Position numbers and translations under genes: made by a program
Shown: positions 1-59,294 of the stretch, one piece after another
Position numbering within the stretch: the stretch's first letter is position 1
Layout of the letters: each line of letters starts with the position of its first letter
Assembly (NCBI GenBank): GCA_964465575.1
Contig: CAYXIF010000003.1
Location: 52,296 to 111,589, forward strand
Reading direction: 5' to 3'
Length of the DNA stretch: 59,294 bases
From: an uncultured Candidatus Bathyarchaeia archaeon
Lineage (GTDB): Archaea > Thermoproteota > Bathyarchaeia > Bathyarchaeales > DTEX01
The notes under the pieces: model-generated
Database searches by the model: none
What the model was told of the DNA's origin: nothing
The model's input: only the letters and a program-made list of their open reading frames with translations

Positions 1-768
1 TAGTCCCGCAACCTGTTCGCGGTTTACTCTTATGTCCCTACTTGCCACTGGCTTCTCAGCTACTACAGGTTCTGCCGTGCCCACTTGGATGCTTTCGAGT
101 TTCCATCCCAACCCATCCGCCAACATAGCGATGGACTGTTCAAGACCCACATGACCAGTGATGAGCTTGCCGGCAATACTCTGTCTGAACTCCTCCACCG
201 AGAGTCCAGCTCCGATCTTCTTCTGGAAGGGCAGTCTGCGTTTGGCTGCGTCCATGACCCTTTCAACCTTGATATGCTTGATCTCCTGGCATATGCCGCT
301 TAGCGTAAGCGGCAAGGTGTCCATGACGAAGCCTGGGTTTATGCCAGTTCCCAACACCGTGACGCCGTGGTTCTTTGCCTCCTTATCAAGTTCCATGGCC
401 AAGGCGGGGTCAGAAATGTAGGCGTAAGCGAGCTCCTCGCATGTTGAGACAACGTTTAGGCCGTTCTGAACCAACTTCATCAGTTGCGGATAGACTTCCT
501 TGAGGAAGGAGGATGTTGCGTGAACAGCGATGTCGGCTTTTACCTCCCGCAGCAATCCGTCAGGGTCATCTCTGACTTTGACTCCAAGCCGTTCTTCGGC
601 TCCGATCACGTCGCCTAGGTCTTTTCCAGCTTTGTCAGGAGCAGCGTCGACAACGCCAACTATTCTTACTCCTTTCCTGGTGAGGAGCAGCCTTGCTATG
701 CTACTGCCTATGGAGCCTACACCGTAGAAGATCACCCTCAATTCCAGAGCTTCAGTGGCTCGTTTCAT
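1..768 (-). CDS. NAD(P)-dependent amine dehydrogenase / 2,4-diaminopentanoate dehydrogenase (Ord)-like protein, DapB_N fold; 3' end cut off by window edge
   Basis: Not in ORF track. Manual translation from ATG 768: MKRATEALELRVIFYGVGSIGSSIARLL...VVSTCEELAY...VLGTGINPGFVMDTLPL...GHVGL, open to base 1. Confidence 0.75.
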   Translation of the reverse strand, partial: MKRATEALELRVIFYGVGSIGSSIARLLLTRKGVRIVGVVDAAPDKAGKDLGDVIGAEERLGVKVRDDPDGLLREVKADIAVHATSSFLKEVYPQLMKLVQNGLNVVSTCEELAYAYISDPALAMELDKEAKNHGVTVLGTGINPGFVMDTLPLTLSGICQEIKHIKVERVMDAAKRRLPFQKKIGAGLSVEEFRQSIAGKLITGHVGLEQSIAMLADGLGWKLESIQVGTAEPVVAEKPVASRDIRVNREQVAGL

Positions 769-859
769 TCAGTTCACCTCTGTCTTGTCCTTCCGAGTTT
801 ATACCCAAGAAACGTTTTAAGCCTTTCACAATATATCTCGAAGACGGTTGATAGGTCAA

Positions 860-1900
860 ATGGAGGTTGAGGTTTTGCAGAAGATTGGAATGGGTCTGGT
901 TGGTGCCGGCTTCTTGTCGGACATGTACGTCAGATGCTACAATGAGAACCCTAATATCGAGCTCGTGGCGGTGTCTTCACAGACTGCGGCGCACGCCAAG
1001 GGCTTTGCAGAGAGGTACAGGTTGAAGGCTTGGTATACCGATTACGAGAGAATGTTCGAGCGGGATGATGTAGATGCAGTGAACGTCTGCGTGCCCAACT
1101 ACGTTCACGCCGCAGTCACGGTCTCTGCTGCGGAACATGGGAAGCATGTGCTCTGTACGAAGCCTCTTGCAATCTCTATGGAGCAAGCGGACAAGATGGT
1201 CGAGGCTTGCGGCAAAGCAGGCGTCAAACTCCTTTACGGCGAGAACTGGCTTTACACTCCAGCGGCCGAACGGATGTACGACATCATCAAAGAAGGGGCA
1301 TTGGGCAGAATCTTGGCCATTGAAGCCCGCGAACAGCACGGCGGAACCCATTCGCGCTATGCGACGAAGAAGGAGTACTGCGGAGGAGGCGTTCTAATCC
1401 ACATGGCGGTTCACCCAATCGGCCTGATCATGCACTTGATGAACAGCCCTGTCGAACGGGTCTACGCCGAGTTGGGGAACCTTCTTCACAACCTTGAGGC
1501 TGAGGACTACGTTGTGATGTTGATGCGGTTCAAGAACGGCGGCTCAGGCATAGCCCAGTCGAATTACGTCACGAAGGGCGGCATGCAAGATAGGACCGAA
1601 ATCTACGGTTCAGAAGGCATGGCGTTCATTGACCTAACCAACGCGAATCCAATACGAGTCTATAGCGATGTTGGGTATTCGTATGTTGTCGAGAAGGCGA
1701 CCATAAGCAGAGGATGGACCTCACCCGTCGTCGACGAGAAGGTTCAATACGGGTTCTGTAACATGCTAAGCGACTTCGTCAAATGCATCCAAGAAGACAA
1801 GGAACCTTTGTCAACTGGCAGATTCGGAAGAGATGTCCTGAAGGTAGTCTTCGCCGGATACGAATCAAGCAAGAAGATGTCGGCCGTCCTGCTACGCTAG
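860..1900 (+). CDS. Gfo/Idh/MocA family oxidoreductase
   Basis: GLVGAGF Rossmann motif, VCVPNYVH, KHVLCTKPL, GGVLIHMAVH. ATG 860 preferred over TTG 848. Confidence 0.9.
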   Translation: MEVEVLQKIGMGLVGAGFLSDMYVRCYNENPNIELVAVSSQTAAHAKGFAERYRLKAWYTDYERMFERDDVDAVNVCVPNYVHAAVTVSAAEHGKHVLCTKPLAISMEQADKMVEACGKAGVKLLYGENWLYTPAAERMYDIIKEGALGRILAIEAREQHGGTHSRYATKKEYCGGGVLIHMAVHPIGLIMHLMNSPVERVYAELGNLLHNLEAEDYVVMLMRFKNGGSGIAQSNYVTKGGMQDRTEIYGSEGMAFIDLTNANPIRVYSDVGYSYVVEKATISRGWTSPVVDEKVQYGFCNMLSDFVKCIQEDKEPLSTGRFGRDVLKVVFAGYESSKKMSAVLLR

Positions 1901-1911
1901 CGTATTGAGGG

Positions 1912-2730
1912 CTAGAAGCGTCTGGTCACGTAGTCGATCATAGATTCGAAGATGAGCTTTCCGTCGCCATGGGTCGGCGGCTGTCCCGTTGTTGTCCAGT
2001 CCGGCAGTTGCCACCCGTAGCACGCCCTCTCTGGATGGGGCATCAGCCCGAAAACGGTTCCACTGGGGTTGGAGATGCCGGCTATGTCGTAGAAGGAACC
2101 GTTCGGGTTAGCTGGATACTCGCCCTCAGCATATTGTCCGGTCTCGTCGCAGTACCTGAACACAAGCTGATCATTGTCGATCAGTTTCTGCAAGTAGTCT
2201 TGTTCCTTCTCTTTCGGGAAAATGAACCTTCCTTCGCTATGTGCAATAGGCATCTTGACGACCTTCCCTTTCGGAATCTTCCCTGTAAGGACGCACCTGC
2301 CCCTGTTCTCGTGTTTAATGTCGGTCCACCGGCAGCGAAAGCCTATGGGAAAGTTGGTCGCCAAAGCTGCCGCTGGATACTGGGACATGCCATTGAATCC
2401 GGGCAATAGACCAGCCTCAACCAGAATCTGGAAGCCGTTGCAGATGCCCAAGATAGGCTTCTCCTTATTGACGAATGCCTTCAGGTCTTTGCCGAGTTTG
2501 GCTAGGAACCCTTTCGCCAATATAGCTCCTGCCCTGACGTAGTCGCCATAAGAGAAGCCGCCCGGAAAAACTAGGGCATCATACTCCTGCAAGGGTTGCT
2601 TTCTGGCAAGTGCGTTCACGTGGACTACGCTTGCTTTGGCGCCCAAGTCTTCGATTGACCTCTTTGTTTCGGCGTCGCAGTTCGTCCCGCCTGCTCTGAC
2701 TACGCAGACCTTAATGTCTGTTCTCTTCAT
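1912..2730 (-). CDS. purQ: Phosphoribosylformylglycinamidine synthase subunit PurQ
   Basis: GTNCD, PGGFSYGDY, GICNGFQ, AHSEG, GLMPHPER motifs. Confidence 0.97.
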   Translation of the reverse strand: MKRTDIKVCVVRAGGTNCDAETKRSIEDLGAKASVVHVNALARKQPLQEYDALVFPGGFSYGDYVRAGAILAKGFLAKLGKDLKAFVNKEKPILGICNGFQILVEAGLLPGFNGMSQYPAAALATNFPIGFRCRWTDIKHENRGRCVLTGKIPKGKVVKMPIAHSEGRFIFPKEKEQDYLQKLIDNDQLVFRYCDETGQYAEGEYPANPNGSFYDIAGISNPSGTVFGLMPHPERACYGWQLPDWTTTGQPPTHGDGKLIFESMIDYVTRRF

Positions 2731-2734
2731 CTTT

Positions 2735-5119
2735 TCACGCCTTGAAGGTCTTCTTCCAAGCCTGCATCAGCTCCTCTAGGCTTGCCTCGACAACCTTTCC
2801 CTTGTTCGCTAGACCGTAAATGGAGAAGATTGGGTCCTTTCTGACCCTGCCAATTATCGAGTAGACGGCGTTCTTCATGATCTCATCGAAATCTCCCTTC
2901 GCTTTCGGGGGGATTTCAACCAAGAACCGGCTGTTTGACTCCGAGTACAACGCATGATCGTTCCTAGAGACATCTTCAGATCTTCTTACTCTACTCAGCC
3001 AGATGTCCATCCCGTAGCCGCCTGAGAAAGCCATTTCAGCAGCTGCGACGGCTATTCCCCCCTCCGAAGTGTCATGGCATGCACGTATCAACCCTGAATC
3101 TATAGCACGTGTTAAGGCGTTTACTGTGGATTTTGCCTCTTGGAGTCTGACTTGCGGAACCGACCTGCCGACGAAACCTTTGAGCTTGTAGTATTCCGAG
3201 CCACCGAGCTCATTGTATGTTCTTCCCACAGCGTAGAGCAGGTCTCCAGACGCCTTTGCATCCATCGTTACTGCTTTTCTTATGTCGGGGGTTAACCCGA
3301 TGGCCGTGACGAGTAGCGTTGGTGTCACAGGACCTATAGGGGACTCGTTGTACAAGCTGTCTTTTCCTGAGATAAATGGCGTCCCAAAACCCTTAGCGAG
3401 ATGGTAGCAAGCCTCACACGCTCTCACGAGCCCGCCGAGTCTGTCTGGTTTCTCGGGGCTACCCCATGAGAAGTTGTCGAGCAAGGCTATTCGTCGCCCG
3501 CTCACGGCTACGTTGTTTCGTATGGCTTCGTCAATCGCGGATGCCGTCATCCAGTACGGGTCGATCTTTCCATACTCGGTGTTCATTCCACAGGAGATCA
3601 CAAGCCCCTTCCATGAGTCGTCTAAGGGTTTGATGACCGCAGCGTCCCCTGGTCCGTCATGCTTTCCACATAGAGGCTTCAGCACAGTGTTGCCCTTGAC
3701 TTCGTGGTCATAGGTCCTGATTATGGCTTCCTTGCTCGCGACATTGGGAGATGCTAGAATACTCAATAGATCATCTGTCAGGTCTTTGGGCTCCTGAAAG
3801 CCAGGCTCAGGAAATAACGGTTCTTTCCATTCGGCGAACCTTCGAACCTTCGGTGGATCGAAGAGGAAGTTCATGTCAAGCTCGGCGGCTGTGTAGCCAT
3901 TGTAGCGGAGTCTCAGAGTATCTTCTTTTGTTAGCCTCCCAATCGCAGTGGCTTCAACACCTTCGGACTCGAATGTCTCTATGACCTTCTTCAAGTTCTC
4001 TGCGGGAACAGTGATCAACATCCTCTCTTGGGACTCAGAGATGTAGATTTCCCAAGGAGGTATGTTCGGATATTTCAGGGGCACCTCTTCCAGATCCACG
4101 ACGACCCCGCAGTCGAATCTATGAGCTGTTTCGCCAACAGCACTTGACAGTCCGCCCCCACCAAGATCAGTGATGGAAGAAGCCAGTTCTAGATCGCGTA
4201 TTGTTATGATTGCCCGTTTGAGTTTCTCTTCCTCGATTGGGTTCGCGATCTGGACGGCAGGTCTGGAAACCTCCTCAGACTTCTCGGTGAGCTCCAGTGA
4301 CGCGAACGTGACGCCGTGGATTCCGTCCCTTCCTGTTCTTCCTCCTGCCAGAACCAGGTGTTGACCTGGCTTCGCATTCTTGATGTATTTCCCTGTTGGA
4401 AGAATTCCTACGCATCCGCAGTAGACGATGACATTTCCTGTGTAGCTCTCGTCAAAGTATATGGCACCGTTGACTGTTGGGATGCCCATGTTGTTCCCGT
4501 AGGCTCCGATGCCTGCCACGACACCTCGGAAAACATGTTTGGGATGCTTGACGCCTTGCGGAAGCTTGCTGAAATCGTAGTCTAGAGGTCCGAAGCCCAG
4601 AACGTCTGTGCAAGCGATCGGGTCAGCCCAGACGCCAAGTATGTCACGGATCACGCCGCCAGTACCGGTTGCGGCTCCTCCGAACGGCTCTATCGCTGAC
4701 GGATGGTTGTGGGTCTCAACCTTGGCGGCGATGGCCGTTTCACCTTCAAACTCGACTATGCCAGCGTTATCCTCAAAGACTGAAAGGCACCAGGGCTTGT
4801 TCAGCTCTTTCGTGGCCTTTATGATGTAGGTCTTGAGAAGAGAGTTGATTTCCTTTCCCTCAGCGGTGACAACTGTCCCCTTGAAGGTCTTGTGGAAACA
4901 GTGCTCAGACCATGTCTGACCTATAGTTTGGAGTTCAACATCGGTCGGCTTTCTGCGTGCTCTTGCGAAGTGTCTTCGGATGGCTTTCATCTCGTCAAGG
5001 TTTAGAGCAAGACCAAGTTCATCGCTTATCTTCAGAAGCTGCTTGTCATCTGCCTTCTGGAGGTCTATTTCGTAAAGCTCAAACGGGACGTTCCTCTTGA
5101 CGTAGGTTGAGCCACTCAT
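2735..5119 (-). CDS. purL: Phosphoribosylformylglycinamidine synthase subunit PurL
   Basis: WSEHCFHKTF, KVETHNHPSAIEPFGGAATG, GRTGRDGIHG, DLGGGGL, SESQERM, SGKDSLYN. ATG 5119 overlaps the purS stop. Confidence 0.97.
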   Translation of the reverse strand: MSGSTYVKRNVPFELYEIDLQKADDKQLLKISDELGLALNLDEMKAIRRHFARARRKPTDVELQTIGQTWSEHCFHKTFKGTVVTAEGKEINSLLKTYIIKATKELNKPWCLSVFEDNAGIVEFEGETAIAAKVETHNHPSAIEPFGGAATGTGGVIRDILGVWADPIACTDVLGFGPLDYDFSKLPQGVKHPKHVFRGVVAGIGAYGNNMGIPTVNGAIYFDESYTGNVIVYCGCVGILPTGKYIKNAKPGQHLVLAGGRTGRDGIHGVTFASLELTEKSEEVSRPAVQIANPIEEEKLKRAIITIRDLELASSITDLGGGGLSSAVGETAHRFDCGVVVDLEEVPLKYPNIPPWEIYISESQERMLITVPAENLKKVIETFESEGVEATAIGRLTKEDTLRLRYNGYTAAELDMNFLFDPPKVRRFAEWKEPLFPEPGFQEPKDLTDDLLSILASPNVASKEAIIRTYDHEVKGNTVLKPLCGKHDGPGDAAVIKPLDDSWKGLVISCGMNTEYGKIDPYWMTASAIDEAIRNNVAVSGRRIALLDNFSWGSPEKPDRLGGLVRACEACYHLAKGFGTPFISGKDSLYNESPIGPVTPTLLVTAIGLTPDIRKAVTMDAKASGDLLYAVGRTYNELGGSEYYKLKGFVGRSVPQVRLQEAKSTVNALTRAIDSGLIRACHDTSEGGIAVAAAEMAFSGGYGMDIWLSRVRRSEDVSRNDHALYSESNSRFLVEIPPKAKGDFDEIMKNAVYSIIGRVRKDPIFSIYGLANKGKVVEASLEELMQAWKKTFKA

Positions 5120-5367
5120 TTGGCTTCCTCTATCTGAACGGCGTAGTTGTCTTTGACTGGGTTTGCGAGAAGCCTCCTGCACATGTCCTCAACTTGCCTT
5201 TCTGCGTCAGCGAGCGATGAAGCCTCCAAAAGCGCTTCGTAGACCTTGCTTACTTTGACGGAGTCTACGCGATAGTTAAGTTCTGCAAGGGACTCCCTTG
5301 TGGTCTCCCCTTCTGGATCGGAGTGACCGGGCTTAAGACCAACCTCAACTCTGGCCACAAATCGCAT
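5116..5367 (-). CDS. purS: Phosphoribosylformylglycinamidine synthase subunit PurS
   Basis: LKPGHSDPEG and LLANPV motifs, 83 aa, directly upstream of purL. Confidence 0.95.
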   Translation of the reverse strand: MRFVARVEVGLKPGHSDPEGETTRESLAELNYRVDSVKVSKVYEALLEASSLADAERQVEDMCRRLLANPVKDNYAVQIEEAK

Positions 5368-5471
5368 GAAGACCAAAAAGTGCTACCGTTAATTAAATCT
5401 TGTTGACACAGAAAGGTTGTGAGATTCGAGGGCGCATCGACTGAGGCTGCAAATACTCGCTAAGATGGTTC

Positions 5472-6599
5472 TCAGCCCTTCTTGGACAGTCTCCTTATGA
5501 GGTTGCTGTAGGCTTCTCTGTTGATAGGAAAGGTTACTGGTTTCGCTTCGAACGAAGAGAGGATTATGGCGTTCACGATCTCTAGGGATGTTCTTCCGTC
5601 TTCGCCGTTGACTAGCGGCTCTCTATCTTCAAGTATCGCCCGAGCGAAGTCCTTCATGACGGCGCCGTGCCCTCCTCCCATTATCTCTTTGGGCTCCACA
5701 TCCAAGAACTGAGGAGCTGCAGGTTTGGGCCATGCCGCCTCTTCTGCGACCAATTCTTTGAGGTTTTTTCCTAGGATGGCGCGTTTGGTCTTGCCCCCTT
5801 CCGTCACGATCGTTCCCTTTTCGCCGCAGATCTCCAGCCTTTCTGTTCGGATTGGGTCTACGATGCCAAGCTGGATGATGCCGTGTGCGCCGTTCTCGAA
5901 CAGGACTGTCGCGCTGGCAATGTCCTCAACTTCCACGTTGTGGTACATCGTGCTTATCTGGCCTAGAAGTCTGGATGGTTTGCCGACGAACCATTGCAAC
6001 AGATCAAGCTCGTGAATTGTCTGGTTTATTAAAGCGCCGCCGCCTTCGGTTGCCCACTTTCCTCTCCAAGCATCCCTATTGTAGTAGGCTTGGGTTCTGA
6101 AGTTGCAGGCTTCCATGCAGACGCGGTATATGCGCCCGAGTTCGCCCGTGTCTATGAGCCGTTTGATCTCTAGGTTAGTCGCGTTCGTTCTGTACTGGAA
6201 GACTACGCCAAGCTTTGCATTCTTGCTTCTGGCTTTCTCCACCATGCCGTCAGCTTCCTTCACGGTTATGGCCATGGGTTTCTCGACTAGGACATGCTTA
6301 CCGGAGTGGAGAGCTTTGACAGCCATAGGCGCATGCAGAAAGTGTGGCGTGCAGATCGTAACAGCGTCAACGTCATTCAGCTCCAGCATCTTCTCGTAGT
6401 CCCTATACCATTCGACGCCGTATTGCGAACTCGTGGACTTGCCTACCCCTTCGTCAATATCAGCAACGGCTAGCAGTTGAGCCTCCTCAGTGGACGCTAT
6501 TGCCCTCAGATGAGTTTGACCTATCCCCTTGAGTCCCACTACGCCGAATCTCACTTTTCTCATGTCTTTTCCAGACTCCAGAACCTTTTCTGTTGTCAA
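5472..6599 (-). CDS. Gfo/Idh/MocA family oxidoreductase
   Basis: FGVVGLKGIG, ICTPHFLH, VLVEKPMA, GGGALINQTIHELD. Start may be ATG 6563. Confidence 0.92.
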   Translation of the reverse strand: MTTEKVLESGKDMRKVRFGVVGLKGIGQTHLRAIASTEEAQLLAVADIDEGVGKSTSSQYGVEWYRDYEKMLELNDVDAVTICTPHFLHAPMAVKALHSGKHVLVEKPMAITVKEADGMVEKARSKNAKLGVVFQYRTNATNLEIKRLIDTGELGRIYRVCMEACNFRTQAYYNRDAWRGKWATEGGGALINQTIHELDLLQWFVGKPSRLLGQISTMYHNVEVEDIASATVLFENGAHGIIQLGIVDPIRTERLEICGEKGTIVTEGGKTKRAILGKNLKELVAEEAAWPKPAAPQFLDVEPKEIMGGGHGAVMKDFARAILEDREPLVNGEDGRTSLEIVNAIILSSFEAKPVTFPINREAYSNLIRRLSKKG

Positions 6600-6601
6600 G
6601 T

Positions 6602-7621
6602 CTATTTCGGAGGGACCTTAATAGGTTTACCAGTGCTCATGGACTCGTTGGCTGCGAGGGTGACCTCAAGCGTTTTGAGCCCGTCAGAGTATGGACAGAG
6701 AATTCTCGACGAGTCTCTCAGCCTGACGGCGTCGATGAAGGCGTTGTCTTCAATCTCGAATATGTTCTGCTCTCCAGGAATCTCCTCAGGCTCCATCCCC
6801 TCCCTAAGTAGGCGAAGCGAGTGCTCCCAGCCAGTGAAGAGCGCCGTTGTCCCGCCTGCGTATATGCTTAGGCTGACTCCCCCTCCACCTCCGTTTGAAG
6901 AGCAGGAGGCCCAAAGGTTTCCGATGGCCCCGTTGGCAAACTTGAGGTTCACTACGCTGGCGTCTTCGATGTTGTAGTTGGGCGCCACACCTTTGTTGAA
7001 GCCCTTGGCCGGAAAAGCATGCACCTCTGCGACTTCGCCGCATAGGAAACGGGCCAGATCAACTGAGTGTGTAACCTGTTCGTGGAATTGTCCGCCACTT
7101 TTCGCTTTCTCAACCCACCAGCTGAAAATTGGAGCAGCGGTGGCAACTCGTGGTGTTCTGCCTATCCATCCGCCGAGCAGCAGAATCGGCGTATCCTCTT
7201 TTAGCAGGGCTCGTGCTCTCTGTATGCCTTTTCGGTAGCGGTTCATGTAACCAACGCTTGTCAACAGCCCTTTTTTCGCGACGGCTGATGCGATCTGCCT
7301 TGCTTGGCTCAAGTTGACGTTGACTGGTTTCTCTACGAAGAACGGCAAGCCCCGCTCTGCAGCTTCGAATTCAGCTCCGTGGGCGAAAGGTGGTAAGCAA
7401 ATGTAGACGGCGTCAAGCCGAGTTTCTCTAAACATCGTTTCAGCCTTATCGAACACTGCGGCTCCTTCTCCGCTGTATTCTCGGGCAACGGCTCTTGCGC
7501 GTTCCACGTTCACGTCACAGAAGGCTTCGAGTGTGATATCAGGGTTCCTGATGATGCCCTTTAGGTGGCTAACCGCAATGCCGCCGCAGCCAATAATCCC
7601 CAATCGAACCTTGTCGACCAT
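6602..7621 (-). CDS. Gfo/Idh/MocA family oxidoreductase
   Basis: LGIIGCGGIA, ICLPPFAH, FVEKPV, GGQFHEQVTHSVD. Start set at MVDKVRLG. Confidence 0.92.
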   Translation of the reverse strand: MVDKVRLGIIGCGGIAVSHLKGIIRNPDITLEAFCDVNVERARAVAREYSGEGAAVFDKAETMFRETRLDAVYICLPPFAHGAEFEAAERGLPFFVEKPVNVNLSQARQIASAVAKKGLLTSVGYMNRYRKGIQRARALLKEDTPILLLGGWIGRTPRVATAAPIFSWWVEKAKSGGQFHEQVTHSVDLARFLCGEVAEVHAFPAKGFNKGVAPNYNIEDASVVNLKFANGAIGNLWASCSSNGGGGGVSLSIYAGGTTALFTGWEHSLRLLREGMEPEEIPGEQNIFEIEDNAFIDAVRLRDSSRILCPYSDGLKTLEVTLAANESMSTGKPIKVPPK

Positions 7622-7641
7622 GTAAAGTCCCTCAATCCCTT

Positions 7642-8427
7642 CTAGAGAAGCTGCTTTAGATACGTTACGCACTCGGGCAAGGTCTTGTTTGGGTCTCCAG
7701 GAATCCCGCATTCAAGTGCCATGAAGTTCCTGTAGCCGGAATCCCTTAGGACTTTGAAGCCTGATCTAAAGTCAGTATGCCCGTACCTCGGCAATTGCCT
7801 ATTGCTGTCGGCGAGATGTATATGAACGATGTAGCCTCCGGCTTTCCTAAGGCTGGCCGGTATGTCTACTTCCTCGATGTTCATGTGGAAGAAGTCAGCC
7901 ATGAGCCTCACGTGCTCTCTCCTGACGGCATCGCATATCTCAATCGCCTGCTCAAGCGTGTTCAGAAGGTGGGTCTCATATCGGTTCAAGGGTTCAAGGA
8001 TCACGTAGGCGCCCACATCATCTGCGTACTTGCCAAGGATCCTGCATTCCTCAATAAGGATTCGTTTCTCGACTTTCTTGATGTCTGAGTACCATGGGTA
8101 CAGATCCGTTGTCTTTGGTCCTCCAAACAGCGGGACGGTGATGACTCCTACACCTCCTAAGTCAGCGGTTATTTTGAGCCTTTCCTTTACCGCTTCCATT
8201 GCCTCTTCCCTAGTTTTCCTGTCTGGGCCCAGAAGAGTGCCAGGCGATCCACAGACAGTAGAAAACTTGATCCTTGAAGTGCTTAACGCGGGCTTTATTT
8301 CCTCAAGTTTCTGAGTTATGACGCCGCCTCCAACTTCGACACCTTCAAACCCATACCGTTCCATGTTGGCAAGCTTCTCTGAAAGCGTGGTTCCGGGCAC
8401 AAGGTTCTCCTGAACAGCTAACTTCAA
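7642..8427 (-). CDS. Sugar phosphate isomerase/epimerase (xylose-isomerase-like TIM barrel)
   Basis: LEPLNRYE, DFFHMNIEE, HIHLADSNR...PRYGH, MALEC metal-site motifs. Confidence 0.9.
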   Translation of the reverse strand: MKLAVQENLVPGTTLSEKLANMERYGFEGVEVGGGVITQKLEEIKPALSTSRIKFSTVCGSPGTLLGPDRKTREEAMEAVKERLKITADLGGVGVITVPLFGGPKTTDLYPWYSDIKKVEKRILIEECRILGKYADDVGAYVILEPLNRYETHLLNTLEQAIEICDAVRREHVRLMADFFHMNIEEVDIPASLRKAGGYIVHIHLADSNRQLPRYGHTDFRSGFKVLRDSGYRNFMALECGIPGDPNKTLPECVTYLKQLL

Positions 8428-8540
8428 GCCTATTCCTCTTCTTTTTGGTGGCTAAGGGAAAGAACGTTCTTGAACGATTTAAGACTTGAGCCTTTACGTC
8501 AGAGTTTTCGATGCCTCACAAGAATGAGCTTTTCGCGAAG

Positions 8541-8999
8541 CTAAACGGGTTTCTCCATCCAGAGCCTAATGGTTTCAAACCACAGTATTCCTGAGGCCAA
8601 AGCTCCAAAGATCATGGCCACGATGTTGTGGATGCTTCCGCTTGGACCGTAAAGTACCAAGTAGACTAAAAGCATGGTCGTAAACCAGACAGAGTAGAAA
8701 AGGTACCTCGGGACCATGAAGCGACCTAGCCGCGTAAAAAACCGCAGAACGCCAACCTTAACCTCTCGGGCCAGGAAATATTCGCCCCTCATGTTCCTCT
8801 CGACTAAGCCAAGTGACAGTAGCTTGTCTAGGTGGTGGGCGGCAACGCTTGGGCTGGACAAGCCGAGGGCACGTTGAATCTCACGTACGCCGACGGGAGT
8901 GGTCTGGGCTTTGAGCATAAACCAGTATACGATGAGGGTCTTCCCTCTCAACTGGGATTCAATGACGGCCAAGGAGGCGTCGCCCATCCGAACCGCCAA
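8541..8999 (-). CDS. Winged-HTH protein with two C-terminal transmembrane helices
   Basis: PVGVREIQRALGLSSPSVAAHHLDKLLSLGLVER followed by two hydrophobic segments. Confidence 0.75.
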   Translation of the reverse strand: MAVRMGDASLAVIESQLRGKTLIVYWFMLKAQTTPVGVREIQRALGLSSPSVAAHHLDKLLSLGLVERNMRGEYFLAREVKVGVLRFFTRLGRFMVPRYLFYSVWFTTMLLVYLVLYGPSGSIHNIVAMIFGALASGILWFETIRLWMEKPV

Positions 9000-9064
9000 C
9001 CCAATATAGACGATTGCATATTAAAGGCTAACACTCGACTACTTAGACACTCTCGGAGAAACTC

Positions 9065-9070
9065 TTAAAT
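9065..9070 (+). promoter_or_regulatory. Probable TATA box of tRNA-His
   Basis: TTAAAT about 30 nt upstream of G-1. Confidence 0.5.
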
Positions 9071-9097
9071 CAAACACTCCGGAAAAGAGTGAACCGT

Positions 9098-9196
9098 GGC
9101 CGCTGTAACGTAGAGGAAAATGCCGATGGCCCGCGGAACCTGGTAGCGTACAGGCCTGTGGAGCCTGGAGGTCGGGTTCAAATCCCGGCGGCGGCC
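9098..9196 (+). tRNA. tRNA-His: tRNA-His(GUG) with encoded G-1 and a 25-nt intron at position 15/16 (9114-9138)
   Basis: Acceptor GCCGCTG/CGGCGGC, G-1:C73, D stem ACGT/GCGT, anticodon arm CAGGC-CTGTGGA-GCCTG, T loop TTCAAAT. Removing 9114-9138 restores the D loop AGCCTGGTA. Confidence 0.9.
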
Positions 9197-9310
9197 TCCA
9201 TGCCTAAGGTTTGCCCTACGGCAGACATTAGGGCATCTGGAAGGCGAAGTGAAAGCTTTCAGTTCTTTCAGTTCAAGTCTTTGTGGCGACATGAGAGCTT
9301 GAGATGACTT

Positions 9311-10453
9311 TTAACGATCGTCTGACTTCAACTCGTACTTTTGAGCTGTCTTTTTGTTGATCTCCATGCCGAAGCCAGGTTTGTCTGGTATCTCGATCCA
9401 TCCGTCCTTGATCTCTAAGTGGTCTTGGTAAAGGGTTGGAGCTGGATCCGGGTCTCTGTACGGGCTGGCCCTGCTGATATAGCATTCCACAATAAGCCCG
9501 TTTGGGAAGGCTGCTACAGCGTGGCTCCCAATGATGTGACCGCCATGTGGCGCGAAGTGAATGTGATAAGCGTCTGCCATGGCGGCGATCTTTCTGATTT
9601 CGGTGAGGCCTCCTGCCACATTAGGGTCAGCCTGCACTATGTCTACTGCTCTCTTGGCGATAAGGTCTCTGAAGCCGTATCTTGTGAACTCGTTCTCGCC
9701 AGAGGCTATTGGGATCGTGGTGGAGGCCTTCAACTCAAGACTTCCGTCCATGTCGTCAGGGTGTACGGGCTCCTCAAACCAGAAGGGATGATACTGTTCC
9801 ACTAGTTTGGCGAATCGTTTTGCCTCGTAGGCATTCCATGCGTTGTTTGCATCAACCATTAGGTCAGTCTCGTTGCCTAGGGCTTCTCTAACCGCCTTGA
9901 CGCGTGCTACATCGGTCTCCATACTGACACCGAACCGCCAACCTCCCACTTTCATCTTGACCGCTGTGAACCCCTCAGCTACGTTGCTCTCCATCTCCCT
10001 GACAAGGTCCTCGATACTCTTGCCTTCGGCGTAGTAGCCACCCGCCGCGTAGACGCGTACGCGGTCAGCATAACCCCCAAGGAGTCTATAGACGGGTTGA
10101 CCCAGAGCCTTTCCCGCCAAATCCCAGAGGGCGTTGTCCACGTAGCTCATGGCAGCTATGTATTCACCCTTGGCGATAGGCTTGCGGTTCCCTCCCATGT
10201 ACATCTTCTGCCAGAGGCGCTCAGTATTTAATGGGTCTTCGCCTAGCAGTTTCGGTCTGATTCGATTCTCAATCGTCTCCTTGTTCCCTCCTGGCCAAAA
10301 ACCAGTTATCCCTCCCTCAGCGGTTACCTCGGTGATCGATGCCCAATTCTGTGTCGGAGGCCGGTTGAGCAGGATGGAGTTGAAGAAGGGCTTCCTTGGA
10401 ATCTTGGGAGGAGGGAGCTTGAATGTACGAACTCTTACATCAGTTATCCTCAA
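9311..10453 (-). CDS. Mandelate racemase/muconate lactonizing enzyme (enolase superfamily) acid-sugar dehydratase-like
   Basis: VDNALWDLAGK, KMKVG, MVDANN, WFEEP, SGENEF, FAPH. TTG start at 10453 (MRITDV). Confidence 0.92.
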   Translation of the reverse strand: MRITDVRVRTFKLPPPKIPRKPFFNSILLNRPPTQNWASITEVTAEGGITGFWPGGNKETIENRIRPKLLGEDPLNTERLWQKMYMGGNRKPIAKGEYIAAMSYVDNALWDLAGKALGQPVYRLLGGYADRVRVYAAGGYYAEGKSIEDLVREMESNVAEGFTAVKMKVGGWRFGVSMETDVARVKAVREALGNETDLMVDANNAWNAYEAKRFAKLVEQYHPFWFEEPVHPDDMDGSLELKASTTIPIASGENEFTRYGFRDLIAKRAVDIVQADPNVAGGLTEIRKIAAMADAYHIHFAPHGGHIIGSHAVAAFPNGLIVECYISRASPYRDPDPAPTLYQDHLEIKDGWIEIPDKPGFGMEINKKTAQKYELKSDDR

Positions 10454-10762
10454 CGCGCAAATCCCCCATACCGCTTCCACTATAGATCTTTTAAGCCTTG
10501 CGCGCCCTTGGAGCCCGGCAGACAACAACATCGCTGCTGCGCTCAGGATTTCGTGTGTTCAGATATCCCAGTCCAACTATGTCATGGCTCTTATACGTTG
10601 ATCATCAAGGATTTTGTGAATTCATGTCACCCACGATGTTGAAGCTACGATCCCCTTTAGTGGTTCGGCGGTCTTGTGCACTTTTGGCTGGTGAATCCAC
10701 TTCCTTTTATACGGAACACGACATTGTATCTGTTCAACTCTCAAGAATGAAAGTGTAGATCG

Positions 10763-12160
10763 ATGCGCTGCAATCAGAGGTTCTTTGGGCAAGAGCTCTT
10801 TGAAATGGGCACTCGCGAAAGAGCTTTCTGTTCAAGCCTAGGTGCGCTCAAGCCAGCGATGTCACAGTATGGATTCGCAGTAAGAGACAGCCTTCCGCAG
10901 CTCCCAGCAGACGCAGGTGGTCTGTTGCAGGTGAAGTACAATGGAATGCTGTCAGTGGTTATGTGGGACGATAGGAGAGGCGGCTTCGTCGCTTGGAGCC
11001 TTAGGGGACGGTGCTACTACTCTCTAGCCAACGAAAAGAAACACCCTGTGACCGAGTACTTCAACCAACGCCTAACCCAATCCAGTGACCTCGCATTTGT
11101 GGGTGAGACCTACGTTGTGCGCAAGATTGGAGGCAGAAGCTACATGACCGAGTTTAACAAATCCATAAGCATAATCAAGAATCCAAGATCGGCTAGCGAT
11201 GTGAGCAGAATCAGACTAGCCGTCTTCGACTTCGCAAAGGCAAAGCAGAACCTTGGTTTCGAAAGACCGAAGTCGAGGTACATTGAACGGTGGGAGAAGC
11301 TGCGCGACCATTTCATGTTCCCTGCAGGATGTGACAGTGGCGTGGTCCATCTTCCAGACTACCTGAGGGTTGAAGGGAGCTTTCAAGATTCTTACGACAA
11401 GATTCAAGATTTCTGGAACAGATTCGTTAGAGCGAGAGGATTCGAAGGACTCGTAATGCACACCCAAGACGACCAAGAATACAAGATCAAGTTCAGAGAC
11501 ACCTTAGACGCCGTGATCTTGGCCTTCCGAATGACCGGTACCGGCCGACCCGTGTGCGAGAAGTGCGGAACGAGGTTCGACGCATTCTGGCTTAGGAAGC
11601 TGGAAAGAGAGGGGGTAGTGGCAAGGTCTAAGTGGTTTGATCGTGCTGGCCGTCTTCTTGAGGCTCAAGATGGACATGCATGGAGCAAGAATACCGGTTC
11701 CTGCCCACTTTGTGAAGGACACATAACAACCACTGCTGGGCCAATCCTTGGTGCGAAGATTGCTCTCATGGCTCCTGACGGATGCTTCGTAGATGTTGCT
11801 GATGGGGTTCAGTTCTCGCCGATCTCGCCGATCCTGGATCTAGTAGAGCCCCTCTATGAAGAAGAAGACTATCTTTGGGTCAAGCCTGAGGTTGTTATTG
11901 AGGTATCCTACCAAGGAGACCAGCTTTATGTGGACAGACAGAGACCGGTCTACCGCTATGAAGGCAGCCGCTTCATCAAAGTCCGCACAATGAGAGCATT
12001 CTCACTGCGTCCGTACAGACCAAGACTGAGAGAAGATAAAACAGTGAACCCTAGGGATCTAAGGCTTGAACAAGTGAACTACTTCGTGGGCAGAGTGAAA
12101 GGAATACAGGAACGTTGGAGAACAACGCGACAAGACGACCTCTCAAGATATCTTCCTTAA
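10763..12160 (+). CDS. Divergent ATP-dependent DNA-ligase-like nucleotidyltransferase (NTase + OB fold, Zn-ribbon insert, C-terminal PIP-box-like motif)
   Basis: Motif I QVKYNG, III FVGE, IIIa LAVFD, IV GFEGLVM, V YKIKFRDTLDAVI, OB WVKPEVVIEVSY, VI SLRPYRPRLREDK. Confidence 0.8.
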   Translation: MRCNQRFFGQELFEMGTRERAFCSSLGALKPAMSQYGFAVRDSLPQLPADAGGLLQVKYNGMLSVVMWDDRRGGFVAWSLRGRCYYSLANEKKHPVTEYFNQRLTQSSDLAFVGETYVVRKIGGRSYMTEFNKSISIIKNPRSASDVSRIRLAVFDFAKAKQNLGFERPKSRYIERWEKLRDHFMFPAGCDSGVVHLPDYLRVEGSFQDSYDKIQDFWNRFVRARGFEGLVMHTQDDQEYKIKFRDTLDAVILAFRMTGTGRPVCEKCGTRFDAFWLRKLEREGVVARSKWFDRAGRLLEAQDGHAWSKNTGSCPLCEGHITTTAGPILGAKIALMAPDGCFVDVADGVQFSPISPILDLVEPLYEEEDYLWVKPEVVIEVSYQGDQLYVDRQRPVYRYEGSRFIKVRTMRAFSLRPYRPRLREDKTVNPRDLRLEQVNYFVGRVKGIQERWRTTRQDDLSRYLP

Positions 12161-12169
12161 CAGGACGCT

Positions 12170-13012
12170 TCACTGAAGCCTTGCCAAGTACTCTTGGATT
12201 ATGGGTTTCACGTTGAAGTGGTCTCTCAGGCTCCTGTAGGCATCCAGGCTTTCACGGTTCCTGTTCCTCATCTTCTCAGCACGTAACATAATGTTCTTGG
12301 GCGTGTACCTAGATGAAACGAACTCGAACACGTCTACCCTGTAACCGAAGCTTTCCATGGCAAGTCTTCGCAACGTCTCTGTAAGAGCGACGCCCACGCA
12401 CTCCTTGGAAACCTTCTTCTCTAGCAGAGGTCGCATCGGCCGCACGTTTTTCGCAGTCTGACCGAGTTGTCCAAGGATCTGACGCTGGCAGCACGGCGCG
12501 ACCACTATGTACCTGGCGCCAAGTTGAACGCCTCTGGCGATGGCTTCGTCGGTCGCCGTGTCGCAAGCGTGAAGTGCGCACACAATGTTCACATCCACTT
12601 CGGGGACAAACCCGACTATGCTACTTTTATGAAATTCCATGTTGGTCCAGCAAAGTTCATCGCGGATCTTGGTTGACCTCTCAACGAGCACGGCGTTCGA
12701 GTCTACGCCTACGTATCTCATGCTTCTCCGCATCGTTTTGGCAACATAGTTCACAAAGAACGGCAGATACGAACGGCCGCAACCACAGTCGAGTAGCGTG
12801 ACATCCCTTCTCCTAGTCATGTTCTCTAAGCATCTGACAATGTGTCCCGAGAAGTAGATAACCTCGTACATCTTCTTCTCCCGTTCATTGTACACGACCC
12901 CGGCTGGGTTCGCTAGGCCAATAGTCTTTAGGAAACTTGTAAGCTCATCTGGTTTCCACTCTACCCTTGGAAACACACTTTGAAGGCACCGTAGGATGTC
13001 ACTGTTGGTCAT
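12170..13012 (-). CDS. SAM-dependent methyltransferase (Methyltransf_32-like)
   Basis: LLDCGCGRSYL, ALHACDTATDEAI, VAPCCQ, TPKNIML. Start uncertain. Confidence 0.85.
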   Translation of the reverse strand: MTNSDILRCLQSVFPRVEWKPDELTSFLKTIGLANPAGVVYNEREKKMYEVIYFSGHIVRCLENMTRRRDVTLLDCGCGRSYLPFFVNYVAKTMRRSMRYVGVDSNAVLVERSTKIRDELCWTNMEFHKSSIVGFVPEVDVNIVCALHACDTATDEAIARGVQLGARYIVVAPCCQRQILGQLGQTAKNVRPMRPLLEKKVSKECVGVALTETLRRLAMESFGYRVDVFEFVSSRYTPKNIMLRAEKMRNRNRESLDAYRSLRDHFNVKPIIQEYLARLQ

Positions 13013-13153
13013 GGACCGTCGCACACGATCTGGTGAGCAACACATACACGATGGGCAACCACGCTTTAACTGTTTGGTCCCAATCGCGGAATGGGCACAC
13101 TGCATCAGCTAGTGAACACAAGGCTTAATTCTGGCTTCAGTTTTGATAGGGTG

Positions 13154-13228
13154 GGGCCGGTAGTTCAGTTTGGCATGAACGCCTGACTTGCACTCAGGAG
13201 GCCGGGGGTTCAAATCCCCCCCGGTCCA
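13154..13228 (+). tRNA. tRNA-Ala: tRNA-Ala(UGC)
   Basis: Complete cloverleaf, anticodon TGC at 13189-13191, G3:U70 alanine identity pair, A73. Confidence 0.95.
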
Positions 13229-13329
13229 CTTAAGCCGGATCCCTTGTGAGTAATGTTTCTTTGGTGGGTTGTGTTTGGTAAGAGTTAAGTATAACTTTAG
13301 TATCATTCAATGTAACAATGGTGATTTCA

Positions 13330-13524
13330 ATGGCTTTGGTTAAGACGCGGAAAGTAGGCGGCTCATTAGTAGTCACGTTACCGAAGGAGCTTGTGGAAAG
13401 CAAGAAAATCAAAGAAGGCGAAATTCTGGAAATAGCCGTGCGGAAAGTGAGGAAAGACGGTTTTGGCATTCTCAGGGGGATGAAGCCTTTCACGGTTGAA
13501 GACGAGTTGGCTGCTCATGAATGA
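13330..13524 (+). CDS. vapB: AbrB/MazE/SpoVT-type antitoxin
   Basis: KTRKVGGSLVVTLPKELVESKKIKEGE swapped-hairpin motif; overlaps the PIN gene. Confidence 0.85.
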   Translation: MALVKTRKVGGSLVVTLPKELVESKKIKEGEILEIAVRKVRKDGFGILRGMKPFTVEDELAAHE

Positions 13525-13909
13525 GAGATACATCATAGACGCCTATGCTTGGATTGAGTATCTCATTGGGAGCGAGCCGGGCATAAGTGTCAAGGCCATT
13601 CTAGAGGATGAGAGTAACGACATTTTCACGTGCGCAGTGACGGTTGCGGAGGTCGTGAGCAAGACTATTCGAGAAGGGCGGAACGCTGAAACTGCCTATA
13701 GCATTCTGACTGGCAACTCGGTCATCATCGACATTGACAGCGAGATCTCAAGAGATGCAGGCGTATTGCACGCTGATATGCGGAAGACTAGGAAAGATTC
13801 CGGGCTGTCGGACGCTTACGTGTTAGCTGCATCGAGAATTAATGGGTCAAAGATACTGACAGGAGACCCCCACTTTCAAGGCATACAAAATGCTATCCTA
13901 GTTAAATAA
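13517..13909 (+). CDS. vapC: PIN-domain toxin (VapC)
   Basis: IIDAYAWIEY, VAEV, LSDAYVLA, LTGDPHF acidic tetrad. Confidence 0.9.
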   Translation: MNERYIIDAYAWIEYLIGSEPGISVKAILEDESNDIFTCAVTVAEVVSKTIREGRNAETAYSILTGNSVIIDIDSEISRDAGVLHADMRKTRKDSGLSDAYVLAASRINGSKILTGDPHFQGIQNAILVK

Positions 13910-14265
13910 AGGCACAATAGCCATTTTCTGGGAGCACATATCATCTTCATGAAGAGCGGGGATTTTGCAGTAGATACCCGAGCAGATGAAGGTTCCGTAG
14001 CCTTTGCTGGGACAAAAGCAGTGGTGGAAATGAGTATCGTCCAATACGTAAGACGAATATACAAGAGGACCAAATACCTTTCGCTGAAAAAGGCATGCAA
14101 GGTATCGCCAAGGATGCAATTGAGTCGCCACAACAGCAGTTCATGTTGCAGTTTGGTTGCTTCGGACAAAACATCTCTTCGCATAGGAACTTGATTTCTT
14201 TATCCGTGTGATATAAGATAGCAAGCATTATATATTCTGGAATCAATAAAGATATTCAACGATAG

Positions 14266-14808
14266 GTAGCTGGGTCACTTGATCTGGCTTTCACATATGA
14301 CAAGTCGAGAAGCGTTGTTCAGATCTACAACGGAAGCTTAACTGAGACCTACAGCTATGACGTGCTGGACAGGCTCAACAAGACTACGGGACCCTGGGAA
14401 ACCACTTCCTACGAATATGACGAAGTGGGTAACAGACTACTCATGAAGGTAGGACAGGCCTCGACAAGCTATTTCTATGATTGTATGAACCGGCTTCTTC
14501 AGGCAGGTAACACATACTATAGCTGGGATTCCAATGGTAACCTGAAAGGTGTGTATGACGGGGTGGACACGTGGAATTATACTTACGATTTCATGGATCA
14601 GCTGACGGTCATCAAGAAGAACGGTGCAGTTCAGAGCCAGTTCTGGTACGACGCACAAGGCAGGCGCGTGAGACTGGGGAATGCTCAAGACGGGTACGTT
14701 AACCACGTCTACTCTGGCTTGAACATCATCTTTGAAAACTCGTCTGCAGGCATAGCCACAAAGCATTTCTACGCGAACGGCTTGCACATAGCCGAGAACC
14801 AGATTTAA
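14266..14808 (+). pseudogene. RHS/YD-repeat protein fragment
   Basis: Repeated YD motifs (YSYDVLDRL, YEYDEVGNR, YFYDCMNRL, YTYDFMDQL, FWYDAQGRR). Frame opens after TAG at 14263 without a start and stops before any RHS core terminus. Confidence 0.8.
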
Positions 14809-15023
14809 GGTTAGTGCACATCTTCTCATCGGTTTCGTGACTTGGGCTGTACAAAACTGGTGATTTGGACAAGGTCTTTCTCGGTCAGCAGAAACAGGTT
14901 TCCGAGACCTTCAGCCGGTCGGTTCTGATGTTGTGTCTATTCGGAGACTGTTTGAGGCGGAAGCTTATTTGCTCCTCGTACACGTGGCGGAATCTCCCGC
15001 AAAACCCTCTAATCTTGTCGTCT

Positions 15024-15064
15024 TTAGTAGGGGTACCCCTACTAAGTAGGGGGAGGTCTACTAA
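15024..15064. repeat. Perfect 22-bp palindrome plus an overlapping imperfect second copy
   Basis: TTAGTAGGGGTACCCCTACTAA (15024-15045); second copy AGTAG-GGGGAGGT-CTACT (15045-15062). Confidence 0.9.
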
Positions 15065-15365
15065 ATAAAGACTTTCCTGAATGAGACAATGGTTGAACAA
15101 GGTAGACTTAGCCCCGTAAGTGCTTCCCCATAAGTGTTGAATCTAATGGCGAGAGATAGAATGGCCTATTTTGTGATATAGGTTCGGGCTCTAGCAGTCT
15201 CTTTTCGTCATGACGGGCAAGGCGGGGTTCGAACCTTCAGCACGAAGCCATCTCCTTCCCCATTCCTAGAACGTTCCTCGTCAATTAAGGTCCTTGGGAT
15301 CAGCTAACATCCAGGGTTGTAGTCTTAGAGAGTAGTGAGAGTGTTGCTAGCATGCTGAATCTCGT

Positions 15366-15505
15366 ACCTTTTCTTACCTTTTCATGCCTTTTTCTACCTT
15401 TTTTTACCTTTTTCTACCTTTTCCTACCGTCTGCTAAGCTGAAAAGAAACCCCTTTTCCCAAAAACAACCCATTTCAGGCTTGAAAAAGAAACAAATTTT
15501 TCCTG
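15366..15505 (+). repeat. Dispersed element copy 1: six 10-bp units (ACCTTTTYHT-like), a degenerate seventh and a conserved flank
   Basis: ACCTTTTCTT, ACCTTTTCAT, GCCTTTTTCT, ACCTTTTTTT, ACCTTTTTCT, ACCTTTTCCT, ACCGTCTGCT; homologous to 57647-57766 inverted. Confidence 0.85.
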
Positions 15506-15572
15506 CATTGCATGGAATCCAACAAGCATATATCCCGTGAGTCTTCTAGACCAACAAGCCTTGCTGAAGCGT

Positions 15573-16469
15573 CTAGATACTTCGCGCCGCATCGCGCGTC
15601 GTGCTTCTTAGCCTTGCGATATAGAGGACGCTGATGAAGATCATCGCGGCACCTACTGAACGGACGGGTGTCACCTTTTCGCCTAGAAAAAGAATGGCAA
15701 CAATGGCTGAGATCACGGGATAAGTAAGGAAGATCGCCGAGGCCTTGGAAATGTTGATCATCTTCATGGCGAGATGAGAGAAAAGGCTGCTCGTCGCCAA
15801 AAGAAGCCCCTGGATCAAAACTAACAGGGTTAGGGATGACTCCATTCCAAGGACCAGCTTCTCAATGCCCATCAAGGCTTGCACGAAGAGTAGCAGTAAG
15901 CCGCCGGACATGTACCTAAAAGCAACCACAATGGATGGGTCTACAGTCTTCATCACGTCTTTTGCCATGATGTTTGTGACGGTGAAGAAGAAAGGTGCAA
16001 CCAAGAACAGGAAGTCGCCAACATTAGCTTGCTGGATCAAACCCTCGGTCATCACCATCACGTCCCCCGTAACCAAGACCAGACTAGCAGCTACCTGACC
16101 CCACGAAATCCTTTCCTTAAGTAGAAGATAGCCACAAACCATCGCGTAGATCACTTCAGTCTGTAGAAGAAAGGAATTCGATACCGCTGTGAGGCTCACG
16201 CCAGTAAACATCGAAAGAAACGCCGCTGCAACACCAGCGCCGATCACAAGCATCTTCAGAGTCATCCTCAGCGACAACGCTACGAGCTCGCCACGGATCG
16301 GTCTCAGAAAGACAAGAATCCACCCCACCAAGCCTGCCGTGAACATGGAGATGGAGGTGTAGAACACCTGCGGCAGGAACCCTGTCCCGATCCTGGCAAC
16401 TAGGATGTTGATACCGGACACAGTTGAACACAAAAGCGCTGAGACTGTTCCTGCCCTCTCTTCGTCCAA
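15573..16469 (-). CDS. EamA/DMT family transporter
   Basis: Two hydrophobic repeats, LLKERISW and LFLGEKVT motifs. TTG 16469 gives a typical ~298 aa; start uncertain. Confidence 0.85.
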   Translation of the reverse strand: MDEERAGTVSALLCSTVSGINILVARIGTGFLPQVFYTSISMFTAGLVGWILVFLRPIRGELVALSLRMTLKMLVIGAGVAAAFLSMFTGVSLTAVSNSFLLQTEVIYAMVCGYLLLKERISWGQVAASLVLVTGDVMVMTEGLIQQANVGDFLFLVAPFFFTVTNIMAKDVMKTVDPSIVVAFRYMSGGLLLLFVQALMGIEKLVLGMESSLTLLVLIQGLLLATSSLFSHLAMKMINISKASAIFLTYPVISAIVAILFLGEKVTPVRSVGAAMIFISVLYIARLRSTTRDAARSI

Positions 16470-16690
16470 GCAACCACAAGCTGAAAGTTGAACCGCGGCG
16501 AAGTAACTCCTTACTCTCCTTGAGTGAACACCTTTTCTTAAGCTTTGACCCCTAAGCGCCCCCATCTTCTGGTGCGGAGACACATCCTGCACTAGTAGGT
16601 GCAACCTTAGAGAAGTGCAAAGCCCCGCAACAAGACCGAATGTCTGAGACTCAAGAGAATTAAGGTTCAAAAAGAACGTGGAACAACTGC

Positions 16691-17161
16691 TCAGCTTTCA
16701 CTTTTCGCTTGTTGCTGCTTTCGTCTCATAAGCTCCTTGCAGAAGACCTCCAAAGCCTGCACTATATCTCGTCCTTTCTCTGTCAGTGAATATAGGGTTC
16801 TTGTTCTTTTTATCCCCCAAGGCTCTGTCGTGGACATCACGCAATTGAGCTCTTTTAGCTTTACAATCGTGTCTCTGATGGACTGGTCTCGGAGCAGAAT
16901 GTGTCCCTTGCTTTCTCTCGCTACGATCTCGATTATCTCAGTAATCATAAGTGGCTTGCTTTCCTGGTTGAGTGCGATAAGCATGACAACTGCATGAGAC
17001 AAGCACACGCATTTGACGTAGTCGCATATATCCAAAATTGAGCTAATTGTTAGGGGCATACCCCCCACTAACGCGCGCCTTGCATATAATCGTTTTTGTG
17101 GGGCCCTTATCTGCTTCAGCGAAAATCTTAAATAAGTCCGTCCCAACTTTCTAACCTCCAA
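16691..17161 (-). CDS. Winged-helix transcriptional regulator (PadR/HxlR-like)
   Basis: IRDTIVKLKELNCV...RTLYSLTEKGRDIV wing motif. True start probably downstream of 17161. Confidence 0.6.
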   Translation of the reverse strand: MEVRKLGRTYLRFSLKQIRAPQKRLYARRALVGGMPLTISSILDICDYVKCVCLSHAVVMLIALNQESKPLMITEIIEIVARESKGHILLRDQSIRDTIVKLKELNCVMSTTEPWGIKRTRTLYSLTEKGRDIVQALEVFCKELMRRKQQQAKSES

Positions 17162-17574
17162 GTTTGGTCAGAAGTCTTGGGGAAACAGCTTCCAAGACCA
17201 GCCAAGCCCAAGAAGCCCTGCTTCCCGCTTAGAAACCTATGCGAGGGTAGATGAGAAGGGGGTATTTTTGCACAGCTAACAGGACGATCACACTGGCAAC
17301 CCTGAGTACGCGTATGCAATCACTGATTGGTCTAGAAAGGCCTTCAACAAAGTCAAGCCAGAGGCGATCGCCCGCAGCGCCTGCAGAGAACCAGACGGAA
17401 TCCATTGGAGCCTAAAATGCCAGTTCTTTGTTTCTCAAAGTCAACAATCTCAGTTCCGATATTCCTCTAAGCAGAACAGGAGATTGGGTCTGTCCTGCAT
17501 GTGGAAGTCTCTGTGGAGCAAACAATTTAAATACTGTGGAAAGCTGAGGTTAACCTTGAGCCAAGGTGGGTCGA

Positions 17575-17961
17575 ATGCCCTACTGCCCTAGATGCGGAAA
17601 ACTAGTGACCGAAGAACAGAAGTTCTGTCCAGACTGTGGCACAAACCTGAAGCCCGAGATAGGGCCAGCAGTAGCAGCTAGAGCTAGAAGAGTCGAGAAA
17701 AGAGAGAAGGAGGAGAAGGAGGAGAAGGAAGAAAAACGCGAGAAAGGAGAGAAGCATGAGAAGGAGGAGATGAGCCCAGCCGTCGCAGTAGCCTGTGGCA
17801 CATTTCTGGTCTTTCTTGGTGTGGTCTCCTTTCTAAGCTTGACGGGCATGGTCATTCTTCAGAATGTGTGGCCCTACATACTTTTGGTTCTCGGCGTTAT
17901 CATCATCTTGGCAGCAGTCTATGCTGGTGTAATAGCTTCGAAAAGGAGCCCTCGCACTTAG
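17575..17961 (+). CDS. Zinc-ribbon membrane protein with EK-rich linker and two TM helices
   Basis: CPRCG...KFCPDCG, EKREKEEKEEKEEKREKGEKHEKEE, two hydrophobic helices. Confidence 0.85.
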   Translation: MPYCPRCGKLVTEEQKFCPDCGTNLKPEIGPAVAARARRVEKREKEEKEEKEEKREKGEKHEKEEMSPAVAVACGTFLVFLGVVSFLSLTGMVILQNVWPYILLVLGVIIILAAVYAGVIASKRSPRT

Positions 17962-19094
17962 AGGAACCAGCGGAAGAGAAGCCTGTAGAGCCTGTGTTCC
18001 AGAATGTGAAGAGGTTTAGCTCTGCCAAAGACTCGGAAATAGCTGCCGCCCATAGCCTCGATCATGTCACCTATGTCATACCTCGGAAACATGCAAGTGG
18101 AAACAATTAACCGGCCCCATTCTCCTCTCTTGAGTTCGTAAAGCATCCTCACCCCTTTCCCTGTCTCAACCTCAAAGAGGTACTTGTCGTAGTTAGGCGT
18201 GACATACGGCAAGTCGTCCAGCTGCTGCGCAAAAACGCCTTCTGTCGCGCTGTAGATCTCGACCACTGGCACTTCACCGAAATACCTTCTGAGCCTAGGC
18301 CCATATCTGTACTGGATCTTTCGTACGCTCGTGCAGAAAAGAGCCCGAGTGCTCCAGAGCTCTCTTGGTGTCTTTCCGTGTCTTCGCTTCACGTATCTGG
18401 CGAATGAAAGGATGACTGGGGCAACGCCCATAGCTGCGGCAACGTTCTCGTTCAATGCCCTCTCATAGACCTTCTCAAACCGTGCCTCCCAATCCGGCGT
18501 GGTGATTCCAGGTCCCAGATCATCGATCTCTTCCTGCAGCGGGATGAGGCTTGCTTGGCCCAAAGATGGAAAGAACTTGGCGTAGCTACCTGAACTGTAA
18601 CCATAGCTCACTTCCTGATCGGCTATGCGTACAGTAGATACTCTTGCAGGGAAGTTCAGGTTAAGTATCTTTCCACGCAACAGCTCAGGATCCTTTTTCC
18701 TTGTAGCATAGTTAAGGAAGGCACGTGCTCCACAGGCTAGGATCTGTTGAAGATGCGTTTGTGTGGCGGGAAGTGTCTTCGGTGTTCCAGTTGATCCGCG
18801 CGTCATGACCCAGCATGCGGGAGGCTCATGCAGAAGAGCTTCAAAGTCGCCACTCTTCACTCTATCAAGATGCTCAGTGAGGTCCTTATATTCGATCTTT
18901 GGAAAGCTCTTCCTAAAGTCTTCAATTGTCCTGATTTCTGAAGCCGAGTGCTCTCTCCCATATCTTGTGCCTGAGTACATCTTTATCAGATCCAACAGAA
19001 CTTGTCTTTGAGCGTCTGCTGGATTGGCTAGGCTCTTGTACCAGGGCTCAAGTATCACGGTGGCAAGGCTTTCAGTTGCAGTTGCAGGCTGCAT
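17958..19094 (-). CDS. GH3-family (acyl-acid amido synthetase-like, ANL adenylation) protein
   Basis: YSGTRYGREH, FRKSFPKIEY, MTRGSTGTPKTLP P-loop, IYSATEG, RYDIGD. Confidence 0.8.
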   Translation of the reverse strand: MQPATATESLATVILEPWYKSLANPADAQRQVLLDLIKMYSGTRYGREHSASEIRTIEDFRKSFPKIEYKDLTEHLDRVKSGDFEALLHEPPACWVMTRGSTGTPKTLPATQTHLQQILACGARAFLNYATRKKDPELLRGKILNLNFPARVSTVRIADQEVSYGYSSGSYAKFFPSLGQASLIPLQEEIDDLGPGITTPDWEARFEKVYERALNENVAAAMGVAPVILSFARYVKRRHGKTPRELWSTRALFCTSVRKIQYRYGPRLRRYFGEVPVVEIYSATEGVFAQQLDDLPYVTPNYDKYLFEVETGKGVRMLYELKRGEWGRLIVSTCMFPRYDIGDMIEAMGGSYFRVFGRAKPLHILEHRLYRLLFRWFL

Positions 19095-19520
19095 AGTATA
19101 CTAAAGAAACCATCGGCAGCTAGATAAGTTGTGCGGATCAAGGTTGACTGGCGAAGCAGTGAGCATCCTCAATGATTCTCAGTTTCTCTTGCTTGCTGGA
19201 AAAAAGACCGCAAATATAGGGTTCGTATAGGCCAGCCGAAAAGATGACCATAATGCTAAGCCTTAGCAAAGAAGCAATCTAGCTTACTCCTCGATCATAC
19301 GGCATCTGTAATCTGCCCTTTCCAAGGAACTAGAGCGAAGACTAAAGATCAAAGGAATTCTTCCCACATGATTTAGAACGCATATGCCTAGGAAGTTGAC
19401 TGACTCTAGGCACCGCAACCGTTTTTCGTGACGCCAGAAATTCAACCGTGGTTCCGTCTACATAGGGTTCAGTTGGACGATTCAAAATAAAGATACTGCG
19501 TCGAGCGCCGCGGAAACTGA

Positions 19521-19841
19521 TCACAAGCGCCCAAGACGGGATAGAACTCTATAGATGATGTAAAGGCCTATGGCTATCAGTATGATTGGTCCCATGTTGA
19601 TGGAGATCCTGAAGATGATCTCTAGGAGCTGAATCACACCCCACAAGAGAACTAGCAGGCCAATGAAGAGCCAGAAGTATCCGCCAGCTCGAGCCGGACC
19701 GAAACACATGTCCCGCTCAGACTTCTCGTGTTTCTCATACTTCTCTTCTCTCGCTCTAACCGGATACAGTGATGCTCCACACTGAACACAGAACCGAGCG
19801 TCTTCCTTGTTATCAGTGCCACACTTTGTGCAGCGAACCAT
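19521..19841 (-). CDS. Zinc-ribbon membrane protein (two TM helices)
   Basis: CTKCG...RFCVQCG, EKYEKHEK, MCFG, two TM segments. Confidence 0.85.
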   Translation of the reverse strand: MVRCTKCGTDNKEDARFCVQCGASLYPVRAREEKYEKHEKSERDMCFGPARAGGYFWLFIGLLVLLWGVIQLLEIIFRISINMGPIILIAIGLYIIYRVLSRLGRL

Positions 19842-20007
19842 GACGTGTTGCCTCCTGCGGTTAATGTTCAAGGAGAGCTTCTTAAGGCTTTCTTCGCACC
19901 ATATTCAAGCATCATGAACAAAAGAACTGCTTTCTGAGTAATGCTTTTATATAGTCAGAATCGCATGAATCTCGAATAGGAGAATCCTGATAGAGGCGTC
20001 CAGAAAA

Positions 20008-20556
20008 TTGTCCTGCCCAAAATGCGGAGAGCAACTAGACACTGATATGAAGTATTGCCCAAAGTGCGGCACAGCCACGGGCCTCGGTGCCCCTAGACCT
20101 GTCCTGTCTAGGGTTCGCGAAAGGCGAGCTCCTAAGCCACCAGAAATACTTGGCGTGGTTTCAGCGGGTGTTGTCCTTATTCTCTTGGCAGCGGCGTATA
20201 TTCGGTACCCAATTGAACCTTCTGTGATAGCTGACTATTTCCAGAGCATGGCTAAACAACAGCAGTTCCTTAAGCCACCGCAAGCTCTTCTTGAAGATGC
20301 CTTCTTCTTCTTTAACGCTTGTGGCCTATGGGGGATCTTCCTTTCCGTCTTGAGAATAGTCCTTGAAAGGCGTCCTGAAACGGCCTTGGGAGACCTTGTT
20401 GGAGGGATGTCCTGCTTCTACGTCGCGTTTCTGCTCAACAGCTATGCCAATGATGTTTTCACATCTAGGACAACGTTGGCTTACTTGGTCATGGGCATCG
20501 GTGTGTTCGTCATAGTCTCCGCTTTGATTCATGCTGCTTTCAGGGAGAGAAGGTAG
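20008..20556 (+). CDS. Zinc-ribbon multi-pass membrane protein
   Basis: CPKCG...KYCPKCG followed by four hydrophobic segments. Confidence 0.8.
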   Translation: MSCPKCGEQLDTDMKYCPKCGTATGLGAPRPVLSRVRERRAPKPPEILGVVSAGVVLILLAAAYIRYPIEPSVIADYFQSMAKQQQFLKPPQALLEDAFFFFNACGLWGIFLSVLRIVLERRPETALGDLVGGMSCFYVAFLLNSYANDVFTSRTTLAYLVMGIGVFVIVSALIHAAFRERR

Positions 20557-20771
20557 TCGAAGCGCGTAGGGCCCCTTGCTTAACACATGGCTGCCCTATA
20601 ACGGTCATATGGGTTAATATGAAGAAGGAGCCAAACTTGAAGAAACGGTTCGGACACACCTATTTACGCTATAGGCATATGACACCCTTCTTGTTCCCGT
20701 GCCGGAAGCCATTGGTTCTGGGAGTGCTTGGATTTCCGATAGGGGTATGGCAAGGTGGAAGGGGCAGCGAA

Positions 20772-21512
20772 ATGGCTCGGCTGGGTCTGGTTTCGTGCGT
20801 CTACCTGAGTATTTCGTTGCTCGGCTTGTTTCTTGCCGCTATGCTTGCGTACAGTCCAGTTCCGATCACTGAGGTCGCCCTGCAGAAGCAGCTGACAGGA
20901 GCAATCTTCGGAGCAATCTGCGTGTTGGGCATACTCGCCGGCTTCTCCCCTTTGAGATGCTCACGCATATTCAACTTCAGAAGGCGTAGCGAAGCCTCGT
21001 TCATGACAGATCAAATCGACAGCAAAGGAGAAACCCTAACATTCAATGGCCATCATCCTACTTGCGGAATGTTTCGCTCTCACGTAATCCGTCTGGGCGC
21101 CAGAATGCACTGTGCAGGCTGCACTGGGCTGGTTACAGGCGCGGTCATCGCTCTCGCTGGATGTTTTGTCAGCTTTTTCCTTGGCTGGAGTGTCGAAGGA
21201 TTTGGTGTGGTAGCTTTCTGGCTGGGTTTTCTCGCAACCGTATGCGGGTTGCTCCAATACAACCTTCCTTTCAGCGGAGGCGTTATCCACCTTATTCTGA
21301 ATCTTGTATTCGTCTTGGGCCCGACTTTTCTTCTGATTGGGCTTGATACATTGAAAAGTAACCTTGTGCTAAACGCGTACTTGCTGGCTTTGACTGCATA
21401 CTGGATAATGGCAAGGACGATATTGTCTTGGATTGAGCACAGGAAGACATGCACTGCTTGCAGCAAGGAAACCTGCCGTTACTCTTTCAGCCAGAAAGGT
21501 CTCAACGTCTAG
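20772..21512 (+). CDS. Membrane protein with His/Cys-rich putative metal site
   Basis: GHHPTCGMFRSH...HCAGC between TM segments; C-terminal HRKTCTACSKETC. Start MARLG chosen. Confidence 0.7.
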   Translation: MARLGLVSCVYLSISLLGLFLAAMLAYSPVPITEVALQKQLTGAIFGAICVLGILAGFSPLRCSRIFNFRRRSEASFMTDQIDSKGETLTFNGHHPTCGMFRSHVIRLGARMHCAGCTGLVTGAVIALAGCFVSFFLGWSVEGFGVVAFWLGFLATVCGLLQYNLPFSGGVIHLILNLVFVLGPTFLLIGLDTLKSNLVLNAYLLALTAYWIMARTILSWIEHRKTCTACSKETCRYSFSQKGLNV

Positions 21513-21831
21513 GTCTTCGGCTAAGTCCATATATGGCTCCTGCGATGATCAAGATCCCAAGAATGACTATTGCCATGGGCCATATCATGTTCCCGATGTC
21601 CAGTCCAAGGAATATAGATATGCCGATCAGGACTATGAATATGCCGAAGACTACACCCACGATTGCGCCGCCATATGGCAGCCCGAAGCATTCCTCTCCC
21701 TCTGTCTGTGGGCCAAAACAGTCTTCACCCGCTCGTTTCTTTCGTTTCTCTGCAGAAAGAGATGCCCCGCAATTCACACAGAACCTAGCTGCGTCTTCGT
21801 TTAGTGCTCCGCACTTGGCACAGCTGACCAT
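21502..21831 (-). CDS. Zinc-ribbon membrane protein, paralog of 19521-19841
   Basis: CAKCG...RFCVNCGASL, DCFG/ECFG, two TM segments. Confidence 0.85.
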   Translation of the reverse strand: MVSCAKCGALNEDAARFCVNCGASLSAEKRKKRAGEDCFGPQTEGEECFGLPYGGAIVGVVFGIFIVLIGISIFLGLDIGNMIWPMAIVILGILIIAGAIYGLSRRPRR

Positions 21832-21928
21832 AGCCGCTACCTCTACATGAAGCATAAAACGGTTTATTCTTTTATGTTTTTGTGCATTACCGTCCCAGTG
21901 ACAGAACAGAAGTGATCTGGAAGGAGTC

Positions 21929-23074
21929 TTACTTCATGAACTTACTCCGTGCGGCTTCTGAACCAGCGCCTCTCTTAGAACGGTAGCCTTGCCTCGCTAA
22001 GGCGCATTCCAAGGCGTTGACCGTGAGTAAGGTTTCAGTCTCTGATATGATGCCCATGCAGCCTATGCGGAACGTCTGATCCCTAAGTTTGCCCGCTCCT
22101 CCTGAAATCACAACACCATAGTCTTCGCTCATGATCTTCCTGACAGCCTCATTGTCTACACCATGAGGCTTCCTGAAGGCTATGACAGTGCTTGAACGCA
22201 CCGTTCTGTCGGGTAATGGCTCAAGACCCAAAGCTTCGATAGCAGCATAGAACGCTTCCGCGCAGATTCTGTGCCTTCTAAAACGGTTTTCAAGCCCTTC
22301 TTCCCGCGCCATCTTAAGTGCTTCGTCCAAGGCGAAGAACAGGGGCAAAGCCGGGGTGAAGGGAGTTTCCTTCCTTTCGCTGAACCTCCGCATTTCCAGC
22401 ATGTCAAAGTAGAATGGCCTTTCCGTTCTTTCTGCTGCTTCCCAAGCTTTCTGGCTGACAGAGAAAAGTGCCAAGCCAGGTGGGCACGCGATACATTTCT
22501 GGCTTGCCGTGACGCAGATGTCGATACCCCACTTGTCAACTGGAAGCTCGTCTCCACCGAGGATTGAGACAGCGTCAACGAGCAAAAGCATGTCGTGCTC
22601 TTTGGCTATTTCACCGATCTTAGGCAGGTCGCGCACAGTGACCCCCGTAGAAGTCTCATTGTAAACCAAAGCTATGGCTTTCGCTTCTGCTTCCCTTTCC
22701 ACCGCCTCTTTCATCTGGTTCGCGGTTGGAGCCTCGCCCCACTCCAGACGTATCTCGACTGGTTTGCCGCCTCTGCGGGCGATGGCCTCTTTCATTCTTT
22801 CACTGAAAAGCCCGAAGACTGGGACAATGACTTTGTCGCCCGCATTCACAGTGTTACCAACAACACATTCAACTCCTCCGGTACCGGAGACAGTTAGAAC
22901 GTAAACGTCACCCTCAGTCTGGAAAATGTACCTCATGTTCTCGGCCAGAGACTCATACAGGATTCTGAACTCTGGGCTTCTGTGGTCGATCACCGGCTTG
23001 ACCATAGCCCTCATAACGCGGTCCGGAACATTCGTCGGACCTGGAACCATGATCAGTTTCCTTCTTTCTGCCAA
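21929..23074 (-). CDS. Class V PLP aminotransferase (alanine-glyoxylate/serine-pyruvate type)
   Basis: MVPGPT, SGTGG, YNETSTGV, VDAVS, TASQKC, TFRIGCMG. Confidence 0.93.
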   Translation of the reverse strand: MAERRKLIMVPGPTNVPDRVMRAMVKPVIDHRSPEFRILYESLAENMRYIFQTEGDVYVLTVSGTGGVECVVGNTVNAGDKVIVPVFGLFSERMKEAIARRGGKPVEIRLEWGEAPTANQMKEAVEREAEAKAIALVYNETSTGVTVRDLPKIGEIAKEHDMLLLVDAVSILGGDELPVDKWGIDICVTASQKCIACPPGLALFSVSQKAWEAAERTERPFYFDMLEMRRFSERKETPFTPALPLFFALDEALKMAREEGLENRFRRHRICAEAFYAAIEALGLEPLPDRTVRSSTVIAFRKPHGVDNEAVRKIMSEDYGVVISGGAGKLRDQTFRIGCMGIISETETLLTVNALECALARQGYRSKRGAGSEAARSKFMK

Positions 23075-23163
23075 GCCAATACCAGCTAATCTAGGACACA
23101 AAGGTTCGGGTTTGCCCTAGGTTATATTCAGCTTCGGCAATTAATCCTTAACGGTGCATGGTA

Positions 23164-23979
23164 ATGAGCAATCTGCAGATCATAACCTTGCTCTCTGATT
23201 TCGGTTTGTTCGATCCTTACGTGGCCGAGATGAAGGCTGTCATACTATCGATCTGTCCTAATGCAAGAGTTGTGGACATAAGCCACGACATAAGAAAGTT
23301 TGATGTGCGAATGGGAGCCTTCATTCTGGCTCAAGCCGCCCCCTATTTCCCAAAAGGAACAGTTCATGTGGCTGTTGTTGATCCAGGCGTTGGAACGAAG
23401 CGCCGCGCTGTTATCATCAAGACCGAACACAGCCTCTATGTTGGACCTGACAACGGGCTTCTGGTGCTCTCCGCCCAAAGGGAAGGAATAAGCCATGTCT
23501 ACGAGATCACCAATCCGAAGTATATGCTTAGAGAGGTTTCCAGAACGTTTCACGGGCGCGACGTATTCTGTTCAGTTGCTGCTCACTTGGCCAACGGTAT
23601 TTCGCCCTCTGAGCTTGGTCCAAAGGTTAATGACCTCGTGACGAAGAGCTACGCCAGACCCTACATCGAGAAGGCAAAGATACGAGGTGGAGTCCTCCAC
23701 GTAGACGGCTTCGGCAACATCCTCACGAACATCAGCTTGCAGGACCTTGTGGCAATAGGAGTCAAAGAAGGAAACGGCCTGCTCCTAAGGCTTAAGGGAA
23801 GAGACTTGGCGCTCCGGCTCTGCTTAGCCTACGGGGAGGCCCCGCAAGGCTCACCGCTTGTCATAGTCGGGAGCACGGGCTTTCTAGAGGTCTCAGTGAA
23901 CCAAGGAAATGCCTCCAAGTTTCTTGGTGCCGAGCTTGGGGACGAAGTGATTATCGGAGCATCCCAGTCGCCCTCCTGA
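23164..23979 (+). CDS. SAM hydroxide adenosyltransferase (DUF62, chlorinase/fluorinase family)
   Basis: ITLLSDFG, VVDPGVGT, GPDNGL, TFHGRDVF, VDGFGN, GFLEVSVNQG. Confidence 0.93.
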   Translation: MSNLQIITLLSDFGLFDPYVAEMKAVILSICPNARVVDISHDIRKFDVRMGAFILAQAAPYFPKGTVHVAVVDPGVGTKRRAVIIKTEHSLYVGPDNGLLVLSAQREGISHVYEITNPKYMLREVSRTFHGRDVFCSVAAHLANGISPSELGPKVNDLVTKSYARPYIEKAKIRGGVLHVDGFGNILTNISLQDLVAIGVKEGNGLLLRLKGRDLALRLCLAYGEAPQGSPLVIVGSTGFLEVSVNQGNASKFLGAELGDEVIIGASQSPS

Positions 23980-24064
23980 ACGTTGGACTGGCTGGATGCT
24001 CCGTCTCTTAACTTTATTAGGTTCAAGCAAGATAACAGATGGCTAGAGACTCGGAAGTGGAAGG

Positions 24065-24880
24065 ATGTTCAAGTTAGGCGTGATTACCGATGAGATATCT
24101 CAGGATGTGGAGCGAGCCGCAGCTGTCTCCAAGGAGATGGGCTTGGACTGCATCGAGCTGCGTGGATGCTGGGGCAAGAACATCAAGGACCTAACAAACG
24201 CTGAGGTTCAAAGAATAAAGAAGATCGCCAAGGCTGCCGAATTACAGGTCATCTGCTTGGCCTCACCCTTTTTCAAGTGCACAATCGCTAACGAAGCCGA
24301 GGTCAAAGAACATCTTGACTTCCTTCCTAGACTGGCTGAGATGACAAAACTCTTTGACGCTGATATCATAAGGGGATTCGCCTTCTGGTCAACAGAGAAC
24401 CCCGCTCAACACTGGGAAAAGGCAATCATGAAGCTCCGCGAAGCCGCAGACATCTGTGAAGATGAAGGGATCATGCTAGCTCTTGAGAATGAACACGCGA
24501 CCCTAGTCGGTACTGGGAGAGAAGCTAGAATGGCCGTTGATGCTGTTGGTTCAAAAAGCCTGAGGATAGTCTGGGACCCGGGAAACGCCTTCTGTGCAGG
24601 AGAGATCCCCTGCCCAGAGGGGTACCTTCAAGTGCGAGGAGACACAGTTCATGTGCATGTGAAAGACGCTGTACGCGATATGGCCACTGGAAAGATCAGG
24701 TTTGTTGCAGTCGGAACAGGTGAGATAGACTACAGAAGTCAGTTCAAGGCATTAAGAGAGGATGGGTACGAAGGATGTGTGTCCATTGAGACTCATTATC
24801 GAATCCAAAACGACGGTGAGAAAAGCACAAGAGAAACATGTGCAAGCCTCAGAGGGCTCTTGAAGACGCTGAATCTTTGA
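24065..24880 (+). CDS. Sugar phosphate isomerase/epimerase (TIM barrel)
   Basis: LGVITDEISQD, LALENE, WDPGNA, HVHVKD, SIETH. Confidence 0.88.
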   Translation: MFKLGVITDEISQDVERAAAVSKEMGLDCIELRGCWGKNIKDLTNAEVQRIKKIAKAAELQVICLASPFFKCTIANEAEVKEHLDFLPRLAEMTKLFDADIIRGFAFWSTENPAQHWEKAIMKLREAADICEDEGIMLALENEHATLVGTGREARMAVDAVGSKSLRIVWDPGNAFCAGEIPCPEGYLQVRGDTVHVHVKDAVRDMATGKIRFVAVGTGEIDYRSQFKALREDGYEGCVSIETHYRIQNDGEKSTRETCASLRGLLKTLNL

Positions 24881-25364
24881 CAGATGCCAAACTAGGATTC
24901 GCGGCATCACCATGTTCCACTAGAGACTCGAACAGGTGATAGCCCGCAATTCTTTCATATGCCTCAGAACCATTCCGATATTTCTTTCGCAGATTCCGTA
25001 AGTTCCGCTTCTCTTCGGTCTCCTTCTCGAGACCCGTGTTTCCGCGGCAATATACACTACGTGCGCTGCTTTCTGCCCGGCATCTTCGGAAAAAGGCTTA
25101 AAGCATCTGGCTAGCAGATAGTGCAATGTAGGTTGGGAAAACCAGATTGCCGGCATTTCTGGAGAGTACCTACGTTAGGTTCGAGTTCCCAGGCGACGGA
25201 TCCTATCAAGCGGTTGATGAGGTATCAAGCGTGCCTCGCCGTTCAAGCCCCTTGGCCAAGCGTTTGGGTTCAGCAACTACCGAGGTGAGCGGGCAGCTTG
25301 TTCATCTATCACTAGACAAGTATGAAGTGTCAAGGAGAGAGCTGCAGGAGGTTTGGCTTGGATG

Positions 25365-26078
25365 TCTATGTCCGAGACTTTGATGCCGTTCCTTAAGAAA
25401 GAGGAACAGGCAAATCAGCCGACGATCATAGTGGATAGCAGGGAGGCAAATGCGGTTCCTAAGATCATCAAGAGCCTGAAGGAGAAGGGCGCCAATATCA
25501 GGGTTGAGCTCCTCGACAAGGGCGACTACGTGATCTCCGACGAATGCGCGTTTGAAAGGAAGACGGTGCAGGACTTCGTTTATACACTAACTCGCCGCTA
25601 CCTTTTCGACCAGCTCTTCCTTCTGAAAGAAGCCTATCCGAAACCATTCATTCTGATCGAGGGATACTTTCCGATCATCTACAAGTTCAGCCGCATAAAC
25701 CCTTCAGCCGTCTGGGGAGCCATGTTCGCCCTCGCAAAACAGGGGATAAATATGATCCACACGACTACTCAGAACGAGACCGTCGACTTCCTTTACACAT
25801 CAGCCAAACAGGAACAGATCGTGGAGAAACGGGTACCGGCAGTGCACCCAGTGAAAAGGACTGGGACCCTAGCCGAAGCTCAAATCTTCTTTCTAGCAAG
25901 CCTTCCCAATATAGGCAGAGAGAAAGCTAAGAGCCTGCTCGAATCATACGAGACGCCTTTCAACGCGCTCGTCAGCTTGGACCGTTGGGCCAAAGACGTT
26001 TATGGTTTGGGACCAAAGATCACGGAGAAAGCGGGAGAGGTTCTGCACACGCCGTATTCTGAGACGAAGGGCAGGTGA
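25365..26078 (+). CDS. xpf: Standalone ERCC4/XPF nuclease with HhH domain
   Basis: IIVDSRE, GDYVIS, ERKTVQDF nuclease motif; LPNIGREKAKSLL HhH. Start approximate. Confidence 0.85.
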   Translation, partial: SMSETLMPFLKKEEQANQPTIIVDSREANAVPKIIKSLKEKGANIRVELLDKGDYVISDECAFERKTVQDFVYTLTRRYLFDQLFLLKEAYPKPFILIEGYFPIIYKFSRINPSAVWGAMFALAKQGINMIHTTTQNETVDFLYTSAKQEQIVEKRVPAVHPVKRTGTLAEAQIFFLASLPNIGREKAKSLLESYETPFNALVSLDRWAKDVYGLGPKITEKAGEVLHTPYSETKGR

Positions 26079-26102
26079 GAAGGCAAATGGGAGAAAGAGA
26101 CC

Positions 26103-27554
26103 TTAGCCCTTTATCACAGCTAATGGAACCAGTCTTGCGACGTGCGTGGCGATCCCGAGAGCATCACTGACCTTCGCGACCTTCTCAACATTCTTGTAGG
26201 CTGGGTCTGCTTCTTCAGCCAAGACCACAGCGCTCTCTGACCTGACGACGATTCCTCTGCTTTCCAAGGATTTCTTGATGTCGCCGCCCCAGAAGCGCTT
26301 CTTCGCAGCCGCTCGGCTCATCATCCTCCCTGCTCCGTGGGCGGTTGACCCGAAAGACAGCTCCATAGCCTTCGAAGTGCCAACAAGCACGTGTGAACTC
26401 GTTCCCATTGAGCCTGGGATCAAGACAGGTTGCCCCAAGCCCCGGTACTCCGCCGGTACAGCTAAGTGACCAGGCGGGAAGGCTCTGGTCGCGCCCTTTC
26501 TGTGAATCCAGACTTTTGCGCGTTTGTCGCCGACATCGTGCTCCTCGATCTTAGCGATGTTGTGGGCTACATCATATGTCAGATTCAACCCCATCTTGTC
26601 CGCGGGCGTCTCAAAAATCTGTTCGAAGCTCTGTCGAACCCAATGCATGATGACATGACGGTTCACAAAGGCATAGTTCACTGCGCATGACATAGCTTTG
26701 AAGTAGTCTTGCCCTTCGTCACTTGGTCCAGGAGCGCACGCCAACTCTCGGTCAGGCAAGGCTATCTTGTACTTGTGAACTGCCCTCTCGGCGACGCGTA
26801 TGTAGTCTGAGCATATCTGGTGACCATATCCACGTGATCCACAGTGGATCATAACAGCGACTTGGCCTTCATGTGTTATGCCGAAAGCTTTGGCAACCTC
26901 TCCGTTGTAGATCCTATCGACTTTCTGGATCTCAAGAAAGTGGTTTCCTGAACCGAGCGTTCCAATCTGAGTCACGCCACGGTTCTTTGCAGTGCTTGAA
27001 ACCTTGTCCGGATCAGCGAGTTCCATGTGCCCTCCCTCTTCGCAGTGTTCAGTATCCTCCAGCCACCCATACCCCTGTTCGACCATTCGTGGCACACCTT
27101 CAACGACGATCCTGTTGAGTTCATGATCTGATATTCGAAGATCCTTTCTTCGGCTACCTAACCCGCAAGGAACATTTCTGAAGATCATGTCAGCTAGCTC
27201 ACGCAGTTTAGGTCTCACATCCATCTCTGAGAAGTTCGTCGTCAGCAACCGTACGCCACAGTTTATGTCGTAGCCTACTCCCCCGGGGCTTATGACGCCT
27301 TCGTCGTAGTCAGTGGCTGCAACGCCTCCGATTGGGAACCCGTAGCCCTCGTGCCCATCAGGTAAGGTAATGGCGTACTTGTAGATGCCTGGCAGATGTG
27401 TGACGTTCGCGCATTGCTCCAGAGTTCGATCAGTCTTCATCTTTTCAAGAAGATCTTCGTCTGTTAGAATAATGCCGGGAACCCTCATGCCCTGCTTGAA
27501 CTTTGTTGGGATGCGCCAAACGTACTTGTCTACTCTCTCAAGTGGGACACTCAT
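26103..27554 (-). CDS. rtcB: RNA-splicing ligase RtcB
   Basis: LPDGHEGYGFPIGG, GYDINCGVR, GSGNHFLE, HCGSRG, HRKGATRA, STAHGAGR. 483 aa from MSVPLE. Confidence 0.97.
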   Translation of the reverse strand: MSVPLERVDKYVWRIPTKFKQGMRVPGIILTDEDLLEKMKTDRTLEQCANVTHLPGIYKYAITLPDGHEGYGFPIGGVAATDYDEGVISPGGVGYDINCGVRLLTTNFSEMDVRPKLRELADMIFRNVPCGLGSRRKDLRISDHELNRIVVEGVPRMVEQGYGWLEDTEHCEEGGHMELADPDKVSSTAKNRGVTQIGTLGSGNHFLEIQKVDRIYNGEVAKAFGITHEGQVAVMIHCGSRGYGHQICSDYIRVAERAVHKYKIALPDRELACAPGPSDEGQDYFKAMSCAVNYAFVNRHVIMHWVRQSFEQIFETPADKMGLNLTYDVAHNIAKIEEHDVGDKRAKVWIHRKGATRAFPPGHLAVPAEYRGLGQPVLIPGSMGTSSHVLVGTSKAMELSFGSTAHGAGRMMSRAAAKKRFWGGDIKKSLESRGIVVRSESAVVLAEEADPAYKNVEKVAKVSDALGIATHVARLVPLAVIKG

Positions 27555-27685
27555 TTCTCTCTTCACCACACCAAACATTAGTGGGGGCCTAATATAAACT
27601 GTTTTGGCGTCGACACCAATAAATACTTTAACCCTAGCCGACATAATATGGGACAGAAAAGCAGAAGGTGAGCTGAAAGCCTCAA

Positions 27686-28168
27686 GTGAATGATATGCTT
27701 GTAAAGGTCTCCCGAAGGTTAACCCTTGAAGAGGTAGAAAAGCGAACAAAGGAGCTTGAGAAAACATACGAGATGACCTTTGACGAGTTCGAAGAGCAGC
27801 TCTTAACGGCTCGAAAGATGAAAGAAGAGTACATAGACGCCTATTTCAGATGGGCCAGGCTAGTGCACGCGCACCGGGGCTATGAAGAAGGAGGCGAACT
27901 CCACTGCATAGTAGAGGAACTGCGCGACCTTAGCTCAAAGGAGCTGAGGGCTTTCACGCCTAAGCGCTTGGAGCTACTTTGCGCTTTGGCTGATTTCAGA
28001 GTTGAGTCGATAAACGAGCTGGCGCGCAAGGTTCGCAGAGATGTCAAGAACGTGCATCAAGACCTTCAGGTTCTCTCAAGACTTGGCATTGTGAGAACGA
28101 CAAGGAAGCGAGGCAAGAAAATTGTCCCCGAAGTTCTTGTCGAAGAAGTAACCTTCGTAGCAAAGTAG
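27686..28168 (+). CDS. HTH transcriptional regulator/antitoxin-like protein (HVO_A0114-type C-terminal domain)
   Basis: FTPKRLELL...SINELARKVRRDVKNVHQDLQVL; N-terminal ELEKTYEMTFDEFE helix. Confidence 0.75.
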   Translation: MNDMLVKVSRRLTLEEVEKRTKELEKTYEMTFDEFEEQLLTARKMKEEYIDAYFRWARLVHAHRGYEEGGELHCIVEELRDLSSKELRAFTPKRLELLCALADFRVESINELARKVRRDVKNVHQDLQVLSRLGIVRTTRKRGKKIVPEVLVEEVTFVAK

Positions 28169-28240
28169 TAGGCGTGATCTGGCCCTGATCGGCAATCTGG
28201 GGCAGGACGGTGAGCAAGATAGTGAACAACTACAAGGCGA

Positions 28241-31200
28241 TTACAGCGTGCCTATGATTCTGTTCTTGTTCCTTGTCCAGTCCATAATTGCGTCGTGGAC
28301 GAAATCGATCGTTCTTTCGATTGTGCTCGCGGGCGTTCCCGGAACAGCAGGTTCCGTGGCAAGTCTCACGCGGTAGTAATCCTCTCTAGGGCTCTTTGTC
28401 AGAGACAGGCTGTTTCTGGTCTTTCTCTCTTCGCCTGTTCCCCCGAACCGGTAGCGGAATCTGATTTCCTTCACGAGTTCGCCTTTGACATTCTCGATCT
28501 CGGGCACGTTCTCGACATCATCGACACTCTCTAGCGTGCCCGTTTTCAGTTCATCGAGGCGGTCCAAGAAGAAGCCAATGAAGAACTCCTTCTCGCCTAG
28601 ACCCACCTTTACGGGCATGCTCAACTCTCTTCCCTGATAGACCTTGAATATCTCTTCCTTGCGGACCTTCGCCTTCTCCTCCGACAGTTTGAGGCGCTTG
28701 ACCTTCGATGGAGTATATGTGCTTACGGCCAACGCCGCAGGTCTGATGGATGAAAGCACAGATGCGGTTAACGCCAACGCGAAGCCGATCGCGCTCCACC
28801 ACCATTCCAGCTTCTCTCGTACCATGAGTTCCTGACCGAAGAGCACCATCACTCTGTAGAATCCCAACCCTAGTAAGTAACCGAGGCTACCGCCGACCAT
28901 GCCCAGAATTATGGCTTCAGCGACAAAGATCAGCCCTATGTGGGTCGGGTTCAGCCCAAGCATTGAAAGGGTCCTGATCTCCTTTCTCCGCTCGTAAACA
29001 GCATTCAGCATGACCATGCTGACGTTCAGCCCGACCATGACGAGCGGGATAATGAGCTCGGCTGCTCCCTTCATCTCGATGAAGGCGCCGATATGGTAGT
29101 ATGTGATGATCCTATTTGCCACAACAAAGACATCGAATTCCCATCCGTATATCAAGGTTCTCACCATTGAGTCAACGTCGACTGCAGCGCCGGGTTGAAA
29201 GACGATCTCAGAAATCACGGCGAATTCGGGCGCCCCCTCTGGGTGTCGGCTGGCGATAACTCCCTGAAGGGCCTCCGCGGTGTTCCAGCTTATCACCATG
29301 GTTTCTGTGTTGTTGCATCTTCTTACAGAGCCATCTGGAAGAAGCCGTGAAGGGCCAAGCGGGGAGCCATCCACGTCCACTAGACTCAGGTATCGGTCAT
29401 CATTGATCACCCCCTTAATGATAAAGCTTGTTGAAACTCTTGTCCCCAAAATCTCTGCGCTCACATTTTGACCTGTTGAGACGCCTAGGGTATCAGCTAT
29501 AGCTCTGCACAGTAGTACCTCGCCAATCTCGGTCTCGCCTAAGTAGCTGCCTTCGACCGCCTCGTCCAAGTTAGTATACATTGACTCAGCTGCCGGTGTT
29601 ACGCCAAGAACGCCGTAGATGAACCAAGTTTTCCCAGTTTTGGGGTCTGAGAGTCGAACGACTGGGTTGGGGCTAGGAATGTTCTTCAGCCTCACAGCAA
29701 TGTTCCTTATGTCAATTATCCGTGAAAGAACCTTGGCATCACTGGCCCCCAATGGCGAGAAGAGAAGCGAAGTTTCATTGAGCATCCTTTTCACGATTAT
29801 GCCGTCAGATGGCGCAGTTGCGGTCAGTCTGTCGGAGATGATGCCATACGCCGTCCCGAAGGAGGTCAACGAAGTAAAAGCCAGTATGAGGATGATTACG
29901 GATAGTATTGTAAAGAAACCCCGGATTTTTCGCCGTCTTATCTCCCGCTTCCCCATGGAGAAAATCAGTGCGATTGCACTTCTCCATGACACTTCTCCCT
30001 CTATCAGTCTCTCTCTCCAAACTCTAGGAAGACCAAAGATAATAGCTGAGACGCCAAGGAAAGATATTCCAGCAGACTGAAGGAAAAGCAGAACGTTCTC
30101 ATCAATCACTATGTGCGCGCCGGGGTAAGTAAAGTACAAGGAAACCAGAAAGATTGCATAGATTGCCACGCTTGCGAAAAGTTTTCTTCTCTTCTCCTCA
30201 AAGAAGAAGAAAGCCAGCACGGCGCTGAAGGCCGCCATGATCGCAGCTAGGTAGCCGGCGCTTGTCATGGCAATGAGCCGCATGCGGTCAAGAGCCAGTG
30301 AAACGACACGCATTATCCCTAGCACATCACGGAGGGTATTCCAGACCTCCAAGTAGTCGCGGTCCTCCTTTGCCCGCGTCAGGTCTGCACCAGCTTCAAG
30401 AATTCTTTGGTTGGCGGCTGTTAATGAGCGCCTCTCATCAAAGACTACAAAGCCGACGCCTTGTGCTGCGTTAACCGTACGCGAGACAACCACGAACTGC
30501 GCTTCAACATACCTGAGACCGCCTCTGAGGCTGTAGGCTGAGAGTTGGCTTGTAGCTCTGTGACCCTGAAGAAGAAAGAAAGGCAGCGAATCATTATACA
30601 GTCGGAAGGATTCGACCTCTATCCGTCCTCGTTCCCTTGCATAGAAGTAGGTCTGGGCTTCAAGAGTCACGGGTGTGTTCGCTGGAACGATCACGCACTG
30701 CCTGTCTAGACCCAGGAACCATCTGTGCTCTGAATCATAGTATGTGTCAAGGAAGGGTGCATTGAGCTTCTGCTCGCTTAGGACTTTGACGCGTAGGCTT
30801 TGTGCTCCTGGGCTCGAAGACCGAACAAGGTATGGTATACCCTCTAGCTCGATCAAGGCGCCGGGAACTAGTAAGAATGAGACTTGAGCTCCTTCAGGAA
30901 ACTCAACGAAAAGATCAACTTTAGGCGATGGAGCGTAGTCTATAGATCTCGATCCGAAGTCACCCTTGTATGCGTACAGCCTATACCAACGCTCCCGACC
31001 TACGTATGGTCCAGAGATTCTGTACTCTCCATTGTTGTCGGTGAAGTAGATTCCTGCGCCAACCTTTGGAGTGTCAAGGCTGTACAAATCCCACACTAGC
31101 ACTGTTGCATTCGGGATTGGGAGCCCAGTGTTTGCGTCGGCAACCTTGCCGTATATTGCGACCTCAGGTTGAGGAGCAGCAACGAGGGAACTCGCCATGA

Positions 31201-31270
31201 GGTTGGCAAGGGCTAGCAACAAAGTGACACTGGCGAGATACCTCAACCGGAAGGGCATGGCTGAAACCAT
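28241..31270 (-). CDS. Large MacB/FtsX-like permease with N-terminal carboxypeptidase-regulatory-like extracellular domain
   Basis: IYGKVADANTGLPIPNATV; SMGKREIRRRKIRGFFTILSVII; YERRKEIRTLSMLGLNPTHIGLIFVAEA. Confidence 0.85.
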   Translation of the reverse strand: MVSAMPFRLRYLASVTLLLALANLMASSLVAAPQPEVAIYGKVADANTGLPIPNATVLVWDLYSLDTPKVGAGIYFTDNNGEYRISGPYVGRERWYRLYAYKGDFGSRSIDYAPSPKVDLFVEFPEGAQVSFLLVPGALIELEGIPYLVRSSSPGAQSLRVKVLSEQKLNAPFLDTYYDSEHRWFLGLDRQCVIVPANTPVTLEAQTYFYARERGRIEVESFRLYNDSLPFFLLQGHRATSQLSAYSLRGGLRYVEAQFVVVSRTVNAAQGVGFVVFDERRSLTAANQRILEAGADLTRAKEDRDYLEVWNTLRDVLGIMRVVSLALDRMRLIAMTSAGYLAAIMAAFSAVLAFFFFEEKRRKLFASVAIYAIFLVSLYFTYPGAHIVIDENVLLFLQSAGISFLGVSAIIFGLPRVWRERLIEGEVSWRSAIALIFSMGKREIRRRKIRGFFTILSVIILILAFTSLTSFGTAYGIISDRLTATAPSDGIIVKRMLNETSLLFSPLGASDAKVLSRIIDIRNIAVRLKNIPSPNPVVRLSDPKTGKTWFIYGVLGVTPAAESMYTNLDEAVEGSYLGETEIGEVLLCRAIADTLGVSTGQNVSAEILGTRVSTSFIIKGVINDDRYLSLVDVDGSPLGPSRLLPDGSVRRCNNTETMVISWNTAEALQGVIASRHPEGAPEFAVISEIVFQPGAAVDVDSMVRTLIYGWEFDVFVVANRIITYYHIGAFIEMKGAAELIIPLVMVGLNVSMVMLNAVYERRKEIRTLSMLGLNPTHIGLIFVAEAIILGMVGGSLGYLLGLGFYRVMVLFGQELMVREKLEWWWSAIGFALALTASVLSSIRPAALAVSTYTPSKVKRLKLSEEKAKVRKEEIFKVYQGRELSMPVKVGLGEKEFFIGFFLDRLDELKTGTLESVDDVENVPEIENVKGELVKEIRFRYRFGGTGEERKTRNSLSLTKSPREDYYRVRLATEPAVPGTPASTIERTIDFVHDAIMDWTRNKNRIIGTL

Positions 31271-31446
31271 AGGATATACCGCCCTCAATCCTTTTAAAAG
31301 CTTTCTAGAAACCGCTTGTGGAAGTTTGTTGGACCATTGGAGGACAAGCTTACGCTCGAAGTCTACGCTAAGAGAGGATACTGCACTGCAACGAACGTTG
31401 GTGAGTGGCGGAATGGGGGGATCAGGAACCCTCATCGTTCACAAGA

Positions 31447-33345
31447 TCAGTAGGGCATGAGCCAAGTTGACCTAGATATGAGTCTCCATACACTGAGGAT
31501 GGTTGAGACTAACCCGTCTCCAATGAGCATGCCTATGACAACGAACCCCTTGTTCGCTTCCCAAAACCCGCCTCCTATGAACTTGCCGGCGGCAATGGAT
31601 AGCAGCGAGCCCGCGAATTGTGCAAGTGCAGCCCAAGGCGGCATTAACATGCCCGTCATCATGGCAATGGGAAACGACGGAATATGCAAAACCAAGTCGC
31701 AGACAAGGTAGAGAGCTGTGGAGATGCCGAAGCCCGTATACATCCATGTTGGTCTGAACAGGTATCCCGTCCAGAGCCAAGACTGCCAACGCCAGAAGTT
31801 CATGGCTTCCACTGGCCATGCAGAGATCGTGTAGGGATAAGCCCAGCCAGGTATGGGGTTCAGGCGCCAGAAAAGCGAGACGAATGTGAAGCTTCCTGCA
31901 AGTCCTAGTGCGATTATGAGGAAGAATGTCTTCGTGTACTCTTTCACGTCCACGCCCAGCATCGAGGCTTGGATGAGCTGCTGGCTTATGCCAGAACCGC
32001 CTAAGAACAAGGACATTTCAGACGGCAAGAACCATATGTCCAGCCCGCTGTAGCCGCTAGTGTAGATCAAGGTTTCACGAAGATATGGCAAGCTGAAGCC
32101 GCCACTAATACCCGCCGCGTGAGTCTGCAGGAGAGTGATCACAAACGATACTCCCAAAGTGAAGACCACCAAGACCCATACTGGAAAGCCTGGCACAAGA
32201 AGCAGCGTTAGGATGATTGCTGTTGCGGCTGTTGAAAGGTAGACTAACAGAAGCAATTTGCTATTGAGCCACTTCCCGCCAAACCCGCCAGTACGTTCCC
32301 TGATGCTTGCGAAGGCTCTAATGACTGTCTTGTGCTTGAGAAGAAGGGGGATTACGGCAACTGCTATACCCCACCCTATAGTGAAGCTATTCCAAAAGTA
32401 GAGCATCGACCTGCTATAGTGCCAGAAAACTCTCTGATTTGGAATCCATTGGCTCTCGACTGGCCAAAGACTGTTCTCTGTTATGTAGGTGTTGCCAAAA
32501 ACGTAGAGAGCAACACTTGCGATGAACTGAGCCGCAGTGTACTTAATATCTATGATAAAGCCCGGGAGATACAGTGTGAGATCAGTTGAGAACGAGAATG
32601 AAGCTCCTGGAAGTACGGTCTCCACGATGCTTGTGAATTCTACCAGAGTGCGTGGAACCAAAGGCACCGATATGAGGGTGGTGAGTCCATACGTTGCGAA
32701 CCCGTAGACAGCACCAGCCAAGATCGCCAGAGCAATGACCCTTATCCTACTTAAGTCTCTGTCTCCGAAAGACTTCATGGTTTTGGCGTCCCACGTTGCG
32801 AAAGGGAACTCCAGTTTTTCCTCTCGGGCATACAGACTGAAGGCAAAGAGCCCTAGAGTGTAGTTTGCTATGGCGGATAGTGAGATAGGTATGAAAACGC
32901 CAACCAAGATGGGCAGCGCCCAAGCCGCATCAAAGAACGTCCGGTTCATCATGGACCTAATGGCGTCATCCCCAAGAGGAGAAAAGAAACGAGGAACAGC
33001 GTGCTGGAGACCGAATATCTGCGCCACCTCAGAGTTGGCGAAGTATTGGTTGCGGAGCAGGTAAGCGAAGAAGTAGCCTGTGGCCATCAGACCAGTAGTC
33101 TCCATAGTTCGGATTATGAAAATCTCCTTTGAGGTGAGAGGCGATCCCAGCAGTCTTGTCAATCCCACCCAGAGCAAGATCACCGCCCAGCTGGTCAAAG
33201 CCAGACCCCAAAGACCTTCTACTAGCCAGTTGTATACAATGGCAGGCTGTATGATGAACACTATGAAGACGAACGCCATCATGGAGCGCCAAGTTAGACC
33301 TTTCTGTTCGGAGTGTATCTTCTCTAGAACCTCTGTCTCCCCCAC
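31447..33345 (-). CDS. OPT/YSL-like multi-pass membrane transporter
   Basis: LTWRSMM..., EKLEFPF motif, hydrophobic throughout; start overlaps the upstream stop. Confidence 0.65.
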   Translation of the reverse strand: MGETEVLEKIHSEQKGLTWRSMMAFVFIVFIIQPAIVYNWLVEGLWGLALTSWAVILLWVGLTRLLGSPLTSKEIFIIRTMETTGLMATGYFFAYLLRNQYFANSEVAQIFGLQHAVPRFFSPLGDDAIRSMMNRTFFDAAWALPILVGVFIPISLSAIANYTLGLFAFSLYAREEKLEFPFATWDAKTMKSFGDRDLSRIRVIALAILAGAVYGFATYGLTTLISVPLVPRTLVEFTSIVETVLPGASFSFSTDLTLYLPGFIIDIKYTAAQFIASVALYVFGNTYITENSLWPVESQWIPNQRVFWHYSRSMLYFWNSFTIGWGIAVAVIPLLLKHKTVIRAFASIRERTGGFGGKWLNSKLLLLVYLSTAATAIILTLLLVPGFPVWVLVVFTLGVSFVITLLQTHAAGISGGFSLPYLRETLIYTSGYSGLDIWFLPSEMSLFLGGSGISQQLIQASMLGVDVKEYTKTFFLIIALGLAGSFTFVSLFWRLNPIPGWAYPYTISAWPVEAMNFWRWQSWLWTGYLFRPTWMYTGFGISTALYLVCDLVLHIPSFPIAMMTGMLMPPWAALAQFAGSLLSIAAGKFIGGGFWEANKGFVVIGMLIGDGLVSTILSVWRLISRSTWLMPY

Positions 33346-36300
33346 TTTTCCTTCGCCTCTTTGATGTACCTCTGTTTCTCGTTAGGATCGAGCGCTCTCC
33401 ATATCAGGAATTGCTTCCGTATCTCATCGAGCAATGCCTTGTTGGAAGTAATCCATAGGTTCTCCACACCCATGGCTCTTTTTATAAGGATTTCGAAGCC
33501 GTAACGGTCAGCTGCCATCTGCCTGCAAACCACATGGAAGTCCTGAATTATGCCCGCATCAAAAGGCGAGAGCTGAAGACGAGCGCTGAGAACCCTTTCT
33601 TCGTCCCTATAGTGGAATCCCAAGGGCGCTAGGAGCATAAAGAGCCCAGTTCGTTCAGCCGCGGAGGCTTCAAGGAACTCTCTGAGGTAGTTCATAACGC
33701 CTAAGGATTCGTCTGGCGTCGCGTTGAACGGTAAGCCGACACTCCAACTGTCTCCAACTGGTTTGGTTCCGACCCTCCATTTTCTGATCAGCGAGGGTGT
33801 CACAAGTTTTGAGGCCTTCATCATGGGGTAAACCGAGGACAGCATTGTTGTTCCCATCATCACTCCGACAACGACGATGACGACTCCTGACGAAACATTG
33901 GGGATCAAGTCTTGTGGGAACAGCATCAAACCCCAGAGGATAGTGGTTATGCCAGCTCCGGACATATAGCCTAGAAAGCTCCCTAGGAAGGCTAGAGCTA
34001 CACTTTCCATGACGAAGATGGATCCAATGTGACGAGGAGAGAGCCCGACCGTGCTTAGGGTCGAGATCTCTCTTGTCCTTTCATACACGGCACTGAGCAT
34101 CATGGACAAGATGGTCAGAGAAGAGAGGAAAAGCGGCACAATCATGTTTTCTGCTCCGCTTAGTAAGTAGACGCTTCTTGTAGCGACCCTGCTCGCTACG
34201 TCCTCCTTCTTTAGACCGTAGTAGACATCGAAGGGCATTGCTAGAACCAGATCGAAGGACCGTTTCCGCAGACCATCCTCAAGAATCTGAGACTCAGACT
34301 GGAGCGAGATCGCGTTTGGCTGGGAGTTGAAAAATTCGACAGCAAAATCGTAGGGCACAAGTATCAAGCCGGAAACGTCGATTGGGGTTGCGACTCCTGT
34401 CAGAGATGTTCCGAGAGGGTCTGGCGGTCCAATGGGATTCTGATCTAGATCAACCTCCAGAAGAGTGGAGGCCACTTCTTCATCAAGGATTCCCATTATT
34501 GTGACCTGAATCCCATAGAGGCTAATCTTGGTGCCCGGCTTTACATCTATGCCCAGATCCCTGCTTAGGCCTTCAGCAAGAGTCTTGCTTATCATCACGG
34601 CCTTCGTCATCCCAGGAAGAAATGTAGTGCCTTGTCCAGGAACCACGGCGTACTCAAGAATTCTTGCTTCTTCAGCCGTTACTCCCAATAATCCTCTGAC
34701 CGCTGAATACTTAGACTCCCACACCATGACCATGCTCTGTCCAGGCGGATATATCCAAGCCCTGGGGTTTAGTTTAAAGTCTACTAGGCCTTCTGAGGCT
34801 ATGTCCTTGGTAGCTATGAGGTAATTTTCTGCAAGGGGGCTTCCTATGGCATCGGGCAGCGGTCTCTTGAGCAGGATACCCGTGTAAGCCGAAGAACCTA
34901 CTACGGCTCTGTAGGATTGAACCATAACGCCCATTGATGTAAATAGCGTCATTGCGGAGATTGTTATGACTATGGTTGACAGGGTGAGAGCTGTTCGCAT
35001 GGGTCGTTTCTTGAGGTTCTCGACTCCCATCGACAGGGAAGAGGCTAGCAGACTTCCCCTCTCAATGTCAGATCGGTGAGAGCCAAGTATCGACTCGCTT
35101 ATGGACTTCACAGCTGTGTTAAACTCGCCTACGATAACGTAGAAAAGTAGAATGGAGAACAGTATGACCGACAGCCCATCAACGAGCATCCAGATGTTTG
35201 AAGAAATGGCGTAGCCTGGGTGGACTAAGCTGAGAGCAAGGTTTGTTACCAAGAACAAGGCTACTGTTATCATCATCCGCCTTGTGCCAGTTACTCTCCC
35301 CGAGACGACTTTACCAAGGAGCAGGACGAATGCCGCGGAAAGGAAGAAGAAGAATATTGCTGTTCGTACAACGTCAAGTATGAGGTCAAACGAGGCATTG
35401 TAGACATTCAGCGCATTCTGCCAGCAAGCGATAGAGAACGAGTAGAGTCTCCCCTTGTCCCCATTCCTTAAGGCGTCCTCCGCCAGCTGCCGATACTTGT
35501 ACATTGCTTCGATGTGCAAGACCATCTTGGGGTTGGCTGACATCCTTGCCAGTAGGAAGCCTCCTCTAGCGTGAGCCAACCGATATATCCCGTCAATGGC
35601 ATCAAGAAGGGTCAAGGTCAGGGTCTCGCCATGTCTGAGAGTATATCCTTGACCATCAGGGTGATCGTCTGAAGCATCATTCATAACGGCAATCACGCGT
35701 CCCGCGCTTCTAACCAGTATCTCCGTAGGCACATCAGGTTCAACAAAGACCATGGCTTCAGGCCAGACCGCTAGGGTGTCTCGCCAAACAAAGTAGCTGT
35801 GTGAGATGAAGTTGTAGATTTCCACCGACAGAGCGCGCGGATCTTCAACCCTCAACGGATCGAACAAGCCCAGAAGAGCGATGGATGAACACTCGAAGAT
35901 CGGGATATACTGGCTTCCATGAGTGGTGTAAACGCTGAAGCTCCTTGCACCAGCGCCTGTTGCTATCAAGTAGCCTAAGCCACCTGCCCCGGGAGTAAGG
36001 GTAGGAGCTGCAGCAGAAGATGGCGCCCCAAAAAGTGAGCCGAGCTTCTTGCCAGTGCCAAAAGGCCCTGTATCCGTTGCGTGGGTTATACTTCCGGTTT
36101 CTGGTTCAAGGATGTATGCTTGCGCATCTATACCCGTAAGAGGCTTGACCCCTTTCAGGGTAGCTCTGCCGTTTGCGTCAGGCTTCAGGACAGCCGTGAA
36201 ACCGAGTGGCGCGCTCAACGTCATTCCTGTCACTCGCCCTCCTGGACCGGCGACCGGGGGCGCAGCAAACAGCCCAGCGGTTACTCCTTGCACAACAACG

Positions 36301-37994
36301 CTTTTCGAAGCTCCCACAGATGCTAATGGACTGAAGCCAGCGTACACTACAGCGTCAACAGGGTTCATGGATGGGCCTACGGACACAAAGTAGATTGCGT
36401 CTTTGTGAGCAAAGTCGTTGAACCAGTCTGTTGTGCTGTTGTACTGTGCAAGCCTTAGAGTTACTGTCACAAGCCCGTGATCTAGAGCCCCGGCTCTCCT
36501 AGGGTACAAGGCATAGTACACATCCATGCTTGCGGACTCGTACAGAATTGGCCACAGGAAGGTTGCTTGCTTTCGAAGGTTTTCTGGTTGTATCCTTTCG
36601 AATGTGTCGAAGGGTGTGTATTGATAGACCCTGAAGGCGTTTGTTGTGATAAACCCTAACCCTCCTGCATAGCAGGCTTCGGTGAAGACTTCAGCCTCGA
36701 AATATTTCAGAAATGACTCAAAAGGCGGAGCGGCGGCTATCCAAGTTGGCCTAGCCCATTGAATGCCGTCTATTACGTGGAACGTCTCACCTGTTCTCGC
36801 CTCAAGGGGAGGTAGCCATTCCTCAAAAATGCGTCTTAGCCAAAGATTGTACGACGGCACAAAGTCCTGAGGCCTATAGTACCCATACATCGCGCCCGTC
36901 GCGTACACGGCAAGAGTGTCGCTGTCGCTTGCGAGGTCGAGGCTCATCATCATCTTGATCTTAACCTCTAACTTGCTGAAATGGTTCTCCACGAACTCTC
37001 GAGCTCCCGCCAACGCTTGGTAATGCCCGGCAAAGGCAACAAGCCAAACGGTTCTCTTGGGAGGCGTCGCTCTCAGAAGCCTAGAAACTTCCAGTAGGAA
37101 CGCGACACCCATCGAGTCGGTTGCGCCAGGTGAAAGCTGGGGAACGGCAGACCACGAGTCATAGTAGGCGCCGATGACCGTCACTTCATTCTTCAGGGAC
37201 GGGTCGGTTCCTTCCACGATGGCGATGAGGTTTGCCACTTCCCTCTCTTTCCAGGCCATCATTGAGTCAACCCAGATCGTTACCTCTCTGTTCTTTGATG
37301 TGAGGTCTTTGAGAACTGACGCAGTCTCTCCCTTGACGTATAGCCTCGGGAAGTTGATGGGAACGCTGAACATCTTCTGAACAGACTGCATTCCCGTGGT
37401 GTCTTGAGGCTCTAGGAAGATCACACCTTTCGCCCCAAACAAGGCGGCGTTTTTCCAGTACCATCTGTGGTTGAATTCCATCAAGACGAAAGAACCTTCC
37501 GGGTCAATGCCTTCGAAGTCTTCTGGAAGCCCTCTATCAACGTAGACAAGCTTGTCGCCCTTCGCGGGGCTCCTATACGGTGAAGGGTTAACGTGGTTAG
37601 GCCAAAGTGGGTACGCTTCAAAAGTAGCCTTTGACCCCTCTAGGTTCTGGATTGTTACAAACGATCTCTCAACAAGCGGAGTCGCTAACCTGAAAGGCTC
37701 CTCTCGTACCTCAAGGCCTATCGAAGACCAGTAACTCCTAACGTATCTCGCAGCCTCAAAGAAGCCATCGTATCCAACAACGCGAGAACCAAGGCCAGAA
37801 AGGAATCTGACGTGCTGCAGGATGTTGCTTAAGTTGATCTGAGTTAGGTCGGCTGCTTCGGTGGTCAAGGAGCCGCTCGTCGAGAACGCCTTTACCGTCA
37901 AGGGTTCTTGAGCGACCAACGCGAGAAAGGCGAGGGCAAGCGTACAAAGGGTGACACACTGCAGACGAAACTCGGGTCGCATCATACCACCCAT
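33324..37994 (-). CDS. Giant PA/M28-like domain + MacB/FtsX-like permease fusion
   Basis: Signal peptide; GSRVVG; PA-like segment; IGAYYDS, PGATDS, AGHYQALAG, SLDL; SMGVENLKKRPMRTALTL; YERTREISTLSTVGLSP. Confidence 0.85.
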   Translation of the reverse strand: MGGMMRPEFRLQCVTLCTLALAFLALVAQEPLTVKAFSTSGSLTTEAADLTQINLSNILQHVRFLSGLGSRVVGYDGFFEAARYVRSYWSSIGLEVREEPFRLATPLVERSFVTIQNLEGSKATFEAYPLWPNHVNPSPYRSPAKGDKLVYVDRGLPEDFEGIDPEGSFVLMEFNHRWYWKNAALFGAKGVIFLEPQDTTGMQSVQKMFSVPINFPRLYVKGETASVLKDLTSKNREVTIWVDSMMAWKEREVANLIAIVEGTDPSLKNEVTVIGAYYDSWSAVPQLSPGATDSMGVAFLLEVSRLLRATPPKRTVWLVAFAGHYQALAGAREFVENHFSKLEVKIKMMMSLDLASDSDTLAVYATGAMYGYYRPQDFVPSYNLWLRRIFEEWLPPLEARTGETFHVIDGIQWARPTWIAAAPPFESFLKYFEAEVFTEACYAGGLGFITTNAFRVYQYTPFDTFERIQPENLRKQATFLWPILYESASMDVYYALYPRRAGALDHGLVTVTLRLAQYNSTTDWFNDFAHKDAIYFVSVGPSMNPVDAVVYAGFSPLASVGASKSVVVQGVTAGLFAAPPVAGPGGRVTGMTLSAPLGFTAVLKPDANGRATLKGVKPLTGIDAQAYILEPETGSITHATDTGPFGTGKKLGSLFGAPSSAAAPTLTPGAGGLGYLIATGAGARSFSVYTTHGSQYIPIFECSSIALLGLFDPLRVEDPRALSVEIYNFISHSYFVWRDTLAVWPEAMVFVEPDVPTEILVRSAGRVIAVMNDASDDHPDGQGYTLRHGETLTLTLLDAIDGIYRLAHARGGFLLARMSANPKMVLHIEAMYKYRQLAEDALRNGDKGRLYSFSIACWQNALNVYNASFDLILDVVRTAIFFFFLSAAFVLLLGKVVSGRVTGTRRMMITVALFLVTNLALSLVHPGYAISSNIWMLVDGLSVILFSILLFYVIVGEFNTAVKSISESILGSHRSDIERGSLLASSLSMGVENLKKRPMRTALTLSTIVITISAMTLFTSMGVMVQSYRAVVGSSAYTGILLKRPLPDAIGSPLAENYLIATKDIASEGLVDFKLNPRAWIYPPGQSMVMVWESKYSAVRGLLGVTAEEARILEYAVVPGQGTTFLPGMTKAVMISKTLAEGLSRDLGIDVKPGTKISLYGIQVTIMGILDEEVASTLLEVDLDQNPIGPPDPLGTSLTGVATPIDVSGLILVPYDFAVEFFNSQPNAISLQSESQILEDGLRKRSFDLVLAMPFDVYYGLKKEDVASRVATRSVYLLSGAENMIVPLFLSSLTILSMMLSAVYERTREISTLSTVGLSPRHIGSIFVMESVALAFLGSFLGYMSGAGITTILWGLMLFPQDLIPNVSSGVVIVVVGVMMGTTMLSSVYPMMKASKLVTPSLIRKWRVGTKPVGDSWSVGLPFNATPDESLGVMNYLREFLEASAAERTGLFMLLAPLGFHYRDEERVLSARLQLSPFDAGIIQDFHVVCRQMAADRYGFEILIKRAMGVENLWITSNKALLDEIRKQFLIWRALDPNEKQRYIKEAKEKWGRQRF

Positions 37995-38357
37995 GTGTGC
38001 GGTACAATCCGTATGAGTTTCTGTACTGTTCTAGGAACGTCGGAATATAAGGGTCTTGTCTCGTATTTATTGCTTCTCTTACTTCCAATGTTGCCGTTGC
38101 TGGAGGATAAGGACTCTGCGGGGCGTTGTTGGGGGCTTGCCATTATTTGGGCATGTCCAGACTTAATCAAGTTATGTGGAGCGAGCTGATTACAGATGTT
38201 GCAGATCCTTGATGCATGACCAAGACCACCTGAAACTCTGAGAGATGTGCCTTTCTGGTCGAGATTGTCTCTGATACGGTTGGGATACCACTGTCGCTAA
38301 TCTTAAATACTAAGAGGTCGAGAGCTATATCTTGCCAAAAGAATACTGGGTTGTGAA

Positions 38358-40355
38358 GTGAAAATGGCCGAAGAAGTCAAAAGCGCTTTAACACCAAAAC
38401 TATGGGTAACGTTGATAGTGATCTCTGCGGTCATGAGCTTCGTAGGTGTTCTAACAGCTCCATTTGCTCCAAGCTGGGCTTGGTCAACGATCTTCGGGTC
38501 TTTCACAGCGCCACTCGTCACGTTGTTCATCGTGCTGGTCATCTCAAAAATAGCCAGTCCCTTCACAAAGGCATTGACCCCACAGAAACTGGCTCTGTTG
38601 TACACGGTGACAGCAATGTCCGTCGTCTTCTGCTGGAGCTGGATCCCCTATGGCATAGTGCACAACGCTGTGAACATGCGATTCTTCTTGTTCGATTGGC
38701 ATCCTGGAACCACTGCCGTGGCCAAGCAAATCGTGTTCGGTCCGCTCAACCGTGATGCTGTGCTGCCGATTCTGACAGGTGGAGTCTCTACGCCGTGGGG
38801 TGATTGGGCACCCTTCCTAGGCTGGTGGTTGGCGTACACAGTACTGTGGCTGCTCTTTTGGGTCGGATGGTTGGCTCTGCTTCAAGAGAGATGGATTGAG
38901 GTGGAGAAGCTTCCGTTCCCAGCCGCTCTGACCGGAACGATGCAGATCGGGTTGGCGACGAAGTCGGAGAAGATGGAGACTGAAGGGAGACTCAAGTTCT
39001 TCATGCTTGGATTCGTGATAGGAGCGGTGGTCATCCTGCCAGTGATCGCACGGGCATTGAACCGAGCGATACCTGACCTGTACGGCTGGACAGCAACACC
39101 TTACTTACCATGGTTCTTGGGCACAATAAGCGTAGGCAACCTTCCTGCTTTCAGGGCAATTCCAGTATGGTCCTTCCTGCCAGTGAACCCAATGATCTAC
39201 GCCCTCTTCTACCTCTTCCCAGCGAAGATCCTGTTCTCCATATGGTTCTTCTCGCTGGTAGGCGTGCTGATCCCAAGCCAACTCGCCTACTATATGGGCT
39301 ACTACACGGCGCTTGCAGAGCAGGCGGATCGATTCCATGGATTCATGGGAGGCGAACCCTTCAAGTGGATTGGCGTGTGGATTGGGTCTTTCGTGGGCCT
39401 GATCCTTACGTGGTTTGCACTCAACCTATCGTACATGAGAAGCCTACTCAGAAAGCCCGTTGAGCCAGAGAAGAAAGCCATCCCATATATGTTGGGTCTG
39501 CTGATGATCGTGGTATCAACTGTTGCTCTCATCGCCTTACTCTTGGTAGCAGGGGTCCACCCGTTGGGCACACTGATTATCGTATTCACAATGTGGGTGC
39601 TCTACCTTTCAACGGTTAGAGTCTACGGTTTCGCTAGCATCACTGGCACTGCCTGGGGCTCTCCAATAGACTGGTCTCACTACCCATTCCTGCTGAAGCA
39701 TCTCTTCATCCCTGATCCGCGCACAAGGAACGCCGTGATCTCAACAACGATGCAGATGGGTAACAGGTGGACAGGAGAGCTGATGGGTGAGAACAACACA
39801 CAGTGGGGCATGGTTTTCGCGATCCCGATGTGTTACAAGGTAGGATACGACACTGGAACCCACCCGCGAGACATCACAAAGCTAGTCTTGGTTTCGGGCA
39901 TCATCTCAGCTCTCATAGGTTACCCAACTGCCGTGTGGTTTGGCTACGCATATGGCACGAACAACACTCCAATGACGCTATTCGACGCTTGGTGGCTATG
40001 GACATTCGACCAGCCTTGGGGTGACATCGCCACGATTGGCGCCAATGAGCCTCTATGGCCTCACATAATCGCAGGCATCGTCTTGACACTGGTACTGAGC
40101 GTTCTGAACTTCCGTTTCCTGTGGTGGCCTCTGGATCCTGCGGGTGTTGCCTTGGCTCTAGGCGCGGCCGGAACTGGATGGCTCATCCCAGGCCTGCTTG
40201 CATGGGTAGTAAAGACACTGGTTCTCAGAACAGGCGGCACAAAGCTCAACGACAGAGTAGTGACACCAATCGTTGTCGGGCTACTTGTAGGCTACTGGTT
40301 TATCATGTTCCTAGGAGCCTTCCTAGGACTGATCCAGTTCTTCCTACCAAAGTAG
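38358..40355 (+). CDS. OPT-like (DUF6785/DUF6784-like) multi-pass membrane transporter
   Basis: 665 aa hydrophobic; ERWIEVEKLPFP motif shared with the 31447 protein; WWPLDPAGVA C-terminal motif. Confidence 0.6.
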   Translation: MKMAEEVKSALTPKLWVTLIVISAVMSFVGVLTAPFAPSWAWSTIFGSFTAPLVTLFIVLVISKIASPFTKALTPQKLALLYTVTAMSVVFCWSWIPYGIVHNAVNMRFFLFDWHPGTTAVAKQIVFGPLNRDAVLPILTGGVSTPWGDWAPFLGWWLAYTVLWLLFWVGWLALLQERWIEVEKLPFPAALTGTMQIGLATKSEKMETEGRLKFFMLGFVIGAVVILPVIARALNRAIPDLYGWTATPYLPWFLGTISVGNLPAFRAIPVWSFLPVNPMIYALFYLFPAKILFSIWFFSLVGVLIPSQLAYYMGYYTALAEQADRFHGFMGGEPFKWIGVWIGSFVGLILTWFALNLSYMRSLLRKPVEPEKKAIPYMLGLLMIVVSTVALIALLLVAGVHPLGTLIIVFTMWVLYLSTVRVYGFASITGTAWGSPIDWSHYPFLLKHLFIPDPRTRNAVISTTMQMGNRWTGELMGENNTQWGMVFAIPMCYKVGYDTGTHPRDITKLVLVSGIISALIGYPTAVWFGYAYGTNNTPMTLFDAWWLWTFDQPWGDIATIGANEPLWPHIIAGIVLTLVLSVLNFRFLWWPLDPAGVALALGAAGTGWLIPGLLAWVVKTLVLRTGGTKLNDRVVTPIVVGLLVGYWFIMFLGAFLGLIQFFLPK

Positions 40356-40373
40356 GCAACCACACCCTCCCCC

Positions 40374-40381
40374 TTTTTTTT
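40374..40381 (+). terminator. Archaeal oligo-T terminator
   Basis: T8 run 19 nt after the stop codon. Confidence 0.5.
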
Positions 40382-40728
40382 AGTTGCTCAGCAAACACAC
40401 TGGGCCAAGCCATCTGGACATCGCATTCTAGATTCGGCTTTGCTTTCTGCTCACTGATCGTTCATACTTGGCTAAGTGGACGATCAGAGGTTTTCCAGAT
40501 GGATTGTGGTGCCCTCTCCGCTTGACCAAGAGGAGGCTTGAGCAAGGTCGGCTCAAAGGTTAGATTCAACAGTATTCGCGTGATGGTTTCGACGGCATGC
40601 GACGGCGTCCAGCCTTTAGTCAAGTCTTCCCAGCTGAAAAAGAGGAGACTGGAATCTTGACAGAAACCTGCACAAGTATCACTGGATTCACCCCACGCTC
40701 AAAACCATTAATTCTGGCTGACAATGCT

Positions 40729-42183
40729 CTATGGCTTGATACGCGTCTTGGCCCGACCTCTTACAACCATGTACCCAACAGCCGCAGCGACAGCCGCTGC
40801 TGCTCCTATTGCCACATAAAGCCATGGGAACCCTTCTCCCAGAGGGGTCAGAGTGACTTGCGGCACCACATTTACTGTCTGAACGCTTGGTATCACCGAG
40901 CCGCCGAATTGAATTCCTTGGTTAGGCGGTGTTGAAGGCCAGTGCAACACTTGGATGATCACATTCTTGTCAGTAACGATCTTGTGCGATCCAGGATGAG
41001 TCAGCGCAAAGTAGGTGTGGGGTTGTATTGGTCGGGATACGTCGTCTATTGTCACCTTTGTAAGCTCGCTTGCGAAAACATATGCCTCCACATTGGATTC
41101 CGTAGGTAGGAAGAACGCAGTTTCTTCATTAGCCTTCACTCCTATATAGGCGACTCCGGACCCGTACGCACCGTACATTTCGAGCAACAGCCTACGAATG
41201 CTGCCGTTGTGGATGAAGGTCACTGTGACTGGCTTGTCGCTTTGCATTATGAACGCTTCTGCTTTGGGCTTGACTCCGATGCTGCCTCCTCCCTTGACGG
41301 CGACCTCCTCAAGTTTCTGTTTCGTTTCTAGGTTCCATACTGATACTTTTGCATCACTTGTGGCAGAAATCTGGAACCCATAACCCTCAACGCTATCCCA
41401 ATCTGTAGTCGATCCCGAGTAGAAGACCTTTCCAACGAAACCTCCTTCAGCAGAGGGCACAGCGTAGCTTCGGCGTGCATCGTATCGTCCTCCGATTGCG
41501 CCACATTGGATCATGATGGCGCCTGTCGACTCAACCTTGTATGCTCTGAAGGGCTTCAACATGAGGCGCTGAAACGAATTGGGCTGGAGCGTGTAGACGT
41601 TTTGAGAACCATCTTCCCCTGTCACCGTGACTCGGGAGTTCTCCAAAGCGAAGATAATGTAAGGTGTTCCACCAAGCTGAGAAGCTATGAAAACAAACTT
41701 TCTACCGACGTAGGCGCCGTCTGTCGCTGTGTAGTAGGTGCTTGGGAGAGGGCCTTCTGAGGCGTTGGAGGCAGGAATCCCCCCGCTTAGTAAGGCAACG
41801 CTGACTACGCGGTCTGACGTGACCTTGAAGATTGAGCCATTAGGGAACAATGCATAATGCTTCTCCATGCTGTTAAGATTGGCCTGAGACACCAAACGGC
41901 CGTCGGGAAGTGAGTAGACCTGAACATTCGTGTTGCCTTCCGAAGCGATAATCGCAACTAGACCAGAGCTTCCTTCTGTGCCGTTAACCAGTAGCCAACC
42001 TGAACTGAGGTTGTTCATATCATCGAGCTCCATCCGGTGGATCTTGGCGGGCACAACCCCATAGTAAGTGTACTGTTCAACGGAGCCATCAAGAGAAGTT
42101 GACACGAGGCAGGAAGCCAGCAGCAGAACGACAGAGAAAAGGTGAGCCGCGCGGTCAAAAAGCAAGCGGTTCTTTCCCGACAC
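40729..42183 (-). CDS. Secreted, C-terminally anchored beta-rich surface protein (IgGFc-binding-domain-like)
   Basis: N-terminal signal; repeated IA.E..T.V.V / KV.SD..V.V units; C-terminal TM helix plus basic tail (VRGRAKTRIKP). Confidence 0.6.
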   Translation of the reverse strand: MSGKNRLLFDRAAHLFSVVLLLASCLVSTSLDGSVEQYTYYGVVPAKIHRMELDDMNNLSSGWLLVNGTEGSSGLVAIIASEGNTNVQVYSLPDGRLVSQANLNSMEKHYALFPNGSIFKVTSDRVVSVALLSGGIPASNASEGPLPSTYYTATDGAYVGRKFVFIASQLGGTPYIIFALENSRVTVTGEDGSQNVYTLQPNSFQRLMLKPFRAYKVESTGAIMIQCGAIGGRYDARRSYAVPSAEGGFVGKVFYSGSTTDWDSVEGYGFQISATSDAKVSVWNLETKQKLEEVAVKGGGSIGVKPKAEAFIMQSDKPVTVTFIHNGSIRRLLLEMYGAYGSGVAYIGVKANEETAFFLPTESNVEAYVFASELTKVTIDDVSRPIQPHTYFALTHPGSHKIVTDKNVIIQVLHWPSTPPNQGIQFGGSVIPSVQTVNVVPQVTLTPLGEGFPWLYVAIGAAAAVAAAVGYMVVRGRAKTRIKP

Positions 42184-42449
42184 GTTCCATCCCCTTGAAA
42201 AATAATGCGAATGTAACTTTATTAAACTTGCTGCAGGACCTGCTGAGAATAGCCTTCATATGGTCCTATGATTGGTTCTTTGGGCTCAGTTCCTTCCAAG
42301 GAAGCTGCCATGGGCGCGTTACCGCGAAACCGAAGAGACATCTTGCTTAACTACATGTCTGCTCTTTTCTCAATATTGAGGGTGTGTGGAGTCGGTTCGC
42401 GCGAAAACCATTTTAGGTTTGGGTCTGAACTTATTGTTAGGCGATCTAC

Positions 42450-43733
42450 ATGGCTAAGGTTACCTTCATCGGTGCCGGAAGCGTCGTCTTCGCCAGCCGA
42501 TTGCTTAGCGACATTCTTTATCACCCTGAACTGCAAGAGTTCACGATCTCTTTGATGGACATCAATGCCGAACGTCTAAAGCTAATCGATCAGCTCGCGC
42601 ACATCACAGTGTCCAAACATGCACCAAAGGCGAAGGTCGAGTCCACACTGGACCGAAAGGAAGCACTGAAGGATTCAGACTACGTGATCATCATGATCCA
42701 AGTCGGAGGGCTCGAAGCCTTCGAACATGACATAAACATACCTCTCAAATACGGCATAAACCAGGAAGTCGGAGATACGCTTGGACCTGGAGGCGTCTTC
42801 CGTGGATTAAGAACAATCCCGGTTCTGGTAGACATCTGCCGCGACATGGAGAGCCTATGCCCTGACGCTCTTCTGATCAACTATGCCAATCCTATGGCCA
42901 TAAACTGCTGGGGCATGAACAAGGCTATGGGAACCAAGAATGTTGGGCTTTGCCACAGTGTGCAAGGAACAGCGATGCGGCTAGCGAGGTACATCAATGT
43001 GCCCTATGAGGATGTCTCTTACTGGGTCGCGGGGATCAACCATCAAGCCTTCTTTCTCGAATACGATTACAAAGGCAAAGACGCTTATCCACTTCTGCGA
43101 GAGGCCATGAAGAAGGAGGAAGTCTACAGCAAGGACCGCGTTCGCTGGGAGATGATGAAGCACCTAGGTTACTTCATAACCGAATCCAGCCACCACTTGG
43201 GCGAGTACGTGCCGTATTTCCGCACTACAGAAGAAAGGCGCAAGACCTACTGCGAGCCCCGATGGTTCTATCTAGAGATCTGCAAGAACGCCTGGAAACC
43301 TCACTACGAAAGAATTGAAAAGCAGATCAGGGGCGAAGAACCCATCACGTTAGGCAGATCCGATGAGTACAGCGTCGACATCATCCTCTCAATGGAGACT
43401 GGTCACCCTTGCAGAATAAACGGCAACGTCGAGAACATGGACTTGATAACCAACCTTCCGGATGGATGCTGTGTTGAGGTTCCATGTCTAGTCGATGGGA
43501 ATGGAATCCACCCATGCAACGTAGGCAACCTTCCATCCCAATGCGCAGCCCTGAACAGGACTAGCATAAACGTGCAGGAACTGGCTGTCAAAGCGGTCCT
43601 AGAAAAGGACCGCACAGCTGCACTGCAGGCGGTCATGTTCGACCCGCTAACATCAGCTCTTCTAACCCCTAGAGAGATTGAGAAAATGGTCAATGAGATG
43701 TTCAAAGCCGAGGCCCAGTGGCTCAGCTTCTGA
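42450..43733 (+). CDS. melA: Glycoside hydrolase family 4 (NAD+/Mn2+-dependent alpha-galactosidase/glucosidase-like)
   Basis: FIGAGSVVF, GDTLGPGG, NYANPM, GLCHSVQG, AGINH, VEVPC. Confidence 0.9.
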   Translation: MAKVTFIGAGSVVFASRLLSDILYHPELQEFTISLMDINAERLKLIDQLAHITVSKHAPKAKVESTLDRKEALKDSDYVIIMIQVGGLEAFEHDINIPLKYGINQEVGDTLGPGGVFRGLRTIPVLVDICRDMESLCPDALLINYANPMAINCWGMNKAMGTKNVGLCHSVQGTAMRLARYINVPYEDVSYWVAGINHQAFFLEYDYKGKDAYPLLREAMKKEEVYSKDRVRWEMMKHLGYFITESSHHLGEYVPYFRTTEERRKTYCEPRWFYLEICKNAWKPHYERIEKQIRGEEPITLGRSDEYSVDIILSMETGHPCRINGNVENMDLITNLPDGCCVEVPCLVDGNGIHPCNVGNLPSQCAALNRTSINVQELAVKAVLEKDRTAALQAVMFDPLTSALLTPREIEKMVNEMFKAEAQWLSF

Positions 43734-43777
43734 TTCAGCCTTTCTCCGTCACAGCTATCAGTGGTCAGTTGGCAGCC

Positions 43778-43891
43778 GCTCTCCTCTACAAGGTATGCCT
43801 CTAACACCCGGTTAGCAGGATCTAAACTTGCTTGAATGCCAGAGATTCCACCGCCAACAACTAGTACCGAGTTGCTTCCGTCAAGCTCACG
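43778..43891 (-). pseudogene. Remnant of an HdrA-like FAD-binding N-terminus
   Basis: SNSVLVVGGGISGIQASLDPANRVLEAYLVEES; in-frame TAG immediately upstream, no start codon, similarity ends after ~38 codons. Confidence 0.7.
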
Positions 43892-43960
43892 CTAAGGCAA
43901 CATCTCCCTGCGCACACTCTCTTTGAAGAGGACTGTTAAGGTTGACACGTCCAAGGCATG

Positions 43961-44097
43961 CTATTGCGAGAGATCTTCACGAATACGGGATACCCCCCCT
44001 ACACCCCTAGGTTTTTGCTGAAGAATCTAAACCAAGATCTCTATTGAGAGAAATTCTTGCGAATAGAGATACCCCCCCTAGGTTTTTTTGCTGAAAG
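43961..44097 (+). repeat. Two imperfect direct repeats at 80-bp spacing
   Basis: CTATTG.GAG...GAATA..GATACCCCCCC..CTAGGTTTTT..GCTGAA starting at 43961 and 44041. Confidence 0.8.
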
Positions 44098-44555
44098 CTA
44101 GCCGACGACCAACAAGACGATTGCTATCCAGATCCTTCTTACGGGCCTCCAGAGCCTCCTCCGCACCCATGCCCGCAAACCCTTGAAACCGCTTAACATC
44201 CAAACCATAACGGGATCTGGTGCTCTCAACCCTGACTATGCAGCCAAAACTCAAGAGCAGACATGAACAACAATGGGAAAACACATGCATGGAAAGGTTA
44301 TGCTTACGACTTAACCCTTATGCCCTTATTATGTGAGTTATGCTCATTAGAAGGATACGCAAGCGCCTATGAGATTGAACCTACCTCCTCTTCCGCATTC
44401 TGCTCTCTACTTCACTGGAAGTTCGTTGCGCCTGTGAAGTAGTCATCCCTACCCGTGCAGTGTGGACGACAGCATTCCTAGGCTAAGGAGAGCTGCTGGC
44501 GGAAACGCTTGCCTCCGCTAAGAGGAATAACCGCAGGTCTGATTCTGAAGATGAC

Positions 44556-44735
44556 TTAAAGGCGCGATAAAACCAGACGAGTGGAGTTTACGTCAACTTC
44601 CATAATAGCGCAGTTAGGGTATTCTCTTGTCTCTCCGAGCAGATCCCGGACTATGACGTTGCTACCCTCAGCCTTGGCGTAGACTACATCCTTGAATGTA
44701 ATGTCGCCATCTAGGATGACTCTGAATTCGCACAC
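44556..44735 (-). CDS. cooT: CooT-family nickel-binding protein (59 aa)
   Basis: Below ORF-track cutoff: MCEFRVILDGDITFKDVVYAKAEGSNVIVRDLLGETREYPNCAIMEVDVNSTRLVLSRL. Cys2, DV and RD.LG motifs; divergent from cdhA. Confidence 0.8.
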   Translation of the reverse strand: MCEFRVILDGDITFKDVVYAKAEGSNVIVRDLLGETREYPNCAIMEVDVNSTRLVLSRL

Positions 44736-44898
44736 TTTTCTGTCACCTTCTGGTGTAGGTGTATTGTGTTGGACTTGTCATAAAAATGCTTTCCCGTCTT
44801 CTGCTATGTATGGCGCACATTTGCACCTGATTTGAAAGAGATAAAAGGAAGAATCGCTATTTGTCTGTGACTCCACTAGGTCGTGAAGGGCTGAATTT

Positions 44899-47250
44899 AT
44901 GCCTGAGAAAGAGTTGCGCATGAAGATCAAGGAGCTGAGAAGCGATCTAGCCGAACTCAAGGATTTTGAGTTATCCATCGGCAGAATAATCGAAGAAGAA
45001 CCATGGACCGAAGCTGTTGGCCCAACACCTCGCCCTTCAATAGCTGACCTAAGAGAATGGGACTTGAAACTTCTCCAAAGATACAAACCGTTCTACATGC
45101 CCTTCTGCGATGTCTGTTGCCTCTGTACATTCGGGAAGTGCGATCTTACTGGGAACAAGCGCGGAGCCTGCGGCTTGAACATGGCAGCTCAGCAGTCGCG
45201 GATAGTCTTGCTTACGTGCTGCATAGGCGCCGCAACCCACATAGCCCACGCTAGCCATCTAGTTGAACACTTAATTGAACGGTTTGGTGGAGAGCACCCT
45301 ATCAACGTGGGTGGTCTAAGCGTTGAAGTTGAGGCTCCGGTGACGCGTCTGGTATGTGGGACAAAACCTAAGACGCTTGGCGATCTCGAGGATGTTTTGA
45401 ACTACCTTAGGGAACAGGTAACCCATTTGCTTGGGGCAACTCATACAGGGCAGGAAGGAAGCGACGTTGACTTCGAGTCTAAGGTCCTGCATGCTGGAAT
45501 GGTCGACCATGTTGGGTTGGAGGTTGCCGACGTAGCGCAGGTCGCTGCGTATGGGTTTCCAAAGGCCGATCCCAATGCACCTCTTGCAGAGATAGGCCTA
45601 GCAGCGGTTGATGCTAGTAGGCCTGTCATTATGGTGATTGGACACAATGTCGTCCCGTCCGTCGGCATTGTGGACTACCTTACAGACAACGGTCTCTATG
45701 GCGACGTCGAAGTCACAGGCCTGTGCTGCACGGCTCATGATGTCACGCGGTACAACCCAAAAGCGAAGATAGTGGGCCCAATCTCATGGCAGCTCAGGTT
45801 TATCAGAAGCGGCGTGCCAGACGTGATCGTAGTTGACGAGCAATGTATTAGGGCGGACTCCTTGATCGAGGCACAGAAGGTAGGAGCGCCCCTAATTGCG
45901 GCAAGCGAAAAAAACTGTCTGGGACTTCCCAACAGAACCAAAGACCCTGCAGACGAGATAGTCAGAGACCTTACAGCCAGAAAAGCACCTGGTGCTCTAA
46001 TTCTCGACCCTGCAAAGGTAGGCGAGGTAGCCGTAAAGACAGCGCTTGCAGTTGCTACCAAGAGGGCGAAGTTCAAGGCTCTGCCCGATGTAGATGACAT
46101 CGTCGAAAGCGCCAAGAAGTGCCGAAAGTGTGATGAATGTAGGAGAGCATGCCCAAACGACCTGCCAATTCGCGAAGCCTTGATTGAATCTGCAAAAGGA
46201 AGTTTGGAGGAGCTCTCAGACCTTTATGATGAGTGTATCGGGTGTGCACGTTGCGAAAGCGCTTGCCCACTGAGATTCGAGTTGCACAGCTTCATAGTCA
46301 AGGCAGCCGAGAAGAAGCTTAAGGAAGAAAGGTTCAAGGTACGAGTTGGCAGAGGAGCAATCCAAGACGTTGAGATAAGAGAAGTCGGCGGCCCAATCGT
46401 CCTGGGCGAGATTCCGGGGGTAGTTGCATTCGTAGGATGCGCCAACTATCCGAAAGGGGGAGAAGAAGTCGCCGAGATGGCTGTAGAGTTCGCCAAGAGA
46501 CGATACATTGTACTCACATCTGGATGCTCGGCCATGTCTGCGGCGATGTTCAGGGATGAGGAAGGCAAAAGCCCTTACGAAATCTACCCAGGAACCTTTG
46601 ACGCAGGCTGCATAGTGAATGTCGGCTCTTGCGTTGCGAACTCTCATATAGCTGGAGCTGCGATCAAAATCGCAAGTATCTTCGCAAAGAGGAGGTTGCG
46701 AGGAAACTATGAGGAGATAGCGGATTACATCCTCAACCGCGTCGGTGCAGTTGGGGTTGCGTGGGGCGCGATGTCCCAGAAGGCAGCAGCGATTGCGAGC
46801 GGTTTCTGGCGACTGGGAGTGCCTGTGATAGTTGGTCCTCATGGGGCGAAGTATCGCCGCATGCTCCTAGGCAGAAAGGACAAGGCTGAAGACTGGTATG
46901 TATATGATGCTCGAACTGGGGAGAAGGTCTACGTAGGTCCAGCTCCCGAACACCTCTTCTACGCAGCCGAGACGAAGGAGGAAGCCACGGTTATGATTGC
47001 GAAGCTCAGCATGAGACCGAATGATACAACCAGAGGGCGATCCATTAAGCTGACGCACTACGCGGACTTGAGCAAGCGGTTGTATGGCATCATGCCGGAC
47101 GATGTCCATCTGTTCGTGCGCACATTGGCTGATGTACCGATCACAATGAGGAACGAGATCATAAGGGTCCTAGAGGAGCAGAAATGGAAAGAGAGTACGA
47201 TTCCCGACCCGACTCTCCTTCCAAGAATGATCAGAAGGAGGCATGACTAG
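44899..47250 (+). CDS. cdhA: CODH/ACS (ACDS) alpha subunit
   Basis: CDVCCLCTFGKC, GHN, GLCCT, DEQC, two ferredoxin motifs, GCAN, GSCVAN. Confidence 0.97.
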   Translation: MPEKELRMKIKELRSDLAELKDFELSIGRIIEEEPWTEAVGPTPRPSIADLREWDLKLLQRYKPFYMPFCDVCCLCTFGKCDLTGNKRGACGLNMAAQQSRIVLLTCCIGAATHIAHASHLVEHLIERFGGEHPINVGGLSVEVEAPVTRLVCGTKPKTLGDLEDVLNYLREQVTHLLGATHTGQEGSDVDFESKVLHAGMVDHVGLEVADVAQVAAYGFPKADPNAPLAEIGLAAVDASRPVIMVIGHNVVPSVGIVDYLTDNGLYGDVEVTGLCCTAHDVTRYNPKAKIVGPISWQLRFIRSGVPDVIVVDEQCIRADSLIEAQKVGAPLIAASEKNCLGLPNRTKDPADEIVRDLTARKAPGALILDPAKVGEVAVKTALAVATKRAKFKALPDVDDIVESAKKCRKCDECRRACPNDLPIREALIESAKGSLEELSDLYDECIGCARCESACPLRFELHSFIVKAAEKKLKEERFKVRVGRGAIQDVEIREVGGPIVLGEIPGVVAFVGCANYPKGGEEVAEMAVEFAKRRYIVLTSGCSAMSAAMFRDEEGKSPYEIYPGTFDAGCIVNVGSCVANSHIAGAAIKIASIFAKRRLRGNYEEIADYILNRVGAVGVAWGAMSQKAAAIASGFWRLGVPVIVGPHGAKYRRMLLGRKDKAEDWYVYDARTGEKVYVGPAPEHLFYAAETKEEATVMIAKLSMRPNDTTRGRSIKLTHYADLSKRLYGIMPDDVHLFVRTLADVPITMRNEIIRVLEEQKWKESTIPDPTLLPRMIRRRHD

Positions 47251-47797
47251 GTCGTCAAAGTCCATTGAGCCTTGGCAAACGGCGGAGATTGCTGGTCCGA
47301 AGAGGGCCCAAGTTGTGGTCAAGCCAGAAGTGGTCTCTGCGTTGCTGAGGCGCGCCGAGAAGCCAATCCTCATTGTTGGGCACGAAGCTGCCGAGATTCA
47401 ACTCAAAAAGGGGAAACTCGTTGACTACATAATCCGTGTTGCTGAGAACGCGAGGATTCCGGTCGTTGCTACGGCTCACATGCAGGGCGAGTTTCTTGGT
47501 CGAGGCTTTCTCGTAGATTCTTGGATGCCTGTGGTTGACATAGCGAATAGGCTCACGGACCGCGACTGGAGGGGGCTGGATGGCAAGGGTCCGTACGACC
47601 TCGCCCTCTTCGTGGGGCTTCCCTACTACGTAGAATGGCTCATCCTCTCCGGCATCAAACACTTCTCGGATGATCTCAAGACGGTGTCTTTGGGCAAGCA
47701 TTATCAGCCGCATGCTTCATGGTCATTTCCGAATCTATCCGACGATGACTGGGAAGAGAACCTTGAAGCCATTGTGAGAGAACTGGGGGAAAGATAG
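47243..47797 (+). CDS. cdhB: ACDS epsilon subunit
   Basis: PWQTAEIAGP, GLDGKGPYDL, WSFPN. Confidence 0.95.
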   Translation: MTRSSKSIEPWQTAEIAGPKRAQVVVKPEVVSALLRRAEKPILIVGHEAAEIQLKKGKLVDYIIRVAENARIPVVATAHMQGEFLGRGFLVDSWMPVVDIANRLTDRDWRGLDGKGPYDLALFVGLPYYVEWLILSGIKHFSDDLKTVSLGKHYQPHASWSFPNLSDDDWEENLEAIVRELGER

Positions 47798-47798
47798 A

Positions 47799-49208
47799 AT
47801 GTCGATGTTCGAAGACATACCAGTAGATGTCGGCATCATATACGAAGGCGAAAGAATCAGGTGGCCAGATGCGCTCGCAGAGTTTGGAGGGCCAAAAGAA
47901 GAGAAGAAGTTTGAACTGGTCAGGGTTCGAAGCTTGGACAAAGTCGAAGACGGCAAGATAACCGTGATTGGTCCTGACATAAGTGACCTAGAGAAGAAGT
48001 CATACCCATTTGGCATCTACATTGAGGTCGCTGGGAAGGAGCTCGAAGAAGAGCTTGAAGGAGTCGTAGAACGCCGAATCCACGAGTACTGCAACTACAT
48101 CGAAGGGCTCATGCATCTGAACCAGAGATACGACATCTGGCTCCGACTAAGCAAACGGTCATTCGATAAGGGACTGAATTCTTTCACGTACATAGGCAAG
48201 GTTCTCCAGAGACTCTTCAAAGCCGAATTGCCCATCATAGAAAAGATCCAGGTCACCTTTTTGACAGATCCGGAAAAGGTCAAAGAGAGATACGAAGAAG
48301 CTATGAAAGCCTACGAGAAAAGGGACGCGAGAGCTAGGGGACTGAAAGACGAGGACGTTGATGCCTTCTATGGGTGTTCTCTTTGCCAATCGTTCGCACC
48401 GACCCATGTCTGTGTGATCACGCCTCAGAGGTACTCAAACTGTGGAGCAATAAGCTGGTTTGATGGAAGGGCTGCGGCAAGAGTCGACCCGAAGGGGCCC
48501 GTCTTTAGGATCGAGAAGGGCGAATGCCTCGATCCAGTTAGAGGCGAGCACACTGGTGCCAATGAGGCTGTGAATGCGAAATCAGGTGGAGAAATCTCCC
48601 GGGTCTGGCTATACTCAGCTTTCGGATACCCTCACACGTCATGTGGCTGCTTCGAAGCCGTAGCCTTCTACGTGCCTGAGGTTGACGGGTTCGGAATTGT
48701 TCATAGAGGATTCCAAGGAACAGCTCCGAATGGGCTTCCCTTTACCACACTTGCAGACTCAACGGCTGGAGGTAGACAGGTAAATGGCTTCCACGGTGTA
48801 TCCGTAGAGTACATGCGATCACCAAAGTTCCTGCAGACCGACGGCGGCTGGAACCGCGTAGTCTGGGTGCCCGAGACTCTGAAAGAGAGAATCAAAGGCT
48901 TTGTTCCGGCAGAGATCTTGGACAAGGTAGCGACAGATAAGGAGGCCAACAACACAGAAGAATTAAAGACCTTCCTTGAGAAGATGGGTCACCCCGTCAC
49001 TGAGAGATGGAGGGCTATCCCTGTTCCTGCAGTGGCTGAGAAACCACCGGAGAGGGGAAGGTTTGAGGAAAAGATCGTTGCCCAGCAGCCAGCAATGGTC
49101 TCAGCAGTTCCGTTAGGCATGGAGTCATGGGGAGGCGGATTCAAGATCATCCTTAAGAACGTTAAGATAAACGCGAAGAAGCTCAAGATTCGAAGCAAGG
49201 AGAAATAA
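47799..49208 (+). CDS. cdhC: ACDS beta subunit (acetyl-CoA synthase)
   Basis: GCSLCQSFAPTHVC, CGAISW, HTSCGCFE A-cluster motifs. Confidence 0.97.
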   Translation: MSMFEDIPVDVGIIYEGERIRWPDALAEFGGPKEEKKFELVRVRSLDKVEDGKITVIGPDISDLEKKSYPFGIYIEVAGKELEEELEGVVERRIHEYCNYIEGLMHLNQRYDIWLRLSKRSFDKGLNSFTYIGKVLQRLFKAELPIIEKIQVTFLTDPEKVKERYEEAMKAYEKRDARARGLKDEDVDAFYGCSLCQSFAPTHVCVITPQRYSNCGAISWFDGRAAARVDPKGPVFRIEKGECLDPVRGEHTGANEAVNAKSGGEISRVWLYSAFGYPHTSCGCFEAVAFYVPEVDGFGIVHRGFQGTAPNGLPFTTLADSTAGGRQVNGFHGVSVEYMRSPKFLQTDGGWNRVVWVPETLKERIKGFVPAEILDKVATDKEANNTEELKTFLEKMGHPVTERWRAIPVPAVAEKPPERGRFEEKIVAQQPAMVSAVPLGMESWGGGFKIILKNVKINAKKLKIRSKEK

Positions 49209-49213
49209 GCCTC

Positions 49214-50461
49214 ATGGCGAACGAGAAAAAAGAGAAAAACGAGAGAGAAGGCGCATTCATAAAGATCGGGCCGAAACTCTTGGAGCTCTTGAACAGACTG
49301 GGAGAGGTAGAGCTCGAAGACGTCGAGATAAACGCCGAAGAACTCGAAATATGGCTACAGCCTCCCACGGTTCTTCTTCCTCCCAAACCAGCTACTCCTA
49401 CCGTTTCTGTTGAAACCGTGGCCGAGAAGCCTCAAGAGATCCTTAAGGCGGAGTTCCAGCCATTGATACAGACATACGCCGGAAAGGTTGCTGAGGTGAA
49501 GATTGGCGCGGCAAAGGGGGAGGGTGGGACCCGTGGAAGAACCCTCACTATTGGAGGAGCTAGTTCACCGGCCTTCTACCTGTTTGAGCAGGCTCCGCCT
49601 CATCTGCCTGTGGTCTCTGCAGATGTCTTCGATACGGAGGTTAGTCTGCCCAAGGCTCTAAGAACACACGTCCAAGAGGTCATAGGCGACCCCGCCGCAT
49701 GGGCAAAGCTTGCGGTTGACGAATTCGAAGCCGACGCCGTTACCGTCCATCTAGTAAGCACGGACCCTTTGCTTAGGAACGCATCACCTGCAGTTGCGAC
49801 AAAAACAATAGAGGAAGTCTTGCAGGCTGTGGATGTGCCCGTGATTGTTGGAGGTTGTGGTGATCCTAAGAAGGATGCGGCAGTCTTCAAGAGAGTATCC
49901 GAAACGACACACGGCGAAAGAGTAATGCTGAGTTCAGTTACCAGTGACATGGCCGACGCAGGCCTTCTAGCGGACGTTGCCAGATCGGCGAAAAAGCATG
50001 GCCATGCTGTATTGGCTTTCACGGCTTTAGATCTGAATCGTGCAAAGGAACTGAACAGGAGGCTGTACGAGCATCTAGCCAAAGACAGCATTGTGATGGA
50101 CCTGACTACAGCGGCGCTCGGTTACGGTATTGAATACTCGTTCAGCGTCCACGAAAGAGCCAGACTCGCTGCTCTCATGGGAGACTCTGAGCTGCAGCAT
50201 CCGACGTTGTCAGGGTCGACGAACGCCTGGGGTGCAAGAGAAGCTTGGCTTAAGATGGGACCTGAATGGGAGCCAAGGGAACTCAGAGGCCCAATCTGGG
50301 AGACTGTGACGGCCTTGACATTGCTTCTGGCCGGTGTTGACATTTTCATGATGATGCATCCAGCCGCTATGCATACGATGAAGCAGGTCATAGTAAACCT
50401 GACAAGCTCGGGCAGATTGAAGCCTGAAGAGATCGCCGATTGGGTTTCCGTCAGAATATAG
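49214..50461 (+). CDS. cdhD: ACDS delta subunit (corrinoid FeS small subunit)
   Basis: VSADVFD, IVGGCGDPKKD, LGYGIEYS, NAWGAREAW, WETVTA. Confidence 0.96.
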   Translation: MANEKKEKNEREGAFIKIGPKLLELLNRLGEVELEDVEINAEELEIWLQPPTVLLPPKPATPTVSVETVAEKPQEILKAEFQPLIQTYAGKVAEVKIGAAKGEGGTRGRTLTIGGASSPAFYLFEQAPPHLPVVSADVFDTEVSLPKALRTHVQEVIGDPAAWAKLAVDEFEADAVTVHLVSTDPLLRNASPAVATKTIEEVLQAVDVPVIVGGCGDPKKDAAVFKRVSETTHGERVMLSSVTSDMADAGLLADVARSAKKHGHAVLAFTALDLNRAKELNRRLYEHLAKDSIVMDLTTAALGYGIEYSFSVHERARLAALMGDSELQHPTLSGSTNAWGAREAWLKMGPEWEPRELRGPIWETVTALTLLLAGVDIFMMMHPAAMHTMKQVIVNLTSSGRLKPEEIADWVSVRI

Positions 50462-50474
50462 GAGGCACGAAAGA

Positions 50475-51914
50475 TTGACGGAAAGAGAGATAAGAAAGGG
50501 GATCAAGGAGCTTAGCCCGCTTGACGTTTACAGGTTTCTTCCCAAAATCCCCCCGGTTTGCGCAGAGTGTGGTGAAAGAAACTGTATGGCCTTCGCGGCC
50601 AAAGTCGTTAACAGAGAGGTCAACATAGAAGGTTGTCGCCCGCTTCTTTCAGAGAAGTACCGAAAGGAGTATGCTGAGCTCAAGGTTCTTCTAGCGCCCC
50701 CGGTGAAGGAGGTGACGGTTGGGACTGGCGATGGCTCCGTCAAGATCGGCGGAAAGCTCGTGATGTACCGGCACGAGTTCACCTACCATAACCTAACCCC
50801 TATCGCCATTGATGTGACCGATGAGATGCCCGAAAGCCAAGTTCTAGAACGAGTCAGGGCTGTTGAAGGCTTCAAGTACAACTACATTGGCAGAATGGTT
50901 AACCTAGACATGATTGCTGTGAGATCAACATCCGACGACGCGGTAAGGTTCGCGACAACGGCCGATACCGTCGCGAAAGCGACAAAGTTGCCTTTGATTC
51001 TGTGTTCCTTGAACCCGGACACTATGGAGGCAGCGCTGGGCTTAGTGTATCAGAGAAGACCCTTGATCTATGCTGCTACCAAAGAGAACTGGGCGCAAAT
51101 GGCAGAGTTGGCTCTGAAATACAACTGCCCATTGGCGGTGTTTGCGCCGAACGATCTTAATCTTCTCAGGTCCTTGGCGAACACTCTTACAAAGTACGGT
51201 CTTGAAGAACTTGTGCTTGACCCAGGCACGTTCACGAGTGAAGGGCTGTCAGATACAATAAACAACTTCACGACGATTAGAAGAAACGCCTTTAAGGGCG
51301 GCGACGACCTGCTCGGGTATCCGATTCTGGGCACTCCCATGACTGTTTGGCTCGAGAAAGACGCAGATAGAGAGGTTCTGCAGTGGAGGGAAGCTTACGT
51401 CGCCTCCATGCTCATGTCCAGATACGCCGATCTGCTGATAATGCACAGCCTCGAAGGATGGGTCCTGTTGCCGAACGTCATTCTTCGGTTCAACCTCTAT
51501 ACTGATCCGAGGAAGCCAGTGTCGGTCGAACCTGGGTTGAAGGCCATCGGCAACCCCAACGAGAACTCGCCTGTGATGTTTACCACGAACTACGCTTTGA
51601 CTTTTTTCACTGTGGAAGCGGACATAAAGTCAGGAAATGTTGATTGCTATCTCTTGGTCGTTGACACAGAAGGACTAAGTGTCGAAAGCTCAGTGGCAGG
51701 TAGAAACCTAACAGCGGAGACAGTTGCGGAAGCCTTGAAGAACACTGATGTCGAAGCAAGAGTCAAGCACAGGCTCCTCCTCATACCAGGTATGGCAGCG
51801 CGGTTAAGTGGCGAGATAGAGGAGATGTCGGGTTGGCGTGTTCTAGTAGGTCCCAAAGACTCCTCCGGTATCCCTGCGTTCTTGAGAGACAACTGGCCTC
51901 CAAAGAAGAAATAG
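50475..51914 (+). CDS. cdhE: ACDS gamma subunit (corrinoid FeS large subunit)
   Basis: CAECGERNCMAFA, IGGKLVMYRHE, YTDPRKPV, TTNYALT, LVGPKDSSGIP. Confidence 0.96.
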   Translation: MTEREIRKGIKELSPLDVYRFLPKIPPVCAECGERNCMAFAAKVVNREVNIEGCRPLLSEKYRKEYAELKVLLAPPVKEVTVGTGDGSVKIGGKLVMYRHEFTYHNLTPIAIDVTDEMPESQVLERVRAVEGFKYNYIGRMVNLDMIAVRSTSDDAVRFATTADTVAKATKLPLILCSLNPDTMEAALGLVYQRRPLIYAATKENWAQMAELALKYNCPLAVFAPNDLNLLRSLANTLTKYGLEELVLDPGTFTSEGLSDTINNFTTIRRNAFKGGDDLLGYPILGTPMTVWLEKDADREVLQWREAYVASMLMSRYADLLIMHSLEGWVLLPNVILRFNLYTDPRKPVSVEPGLKAIGNPNENSPVMFTTNYALTFFTVEADIKSGNVDCYLLVVDTEGLSVESSVAGRNLTAETVAEALKNTDVEARVKHRLLLIPGMAARLSGEIEEMSGWRVLVGPKDSSGIPAFLRDNWPPKKK

Positions 51915-51954
51915 GGTGAACCGAAAAGTTGAGGGAGTGGACGCAAAGGAGAAC

Positions 51955-52719
51955 ATGAAGCTAATCGTTTCAATGGGCAGGGGAGGCTGCGGGAAAACAA
52001 GCTTCGTAGCACTTCTGACGAAGTTTTTCGTCGATGTCGGCGAAACGCCCCTGCTTCTGATAGACGCTGATCCAGACCAGAACTTGGCTGAAACAGTAGG
52101 TGTAGACCTAGAAACAGAAGAGAAGAACACGATCTCTGAGATGGTTGTCGAGACCTTCTTGGAAAAGAGAGGCACAACCGTCGGAGTTCCACCCGCAGAA
52201 AGGATAGAGAGCAAGATCTGGGAGAGATGCCTCTATGAGGGTGAGTTCTTTGATCTGATTGCGATTGGACCGAAGTGGGTTGAGGGCTGCTACTGCCTCG
52301 CAAACGCGGCACTGAAGAAAGCTTTGGAGAACATAACCAAAGCCTACAAGAAGATCGTAGTGGACTCCCCGGCGGGATTGGAGCAGTTGAACAGGAGAAT
52401 CACTTCGAGGGTGGATGACATCTTCGACATCATAGATCCCTCAAAGAAGTCCTTTGATCACGTGAACAGGGCTTTCAGAATCGCGAAGGAAGTTAAGATA
52501 GATTTCCGCAACTTCTACGTGGTTGGGGGATACAGGTTCCCCGAAACCTTGGAAGGCGAGGTCAAGAAGAGAACCAATCTTGAGTACGTGGGGAAGATAG
52601 CCTACGACGAGAACGTCGAGCGGTTCGTGCTGTCTGGCAAATCTCTGCTCGGCCTTCCAGCTTCGTCATCTGCCTATGAATCCGTGGTACGAATCTTGAA
52701 GAAAGTCAGGTATGTTTAG
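51955..52719 (+). CDS. cooC: CooC/AcsF-type nickel insertion ATPase
   Basis: GRGGCGKTS, IDADPDQNL, GCYC, DSPAGLEQLNR. Confidence 0.88.
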   Translation: MKLIVSMGRGGCGKTSFVALLTKFFVDVGETPLLLIDADPDQNLAETVGVDLETEEKNTISEMVVETFLEKRGTTVGVPPAERIESKIWERCLYEGEFFDLIAIGPKWVEGCYCLANAALKKALENITKAYKKIVVDSPAGLEQLNRRITSRVDDIFDIIDPSKKSFDHVNRAFRIAKEVKIDFRNFYVVGGYRFPETLEGEVKKRTNLEYVGKIAYDENVERFVLSGKSLLGLPASSSAYESVVRILKKVRYV

Positions 52720-52782
52720 AACTTTTTCTTATCGTTAAGATGGCCGAGACCAAGCGCGCTAAGCCCAAAGTTGACATGAAGT

Positions 52783-53298
52783 GTGCTGGAAGGCTTTTGG
52801 ATCTTGTCTAGCCGAGAAGCGAACCGAGATATCTTCAAGATGCTTCGCAGAGCAGCCGAGAAGAGGAGGCAGGAAAAGGCTAGACTGCTTGAATCACTCG
52901 GTGTAACTGAGTACTTCAATGACGGAACGATAAGAATCGAGAGAGAGACCTGCGAAGGCATTGAGTGCGGTTTGTGCATCAAGACCTGCCCAACGAACGC
53001 TCTCTACTGGGCATACGGCGAGGTGAAGATAATCGAGGACCTGTGCATATACTGTGCAGCATGTGTTCTCTGCTGCATTGTCGACAAGTGCATAGTCATA
53101 GCTAGAAGGCGAACAGACGGTACCGTAGAAACTTTCAGCACCCCAGCTGAAGTGCGCAGACTCTTGACAAGCATAAGCTCCAAGAGAAGAGTGGACGCCA
53201 TGAAACATCGGTTCCAGAGTATGGAGACATACTTGGAAAAGGCACTATCGGATAAGGATCAAGTGTTTATTGTTAGACCGATACTGAGGAGTGGCTAG
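52783..53298 (+). CDS. 2x[4Fe-4S] ferredoxin-domain protein
   Basis: CEGIECGLCIKTCP and CIYCAACVLCC. Confidence 0.85.
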   Translation: MLEGFWILSSREANRDIFKMLRRAAEKRRQEKARLLESLGVTEYFNDGTIRIERETCEGIECGLCIKTCPTNALYWAYGEVKIIEDLCIYCAACVLCCIVDKCIVIARRRTDGTVETFSTPAEVRRLLTSISSKRRVDAMKHRFQSMETYLEKALSDKDQVFIVRPILRSG

Positions 53299-53300
53299 TT

Positions 53301-54158
53301 TTGAAGATCGCTGTAGCTGGGAAAGGTGGTGTAGGCAAGACCTTTATTGCGGGGACGCTTGCCCGCCTTCTTTCGAGGGATGGGTACAGAGTACTTGCTG
53401 TCGATGCTGATCCCGCCATGAACTTGGCTTTTGCATTGGGCGTCCCATCTGCTGTGGCCTCAAGAATCGTCCCGATAACAGAGAATAAAGAACTCATTGA
53501 AGAGCGCACTGGCGCTCGTCAGCGATCGGGCTTCAGCATGTTCATCAATCTCACGCCAACAGTAGATGACATTGCTGAGAGATACGGGGTAATGGCACAT
53601 GACGGTGTTCGGCTCCTCGTCTTGGGAACGGTGCGTTCAGGCGGGTCAGGCTGCATGTGTCCAGCGAATGCCTTGATACGCGCCTTGATTAGACACATCA
53701 CCTTGATGGAGGGAGATGCCGTGGTCATGGACATGGAAGCCGGGCTCGAGCATTTGGGAAGAGCGACAGTGCGAGGTTTTGACGCATTGCTGTGCGTTGT
53801 CGACCCTGGCGCCCAGTCGATAGAGACCGCTGCCAGAATCACACGTTTGGCTAACGAGATAGGTGTCAAGGAGGTTTTGGTCGTGGCCAACAAGACCACG
53901 ACTGAAGAAGACGAGAGATTCATCGAAGCCTCTTTGAGCAGTATAGGATTGAACTTGGTATGCTCAGTTCCGTTTGATAAGAATATCATTCGCGCTGAGG
54001 CTCTAAGGGTAGCGCCGTTGGACTATGCCTCCTCATCACCTGCAATCTTGGCAATCAAGGAACTTGAACGAATTCTCAAGCAAAAAACCTTAAGGACGGT
54101 TCCGTCTAGTAGCGGTCCAAACCGGAAGTATGAAGAAAGGTCAGGCGTGCGCAAGTGA
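53301..54158 (+). CDS. cooC: CooC nickel insertion ATPase
   Basis: GKGGVGKT, VDADP, GCMCP, DMEAGLEHLGR. Confidence 0.93.
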   Translation: MKIAVAGKGGVGKTFIAGTLARLLSRDGYRVLAVDADPAMNLAFALGVPSAVASRIVPITENKELIEERTGARQRSGFSMFINLTPTVDDIAERYGVMAHDGVRLLVLGTVRSGGSGCMCPANALIRALIRHITLMEGDAVVMDMEAGLEHLGRATVRGFDALLCVVDPGAQSIETAARITRLANEIGVKEVLVVANKTTTEEDERFIEASLSSIGLNLVCSVPFDKNIIRAEALRVAPLDYASSSPAILAIKELERILKQKTLRTVPSSSGPNRKYEERSGVRK

Positions 54159-54937
54159 GCCCCTCAAGATCAACCGCTCTTCGTCTGTGCTTCATCTACG
54201 GACACGAGTTCGCGGAGAAAGTGATTGGGAACCTTTGCAGCACAGCTAATTTTTGCCAAGTGTGTGGGCTGACATGTGACTACTGCAGGTTGCCATACCA
54301 GTCTTTCGCTGGGGATATCTACGGTGCGTACAATGTCTCTGCTGCATTTCCATCTTTTGTTGAGGACCCAGAGAGATTCATGCCAGAGAACATTCCAAGA
54401 TGTGACATTGTAGTCGCCGTGGGGCTTCATCCCGATCTCTTGTTCGCATTGTCCAAGGTCACAAAGAAATCAGAAGCAAGGGCACTGATCGTTCCAATTG
54501 AGGACAGGAAATGGTGCCCACCAGCAGTCAAGAGAGAGCTTGCTGACGAACTCAATAGGATGAACATCGAATACGCCTTTCCGAAGCCTTTCTGCTCACT
54601 CGAACCGTCAGGACAACCGGTCCTAGAGAAGTTTGCTCGAGAATACCGGATAGGCAGACCAGAGCTTGAGGTCAAAGTCAAACGACGCCGCGTCTCAGAT
54701 GCCCACGTCGTGACAAGCGCGCCTTGTGGGTCAACATGGTACATCGCGCAGCGTATAAAAGGCAAGAGGCTGTCAGAGATAGATGATGCCGTAGCTGTTG
54801 CCCATCATTCTTACCCATGCACAGCCAGTATGGAGACAGATCCAGAACTGAGCGAACCCATACTTCACAAGGCTGGACACACAATCAGACAGGCAGTCAA
54901 AGATGCGATAGGCAGAGCGAAGGCGAGAAGTGGCTAG
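54155..54937 (+). CDS. DUF166 family protein
   Basis: GLHPDL, PKPFCSL, SAPCGSTW, HHSYPCTASM. Confidence 0.8.
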   Translation: MSPSRSTALRLCFIYGHEFAEKVIGNLCSTANFCQVCGLTCDYCRLPYQSFAGDIYGAYNVSAAFPSFVEDPERFMPENIPRCDIVVAVGLHPDLLFALSKVTKKSEARALIVPIEDRKWCPPAVKRELADELNRMNIEYAFPKPFCSLEPSGQPVLEKFAREYRIGRPELEVKVKRRRVSDAHVVTSAPCGSTWYIAQRIKGKRLSEIDDAVAVAHHSYPCTASMETDPELSEPILHKAGHTIRQAVKDAIGRAKARSG

Positions 54938-54991
54938 CCGCGCTTCGTTGCACAGTCGAGGCTGTCTTGCGGCTACGCTGCAGTGTTCTTT

Positions 54992-57472
54992 CTATGGCAG
55001 ATTGAGGGACGCTGTGTAGCTTTCCTCATCTTGGCGTTTCAGGTTGAACCCTCTCTTGTGGCAGAGATGGATCATTTTGGTGTTTTCGGCTAGCACCTCT
55101 CCGAAGACTTTTTTCAAGCCCATGTCCGTGCCTACTTCTATTATGTTGTCAAGCATCTTCGTTCCGAGGCCAAGTCCCTGCCACGGGTCTCCTATGACTA
55201 TGGCGATTTCGCCACTTTCACCGTCGGGTTGCACTATCAACCTAGCCAAGCCCATGATATGCTTGGTATCTTCTGGCGTTTCTGCCACGATAGTGATCTC
55301 CCTGTCGTAATCTATGTTGCATAGACGGGAAACTATTTCGTGAGAGAACGTTTTCATTATGTGGAAGAAGCCTAACCTGATTGTTTCCTTAGAGAATGTC
55401 TTGAAAAGCTTCACCATAAATGGCTCATCTTCGGGTCTAGCTGGGCGTAGGCAGACATGGCCTTCATCTCTCAATGTCGCCCCAGTGACATATTTGGCCG
55501 GGTATGGCCTAATCGCCAAGTGTTCGTAAGGTTTTGTGCCTTGCTTAGCTTTCTCAATGTCCACGGTTATTTGCCCGTCCAAAGCTACAACTCCTTCTTT
55601 TGAGGCGACTAAGGGGTTCAGTTCAATTGTAGTGAGGTCTGGGAAGTCGACAACCATTTGCGAGAAATGGACAAGAAGCGTCTCCAAAGCTTTGAGGTTG
55701 GCCAAGGATCCAGCTCCTTGTTCGGTGAGTAGTCGGCAGATCCTTGTTCTTTCCATCAGCCTTCTCGCCAAGGTTTGATTGAGTGGGGGAAGCTCGACAG
55801 AGAGGTCCTGTATGATCTCGTAGCCTGGTCCTCCCATCCCGAAGGCTATGACTGCGCCAAAGAGTGGGTCCCTTTTGGAACGGACGGCCAGGGGACAGCA
55901 CTCCTTTCCGATGAGGGTTAACAAAGATTTGCCTTGGTCTCCGAAGGAGTCGGCGACGGGCATTCCGTATGCTTTCAGGAAGAATCCCACTTCATTCTTT
56001 GTCGTGCTGTGACGTTCTTCAAGAGCCATGTTCGTCAGAATCTTTCTGAGAGAACTTCTGTCAGCCGGCACCGTGAGCGCGATCTCTTCCGGCGTCTCGT
56101 ACATCAGTTCAAGGTTCTGAGCGTATTCGTAGGTGTGCATGAAGGCTGAAACGGCCTGTTCGGGTGTCAAGTATGTAGGCACCATGTTCCGGCGCAGCTG
56201 TTCCCTTGCCTCTCGGACATCTTCTTCGCCCATCCATGAAGTAAGAATCGGCTTGCGCATGTCCCTCGAGACATCAATGAGGACCTTTGCGGCTTCATTC
56301 GGGTTCATCAGAACCTGGGGGGTATAAATGATGATGAACCCATCGGCGTTCGGTTCTTTGAAGCAGATTTCCAAGGTTCTCTGGAATCTGTCACTCGTCG
56401 CATCATCGCAAATGTCAACAGGGTTCGACCTGCTCCAGTAGGGGGGTAGGACCTCGGTCAAGGCTTTGACGGTTCCTTCACTCAGAGGCAGTAGACTTCC
56501 TCCCCTTGAGACGAGGAAGTCCGTGGCTATCACCCCAGGACCACCTCCATTTGTGATAATCACTAGGCGCCGTCCCTTAGGGATTGGCTGCATCTCAAGA
56601 ATCTCTGCGCAACTGAACAGATCAGCAATCTCTTCTACACGTACAACTCCGACTCTTCTGAAGGCCGCACTGTATATCGAGTCCTCGCCTGTTGGGGTGC
56701 CTGTGTGAAGCGTAGCCGCTTTCGTTCCTTCGGGGGATGCGCCAGCTTTCATGACGATTATGGGTTTGGTTCCGGCGAACCTTCGGGCGGCGCTCATGAA
56801 CCTTCTTGCATCACTTATGGACTCGATGAAGAGTAGTATGCTTCGGGTTTCAGGGTCAGCACCGAAGTAGTCAATCAGATCGGCGAAATCTACATCCAGC
56901 ATAGACCCAACCGAGACGAAGTGACTGAAACCGATATTGGCTTGAACGGCCCAGTCAAGGATCGATGAGCAGAGTGAGCCGCTTTGGGAGATGAATGCGA
57001 TTTTGCCCGGCTTTGCCATCTTACCTGAGAAGGTGGCGTTCAGACTGATACTCGGGCGCATGACCCCCAGACAGTTTGGGCCTATAATCCTCATGTTGTA
57101 TGCGTGCCTAGTTTTCTGGATCTCTTCCTCTAGGGCTCTGCCTTCGCTTCCTGTCTCCTTGAAGCCTGAAGATATTACTATGATGCCTGGTATTCCGGAC
57201 TCTCCGCACTCCTCAACTATCTGGGAGACTACATGAGCTGGCGTGGCTATGATGGCTAGATCTACTTGCCAAGGTATTTTCTTGACGCTTGGGTAGGCTG
57301 TTACGCCCTGGATACAGGGGCTAAAGGGGTTGATGGGGTAGACGAAGCCTTTGAACCCGACCCCGATGAGGTTTTTGAGGAGCCTGTAGCCGACTGAGAC
57401 TTCATTGTTGCTGGCGCCGATGACTGCGATCCTCTTTGGGTTGAAAATCTTGTCCAGATTTTCGATGCCCAC
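54992..57472 (-). CDS. ADP-forming acetate-CoA ligase-like (CoA-binding + ligase + shortened ATP-grasp) fused to GNAT acetyltransferase (Pat/YfiQ type)
   Basis: AVIGAS, IGPNCLG, SQSG, LHTG, TNGGGPG, NPVDI; C-terminal WQGLGLG GNAT motif A. Confidence 0.9.
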   Translation of the reverse strand: MGIENLDKIFNPKRIAVIGASNNEVSVGYRLLKNLIGVGFKGFVYPINPFSPCIQGVTAYPSVKKIPWQVDLAIIATPAHVVSQIVEECGESGIPGIIVISSGFKETGSEGRALEEEIQKTRHAYNMRIIGPNCLGVMRPSISLNATFSGKMAKPGKIAFISQSGSLCSSILDWAVQANIGFSHFVSVGSMLDVDFADLIDYFGADPETRSILLFIESISDARRFMSAARRFAGTKPIIVMKAGASPEGTKAATLHTGTPTGEDSIYSAAFRRVGVVRVEEIADLFSCAEILEMQPIPKGRRLVIITNGGGPGVIATDFLVSRGGSLLPLSEGTVKALTEVLPPYWSRSNPVDICDDATSDRFQRTLEICFKEPNADGFIIIYTPQVLMNPNEAAKVLIDVSRDMRKPILTSWMGEEDVREAREQLRRNMVPTYLTPEQAVSAFMHTYEYAQNLELMYETPEEIALTVPADRSSLRKILTNMALEERHSTTKNEVGFFLKAYGMPVADSFGDQGKSLLTLIGKECCPLAVRSKRDPLFGAVIAFGMGGPGYEIIQDLSVELPPLNQTLARRLMERTRICRLLTEQGAGSLANLKALETLLVHFSQMVVDFPDLTTIELNPLVASKEGVVALDGQITVDIEKAKQGTKPYEHLAIRPYPAKYVTGATLRDEGHVCLRPARPEDEPFMVKLFKTFSKETIRLGFFHIMKTFSHEIVSRLCNIDYDREITIVAETPEDTKHIMGLARLIVQPDGESGEIAIVIGDPWQGLGLGTKMLDNIIEVGTDMGLKKVFGEVLAENTKMIHLCHKRGFNLKRQDEESYTASLNLP

Positions 57473-57646
57473 GGCGAATCCTATCCTAGCAGACCCAACA
57501 AGCAGACAGTAAATGCAATATATACCATTGTGCCTAAAAGCCTTCTCTAGCTTCGTGGCTTCTCAGACTGGCCTTTGCGGTGAGGGCTACATATCTATTG
57601 AACCACAGCTCAAGGCGAAGAGTGAGCGTGTTCATCGCTGTTGTTC

Positions 57647-57766
57647 GAGGAAAATTTGCGGAAATTTCTGAGTCTGTTTCGGGTTGCTTCTAGGAAACTG
57701 AGCCCATTTTTGGCTAATCAAACGGTAGAAAAAGGTATGAAAAGGTAAGAAAAGGTAGAAAAAGGT
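57647..57766 (-). repeat. Dispersed element copy 2 (four 10-bp units, a degenerate fifth and the flank), inverted relative to copy 1
   Basis: Reverse complement reads ACCTTTTTCT ACCTTTTCTT ACCTTTTCAT ACCTTTTTCT ACCGTTTGAT, then a flank matching 15426-15505. Confidence 0.85.
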
Positions 57767-57928
57767 TGTCCCCACTGTTAGTGGCGATGTTCTAAGGGTT
57801 AGAGGGACTTGATTCATTTGAAACAACAGAGCGAGAGGTGCCGTATGGCGTTGAGGAAGGGAGGCTTAAAGACAGGAAAAGAGGACGGCGAACGTCCATC
57901 AGACAGAGGGTTATGGGAGGATGAACCT

Positions 57929-58200
57929 GTGAAGCGCGTTCTCTATCTCTTGGAGCACTTTTGGATCGGTAAGGTTACTGCAGATGAAAACCATAAAGAC
58001 GAGCAAGAGCTGCAAGAGCCTCTGGACCAAGGAAGTTCTATAAGAGGTAATTCCACAGGTGGAATGAGCCTTTATGCTTCTTCACAACTGGCTTCCTTAA
58101 TGGGTTCTTCTCAACTGTCAAGAATCAAGACGTTAGGGAGATAGAATGCATAGGTCTGGAAGACCTCTATTGCGAGTGGGGTTCAGATAAATGGCGTTGA
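57929..58200 (+). pseudogene. Degraded V4R-domain gene
   Basis: EPLCFFTTGFLNGFFSTVKNQDVREIECIGLEDLYCEW (58066-58179) preceded by in-frame TAA at 58048; LEHFWIGKV segment lies in another frame. Confidence 0.55.
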
Positions 58201-58466
58201 AGAACTCGAATAGGTTGGATATCATCCATCACTTGTTCTCAGAAAAAGTTGGGAAAGCAAGCCTTCTGACGGTGAGAGTGATCAAAAGGCTGAGGATATA
58301 AAGCATGAAGGCCCACCGGACGCCCGAAAATTGGCCTAGGAGACCAAGCATTATGACCGTTCGTACGGCGCAACGCACTAGTGTTGTCACACCCATCGGT
58401 TCTGCAGCTTTTGAGGTGTGCTCTAGGACCTTCTGGGAGTCTAAGGCTTCAACGTGTCACAATTGG

Positions 58467-58830
58467 CTAGATGGGCAGGGTCCACATCGAGTTTATGATA
58501 AGTGATATGGATACGCTTACTGTTATGGCGATGCTTTCGCCCATTGCAAGTCCTCCCGCCGCGAGCCGGGAGTAGGAACCCCACCTTTCCTTGCCTATTC
58601 TCCTCTCTACAGCCTTTGTTGTTATTCCACCTATGAGGAAAGCTAGAGAGTACGGCGGCAAAACCCCAATTCCCGCGGCGATTCCGACATAGGATAGCGG
58701 AAGGCTTGGAACGTGTATTGCTAGGTATAAACCTGTTCCGATAATCAGGGAGTAGAGTATCCAAAGCGGATCAAAGAGCCCTGTCCCAGCCTATCCTGGT
58801 AGGCGACTGGAAATTGCCCAAATGGCTCAA
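58467..58830 (-). pseudogene. C-terminal fragment of an OPT-like transporter, paralog of 31447-33345
   Basis: TGLFDPLWILYSL...GVLPPYSLAFLIGG...WGSYSRLAAGGLAMGESI...SMWTLPI aligns by eye with TGYLFRPTWMY...LMPPW...GDGLV...STWLMPY; in-frame TAG at 58791-58793. Confidence 0.75.
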
Positions 58831-59143
58831 GTAGCATGCTATGGAATTCTCTGAACATTCGATTTTCTATTAGCATACGCAATGTAAGGTAGACTGGCCT
58901 CGCCCAAGGCGCCTAGGGGAAGTAAGGTGCTTCCAGCTCTTTGATCATCATCTTGACTTGAGGCCTTTGTCCTTGCGATCAGAGTCCTTCCAGCAAAGCC
59001 TCAGATGATCATTCTCTTCAGGTAACATGTTATGTATGGTGCCTATCGATACTGGCGCATCATTGAACTCGTGAACCGAACCTGCCTCGTGGCGGAAACT
59101 ATTAATATGTAGTGAGGTCAGTCAATGCGTGGTGAGGATGTAG

Positions 59144-59294
59144 ATGCGGAAGCGATTGGTCATTCTTGCATTGGTCGTCTTGATAGTGCTAGTTTCAAGT
59201 GCAGCTTACATGTTTCTAAGTGGAGGAGAAAATATTCTTATTGCAACAGATAGTGTAATATACACCTATGACGAATACAACCCAAGTTGGGAAA
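59144..59294 (+). CDS. Membrane-anchored/secreted protein, truncated by window end
   Basis: GGTGAGG SD at 59131-59137; MRKRLVILALVVLIVLVSSAAYMFLSGG..., open to the end. Confidence 0.65.
   Translation, partial: MRKRLVILALVVLIVLVSSAAYMFLSGGENILIATDSVIYTYDEYNPSWE

What the first reader, a model, noticed from the sequence alone, without database searches (positions are those of the whole stretch)
10763..12160. Atypical ligase-like nucleotidyltransferase: KYNG motif, Zn-ribbon insertion, C-terminal PIP box
Seen: motif I is KYNGML instead of KxDGxR; no N-terminal DNA-binding domain; CEKC-x45-CPLC inserted in the OB fold; the protein ends QDDLSRYL, which fits the PIP consensus QxxLxx(F/Y)(F/Y/L). 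Established: archaeal replicative ligases have an N-terminal DBD and KxDGxR, while KxNG occurs in archaeal Rnl3 RNA ligases. Inference: a PCNA-recruited second ligase or adenylyltransferase family with altered substrate (repair, RNA-DNA junctions or adenylation only).
Basis: partly seen in the sequence, partly recalled or inferred. Interest (0 to 1): 0.7.

Follow-up and report, generated by a model that had tools for sequence, protein, structure and literature searches.

The report
Zinc-ribbon DNA ligase with PCNA tail
This gene encodes an unannotated, stripped-down relative of DNA ligase with a zinc-binding insert and, in archaea, a tail that looks built to dock onto the sliding clamp PCNA; it is probably an accessory DNA-sealing enzyme, a new variant of a familiar kind.

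Summary
ORF 10763-12160 (+, 465 aa) has KYNGML at motif I, no N-terminal DNA-binding domain, CEKC-x45-CPLC inside the OB domain, and ends QDDLSRYLP. Pfam and NCBIfam give no hit. A confident AlphaFold model (pLDDT 91.6) matches only ATP-dependent DNA ligases. About 100 homologs exist in Bathyarchaeia, Asgard archaea and some sediment bacteria, all labelled hypothetical. All catalytic residues (motifs I, III, IIIa, IV, V, VI) and the four Cys are invariant in 83 full-length members. The nearest relatives are about 340-aa ligases without a DNA-binding domain from large viruses (hhalign E 1e-52). These match archaeal Lig1 catalytic cores (E 6e-41). The Zn ribbon is a clean 47-68-aa basic insert between OB strands 1 and 2. 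The Asn is not diagnostic: Asp occurs in a sister member and one crown member, and Asn recurs in the viral outgroup. The PIP-like tail is present in 38 of 66 archaeal-type members in two flavours and in 0 of 16 bacterial-like members. Best reading: a virus-derived, DBD-less ATP-dependent DNA ligase with a Zn-ribbon clamp substitute, tethered to PCNA in many archaea. Altered substrate is unsupported. It is a new variant of a known kind, of moderate interest.

The parts
10763..12160 (+). Complete gene for the ligase-like protein (465 aa + stop)
   Evidence: about 100 homologs at 47-72% identity
10706..10711 (+). Candidate archaeal TATA box (TTTATA) 52 nt upstream of the ATG. Inference only.
   Evidence: sequence read, position; not tested
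10763..10843 (+). Family-specific N-terminal extension, aa 1-27 (MRCNQRFFGQ...; N4, F8, G9, R20, L26 invariant). Absent from the viral outgroup profile. Role unknown.
   Evidence: hhalign starts at aa 23; model strand 9-12 + helix 18-29
10844..11506 (+). Nucleotidyltransferase (adenylation) domain, aa 28-248
10934..10951 (+). Motif I KYNGML. K58 is the predicted AMP-accepting lysine. Asn replaces the usual Asp and Leu replaces the usual Arg.
11000..11023 (+). Motif Ia-like LRGRCYYS (G82, R83, S87 invariant)
   Evidence: aligned to the SRR element of Pfu ligase via A2. Assignment inferred.
11096..11116 (+). Motif III FVGETYV (E115, T116 83/83)
11216..11233 (+). Motif IIIa LAVFDF (F155, D156 82/83)
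11441..11461 (+). Motif IV FEGLVMH (E228, G229 83/83). The usual Lys at +5 is His (69/83).
   Evidence: PMC7470946 for the canonical Lys
11480..11500 (+). Motif V YKIKFRD (K241, K243 83/83)
11507..12064 (+). OB-fold domain, aa 249-434, interrupted by the Zn-ribbon insert
11546..11740 (+). Zn-ribbon insert, aa 262-326, between OB strands 1 and 2. It is 47-68 aa long in the family and has mean net charge +3.1. Proposed DNA-clamping module.
11555..11566 (+). First Cys knuckle CEKC (C265, C268 83/83)
11702..11713 (+). Second Cys knuckle CPLC (C314, C317 83/83)
12002..12040 (+). Motif VI SLRPYRPRLREDK (R416, P417, R423, K426 83/83; D425 82/83)
12065..12130 (+). C-terminal helix, aa 435-456, that carries the tail away from the OB domain
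   Evidence: helix 435-463; pLDDT falls toward the end
12131..12154 (+). PIP-box-like octamer QDDLSRYL, aa 457-464, followed by Pro and the stop codon

Best explanation
The gene encodes an active ATP-dependent polynucleotide ligase of the DNA-ligase lineage, reduced to the NTase + OB catalytic core.

Shown here:
- It has the DNA-ligase fold.
- Its nearest relatives are DBD-less DNA ligases of large dsDNA viruses, which in turn are closest to archaeal Lig1-type catalytic cores.
- Every residue needed for the three-step reaction is invariant: K58 (lysyl-AMP); E115, F155, E228 (nucleotide and metal contacts); K241/K243 (phosphate contacts); and the motif VI residues R416/R423/K426 (orienting the PPi leaving group in step 1).
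- Four invariant Cys define a basic 47-68-aa insert in the loop between OB strands 1 and 2.
- Roughly half of the archaeal members end in a PIP-box-like octamer.

Inferred:
(1) K58 is adenylylated by ATP, with motif VI closing over the site. N60 makes the water-mediated contact to the catalytic metal that Asp makes in canonical ligases and Asn makes in MthRnl.
(2) The enzyme-AMP closes around nicked duplex DNA. The zinc-stabilised basic insert replaces the missing N-terminal DNA-binding domain as the third side of the clamp, as the OB-domain latch does in Chlorella-virus-type ligases.
(3) AMP is transferred to the 5'-phosphate and the nick is sealed.
(4) In Bathyarchaeia- and Thorarchaeota-type hosts, the flexible tail at the end of the C-terminal helix docks into the PCNA hydrophobic pocket and brings the enzyme to clamp-marked nicks in repair or Okazaki-fragment processing. 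Bacterial-host versions have no PCNA and lack the tail.
(5) It is an accessory ligase alongside a canonical Lig1-type enzyme. This last point is assumed, not shown.
For: Fold: AF2 model pLDDT 91.6, pTM 0.83. Foldseek PDB ranks 1-48 are all DNA ligases (Thermococcus 3rr5 E 2.9e-12, human Lig1, LigD, T4, ASFV). Capping enzyme appears only at rank 49, and no RNA ligase is in the top 50. The viral library likewise returns DNA ligases.

Lineage: hhalign of A1 against the outgroup profile A2 gives probability 100%, E 1.1e-52, over NTase + OB with the insert as one clean gap. A2 against the PDB gives P. furiosus ligase E 5.7e-41, human Lig1 8e-21, LigD 1e-9. Outgroup genes lie on virus-like contigs next to a family B polymerase, dCMP deaminase and Pyr_excise, and on IMG/VR contigs of 119-255 kb.

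Active site: invariance in 83 sequences.

Asn is tolerated: KYDGML occurs in the sister member P0107 (40% identity, both CxxC pairs) and in crown member P0022. KxNG occurs in 7 outgroup ligases. The MthRnl motif I Asn bridges the catalytic Mg (PMC11040149).

Insert: it holds about 70% of the protein's net positive charge in 14% of its length. The latch of ChlV/Bsp ligases is an OB-domain insert that engages DNA, and its deletion costs 10-fold in activity (PMC8455567; PMC7470946).

PIP: canonical Q..L..Y[LFIM] in 20 Bathy-type members, plus 6 Q-less and 4 with Y[VAT]. The x positions vary freely, while the h, aromatic and final hydrophobic positions are held and Gln is kept in 24 of the 30. TLDEW[LMIF] occurs in 8 of 9 Thor-type members, and no motif in 0 of 16 basal members. 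The basal clades are bacterial by Omp85 and TonB-plug neighbours and a Latescibacteria label. The tails resemble the archaeal consensus PIP peptide KTTQSTLDSFFK (PMC4929162). The window already has RtcB for RNA ligation.
Against: - No biochemical data exist for any member.
- Motif I lacks both the Asp and the Arg of KxDGxR, and motif IV lacks the Lys that normally contacts adenine N1 (PMC7470946). Nucleotide or substrate preference could therefore differ.
- 27 of 57 Bathy-type members have no tail, so PCNA tethering is not essential to the family's function.
- The window's own XPF homolog shows no C-terminal PIP for comparison.
- No conserved replication or repair neighbour points to a pathway.
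- The isolated insert modelled only moderately (pLDDT 68) and has no significant structural analogue.
- Positional equivalence to the ChlV latch was not verified by superposition.
- Presence of a canonical ligase in the same genome was not testable.
- No transcript data.
Confidence: 0.6

Rival explanations
1. It is an RNA-directed ligase: it seals RNA nicks or RNA-DNA junctions (for example a ribonucleotide-terminated 3'-OH at Okazaki fragments) rather than ordinary DNA nicks. The Asn/Leu version of motif I reflects this.
For: KxNG or variable residues at this position occur in RNA ligases. MthRnl has a motif I Asn (PMC11040149), and the Asp equivalent is not conserved in T4 Rnl2 (PMC6035275). 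The motif I Arg is missing. Several outgroup proteins also hit Pfam RNA_ligase PF09414 weakly, and one is labelled 'RNA ligase family protein' by NCBI.
Against: No RNA ligase is in the top 50 structural matches. The protein has an OB domain with motif VI, as DNA ligases do. Asn and Asp interchange inside the family. The nearest relatives sit in viral DNA-replication gene sets. The same window encodes RtcB. A PCNA-binding tail implies action on clamp-loaded DNA, although an RNA-DNA junction role is compatible with that.
Confidence: 0.15
2. The catalytic reading is right, but the C-terminal octamer is not a PCNA-binding motif. It is a lineage-specific helix cap or binds some other partner.
For: About half of the archaeal members lack it. 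A relaxed PIP pattern occurs by chance in 6/127 window ORFs. No PCNA or clamp-loader gene is nearby. No binding test was possible.
Against: The h, aromatic and final hydrophobic positions are held while the x positions vary, and Gln is kept in 24 of 30 Bathy-type tails. A second flavour (TLDEW[LMIF]), typical of archaeal PIPs, occurs in Thor-type members. The motif is at the extreme C-terminus after a low-confidence flexible end, like known archaeal PIPs (PMC4929162; PMC7776575). It is absent from all 16 bacterial-like members. 33/41 observed versus 0.7 by shuffling.
Confidence: 0.2
3. It is a nucleotidyltransferase that stops at adenylylation (or guanylylation). It would be a 5'-end activating or capping-type enzyme, or a protein-modifying enzyme, not a strand-joining ligase.
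For: Motif I and motif IV depart from the ligase consensus. mRNA capping enzyme shares the fold and appears at rank 49. Some Rnl3 enzymes accumulate adenylylated substrate (PMC11040149).
Against: Capping enzymes score far below the DNA ligases (1e-6 versus 3e-12). The closest relatives are viral DNA ligases. Nothing in the family's sequence distinguishes it from those except the insert and the tail.
Confidence: 0.05

Closest known systems
DBD-less ('minimal') ATP-dependent DNA ligases of large dsDNA viruses (uncharacterised metagenomic group, profile A2; Pfam PF01068 + PF04679)
   Same: NTase + OB core only. Motif I is Kx[D/N]G[E/M][L/F] without the Arg. They share the motif V/OB junction (YKIKP..D.VIIG) and the extended motif VI ...R.DK.VNP.DLRLEQ. 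hhalign probability 100%, E 1e-52.
   Different: They have no Zn-ribbon insert, no N-terminal 22-aa extension and no C-terminal helix or tail. They are encoded in viral genomes, whereas the target family is in cellular contexts and was not found in IMG/VR. Only about 25% identity.
Archaeal/eukaryotic Lig1-type replicative DNA ligases (P. furiosus 2cfm, Thermococcus 3rr5, human LIG1)
   Same: Best structural matches. Same motif order I-VI. KPMLA-like element before motif I and the OB element VVIEV.YQ align directly.
   Different: Lig1-type enzymes have a roughly 220-aa N-terminal helical DNA-binding domain, KYDGxR, a motif IV Lys, and a short loop (WGEGRRAHLFG in Pfu) where the target has the Zn ribbon. 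By my recollection they contact PCNA through the N-terminal or DBD region, not a C-terminal tail (not tested here).
Chlorella virus / Burkholderia Bsp-lig 'latch' ligases (PF14743-type OB)
   Same: [quoted passage not shown]
   Different: The latch is a 27-30-aa beta-hairpin without metal. The OB subtype (PF14743) and sequence differ. These ligases were not among the top 50 fold hits. Positional equivalence of the inserts was not verified here. Not a member.
NAD+-dependent LigA
   Same: A ligase that uses a Cys4 zinc module near the OB domain to organise its DNA clamp (PMC7470946).
   Different: In LigA the Zn finger follows the OB domain and positions an HhH domain. LigA uses NAD+, has domain Ia and belongs to an unrelated lineage.
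Rnl3 archaeal RNA ligases (MthRnl, PpaRnl, Pab1020)
   Same: Covalent NTase core. MthRnl has an Asn in motif I that contacts the catalytic Mg through water.
   Different: Rnl3 enzymes did not appear in the fold search. PpaRnl has Asp94 in motif I. From my own knowledge (not tested here), Rnl3 architecture differs: an N-terminal domain plus dimerisation and C-terminal domains instead of a DNA-ligase OB domain. Not a member.

Membership tests
Covalent nucleotidyltransferase superfamily, ATP-dependent DNA ligase branch | NTase domain followed by an OB domain (fold) | tested here: met
   AF2 pLDDT 91.6. Foldseek ranks 1-48 are DNA ligases, E down to 2.9e-12.
Covalent nucleotidyltransferase superfamily, ATP-dependent DNA ligase branch | Motif I lysine and motifs III, IIIa, IV, V in order | tested here: met
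   K58, E115, F155/D156, E228/G229, K241/K243 are invariant or 82/83.
Covalent nucleotidyltransferase superfamily, ATP-dependent DNA ligase branch | Motif VI (R..R.DK) in the OB domain | tested here: met
   LRPY....R.DK with R416, R423, K426 83/83. Aligns with RFPRF..R.DK of Pfu ligase via A2.
Covalent nucleotidyltransferase superfamily, ATP-dependent DNA ligase branch | Full KxDGxR consensus of motif I | tested here: not met
   KYNGML: Asn in 81/83, Leu in 80/83. The Arg is also absent from the whole viral outgroup.
Covalent nucleotidyltransferase superfamily, ATP-dependent DNA ligase branch | Passes curated profile thresholds (Pfam PF01068/PF04679, NCBIfam ligase models) | tested here: not met
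   No Pfam hit, and TIGR02779 scores 11.6 bits against a 227.75-bit cut-off. The sister member P0107 passes PF04679 with 31 bits against 27.5.
Covalent nucleotidyltransferase superfamily, ATP-dependent DNA ligase branch | Self-adenylylation and nick sealing | not testable with these tools
   Needs enzyme assays.
Lig1-type replicative ligase (archaeal/eukaryotic) | N-terminal helical DNA-binding domain | tested here: not met
   Only 57 residues precede K58. Alignment to Pfu ligase begins at about residue 221-234 of that protein.
Chlorella-virus-type latch ligases | Beta-hairpin latch insert in a PF14743-type OB domain | tested here: not met
   The insert is a Cys4 module with two helices. There is no PF14743 hit. 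The two may work alike, but this is not a member.
Rnl3 RNA ligases | Rnl3 fold/architecture | tested here: not met
   No RNA ligase among the top 50 PDB fold matches. No PF09414 hit for the target.
mRNA capping enzyme (GTP) | Closest structural and sequence kinship to guanylyltransferases; KxDGxR | tested here: not met
   First capping enzyme is at rank 49, E 1.1e-6. Motif I differs.
Zinc ribbon (Cys4) | Two CxxC knuckles, conserved | tested here: met
   C265, C268, C314, C317 83/83, also present in the sister member P0107.
Zinc ribbon (Cys4) | Metal actually bound; recognisable ribbon fold | tested here: inconclusive
   Isolated insert model pLDDT 68. Foldseek best E 1.3, with only generic Cys4 modules listed. 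Metal content needs experiment.
PIP-box PCNA partners | Qxxhxxaa at a flexible terminus | tested here: met
   QDDLSRYL at aa 457-464, with pLDDT dropping at the end. 20 canonical, 6 Q-less and 4 near-canonical Bathy-type tails, and 8 of 9 Thor-type.
PIP-box PCNA partners | Physical binding to PCNA | not testable with these tools

The most novel reading that the evidence does not exclude
The enzyme is not an ordinary DNA nick sealer. It would be a PCNA-tethered ligase specialised for junctions that canonical Lig1 handles poorly, such as ribonucleotide-terminated or RNA-DNA nicks, or for 5'-adenylylation. The Asn/Leu motif I, the His in motif IV and the Zn-ribbon clamp would together set that specificity. 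Archaea close to the eukaryotic ancestor would have recruited it from viruses, with clamp-binding tails of two flavours that may have arisen separately.
Probability: 0.12. Interest if true: 0.7.

Novelty: new variant of a known kind. Interest (0 to 1): 0.5.

Why it matters
By my general knowledge, most archaea are thought to rely on a single Lig1-type ligase. A second, structurally distinct ligase shared by Bathyarchaeia and Asgard archaea would add a player to archaeal repair and replication.

For ligase enzymology it offers a third solution to the problem of encircling DNA without a DNA-binding domain, beside the Chlorella-virus latch and the Lig E mode: a zinc-stabilised basic insert.

The family is also a natural experiment in clamp tethering. 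The same catalytic core occurs with a Q-type tail, a W-type tail or no tail, tracking whether the host has PCNA.

The family is invisible to Pfam and NCBIfam and is annotated 'hypothetical' everywhere, so a profile for it would improve annotation of sediment archaeal genomes. Compact ligases are also of practical interest as reagents.

Tried and rejected
- Sequence-profile searches of the target and its family profile against Pfam, NCBIfam and PDB sequences gave only marginal hits. Classification had to come from the fold and from a bridging outgroup profile.
- Conserved gene neighbourhood: nine look-ups around eight family members, tblastn of the window's neighbours against 23 loci, and all-vs-all clustering found no partner gene. 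The only recurrences were shadow ORFs inside the gene and the abundant GFO/IDH/MocA oxidoreductases.
- Mobile or viral carriage of the family itself was rejected: no hit in IMG/VR, and the contexts are cellular and metabolic.
- In-genome PIP comparison: the window's short XPF homolog has no C-terminal PIP, and no PCNA, Fen1, RFC or polymerase gene lies in the window.
- Read-through of the stop in tail-less P0003: no PIP remnant downstream.
- Structural analogue of the isolated insert: model pLDDT 68 and no significant Foldseek hit.
- Organism names via cluster look-ups were mostly empty.
- Transcription evidence: no RNA run listed.
- A second ligase in the window: none.
A tighter sub-alignment worked.
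- Literature searches found no description of this family (one search was a malformed query).
- Considered and rejected: a pseudoenzyme (all catalytic residues are invariant), Rnl3 membership, and capping-enzyme membership.
Full report
**1. What is in the sequence**

The window contains an ATG-initiated ORF at 10763..12160 on the + strand encoding 465 aa. It is flanked by genes on the opposite strand: an enolase-superfamily gene (9311..10531) and a Methyltransf_32 gene (12170..13105) whose stop lies 9 nt from the ORF's stop. It is therefore monocistronic. A TTTATA element lies 52 nt upstream of the ATG. This is only a candidate promoter.

- KYNGML at aa 58-63.
- Only 57 residues before the lysine.
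- CEKC at aa 265-268 and CPLC at aa 314-317, separated by 45 residues.
- A C-terminus QDDLSRYLP, which is the PIP-like octamer plus one Pro.

**2. Curated libraries do not recognise it, but the fold is unambiguous**

Pfam and NCBIfam give no meaningful hit. PDB sequence searches with the protein or with a 45-sequence family profile give only marginal matches to P. furiosus DNA ligase, at motif I and in the OB domain.

An AlphaFold2 model built on the family alignment is confident (mean pLDDT 91.6, pTM 0.83). Foldseek against the PDB returns DNA ligases at ranks 1-48:
- archaeal Lig1-type (3rr5, E 2.9e-12);
- human LIG1, including the LIG1-DNA-PCNA complex (TMq 0.50);
- LigD, T4, ASFV and Prochlorococcus ligases.

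The first capping enzyme is at rank 49, and no RNA ligase is in the top 50. The viral structure library likewise returns DNA ligases.

**3. The family**

A search of 5.8 billion proteins found 104 close relatives (47-72% identity). All are 'hypothetical' and none has a Pfam domain. One remote Verrucomicrobia protein carries the DNA-ligase Pfam domains.

Reference genomes place the closest homologs (61-69% identity) in Bathyarchaeia MAGs. More distant ones (51-56%) are in Promethearchaeota, Thorarchaeota and Hermodarchaeota. The window carries a CODH/ACS cluster, RtcB and a short XPF and is found in sediment metagenomes. It is most likely from a Bathyarchaeia genome.

A basal group of short-tailed members appears to be bacterial:
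- Their contigs carry Omp85, a TonB-receptor plug domain and recurrent sulfatase neighbours.
- A partial member labelled Latescibacteria is 88% identical to P0063.

The exhaustive HMM search of 1.84 billion cluster representatives shows a sharp gap. Family members score 388-790 bits, and everything else scores 117 bits or less. The full-length outsiders match in two stretches that skip the Zn-ribbon region.

**4. Where it belongs**

The nearest outsiders are ligases of about 340 aa, plus fusions, that pass the Pfam DNA_ligase_A_M/A_C thresholds.
- A 42-sequence profile of them (A2) aligns to the family profile with hhalign probability 100% and E 1.1e-52 over the whole NTase + OB core.
- A2 matches the catalytic cores of archaeal Lig1-type ligases at E 5.7e-41, human LIG1 at 8e-21 and LigD at 1e-9.
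- Two outgroup genes lie on virus-like contigs beside a UDG-fused family B polymerase, dCMP deaminase, NUDIX and Pyr_excise.
- Relatives occur on IMG/VR contigs of 119-255 kb.
- The target family itself was not found in the viral collection, and its contexts are ordinary cellular genes.

The family is therefore a cellular offshoot of virus-type, DBD-less DNA ligases, which themselves derive from the Lig1-type core. It does not fall inside any characterised clade.

**5. Active site**

In 83 full-length members the following are invariant or nearly so:
- Motif I: K58, G61, M62.
- Motif III: E115, T116.
- Motif IIIa: F155, D156 (82/83).
- Motif IV: E228, G229.
- Motif V: K241, K243.
- Motif VI: R416, P417, R423, K426.

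This pattern is that of a working enzyme, not a pseudoenzyme. There are three departures from the DNA-ligase consensus:
- Asn for Asp at K+2 (81/83).
- Leu for Arg at K+5 (80/83).
- His for the motif IV Lys (69/83).

The literature gives the roles of the canonical residues:
- The motif I Arg hydrogen-bonds the AMP ribose, and the motif IV Lys contacts adenine N1 (PMC7470946).
- The motif I Asp contacts waters at the catalytic metal site in the Chlorella virus ligase (PMC11040149).
- LigIV D275A is nearly inactive (PMC6035275).
- In the Rnl3 enzyme MthRnl a motif I Asn makes the water-bridged metal contact (PMC11040149).

The Asn is not a fixed hallmark of the family:
- The sister member P0107 has KYDGML. 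It is 40% identical, has both CxxC pairs and has a more canonical motif VI (MRFPDF..REDK).
- One crown member, P0022, also has KYDGML.
- KxNG recurs in 7 viral outgroup ligases.
- The missing Arg is shared by the whole outgroup.

I therefore read the motif I variant as a near-neutral lineage trait, not as evidence for new chemistry.

**6. The Zn-ribbon insert**

hhalign shows the segment aa ~262-326 as a single insertion between OB strand 1 (DAVILAFR) and strand 2 (ILGAKIALM). In P. furiosus ligase this position is the short loop WGEGRRAHLFG.
- The four Cys are 83/83 invariant.
- F272, D273, W291 and F292 are nearly invariant and probably form a small core.
- The insert is 47-68 aa long.
- It carries a mean net charge of +3.1, against +4.5 for the whole protein.
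- The full-length model places two short helices between the knuckles.
- Modelled alone, the insert is only moderately confident (pLDDT 68). It has no significant structural analogue, and only generic Cys4 modules are listed.

In two-domain ligases of the Chlorella-virus type, an OB-domain latch engages DNA and compensates for the missing DNA-binding domain (PMC8455567). Deleting it costs 10-fold in activity (PMC7470946). I propose the Zn ribbon plays the same part. This is an inference. I believe the insert sits in the same loop as the latch, but I could not verify that by superposition.

**7. The C-terminal tail**

Mapped on a neighbour-joining tree and counted:

| Group | Members | Tail motif |
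|---|---|---|
| Bathy-type | 57 | 20 canonical Q..[LIVM]..[YF][LFIM]; 6 Q-less; 4 Q..L..Y[VAT]; 27 short tails with no motif |
| Thor-type | 9 | 8 end in ..TL[DE][EK]W[LMIF] |
| Basal, bacterial-like | 16 | none |

- Within the motif the x positions vary freely (QDDLSRYL, QGSLVDYL, QSNLDDYF, QDTLHQYL and others). The h, aromatic and final hydrophobic positions are held, and Gln is kept in 24 of the 30 Bathy-type tails.
- 33 of 41 long archaeal tails match, against 0.7 expected by shuffling. Relatedness inflates this figure.
- The tails resemble the archaeal consensus PIP peptide KTTQSTLDSFFK bound to A. fulgidus PCNA (PMC4929162).
- C-terminal PIPs are usual in archaeal clamp partners (PMC7776575).
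- The model ends in a long helix (aa 435-463) whose confidence collapses at the last residues, as expected for a flexible docking peptide.
- Some crown members stop where the relative P0002 has the Gln codon, and no remnant lies downstream. These are clean losses.

The motif is thus real and selected in many archaeal lineages, dispensable in others, and absent where there is no PCNA. Binding itself is untested.

**8. Context and pathway**

No gene accompanies the family across 23 related loci. The window has no PCNA, Fen1, polymerase or second ligase. The window's RtcB (26103..27767) already provides RNA ligation. Its XPF homolog lacks a C-terminal PIP. No transcriptome data were available.

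**9. Verdict**

- Right: this is a distinct ligase family with a conserved Zn ribbon and a probable PCNA tether.
- Not supported: that KYNG links it to Rnl3 or signals an altered substrate.

The best explanation is a virus-derived, DBD-less ATP-dependent DNA ligase whose zinc-stabilised basic insert helps clamp DNA, and which many archaeal hosts have tethered to PCNA. It would be an accessory sealing enzyme. I put confidence in the whole statement at about 0.6, and in the fold and lineage part at above 0.9.

I found no description of it in the searchable literature. It is a new variant of a known kind.

Noticed in passing
window 9119-9196 (+): ARAGORN calls a 78-nt tRNA-His. Rfam scores it below threshold (26.3 bits against a 29-bit cut-off) because the acceptor stem aligns poorly. 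It may be an atypical or intron-bearing archaeal tRNA, or a decayed copy.
   Followed up: partly
window 25353-26078 (+): Short-form ERCC4/XPF nuclease homolog. It ends ...TPYSETKGR with no PIP-like motif, unlike the PCNA-dependent short XPF of Sulfolobus as I recall it.
   Followed up: partly
window 26103-27767 (-): RtcB RNA ligase. The Pfam domain starts only at residue 118 of the 554-aa ORF. This is either an N-terminal extension or an over-long ORF call.
   Followed up: no
window 44899-54937 (+): Archaeal CODH/ACS (acetyl-CoA decarbonylase/synthase) gene cluster with CooC-like ATPases and a DUF166 gene. This indicates Wood-Ljungdahl metabolism, consistent with Bathyarchaeia.
   Followed up: no
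window 28241-37994 (-): Three consecutive large ORFs. Two are FtsX/MacB-like permease proteins of 1064 and 1556 aa, the larger with a Peptidase_M28 domain. A 632-aa ORF without any Pfam hit lies between them.
   Followed up: no
window 13318-14808 (+): Overlapping MazE/AbrB-type antitoxin and PIN-domain toxin pair next to tRNA-Ala, followed by an RHS-repeat fragment.
   Followed up: no
proteins P0131, P0144, P0158, P0233, P0241, P0125: Relatives of the minimal ligase core are embedded in giant proteins of 2000-3400 aa, and one is fused to an N6/N4 DNA methylase. These are possibly polyproteins of mobile elements or large viruses.
   Followed up: no
L024 1-21035: Virus-like contig carrying the nearest outgroup ligase. 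It also encodes a UDG-fused family B polymerase, ribosomal protein S21, Cpn10 and a PAAR-motif protein.
   Followed up: no
L021 2193-3558 and L022 2913-4080: In this bacterial-like member (P0098) the gene is called as a 331-aa product followed by an overlapping ORF (126 aa in L021; 61 aa, cut at the contig end, in L022). This suggests a frameshift or split gene.
   Followed up: no
protein P0105: A 322-aa protein with a TRAP-transporter solute-binding domain (PF03480) matches 21% of the query at 69% identity. It is probably a gene-call or assembly chimera.
   Followed up: no

Follow-up and report, generated by a model that had tools for sequence, protein, structure and literature searches.

The stretch of DNA analysed here (59,294 nucleotides from an uncultured archaeon of the Bathyarchaeia, hereafter the window) carries two copies of a non-coding element in inverted orientation, 42 kb apart. 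Bathyarchaeia are among the most abundant uncultured archaea of sediments and peat, and their non-coding DNA is to our knowledge almost uncharacterised. Roughly 2 kb ahead of copy 1, a tRNA-Ala gene is followed by a PIN-domain gene and then by RHS fragments (13154-13909), a region that looks like a decayed integration or accessory patch. An RHS remnant at 14362-14808 matches RHS_repeat with an E-value of 1.2e-6. Some 700 nt upstream of copy 2, and on the same strand, an open frame at 58467-58790 (minus strand) matches only the last ~65 positions of the OPT profile (E 8.9e-5, under Pfam's cutoff); this C-terminal OPT stretch is probably a pseudogene remnant. The first-pass annotation had described both copies as bordering decayed DNA, a description that the RHS remnant bears out and the OPT remnant supports weakly.

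The interval between the copies (15.5-57.6 kb) is housekeeping in character. It encodes RtcB, an ERCC4 nuclease, a SAM hydroxide adenosyltransferase, an FtsX/OPT module, a complete cdh CODH/ACS cluster, DUF166 and an aminotransferase, and the CbiA/ParA-type genes at 51916-54158 are part of the cdh cluster. A bifunctional ADP-forming acetyl-CoA synthetase/GNAT protein of 826 aa is encoded at 54992-57472 (minus strand). Its homologues measure ~850-920 aa, the nearest non-identical one is only 60% identical and many matches extend over only ~62% of the protein; the window protein may be a truncated or fast-evolving copy. Most window genes are without an obvious oligo-T terminator. The two elements comprise the following features:

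15366..15425, plus strand: copy 1 array, six units of exactly 10 bp, ACCTTTTYNT type
15426..15479, plus strand: copy 1 junction unit ACCGTCTGCT and G-poor core (core-only nhmmer profile, E 3e-06)
15483..15503, plus strand: copy 1 T-rich box region GAAAAAGAAACAAATTTTTCC, its T5 run beginning 26 nt past CAACCC
57727..57766, minus strand: copy 2 array, four units of exactly 10 bp
57673..57726, minus strand: copy 2 junction unit ACCGTTTGAT and G-poor core
57649..57668, minus strand: copy 2 T-rich box region GAAATTTCCGCAAATTTTCC, its T4 run beginning 26 nt past CAACCC

The six units of copy 1 are, in order, ACCTTTTCTT, ACCTTTTCAT, GCCTTTTTCT, ACCTTTTTTT, ACCTTTTTCT and ACCTTTTCCT, with T-runs of 4, 4, 5, 7, 5 and 4 nucleotides, followed by a degenerate seventh unit at 15426-15435 (ACCGTCTGCT). 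On the minus strand, copy 2 reads ACCTTTTTCT, ACCTTTTCTT, ACCTTTTCAT and ACCTTTTTCT (57766-57727) and ends in a degenerate fifth unit (ACCGTTTGAT), the whole array spanning 57766-57717 (minus strand). CAACCC lies exactly 37 nt past the 'ACC' of the junction unit in copy 1 (15466-15471) and likewise in copy 2 (57686-57681, minus strand). A whole-element nhmmer profile matches 15386-15499 with an E-value of 7.4e-19 and 57766-57655 with 3.7e-18. The T-box region of copy 1 contains a weak A-U hairpin, which is not significant.

Two strict 10-bp arrays of 6+1 and 4+1 units, inverted and 42 kb apart, had been noted before, and both the coordinates and a pattern count confirm them. Allowing up to two mismatches, a two-unit pattern has 10 matches in the 59-kb window, all within the two arrays; the chance expectation is 0.05, and 10 matches were reached in 0 of 100 shuffles. 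Nowhere else in the 59-kb window are T4+ tracts clustered as densely as in the arrays, and the sole other cluster of four such tracts (at ~38.4 kb) is not an array. For the adjacent 80 nt, the earlier manual count of 48/80 ungapped identities is exactly right. Composition does not explain this similarity: dinucleotide shuffles of the 80-nt flanks gave 22.0 +/- 4.3 identities with a maximum of 40, and 48 was reached in none of 20,000. Pattern count and flank shuffles together rule out a chance or compositional artefact. Coding potential is ruled out as well, and we regard the element as non-coding, because the 10-bp unit and the 1-nt indels between the copies exclude coding.

For this pair we reject the suggestion that such a copy might form one end of a non-autonomous mobile element, given that the interval is a housekeeping one and encodes no transposase; specifically, it holds no gene for a DDE transposase, an integrase or Cas1. 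Moreover, the cdh-ACS linkage also occurs in L088, a relative without the element, and interval content and this linkage exclude that the two copies delimit a 42-kb mobile element. Element boundaries were set by comparing paralogous copies with unrelated flanks. At these boundaries no terminal inverted repeats were found beyond a 5-6-nt TTTAG/CTAAA resemblance, a check for target-site duplications showed none, and no transposase or integrase lies near the copies. Copy 2 is not the promoter of the downstream ACS-GNAT gene either, since a canonical TATA of its own precedes the start of this gene by ~55 nt and four orthologous ACS loci of other lineages (85 kb in total) are without a copy.

A family of mosaic interspersed elements

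Both window stretches are diverged members of one family of mosaic interspersed non-coding elements of 150-290 bp. When one genome per prokaryotic species was scanned with three consecutive units as the query, 44 loci were returned, mostly unrelated T-rich repeats and many from Bacteroidota. Two Bathyarchaeia MAG loci among them (L025 and L042) are laid out like the window, with the array followed by a CA-rich segment and by CAACCC 37-38 nt past the last unit. A metagenome scan with two units, 34-41 nt and CAACCC as the query gave 41 loci, of which ~30 are true members from peat, wetland and sediment. The ~30 metagenome and MAG loci form ~20 independent groups, and nhmmer E-values across family members range from 1e-34 to 1e-11. 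A profile built from the metagenome loci also finds second copies in L060 and L077, in which the unit is TACTTTCCNN instead of ACCTTTTNNN and the core is unchanged. Member contigs span 37-51% G+C, and three of them carry archaeal 16S or 23S rRNA genes. The window copies are the most diverged members, keeping the array, the 37-nt spacing, CAACCC and the T-box and little else. Among 2.9 million viral contigs (IMG/VR) there is no true copy, the lone match (L090) being a chance match within a phage ORF; with 0 true IMG/VR matches, a viral or plasmid origin is ruled out. No description of the family was found in Rfam or in the literature searched, and it is apparently undescribed. The idea of an unannotated dispersed non-coding cis element thus holds, with ~30 Bathyarchaeia-type relatives and an orthologue of copy 2 in L074; the opposite case, a pair with no other copies, does not apply because relatives exist.

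Copies share a common order of parts: a subfamily-specific upstream module, the 10-bp array, the G-poor core and the T-rich box. The upstream module is 40-105 nt long and varies between subfamilies, most of which have a (W)TTTAG motif 30-46 bp before the array. The array itself consists of 2-9 direct units of exactly 10 bp (ACCTTTTNNN, elsewhere TACTTTCCNN), each with an A/T tract, and the motif common to the arrays is ACYTTT. T-runs are 4 to 8 long, yet the 10-bp register is kept, with two off-length units only, and the Fourier power of the A/T tracts peaks at 9.75-10 bp. These are direct repeats at the helical period, as in iteron and partition-site arrays. The last unit is conserved (ACCTTTTCTAGCC). 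Next comes the core of ~50 nt (CCTCAACCTGCAACCAATTCAAGCCCTAAACCAAAAAAGCAACCCAAAACA), whose 3' half is nearly invariant and ends in the AACCAAAAAAGCAACCCAAAAC box; CAACCC and a few flanking bases are what survives of this box in the window copies. From the last unit to CAACCC the distance is 37 nt, occasionally 36 or 38, and the window copies keep the 37-nt spacing though their cores are only ~60% identical to each other.

Nearly all main-family copies have a core A-run of at least 4, and the core complement GUUUUGGGUUGCUUUUUUGG has a T4-T8 run plus, in most copies, a T3-T4 run. The T-rich box occurs as CTATTTAC, CACTTTTTAC or CATTTTAAC. It lies 34-37 nt past CAACCC in most copies, 39 in one, 47 in one and 26 in both window copies, the 26-nt and 47-nt classes being made up of very few loci. 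The A/T tracts of the core are offset by about a quarter turn from the array phase and have weak power; a continuous planar bend through array and core was rejected on this account. There is no dyad symmetry around CAACCC. An integron attC site or a CRISPR leader was also discarded, as the element has no imperfect inverted repeat and no CRISPR-type repeats follow downstream. The family is mosaic because upstream and downstream modules occur in differing combinations between subfamilies.

The family is under constraint. An orthologue of copy 2, with five array units versus four, is present in L074, a relative showing 92.8% identity across 1.43 kb. Over the ~105 nt that run from the core to ~50 nt beyond the T-box, the two orthologues differ by 2 mismatches, where ~7.6 would be expected, and the ~95 nt upstream of the array are only ~82% identical. 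Copies residing in one genome or contig are 60-85% identical (L052 versus L061; the L060 pair; the window pair), and this low identity therefore indicates no recent burst. The 23-nt box and the spacings have nevertheless been retained in lineages with 37-51% G+C. Four DNA runs containing the window's organism gave identical contigs without unit-number polymorphism, and population-level variation in unit number was accordingly not seen in those runs. The comparison at 57722-57766 yielded a third array from DNA runs X1, X2 and X6 (contigs of 217-318 nt, depth 3.5-6). Its flanks differ (...AGACTTTGTTAAGGGCTGGGGTGGCCGAGA), and the window's organism or a close relative in the same sediments therefore has a further copy.

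Copies were found between genes only. Both neighbours are known for ~18 independent copies: seven contexts are divergent, five convergent, four tandem sense and two tandem antisense, so that a gene 3' end faces the element in 11 of the ~18. The orientation of copies relative to their neighbours is indistinguishable from random. One of ~20 copies lies directly behind a tRNA gene and three have an rRNA gene no more than 2 kb away, an enrichment over chance that amounts to no rule. An rRNA promoter was rejected, since in L068 the 23S leader RNA starts ~25 nt after the canonical TTATATTA (800-807), ~250 nt downstream of the element. The genes downstream of copies are functionally unrelated, and on this ground both a promoter serving the neighbours and the operator of a one-pathway regulon were rejected. 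Flanks are often accessory or decayed (PIN, RHS remnant, OPT remnant, HNH, MNT-HEPN pairs, DNA methylase), and gene order differs on one side of orthologous copies. L077 (1-1608) reads element, operon, element and next HEPN gene, with tandem MNT-HEPN (nucleotidyltransferase/HepT) toxin-antitoxin operons; there, an element lies between the stop codon of one operon and the TATA box of the next, an arrangement that resembles a cassette array. A small membrane-protein gene stands between two direct copies in L060. Among annotated neighbours no par, rep or orc gene lies beside copies; no Rep, ParB/ParR or RHH gene lies beside either window copy, and none recurs across loci.

Divergently upstream of one subfamily we observed a small conserved protein of 71-103 aa without a Pfam match (...KELTPLKQAIRELA...GPLIDLAVLLSKIVRTYEHKGI...), which adjoins an N6/N4 DNA methylase in two loci. 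The loci of the small conserved protein and methylase are:

L068:46-357, minus strand
L052:1172-1387
L071:1709-1924
L085:2869-3165
L066:2174-3523

At the RNA level, 12 folds (six elements, both strands) had z-scores mostly between +1 and +1.9, with 10 of the 12 at z >= 0. The folds are less stable than shuffles, and the element is therefore not a folded RNA. The hairpin of a pyrimidine run and a purine run after the core has a mean z of -0.14 over 26 copies, which is not significant, and Rfam gave no match at the gathering threshold or at E<=5. The earlier suggestion of a structured RNA is thus unsupported, and fold z-scores, Rfam and hairpin z together rule out a known RNA family or structured RNA. 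Antisense pairing with rRNA was likewise dismissed (z about 0). The core does occur inside ~10 distinct metatranscriptome contigs (92-549 nt, depth 2-20) from three runs of one study, unstranded assemblies that define no RNA ends and in which DNA carry-over is possible. Upstream of the core these contigs continue for 35-360 nt, arrays included, and downstream of it for 11-280 nt; they extend past the core both ways, and therefore no discrete small RNA is visible. Their arrays are varied and include GACTTTT and CACAAAT units, the latter at the loose ends of two RNA contigs and not fitting ACYTTT. Apart from possible DNA carry-over, the element is then not transcriptionally silent everywhere. 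The window's own copies were in no RNA run searched, and L061 had no coverage in the peat RNA runs.

Possible functions of the element

Four readings fit these data about equally well, and we tentatively place a nucleoprotein site at the DNA level first. On this reading, which we hold to be possible rather than probable, the element would be a mosaic interspersed repeat whose helically phased DNA serves as a binding site for protein. Within this comparison, a protein-binding DNA site is most likely when set against a folded RNA or a transposon end, and a protein site of the nucleoid, partition or replication type is our preferred class of explanation. The exact 10-bp unit, the exact 37-nt spacer and the T-box at steps of about a helical turn are most simply accounted for by proteins on defined helix faces, and an invariant 23-mer that is not palindromic likewise requires a sequence-specific reader. 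DNA is bent by A-tracts that are phased at the helical repeat. A sequence-specific protein might thus recognise the invariant box, while the phased A/T tracts would bend the DNA and offer repeated contacts on the same face, with ACYTTT once per turn. Box and array could together build a cooperative nucleoprotein complex whose size would vary with the number of units, and whose role might be architectural (as a boundary) or regulatory. Whatever the primary role, the T-tracts of the array on one strand and the T4-8 run in the core complement should in addition halt archaeal RNA polymerase arriving from either direction. The family could have spread by module duplication and recombination, like bacterial BOX or BIME repeats.

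Several points speak against a protein-binding DNA site. We found no cognate protein and no consistently adjacent gene, and the recurrence of the small protein and the methylase is limited to one subfamily. The 10-bp length may have been inherited via slippage and unequal crossing-over, and G-depletion of one strand over >100 nt is also typical of unstructured RNA or of an archaeal terminator (PMC13675443). Furthermore, the core tracts are out of the array phase, the CACAAAT arrays do not fit ACYTTT, and the core is found in metatranscriptome contigs, so that a role at the RNA level is possible.

Alternatively, the element could be a two-faced cassette for transcription stop or insulation. Its 2-9 consecutive U4-U7 tracts on the array strand would terminate archaeal RNA polymerase and bind aCPSF1/FttA, and on the other strand the core complement would supply a U4-U8 run, mostly with a shorter second U-run; as a whole we consider this rather unlikely. 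Both strands carry such tracts, and any entering polymerase should therefore stop. High-efficacy terminators of M. maripaludis are enriched in sequences with at least two U4 tracts, and the smallest ligand that aCPSF1 binds efficiently has two U4 tracts within 18 nt (PMC8716108). G-depletion and a high U content characterise archaeal terminators, which often follow one another (PMC13675443). Each copy has at least two T4+ tracts in a G-depleted context, as expected of U-tract terminators, for which two or more U4 tracts within ~20-30 nt were taken as the mark, and the near-universal core A-run fits as well. The first minus-strand T-runs after the EamA stop codon fall inside copy 1, and the L077 element fills the space from stop codon to TATA box between tandem operons. 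The proximity to rRNA genes (three of ~20 loci) and the one position directly behind a tRNA also suit a stop. However, the seven divergent contexts of ~18, above the 25% random expectation, offer nothing to terminate, and positions outside the T-runs (CAACCC, GCAACC, CCTCAACCTGCAACC) are conserved as well as the T-runs. At 37 gene ends of the window, the 100 nt behind the stop codons show hardly any enrichment of T4+ tracts (0.38 versus a background of 0.24 per 100 nt). On these three grounds termination is unlikely to be the whole story. Neither does termination need a strict 10-bp register; RNA contigs span array and core, and CACAAAT-type arrays are without U-tracts.

That RNA contigs contain the core at all leads to another doubtful candidate, an unstructured small RNA gene or gene family. 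The array would then be DNA upstream of a promoter, the conserved junction TTTTCTAG|CC would lie near the start and the T-box would be the 3' end, with the invariant 23-mer of the core serving as a single-stranded seed or as a site for an Sm-like (U/A-binding) protein or aCPSF1. An orientation independent of the neighbours and a core that is nearly invariant and unstructured, like sRNA seeds, agree with this, and the upstream (W)TTTAG resembles the tail of the TATA of the L068 23S promoter (TTATATTAGCG). It is at odds, however, with the lack of a discrete small RNA among the RNA contigs, whose ends are not defined, and with the absence of the canonical BRE/TATA of related contigs (GAAAG-TTTAATAT). 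A transcript begun upstream of the array should terminate inside it, the T-box offers no more than U3-U5 behind a non-significant hairpin, complementarity to rRNA is unremarkable, and the window copies occur in no RNA run searched. A selfish or neutral mosaic repeat of the MITE or BOX kind, with no host function, strikes us as about equally unlikely. The element would be conserved only insofar as a trans-acting recombinase or transposase requires its core and subterminal repeats, and copies would be points of recombination. Flanks that are unrelated directly outside the 150-290 bp unit, modules shuffled between subfamilies, unit numbers that differ between close relatives, surroundings rich in accessory or decayed genes, the small cassettes flanked by two direct copies in L060 and L077, and the altered gene order on one side of orthologous copies would all be in line with such a repeat. 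Terminal inverted repeats, target-site duplications and a nearby transposase or integrase were nonetheless not seen, nor was any true match in the viral contigs. Co-resident copies are old (60-85% identical), yet the 23-mer and the spacings are kept, and the comparison with L074 shows a core better conserved than its surroundings.

As a more specific form of the protein-binding DNA site, the copies could be archaeal chromosomal boundary or insulator sites, on which a dedicated protein nucleates at the CAACCC box and polymerises along the curved array; we regard this as improbable. Such a protein would block transcription, and possibly the spreading of histones or supercoils, from both sides, and copies would preferentially sit beside rRNA genes and blocks of accessory genes. 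Related to this is the alternative that the transcribed U-tract and CA-rich segment may be a decoy titrating aCPSF1/FttA or an Sm-like protein.

Whichever reading applies, the element is compact and alignable, and its unit of exactly 10 bp, constant 37-nt spacer, T-box at steps of one helical turn and invariant 23-nt box offer a handle for finding a new archaeal DNA- or RNA-binding factor. A boundary or insulator site, if true, would add a new kind of signal for chromosome organisation in archaea. A selfish repeat, if true, would still mark rearrangement points and caution annotation, because spurious ORFs of 60-117 aa run through the element.

Comparison with known systems

BOX of Streptococcus pneumoniae (boxA-boxB(n)-boxC) and the enterobacterial BIME/REP elements are dispersed, intergenic and modular, have a tandem module of variable number, are passively transcribed and have a debated function. 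They come closest to the present family in form, sharing its intergenic dispersal, mosaic modules and internal module of variable copy number. However, BOX and BIME are built on palindromes and stem-loops, whereas the element described here is without palindromic units or a stable predicted fold. Their tandem units far exceed 10 bp and lack helical phasing, and they are bacterial, whereas the present element is archaeal, with a phased unit of 10 bp. It also differs by its G-poor core with the invariant 23-mer, and we know of no RAYT-like gene for it.

Prokaryotic MITEs such as SM1-SM4 of Sulfolobus are similarly small, non-coding, dispersed and transposase-less. Unlike them, the family shows neither terminal inverted repeats nor target duplications, consists of old, diverged copies and is without an autonomous partner. 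Archaeal oligo-U terminators likewise have at least two U4 tracts and G-depletion and need no hairpin (PMC8716108), the element carrying its U-tracts on both strands. In contrast to such terminators, it forms a homologous family with conserved non-T positions and fixed spacings and lies in divergent promoter regions too.

The genome scan also brought to light a separate dispersed family in Bacteroidota, with 3-8 units of 10 bp (TATACCTTTT, TATACCC variants) and a conserved tail (...TTTTCATAATAAA...GATAATCA...AAGTATAATAA...TTATACCCT), which looks like an analogous array-plus-core repeat. Its loci are:

L001, L002, L007, L009, L011, L017, L019, L028, L034, L035, L041: Bacteroidota arrays, at least 11 in MAG AM_bin-0098
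L003, L010, L022, L024: further arrays of the Bacteroidota type

The closest systems in presumed mechanism are iteron and centromere-like arrays and tandem RHH operators (R1 parC, the pSM19035 omega heptads, the SSV1 F55 sites), which small DNA-binding proteins occupy cooperatively. Each of these sits on one replicon beside the par, rep or repressor gene that belongs to it, whereas the element is scattered over the chromosome among unrelated neighbours and no cognate gene was found. Nonetheless, both consist of short direct repeats of about one helical turn, variable in number and placed beside a specific site, and by analogy cooperative binding on one face would be expected of both.

Follow-up and report, generated by a model that had tools for sequence, protein, structure and literature searches.

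What can two giant MacB/FtsX-type proteins do in an archaeal locus where no ABC ATPase is encoded beside them? The absence is notable, since ATP is generally considered necessary for proteins of this fold. An earlier note had described two paralogous MacB/FtsX proteins of about 1010 and 1556 amino acids, an OPT-like gene whose start overlaps the stop of the larger FtsX gene, a second and divergent OPT-like gene, an anchored surface protein, a GH4 glycosidase and no ABC ATPase in the window, by which we mean the whole 59-kb stretch of DNA analyzed, from a Bathyarchaeia-like archaeon. Our analyses bear out each of these points, and ORF calls place the six genes (FtsX_A, MP1, FtsX_B, MP2, SP and GH4) as listed in Table 1. 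Three of them, FtsX_B, MP1 and MP2, are the core of a conserved, tightly packed and previously undescribed archaeal membrane module, which has no linked ABC ATPase in the window.

Table 1. Positions of the module genes, of the FtsX_B domains and of neighboring features in the window.
Feature	Coordinates	Strand	Description	Basis
FtsX_A	28241..31273	-	~1010 aa, accessory paralogue of FtsX_B	Pfam, hydropathy
MP1	31447..33345	-	632 aa, OPT/YSL-fold polytopic carrier	AF2 model, Foldseek
FtsX_B	33324..37994	-	1556 aa, core gene	Pfam, hydropathy, AF2 model, Foldseek
FtsX_B cytoplasmic C-terminal tail	33327..33797	-	aa 1400-1556	AF2 model, Foldseek
FtsX_B MacB/FtsX-type module	33831..34994	-	aa 1001-1388	Pfam MacB_PCD, FtsX; Foldseek
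FtsX_B three extra TM helices	35130..35360	-	aa 879-955	Hydropathy, AF2 model
FtsX_B PA + M28-like domain	36525..37835	-	aa ~54-490	Alignment to 2EK8, 6HC6
FtsX_B/MP2 divergent intergenic region	37995..38357	.	363 bp	ORF coordinates
MP2	38358..40355	+	DUF6785/DUF6784 polytopic protein, divergent from FtsX_B	Pfam
SP	40729..42183	-	484 aa, beta-rich, accessory member of module	Hydropathy
GH4 alpha-galactosidase	42450..43733	+	Neighbor only	Pfam, NCBIfam

FtsX_B belongs to a family of at least 332 clusters and matches the Pfam families FtsX (53.3 bits), Peptidase_M28 (52.1 bits) and MacB_PCD (27.3 bits). It starts with a signal/TM segment, followed by a PA plus M28-like pseudo-peptidase ectodomain, a further beta-rich ectodomain, three extra TM helices, a MacB-type 4-TM FtsX module with its periplasmic domain and, finally, a cytoplasmic tail. 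The module itself follows the order TM1, periplasmic domain, TM2, coupling helix, TM3 and TM4, and Foldseek matched this C-terminal part with probability 1.0 to MacB, LolCE, HrtB, YbbP and BceB (including the structures 5XU1, 5GKO, LolCDE and HrtBA). FtsX_A, whose full ORF covers 28241-31435(-) and 1064 aa, likely starts at M55 (position 31273), since its first 54 aa are unconserved among homologues. It scores 43.2 bits against the Pfam FtsX cut-off of 25.5 and combines a CarboxypepD_reg-like ectodomain and the TM layout of FtsX_B with a C-terminal tail of its own. Judging from their sequences (26% identity over 541 aa, E 2e-25), the two proteins are paralogues.

Aligned to the aminopeptidases 2EK8 and 6HC6, the M28-like domain of FtsX_B has the catalytic Glu and three of the five metal ligands replaced. 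Among 119 family members, the catalytic Glu column holds His in 116 and the Glu-Glu pair is kept in none; the two Asp ligands are retained, the residues found at the substituted positions (Tyr, His, Tyr/Trp) show conservation of their own, and the position of the last His ligand shows none. The domain is predicted to be catalytically dead family-wide, and this loss of the active site fits a binding rather than a hydrolytic role. The FtsX_B ectodomain matches, with the same PA-plus-M28 order, both inactive M28/PA proteins of the transferrin receptor type and PA-M28 aminopeptidases (2EK8, YwaD 6HC6). The transferrin receptor, too, has lost its M28-type catalytic machinery. What sets FtsX_B apart from those proteins is the fusion of this domain to a membrane module of MacB type, together with the conservation of the residues that replace the ancestral ones. 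A still active peptidase whose metal site has changed, digesting peptides to be imported via OPT-like oligopeptide carriers, would agree with the Pfam M28 match of 52 bits, with the two Asp ligands and with the conserved His and Tyr, which could bind metal. It would also suit the Bathyarchaeia and Thermofilaceae, which are reputed peptide users. Moreover, OPT proteins with fused peptidase domains are known (PMC3061005). Nevertheless, with the general-base Glu absent in 119/119 members, the last His ligand unconserved and no enrichment of peptidase families among the neighbors, we consider peptide digestion by this domain very unlikely.

The GTG start of MP1 overlaps the FtsX_B stop codon (33324-33326) by 22 nt. 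MP1 has no match in a Pfam scan, and only six of its 24 relatives match PF03169, weakly. Its AF2 model (pLDDT 86.4, pTM 0.87) has a single significant PDB match in Foldseek, the barley carrier HvYS1 (E 8e-10, TM-score 0.63-0.66). MP2, which likely starts at the ATG at 38364, is a clear member of DUF6785/DUF6784 (51.9 and 47.9 bits) and is homologous to MP1 (hhalign probability 98.5%, E 2.4e-15, over 567 columns); the two share an 'EKLxFP' motif. MP1 and MP2 are distant paralogues and very divergent secondary carriers of the OPT/YSL fold. With the OPT/YSL family (TC 2.A.67, PF03169; HvYS1 7WST/7WSR) MP1 has the overall fold in common, and the size of the carriers (~630-670 aa) agrees with that of prokaryotic OPT subclusters (PMC3061005). 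They differ from this family in matching no PF03169, in lacking the NPG and KIPPR motifs and in their sequence identity of 14-16% to HvYS1. HvYS1 is a proton symporter (PMC9691689) and the OPT/YSL carriers characterized so far are importers (PMC9691689, PMC3061005); no prokaryotic OPT homologue had been characterized as of a 2011 review (PMC3061005). As for DUF6785, no protein of the family is characterized and no paper mentions it. Whereas its archaeal members are tied to the FtsX_B-MP1 pair, the bacterial genes, sometimes in tandem pairs, sit within polysaccharide-lyase or glycosidase loci devoid of FtsX genes. An importer is expected in such glycan-degradation loci, which supports import as the direction of transport.

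The conservation of the module is seen in 30 loci from several phyla, including Bathyarchaeia, Thermofilaceae, Desulfurococcales-like, Baldrarchaeia and Asgard archaea. In 26 of 28 loci, MP1 lies on the same strand directly downstream of FtsX_B, the gap between them measuring -32 to +24 nt, and the -22 nt geometry of the window is found again in four others. Reaching from the Bathyarchaeia as far as the Heimdallarchaeota, this coupling persists where FtsX_B identity falls to ~28%. MP2 is present in 24 of the 30 loci, SP homologues in 11 (as many as four copies in locus L010) and a second FtsX in six; GH4 occurs in this window alone and is missing from 29/29 other loci. The divergent FtsX_B/MP2 intergenic stretch presumably holds a shared control region. 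Recurrence in 30 loci of several archaeal phyla puts the arrangement far above chance expectation. The variability of GH4, SP and the second FtsX between loci would be compatible with genes that are mere neighbors with unrelated functions, yet the FtsX_B and MP1 frames stay overlapping or near-abutting across phyla despite completely reshuffled flanks (mostly variable housekeeping genes, such as Pus10, rRNA methylase and DUF655), so that we regard this explanation as extremely improbable. The co-occurrence of FtsX_B, MP1 and MP2 anticipated in the earlier note is real. By contrast, its four-protein FtsX1/FtsX2/OPT1/OPT2 complex is not the conserved unit, because the second FtsX, found in 6/30 loci, is accessory. 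Likewise, the cytoplasmic GH4 that it had made part of the machine (NCBIfam alpha-galactosidase PRK15076, 596 bits vs a cut-off of 486) falls outside the conserved module, as it is found only here. Hydropathy gives SP an N-terminal hydrophobic signal/TM segment and a C-terminal TM anchor, and the protein has no match in Pfam or PDB.

Is the ATPase encoded elsewhere? Pfam scans of the larger ORFs in the window (most of those of at least 150 aa) yielded no ABC_tran. Of the three Walker A motifs that turned up in a six-frame scan, two belong to CooC/MinD-type genes, and none has a matching ABC signature in its own frame. In the 6-10 kb flanks, just two of the 30 loci contain an ABC ATPase, adjacent in neither, and the 25 families seen most often in 144 flanking ORFs do not include ABC_tran. 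FtsX_B resembles type VII ABC transporters (MacB, LolCDE, FtsEX, HrtBA, BceAB, YbbAP, S. pneumoniae Spr0694-0695) in its 4-TM FtsX module, in the large extracytoplasmic domain between TM1 and TM2 and in the coupling-helix signature after TM2. It differs from them in having no fused or linked ATPase, in its three additional TM helices and 850-aa N-terminal ectodomain with a putatively dead PA/M28 part, in the family-specific cytoplasmic tail after TM4 and in its obligate gene partner, an OPT-fold carrier. A conventional type VII ABC machine could be built around FtsX_B, perhaps together with FtsX_A, if a shared ATPase encoded elsewhere drove it in trans. Mechanotransmission would then move or activate the extracellular domains for extrusion, extraction or surface remodeling, and the OPT-like carriers would be functionally linked partners. 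Sugar importers are known to share ABC ATPases in this way. Every characterized FtsX-fold protein retrieved by our fold search works with an ATPase, and gene databases label FtsX_B-family proteins as ABC permease subunits. Furthermore, the signature between TM2 and TM3 is still conserved (consensus VYERxREI), as a still-docking nucleotide-binding domain would predict, and this counts against a reading without ATP. Orphan FtsX permeases also exist: the acidobacterial duplicated orphan permeases (ADOP, TIGR03434) are FtsX/MacB-periplasmic-domain proteins with no paired ATPase gene, their function being unknown and their energy source unresolved (PMC3914696). ADOP is the top NCBIfam match of the window FtsX proteins, but with 29-33 bits they fall short of its cut-off of 622 and are not members; ADOP proteins are bacterial, carry two FtsX modules per chain and have no M28 domain, tail or OPT partner. 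Against the in-trans machine stand the near-absence of ABC ATPases from the flanks, a fixed gene partner that is a secondary carrier instead, and a conserved 150-aa domain directly after TM4, on the face that a nucleotide-binding domain would contact; all in all, it appears doubtful.

This ~150-aa cytoplasmic tail has a beta-alpha-beta5-alpha2 layout and belongs to no Pfam family. A search with it returned 1138 representative matches, C-terminal in all among the 150 matches listed. In the AF2 model the tail, a family-specific element, occupies the place where a nucleotide-binding domain would dock. Both its family-specific nature and the catalytic death of the M28 domain had escaped the earlier note. 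In Foldseek the tail weakly resembles lipid-binding START/SRPBCC helix-grip folds (E ~0.03, probability up to 0.99), a likeness more easily reconciled with a role in envelope lipids than with the uptake of nutrients. In such a module for envelope building or export, the OPT-like proteins would carry outward a surface component, or else a lipid-linked or other amphipathic molecule. Extracting the cargo or presenting it at the outer face would fall to the FtsX proteins, in the manner of LolCDE with lipoproteins, and the tail would serve to bind the lipid moiety. Among the nearest structural relatives are LolCDE and the heme exporter HrtBA, many loci lie among housekeeping rather than catabolic genes, and a core cell function would be expected to be as widespread and as conserved across phyla as the module is. 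However, the START-like matches are below significance and span just part of a multi-domain model, and both the importers characterized among OPT/YSL carriers and the bacterial DUF6785 loci speak against export, which we deem unlikely.

The explanation that we tentatively prefer is a proton-driven capture-and-uptake module with FtsX proteins as receptor or scaffold. FtsX_B, probably dimeric like all MacB-type proteins, would not act here as an ATP-driven motor; it would bind an oligomeric nutrient in the space below the S-layer and pass it on to the OPT-like carriers for import via the proton gradient. As HvYS1 is dimeric, these carriers might form an MP1/MP2 heterodimer. FtsX_A and anchored SP proteins might be optional additional capture subunits. 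As to the nutrient, the glycans or glycopeptides advanced by the earlier note have loose gene context as their basis, which makes for a weak inference given how variable most of the flanking genes are. That context inclines towards oligomers derived from glycans: locus L004 has a GH5 gene within the module, and further archaeal neighbors encode GlcNAc 2-epimerase, GH38, PfkB, UxuA/AP_endonuc_2 and TrmB. Peptides would be just as compatible with the ancestry of the domains, an aminopeptidase fold and oligopeptide carriers.

The DNA of the window is archaeal; it carries an acetyl-CoA decarbonylase/synthase operon of five subunits (44899-51914) together with RtcB and an ERCC4 nuclease, and the nearest relatives of the genes studied here are found in metagenome-assembled genomes (MAGs) of Bathyarchaeia and Thermoproteota. 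ORF calling and Pfam/NCBIfam scans bore out every gene listed in an earlier note made from the sequence alone: two MacB/FtsX-fold paralogues (FtsX_A and the larger FtsX_B), two polytopic OPT-like carriers (MP1 and MP2), a doubly anchored beta-rich surface protein (SP) and a GH4 glycosidase. The stop of FtsX_B overlaps the start of MP1 by 22 nt. The real start of FtsX_A is probably M55 at 31273, giving a protein of ~1010 aa, because the first 54 codons are unconserved among homologues. The GH4 protein matches both GH4 Pfam domains (214.5 and 203 bits) and NCBIfam PRK15076 (595.8 bits, cut-off 486).

Genes of the FtsX/OPT-like region of the window, with the evidence for each call
Feature	Coordinates	Strand	Length	Evidence
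FtsX_A (ORF)	28241-31435	-		ORF calling, Pfam/NCBIfam scans
MP1	31447-33345	-	632 aa	ORF calling
FtsX_B	33324-37994	-	1556 aa	ORF calling, Pfam
MP2	38358-40355	+		ORF calling, Pfam
SP	40729-42183	-		ORF calling
GH4 alpha-galactosidase	42450-43733	+		ORF calling, Pfam/NCBIfam

In all, 30 loci including the window were scored with profiles of the window's families, the query of the locus scan being a closer subset of the MP1 alignment (the full alignment has no conserved stretch). These loci belong to Bathyarchaeia, Thermofilaceae, a Thermosphaera MAG, Baldrarchaeia, Heimdallarchaeota and Hodarchaeales; across them FtsX_B identity falls to about 28%. FtsX_B lies immediately 5' of MP1 on the same strand, with a gap of -32 to +24 nt, in 26 of the 28 loci having upstream DNA, the exceptions being a divergent pair (L001) and a frameshifted copy (L020); MP2 is present in 24/30 loci, the remainder being mostly short or truncated contigs. 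SP homologues occur in 11/30 loci (up to four copies in L010), FtsX_A in 6/30 and a GH4 gene in the window only. The conserved unit is therefore FtsX_B + MP1 + MP2, hereafter the module; FtsX_A and SP count as accessories to it, and the GH4 gene as a neighbour. Of the single locus-wide machine proposed earlier, the co-occurrence of the three core genes stands and the place given to FtsX_A and SP is reduced, while GH4 is ruled out as a member because it is missing from all other loci. As the module ranges over Thermoproteota and Asgard archaea, it is likely old and important in archaeal surface biology. In the frameshifted copy (L020 5319-11957, a Bathyarchaeota MAG), FtsX_B is split into three pieces and MP1 into two, a sign either that the module is decaying or that the assembly contains errors.

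Proteins of the FtsX/MacB fold are the textbook case of mechanotransmission driven by ATP. Both paralogues of the window contain the 4-TM FtsX domain (Pfam PF02687, cut-off 25.5; 43.2 bits in FtsX_A and 53.3 bits in FtsX_B), and FtsX_B also matches MacB_PCD (27.3 bits, cut-off 27). They share 26% identity over 541 aa (E 2e-25), FtsX_A aligning with FtsX_B through the region between TM1 and TM2. Hydropathy and an AlphaFold model reveal a common plan: an N-terminal signal/TM, a large ectodomain, three extra TM helices and an amphipathic helix, followed by TM1, a beta-rich periplasmic domain, TM2, a coupling helix, TM3, TM4 and a cytoplasmic tail of ~150 aa. The model of FtsX_B residues 860-1556 (pLDDT 82.6) matched Spr0694-0695, MacB, LolC/E, HrtB, YbbP and BceB in Foldseek with probability 1.0 (E 1e-10 to 1e-4). 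The two paralogues thus have the FtsX 4-TM domain and the MacB-like TM1-TM2 extracytoplasmic domain of type VII ABC (MacB/FtsX) permeases, but they lack the fused or adjacent cognate ABC ATPase of these permeases.

The absence of an ABC ATPase gene from the window, already claimed in the earlier note, was confirmed by Pfam scans, which found no ABC_tran in the larger ORFs (most of those of >=150 aa), and by a six-frame motif scan, which returned three Walker A matches, two of them in CooC/MinD-type genes and none with an ABC signature in the same frame. In 2/30 loci the flanks contain an ORF recognised as an ABC ATPase by its motifs or by Pfam ABC_tran, neither being adjacent to the module: that of L023 is 2.2 kb off on the opposite strand, and that of L003 sits at the locus edge, three genes off. 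ABC_tran was outside the top 25 families of 144 flanking ORFs. The main rival to the reading that we favour, namely an ordinary ATP-driven machine whose ATPase is encoded elsewhere, is compatible with the conserved post-TM2 signature; in the face of these neighbourhoods we regard it as rather unlikely, though the strongest competitor. Orphan FtsX permeases without ATPase genes, the ADOP proteins, are known yet unexplained (PMC3914696). The window proteins do not belong to them (TIGR03434, 32.5 and 29.3 bits against a cut-off of 622): ADOP have a duplicated FtsX module, whereas FtsX_A and FtsX_B have a single one per chain. Separately, an 'LSGGE' string at 59216 was considered as a hint of an ABC ATPase and rejected, as it lies in a small signal-peptide-like ORF at the window edge with no Walker A.

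The N-terminal ectodomain of FtsX_B has hits to M28 aminopeptidases with a PA domain (2EK8, E 2e-10; YwaD) as well as to the transferrin receptor; its Peptidase_M28 hit (52.1 bits, cut-off 21.3) covers only positions 1-105 of the 193 in the profile. In the alignment to 2EK8, HHDS becomes YYDS, which turns the histidine of HxD into Tyr, EE becomes HY and the last His becomes Tyr. The same decay extends over 119 full-length relatives: the catalytic Glu column holds His in 116/119 and Glu-Glu is kept in none, the ligand Glu column is Tyr or Trp in 102/119, the first His ligand column is Tyr in 99/119 and the last is unconserved, so that the two Asp columns, both retained, are the sole persisting ligands. 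On these columns we reject an active M28 peptidase. A peptidase that is altered yet active, working with the two Asp kept and the other positions replaced, seems to us very improbable. With the active-site residues gone, 'M28 family peptidase' is probably a wrong name in databases as far as catalysis is concerned. This label and 'ABC-type antimicrobial peptide transport system permease' are both probably misleading, which bears on metagenomic claims that Bathyarchaeia and related archaea have a potential for extracellular peptidase activity.

The opposite end of FtsX_B, the cytoplasmic tail following TM4, belongs to no Pfam family; even at an E-value limit raised to 10, Pfam searches of both FtsX tails, SP and the middle ectodomain returned only noise. 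A full-library search with the FtsX_B tail retrieved 1138 representative clusters, 554 of them at E<=1e-10, so that the family sharing this signature tail is large, with 1138 clusters or more at the 50% identity level; it is C-terminal in all 150 of the 1138 matches listed, most full-length proteins among them measuring ~1410-1750 aa. The tails of FtsX_A and FtsX_B do not match in BLASTP; the order of their secondary-structure elements looks similar. Strand/helix order and weak Foldseek matches resemble START/helix-grip folds, a resemblance that is insignificant (E about 0.03).

MP1 has no sequence match in Pfam, NCBIfam or the PDB. Its confident model (24 homologues; pLDDT 86.4, pTM 0.87) superposes on barley Yellow Stripe 1 (HvYS1; 7WST/7WSR) at E 8e-10 and 8e-9, probability 1.0 and TM-score 0.63-0.66, these structures being its sole significant PDB neighbours (next E 0.08). 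MP2 falls in DUF6785 (51.9 bits, cut-off 25) and DUF6784 (47.9 bits, cut-off 26.4), neither of which Pfam detects in MP1. BLASTP found nothing between the two carriers, and their homology is visible by profile-profile comparison only (98.5% probability, E 2.4e-15, 567 columns); the OPT fold of MP2 rests on this homology to MP1. Both share an E-K-L-x-F-P motif (at 176 in MP1 and 183 in MP2). The term 'twin OPT-like' used for them earlier is therefore right at the level of fold or superfamily, but fails the OPT family's own tests: neither protein hits Pfam OPT (PF03169), and neither has the NPG and KIPPR motifs conserved in OPT/YSL proteins (PMC3061005), a KIPPR-like motif being found in 0/47 aligned relatives. 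Among MP1 relatives, PF03169 is weakly matched by 6/24 at E<=1 (best 9e-5), and a few have precomputed OPT hits. MP1 thus shares the fold of HvYS1 with OPT/YSL carriers (PF03169, TC 2.A.67), whereas the family's Pfam hit and motifs are missing in MP1 and MP2. HvYS1 is a dimeric elevator-type carrier (PMC9691689), and characterised OPT/YSL proteins are proton symporters. Fusions of OPT proteins with peptidase domains have been recorded (PMC3061005). No useful hit came from sequence and profile searches of the PDB with MP1, MP2, SP and the ectodomain of FtsX_A.

Gene neighbourhoods provide some clues about the substrate. The 144 flanking ORFs belong mostly to unrelated housekeeping families, the commonest metabolic ones being sugar-related (AP_endonuc_2 7, UxuA 4, PfkB 3, GlcNAc 2-epimerase 2, GH38 2, TrmB 2), and in L004 a GH5 gene lies within the module. 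In bacteria, DUF6785 genes lack an FtsX partner and have polysaccharide lyase or sialidase genes on one side and sugar-acid enzymes on the other, in one case as a tandem pair. These contexts lean, on thin evidence, towards glycan-derived substrates. Other copies of the module are flanked by URO-D, aminotransferase and SBP_bac_5 genes. Genes of the URO-D family (methyltransferase/decarboxylase fold) are found in or around the module at two distant loci, L029 (3194-4264) and L033 (1-324, 3062-4162 and 16872-19441), and L033 also has the SBP_bac_5 and aminotransferase genes, a hint that not every copy serves sugar use. The bacterial tandem pair (L026 8001-11952, Gemmatimonadetes contig PBWH01000009.1) consists of two DUF6785-type genes, the second with no Pfam hit on record, preceded by heparinase II/III-like and amidohydrolase genes and followed by GFO/GH109 and SGL genes, a bacterial 'twin carrier' without an FtsX gene.

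We tentatively favour, as the leading reading although short of probable, a module that captures its substrate and takes it up at the expense of the proton gradient. Binding would fall to the dead PA/M28 ectodomain together with the MacB periplasmic domain, inward transport would be the task of the OPT-like pair, and the tail would stand structurally where the nucleotide-binding domain is missing. We think a role in the envelope or in export quite unlikely. The boldest reading would be a new envelope machine, in which a mechanotransmitter of MacB/FtsX fold that has permanently given up its ATPase is linked, both physically and in its energy supply, to proton-driven carriers of OPT fold and elevator type, the tail replacing the nucleotide-binding domain as dimer clamp. 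Although unlikely, this would, if true, be the first type-VII-ABC-fold system running on a proton gradient, or acting as a passive receptor for a secondary carrier.

Literature searches on DUF6785 and DUF6784 (including their Pfam accession numbers) and on M28 plus FtsX in archaea yielded neither a paper naming either DUF family nor a description of the module. Its parts are known fold families; what is new is how the genes are combined, the tail domain, and the loss, throughout the family, of the peptidase site as well as the ATPase link. A family tied to secondary-carrier genes, with no adjacent ATPase across 30 loci, offers a testable case of whether the FtsX/MacB fold can do without ATP, which would be new in kind if it truly does so here. 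The module also offers a first clue to the function of DUF6785/DUF6784, and it marks out a branch of the OPT superfamily that is new, very divergent and missed by Pfam.

Several other features of the window deserve mention. A sugar or sugar-acid catabolic cluster (848-10531) comprises three GFO/IDH/MocA oxidoreductases, a xylose-isomerase-like TIM barrel and an enolase-superfamily (MR_MLE) dehydratase, with the purine genes purL and purQ interspersed; a second AP_endonuc_2 gene, of the family most commonly adjoining the module in other genomes, lies at 24065-24880. Adjoining the acetyl-CoA synthase operon, an 826-aa fusion (54992-57472, -) of an ADP-forming acetyl-CoA synthetase-like part (CoA-binding, Succ_CoA_lig, ATP-grasp) and a C-terminal GNAT acetyltransferase has the architecture of Pat-type protein acetyltransferases. 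The archaeal protein at 17958-19094 (-) matches the N-terminal domain of the GH3 family of acyl-acid amido synthetases, known from plants. ARAGORN calls a 78-nt tRNA-His at 9119-9196, where the Rfam tRNA model stays below its gathering score; both call the tRNA-Ala at 13154. Directly past the latter, in a stretch of low GC (0.47), by-eye reading of translations points to a likely VapBC-type pair (13318-13909, +), an AbrB/SpoVT-like antitoxin (68 aa) overlapping a PIN-like ORF (137 aa), with a YD-repeat (RHS-like) fragment ORF downstream (14362-14808). Finally, a 10-bp periodic repeat, TACCTTTTTC, forms two intergenic arrays in inverted orientation, at 15355-15436 (+, ~7 units) and 57720-57767 (-, ~5 units), 42 kb apart and flanking the module and the cdh operon on either side; chance predicts 0.06 matches where 10 were seen, and each array has ~70 bp of similar sequence beside it. 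Phased T-tracts (bent DNA) are one candidate explanation, an element specific to the lineage another.

Follow-up and report, generated by a model that had tools for sequence, protein, structure and literature searches.

EnvC, the partner of FtsEX, carries a LytM metallopeptidase-like domain that is catalytically dead, and to our knowledge all characterised FtsX/MacB-type systems either transmit force outward or export. The metal centre of M28 enzymes is described by five ligand positions, sites 1-5 (defined in Table 1 of PMC7522609); in every one-zinc enzyme of the M28 type characterised so far, the metal is bound by sites 2, 3 and 5, and the one-zinc glutaminyl cyclases are a case in which the M28 fold has been repurposed for non-peptidase chemistry with an altered metal stoichiometry (PMC7522609). 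In GPAA1, a 2EK8-like M28 head without the zinc motif is carried by a polytopic membrane protein and is thought to recruit substrates rather than to cleave them (PMC9098846).

The window analysed here, a stretch of 59,294 nucleotides from an uncultured Candidatus Bathyarchaeia archaeon, encodes a protein in which an M28-like head that has lost three of its five zinc ligands is joined to an FtsX-type membrane module (see the table). The sequence-only reading of this DNA had pointed to four unusual motifs (IGAYYDS, PGATDS, AGHYQALAG and YQYTPFDT) and to a permease tether; all four motifs do lie in one intact ORF, and the tether is real, as the Pfam matches to FtsX and MacB_PCD attest. The protein is full length, homologues of the same architecture being 1450-1600 aa long. 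In the predicted 7-TM topology the head forms the N-terminal third and faces outward, covalently mounted on the FtsX-type four-helix module via a beta-rich stalk and three extra TM helices (TMa 879-897, TMb 907-925, TMc 937-955); the AlphaFold model has a pLDDT of 87.7. The N-terminal segment is of the Sec type and may be cleaved. The stalk contains three Gly/Pro/Ala-rich loops of low AF2 confidence, and no family could be assigned to it, a Pfam search at E<=1 giving noise only. The hairpin and extra TM helices can also be aligned with the paralogous second FtsX-type neighbour. The MacB/FtsX module consists of a cytoplasmic elbow, TM1 (1005-1025), an extracytoplasmic MacB_PCD-like domain (Pfam, 1001-1173) and TM2-4 (1285-1385), with an intact coupling-helix motif, ERTREI, after TM2 that is identical in the PDB phmmer matches 5xu1, YtrF, LolC and MacB. 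The C-terminal alpha/beta domain is kept throughout the family; it had no match in the Pfam search and is weakly START/Bet v1-like (Foldseek best E 2.8e-3, TM <=0.46).

Features of the M28-like/FtsX fusion gene and its neighbours (positions in the window; residues of the fusion protein)
Feature	Residues	Position	Strand	Basis or remark
M28-like/FtsX fusion gene, 1556 aa		33324..37994	-	intact ORF; Pfam FtsX 3.6e-14, Peptidase_M28 8.6e-14, MacB_PCD 5.3e-06
N-terminal signal/anchor segment	1-34	37893..37994	-	hydrophobic core 9-27 (Kyte-Doolittle); model: helix 7-28, disordered linker 30-48
PA-domain-containing M28-fold ectodomain	~45-500	36495..37862	-	AF2 pLDDT mostly >90; Foldseek; phmmer vs PDB
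IGAYYDS	274-280	37155..37175	-	site 1 His replaced by Tyr277; Asp279 invariant
PGATDS	289-294	37113..37130	-	site 2 bridging Asp kept (Asp293)
AGHYQALAG	322-330	37005..37031	-	catalytic Glu replaced by His324; site 3 Glu by Tyr325
SLDLAS	351-356	36927..36944	-	site 4 Asp kept (Asp353); acidic Ser/Asp stretch next
YQYTPFDT	457-464	36603..36626	-	site 5 His replaced by Tyr459
Beta-rich middle stalk	~501-795	35610..36494	-	AF2 secondary structure and pLDDT
Helical hairpin and three extra TM helices before FtsX module		35130..35609	-	hydropathy scan, AF2
MacB/FtsX-type module		33795..35117	-	Pfam; NCBIfam LolC/E, ADOP, MacB partial matches; PDB phmmer
Cytoplasmic C-terminal alpha/beta domain	~1401-1556	33327..33794	-	AF2 pLDDT 93, pTM 0.86
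Downstream partner, polytopic membrane protein, 632 aa		31447..33345	-	distantly OPT-like; start overlaps fusion-gene stop by 22 nt
DUF6785/DUF6784 membrane protein, 665 aa		38358..40355	+	Pfam; divergently transcribed; paralogue of downstream partner
Second FtsX-type protein, 1064 aa		28241..31435	-	Pfam FtsX 4.7e-11

Canonical positions were assigned by HMMER alignment to the solved M28 enzymes 2ek8, 6hc6, 3iib and 2anp; for site 5 (Tyr459) the alignment has a low score, yet it is identical with three templates. The earlier claim that the canonical zinc ligands and the catalytic Glu are lost stands for sites 1, 3 and 5 and for the general-base Glu, but not for the two Asp ligands, Asp293 and Asp353, which the alignment shows to be kept. 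Neither the canonical di-zinc centre nor the known one-zinc centre can form with the residues present: here and in all 246 relatives examined, other residues have taken the place of the general-base Glu and of the ligands at sites 3 and 5. We infer that the head no longer acts as a zinc aminopeptidase, and, as the sequence-only reading had suspected, a peptidase annotation would probably be wrong.

The protein belongs to a large family. A search of 596 Gb of prokaryotic genomes with the two family motifs as patterns matched 222 stretches; relatives are encoded by 152 of them, and the 80 that were kept all come from archaeal MAGs. At 50% identity the family falls into at least 535 clusters. It appears confined to Thermoproteota, and a single MAG can contain as many as six paralogous loci. 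Public records name its members 'M28 family peptidase' or 'FtsX-like permease family protein', and the former name is probably misleading or wrong for the family.

Across the 246 distinct relatives, Glu-Glu never occurs at 324/325, while His occupies 324 in 220 and Tyr or Phe in about 8%; the pattern is due neither to chance nor to an artefact of sequencing. The conserved pair is His-[Tyr/Trp] rather than the HY or HF named in the sequence-only reading; position 325 is Tyr, Trp or His, also Asn or Gly. At position 277 the close relatives have Y98/H19/F3 and the wider sample H72/Y44, so that Tyr277 is a subclade feature, the first His ligand often being kept in the wider family. Asp279 is invariant (120/120 close relatives and 127/127 of the wider sample), position 293 is almost always acidic (D85/E35 in close relatives, E73/D47 in the wider sample), and Asp353 is found in 105/120 and 98/127, respectively. 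Arg332, just past AGHYQALAG (118/120 close relatives), and Gln326 are conserved residues specific to the family. The result is a near-constant constellation of Asp279, acid293, His324, aromatic325, Gln326, Arg332 and Asp353, around which positions 277, 325 and 459 vary even between paralogues in a single genome, 459 being the most variable of the former ligand positions (G/Y/R/K/N/Q and others). The M28-like region is the best conserved part of the protein (0.53-0.54 vs 0.37-0.51 elsewhere, the stalk being lowest at 0.37), and the former active site is its conserved core. Because the replacement His is near-invariant and the site forms the core of the best conserved region, the loss of ligands fits a repurposed binding site or a rewired one rather than decay. 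These were the two options offered by the sequence-only reading, and sequence by itself cannot choose between them.

The sequence-only reading had not noticed the two OPT-like genes nearby. The fusion gene and the downstream partner, whose start overlaps the fusion-gene stop, form a tight operon, and in 60 of 65 loci the gene that immediately follows on the same strand is OPT-like (gaps -97 to +102 nt). The partner matches the DUF6785 family by hhalign (probability 99.1, E 8e-19) and 4 of 38 orthologues match Pfam OPT (best 1.5e-8); no Pfam model matches the downstream ORF of the window itself, and the relationship to OPT is one of remote homology only. The divergent DUF6785 paralogue has a counterpart within 10 kb in 48/69 loci, and one orthologue of it matches OPT too. 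No solved structures related to these neighbour proteins were found. The two OPT-like proteins, rather than the FtsX-type module, are the likely permeases, and for the module 'mechanotransmitter' is a better description than 'substrate channel'. The second FtsX-type protein resembles the fusion protein (BLASTP 26% identity over 544 columns, E 4e-18) in a paralogous membrane module with an unlike ectodomain, and is an optional member of the cluster (12/69 loci). An ABC ATPase is linked in just 6/69 loci, five of which are one orthologous locus with the gene about 6 kb away. The wider gene context differs between loci and indicates no substrate.

Our preferred reading, which we hold tentatively, is that the protein is part of a machine in the membrane and at the cell surface, its head being a non-canonical ligand-capture or gating domain, instead of a peptidase, on a mechanotransmitter that serves the OPT-like permeases. 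The most economical candidate ligand would be a peptide or another amine-bearing solute, its amine held by the carboxylates of Asp293 and Asp353, by aromatics and by His324 in the pocket that formerly received the substrate N-terminus. The FtsX-type module could then relay a conformational change by which ligand is loaded onto, or released to, the adjacent OPT-like permease, driven by an ATPase encoded elsewhere and common to a genome's paralogues or by a different input that arrives via the cytoplasmic C-terminal domain. Specificity would be tuned by the differences between paralogues at 277, 325 and 459. We know of no OPT transporter that uses a binding protein.

The head might instead still be an enzyme, a rewired hydrolase in which His324 would serve as general base or nucleophile; working at the cell surface on peptides or another polymer, it would feed the OPT-like permeases, using either no metal or a single one in a remnant Zn2-type site (His/Tyr277, Asp/Glu293, Asp353 and possibly the acidic Ser/Asp stretch). 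The 220 relatives with His at exactly the general-base position, the retention of acid293 and Asp353, a site 1 His in 72/127 of the wider sample, the invariance of its second-shell partner Asp279, the pocket's place as the best conserved part of the protein and the repurposing seen in glutaminyl cyclases (PMC7522609) all speak for it. However, the characterised one-zinc M28-type enzymes all use sites 2, 3 and 5 (PMC7522609), and sites 3 and 5 are lost here; a large share of the family, the fusion protein included, has Tyr or Phe at site 1; His324 itself gives way to Tyr or Phe in some members; and the first shell is not fixed as that of a catalytic metal would be, with 325 variable and 459 accepting anything. 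We regard it as rather unlikely. An ordinary di-zinc M28 aminopeptidase, drawing its ligands from other residues and deserving its public label, is hardly credible: the fold is intact, two Asp ligands are kept, and Pfam Peptidase_M28 scores 52.1 bits against a gathering threshold of 21.3, but the match is confined to positions 1-105 of a 193-position profile, the catalytic Glu and the site 3 and 5 ligands are replaced throughout, and no substitute conserved His or Glu is evident around the motifs.

The locus could also encode an outward-acting envelope or export machine, comparable to FtsEX-EnvC, LolCDE and MacB, in which the dead head is a protein-protein interaction or regulatory domain controlling surface-layer, glycan or lipoprotein processing and the OPT-like proteins are flippase or exporter partners, not importers. 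The kept coupling-helix motif, the outward action of the characterised FtsX/MacB-type systems and the precedent of EnvC agree with this, as does the recruitment of protein substrates by the heads of GPAA1 and nicastrin (PMC9098846). The second FtsX paralogue with its unlike ectodomain counts on the same side. Nevertheless, as many as six paralogous loci in one genome, with pockets that have diversified, would suit a nutrient-specificity family better than a housekeeping envelope machine, and conserved envelope-biogenesis genes are absent near the examined loci. Characterised OPT members are importers, and the tight operon accordingly points to solute transport. On balance, such a machine seems improbable. 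The ligand-capture reading is supported by the constant core with its variable periphery, the number of paralogous loci, the OPT synteny and the GPAA1 precedent; it is weakened by features that suit a rewired hydrolase (His324, the two carboxylates and a site 1 His in ~40% of the family), and by the remoteness of the OPT link, the unlinked ATPase and a gene context without substrate clue.

Set against known systems, the ectodomain is closest in sequence and structure to the Aneurinibacillus AM-1 aminopeptidase 2EK8, B. subtilis BSAP/YwaD 6HC6 and P. aeruginosa PaAP 8AC7 (best Foldseek matches 2ek8, 8ac7, 6hc6 and 3iib, E 1e-22 to 6e-26, then GCPII/III and TfR1). It resembles the PA-domain M28 aminopeptidases in its alpha/beta core with inserted PA domain, in motif order and in having both Asp ligands, whereas the bacterial enzymes are secreted and soluble and have the full His-Asp-Glu-Asp-His set plus catalytic Glu. 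Where glutaminyl cyclases have retained the Glu together with sites 2, 3 and 5, the present family is left with just sites 2 and 4 and, in some members, site 1. With Type VII ABC/MacB-FtsX-LolCE proteins it has in common the FtsX-type helix bundle, an extracytoplasmic domain between TM1 and TM2 and an ERxREI coupling helix, and with FtsEX and its dead-LytM partner a disabled metallopeptidase-like domain on the outer face. Unlike FtsEX, MacB and LolCE, it has a covalently fused head, three extra TM helices, a novel cytoplasmic C-terminal domain, an archaeal host, no linked ATPase gene at the typical locus and an operon with OPT-like proteins. The latter are polytopic, ~630-690 aa long and mutually homologous, and some orthologues reach Pfam OPT, although homology to the OPT superfamily is very remote; we know of no OPT member that works with an FtsX-type partner. 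Finally, GPAA1, nicastrin, nicalin and TfR1 likewise join an M28-like head without a functional zinc site to TM helices within a membrane machine, where the head is proposed to bind or recruit substrates and not to cleave them (PMC9098846), and TfR1 is among the sequence and fold matches of the ectodomain. However, they are eukaryotic, their TM parts are unrelated, no specific homology beyond the M28 fold was seen, the bacterial enzymes outscore them, and the site described here is a strongly conserved new constellation rather than a degenerate one. The fusion proteins are a large and undescribed family, a fresh form of the pseudo-M28 membrane heads known from GPAA1, nicastrin and TfR.

The part of the window in which a sequence-only reading had placed an M28 domain tethered to a permease coincides with exactly one intact ORF (33324..37994, minus strand), encoding a fusion protein of 1556 aa. 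Its Pfam domains and hydrophobic segments are listed in the table of features; NCBIfam gave partial matches only, to LolC/E, ADOP and MacB-type permeases, and MacB_PCD is annotated in many relatives of the fusion protein. By the predicted topology, residues ~35-875 and the PCD are extracellular and the final ~155 residues cytoplasmic. In a PDB search the membrane module aligned with the S. pneumoniae MacB-like permease 5xu1, YtrF, LolC and MacB, and the coupling helix that follows TM2 reads ERTREI, identical to that of 5xu1 (ERxREI type), with E1305, R1306, E1309 and I1310 each at least 90% conserved. The C-terminal helix bundle, the extracytoplasmic TM1-TM2 domain and the coupling helix, all features of the FtsX class, are present.

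Features of the fusion protein, its neighbours and the rest of the window (positions in the window; residues of the fusion protein)
Feature	Window	Strand	Residues	Basis or remark
N-terminal hydrophobic segment			9-27	hydropathy scan
Peptidase_M28			255-365	Pfam 8.6e-14, 52.1 bits vs cutoff 21.3; profile positions 1-105/193 only
Stalk, Gly/Pro/Ala-rich loops	36000-36330	-	~554-670	low-confidence; 554-564, 587-591, 652-670
Three transmembrane helices			879-955	hydropathy scan
MacB_PCD (PF12704)			1001-1173	Pfam 27.3 bits vs cutoff 27.0, marginal
Four further transmembrane helices			1005-1385	hydropathy scan
FtsX (PF02687)			1287-1396	Pfam 3.6e-14
C-terminal domain, predicted cytoplasmic	33327-33794	-	~1401-1556	conserved
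Downstream gene, OPT-like (remote)	31447-33345	-		632 aa, polytopic
Second FtsX-type protein	28241-31435	-		1064 aa
DUF6785/DUF6784 gene	38358-40355	+
CO dehydrogenase/acetyl-CoA synthase cluster	44899-52719	+
Possible sugar or inositol-type island	848-10531
PurL/PurQ	1912-5182			within 848-10531
RtcB tRNA ligase ORF	26103-27767	-		554 aa; Pfam match begins at residue 118
ORF, no significant Pfam match	40729-42183	-		484 aa
ORF, no significant Pfam match	10763-12160	+		465 aa
ORF, no significant Pfam match	20619-21512	+		297 aa
tRNA-His(GTG)	9119-9196	+		ARAGORN; below Rfam gathering score
tRNA-Ala(TGC)	13154-13229	+		ARAGORN; Rfam gathering score reached

An AlphaFold2 model of residues 1-900, built from a 50-sequence alignment, reached a mean pLDDT of 87.7 and a pTM of 0.86. 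Foldseek against the PDB ranked PA-domain M28 aminopeptidases at the top (2ek8 at 6e-26, then PaAP, BSAP and 3iib), followed by GCPII/III, NAALADase L and transferrin receptor 1, and phmmer against the PDB matched the fusion protein to 2ek8 at 5e-11. Behind the head lies a beta-rich region (~509-795) to which no family could be assigned, and a helical hairpin then enters the membrane. This stalk is the least conserved region of the fusion protein, and its loops may be flexible surface linkers. The C-terminal 161 residues are predicted to adopt a confident fold (pLDDT 93) of strand-helix-six-strand-two-helix order, for which no Pfam family was found; its structural matches, START/Bet v1/SRPBCC-like, are all weak (best E 2.8e-3, TM <=0.46). 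The domain is located where input to the FtsX module might act.

The motifs to which the sequence-only reading had pointed are all present (residues 274-280, 289-294, 322-330 and 457-464), and SLDLAS occupies residues 351-356. Positions of the former active site were assigned from HMMER alignments to the solved M28 aminopeptidases 2ek8, 6hc6, 3iib and 2anp. In 1amp, sites 1-5 are His97, Asp117, Glu152, Asp179 and His256 (PMC7522609, Table 1), with Zn1 on sites 2, 3 and 5 and Zn2 on sites 1, 2 and 4, and the one-zinc enzymes of M28 type use sites 2, 3 and 5 (PMC7522609). That reading's loss of the zinc ligands holds for three of the five, sites 1, 3 and 5, but not for the aspartates of sites 2 and 4, which are kept; its loss of the catalytic glutamate is borne out in full. 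Judged by these alignments, neither the di-zinc centre nor the one-zinc centre on sites 2, 3 and 5 of known M28-type enzymes could assemble in the head. The presumed convergence of Tyr277, Asp293, His324, Tyr325, Asp353 and Tyr459 rests on homology to M28 structures.

Positions of the former M28 active site in the window protein and in its relatives (A1, 120 close relatives; A4, 127 representatives at 50% identity)
Position	Role in M28 enzymes	Canonical residue	Window protein	A1	A4
277	site 1	His	Tyr	Tyr98/His19	His72/Tyr44
279			Asp	120/120	127/127
293	site 2 (bridging)	Asp	Asp	D85/E35	E73/D47
324	general base	Glu	His	His 116	His 105
325	site 3	Glu	Tyr	Tyr68/Trp36	Trp58/Tyr22/His22
326			Gln	100	86
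332			Arg	118	105
353	site 4	Asp	Asp	105	98
459	site 5	His	Tyr	variable	variable

A search with the first 900 residues returned 203 protein clusters; the 120 matches listed are nearly all 1450-1570 aa long with the M28+FtsX architecture throughout, and their hosts include Bathyarchaeia, Thermofilaceae, Ignisphaera, Thermosphaera and Baldrarchaeia. When the M28-like part served as query of an exhaustive HMMER search, 4567 matches came up at E<=1e-3, 535 of them at E<=1e-30, and the family comprises at least 535 clusters at 50% identity. Since the best 150 representatives from this search are all fusion proteins, almost all of ~1500 aa, the boundary to the canonical M28 enzymes was not reached. 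No intact-site relative that would date the loss was found, the pair formed by the general-base Glu and the site 3 Glu (the EE pair) occurring in 0/246 relatives of the pooled A1 and A4 sets; in the same pool position 324 is His in 220.

The M28-like region is the best conserved of the protein, with a mean majority-residue frequency of 0.53-0.54 vs 0.37-0.51 in other regions. Together with the column counts, this shows, as far as alignments can, that a new selected residue constellation replaces the former active site, rather than decay, and that a predicted polar/aromatic pocket is under strong selection. The constant core consists of Asp279, an acid at 293, His324, Gln326, Arg332 and Asp353, and the varying periphery of 277, 325 and 459. 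Because the site 1 His is often kept in the wider family, Tyr277 is a trait of the window's subclade. We also considered an Fe(III)-type site of Tyr, His and Asp, as in transferrin or purple acid phosphatase, and rejected it as a family feature, with 277 being Tyr, His or Phe, 325 Tyr, Trp, His, Asn or Gly, and 459 variable. Paralogues inside single genomes retain the constant core and differ at 277, 293, 325 and 459. The Bathyarchaeia MAG JAWCEH01 carries six separate family loci (L010, L026, L044, L057, L078 and L083), with the residues at 277/293/325/459 varying among its five full-length fusion ORFs, and many other MAGs have two copies.

The fusion gene is translationally linked to the gene of the OPT-like membrane protein, which begins 22 nt ahead of the fusion-gene stop, and the DUF6785/DUF6784 gene lies upstream in divergent orientation. 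Distant homologues at five metagenomic loci show the same arrangement. When GTDB species were scanned, each through a single genome, 152 loci emerged, of which 80 were kept, every one from an archaeal MAG (Bathyarchaeia, Thermofilaceae, Thermoproteales, Desulfurococcaceae, Brockarchaeota and others). When the locus ORFs were scored with HMMs built from our own alignments, 69 loci contained a full-length fusion gene. A gene of the 632-aa type followed directly on the same strand in 60/65 loci with enough downstream sequence, at distances of -97 to +102 nt (mostly overlaps), and a DUF6785-type gene lay within 10 kb in 48/69. The two neighbour families are homologous (hhalign probability 99.1%, E 8e-19, 550 columns). 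The window's downstream ORF had no match in Pfam, OPT (PF03169) included, while 4/38 orthologues match OPT (best 1.5e-8), as does one DUF6785 neighbour; in each family it is a minority of members that does so. No relative of solved structure was found for either by sequence or profile, and their assignment to OPT, made from sequence, is a remote one. Sugar-metabolism genes are close to some loci and the wider context is not conserved; at one locus (L001), three ~500-aa ORFs that lack Pfam matches adjoin the module.

None of those ORFs of the 59-kb window that reach 150 aa was recognised as an ABC ATPase. Across the 69 loci, an ORF with Walker A and LSGGQ motifs occurred within +/-10 kb in only six, in none of them adjacent, and five of the six represent one orthologous locus with the gene ~6 kb off on the other strand; this test searched ORFs of at least 120 aa, up to 10 kb away, for the motifs by regular expression, with a partner encoded elsewhere outside its reach. 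FtsX/MacB modules with an intact ERTREI yet no nearby ABC ATPase gene are unusual for this transporter class. The second FtsX-type protein, which could be a heterodimer partner, shares 26% identity with the fusion protein in its membrane module (E 4e-18) and has an unlike ectodomain; such a second FtsX gene is present in 12/69 loci. A CarboxypepD_reg match in this protein suggested homology to nicalin-NOMO-TMEM147, which we rejected because the match is sub-threshold (20.5 vs 32.3 bits), because the gene is confined to those 12 loci and because the fold search does not favour nicalin or nicastrin.

On these sequence comparisons we tentatively favour a head that acts as a ligand-capture or gating domain and not as a zinc aminopeptidase. 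By economy, the likeliest ligand would bear a free amine, as the N-terminus of a peptide does, with the amine held by the two retained carboxylates, surrounded by aromatic residues, His324, Gln326 and Arg332, and with specificity set by the variable positions. The FtsX-type module would couple the cytoplasm to the head by relaying changes of conformation, and the actual conduit would be the OPT-like partner. With no linked ATPase and numerous paralogues, a shared ATPase encoded elsewhere would be the simplest energy source, shared ABC ATPases such as MsiK being a precedent; the alternative would be an ATP-independent role.

That the head is still an enzyme, a rewired hydrolase, seems to us somewhat unlikely: a nearly constant His where the general base would be, acids that are still in place and the frequency of a site 1 His in the family would suit it, but the first shell is not fixed and the catalytic Zn1 site is lost. 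An ordinary di-zinc aminopeptidase is extremely improbable. The multiple paralogues, the diversification of the pocket and the OPT-like partners argue in turn against an outward-acting envelope or export machine in the manner of FtsEX-EnvC, Lol or MacB, which everything known of FtsX-type modules would otherwise support and which we regard as quite unlikely. The capture reading can be extended to one in which the fusion protein, its OPT-like partner and the DUF6785 paralogue form an unrecognised, archaea-specific machine for solute acquisition, with the head an 'N-terminus reader' or ligand receptor, a MacB/FtsX-type mechanotransmitter that has no ATPase of its own coupling surface capture to OPT-like import, and the several paralogues of a genome tuned to differing substrates; this extension is, in our view, doubtful.

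Elsewhere in the window, the CO dehydrogenase/acetyl-CoA synthase cluster comprises Prismane/CODH with Fe-S domains, CdhC/ACS beta and two CdhD-type genes, with CooC/ParA-like ATPases coming after it, and is consistent with a Wood-Ljungdahl genome of Bathyarchaeia type. A second cluster, of three GFO/IDH/MocA oxidoreductases, a xylose-isomerase-like TIM barrel, an MR_MLE enolase-superfamily gene and a small LexA-DNA-binding-like regulator, interrupted by PurL/PurQ, looks like a sugar or inositol-type catabolic island. For the RtcB ORF, either the true start lies downstream of that of the longest ORF or the protein is extended at its N-terminus.

Literature searches found no description of an M28-like/FtsX archaeal family. 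To judge by these searches, neither the family itself nor its conserved replacement site, His-(Tyr/Trp)-Gln ... Arg, appears to have been described before; the same goes for the joining of the head to an FtsX/MacB module that carries additional helices and a cytoplasmic domain of novel type, for the missing linked ATPase and for the conserved operon with OPT-like/DUF6785 proteins. In GenBank the designations 'M28 family peptidase', 'FtsX-like permease family protein' and 'ABC transporter permease' seem to be used for members without distinction, the first label being about as frequent as 'FtsX-like permease'. Bathyarchaeia and related Thermoproteota belong to the most abundant archaeal groups of sediments and hot springs, and their role in detrital protein degradation has been deduced largely from peptidase annotations. 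In estuarine sediment metagenomes, M28 is among the most abundant extracellular peptidase annotations and has been linked to Leu-AMC hydrolysis, and such annotations are taken to indicate a potential for extracellular aminopeptidase activity in sediments for which Bathyarchaeota are discussed (PMC6752024). If the head lacks peptidase function, such inventories count too many aminopeptidases; if the solute-acquisition reading is true, a considerable fraction of the genes counted as 'extracellular M28 peptidase' in Bathyarchaeia and other Thermoproteota would be receptors, not enzymes. The family also offers an FtsX/MacB-type module with no linked ATPase and a first functional handle on DUF6785/DUF6784 and archaeal OPT-like proteins.

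Compared with known systems, the head has sequence and fold homology in common with the active M28 metallo-aminopeptidases (MEROPS M28/Pfam PF04389), but those have five ligands and the EE pair, whereas the head is without three ligands and the pair. Type VII ABC permeases (MacB/FtsX/LolCE) have their cognate ATPase fused or encoded alongside, unlike the fusion gene. Non-peptidase homologues in the MEROPS sense are a familiar category, and catalytically disabled M28-fold heads are found on the eukaryotic membrane proteins TfR1, nicastrin, nicalin and GPAA1, which, like the fusion protein, join an M28/PA-like ectodomain with an incomplete zinc site to TM segments and for which the family offers a prokaryotic counterpart. 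Specific common ancestry with these four is not supported, the best matches being bacterial PA-M28 enzymes, with TfR1 and GCPII lower in the ranking and GPAA1 and nicastrin absent from the top 50; the resemblance is one of functional analogy only. GPAA1 carries a 2EK8-like head that lacks the zinc motif on a polytopic membrane protein, mutation of its candidate ligands left function unaffected, and its authors propose that the head recruits substrate, as for nicastrin (PMC9098846). By analogy, GPAA1 would be the closest precedent in kind for the head of the fusion protein.
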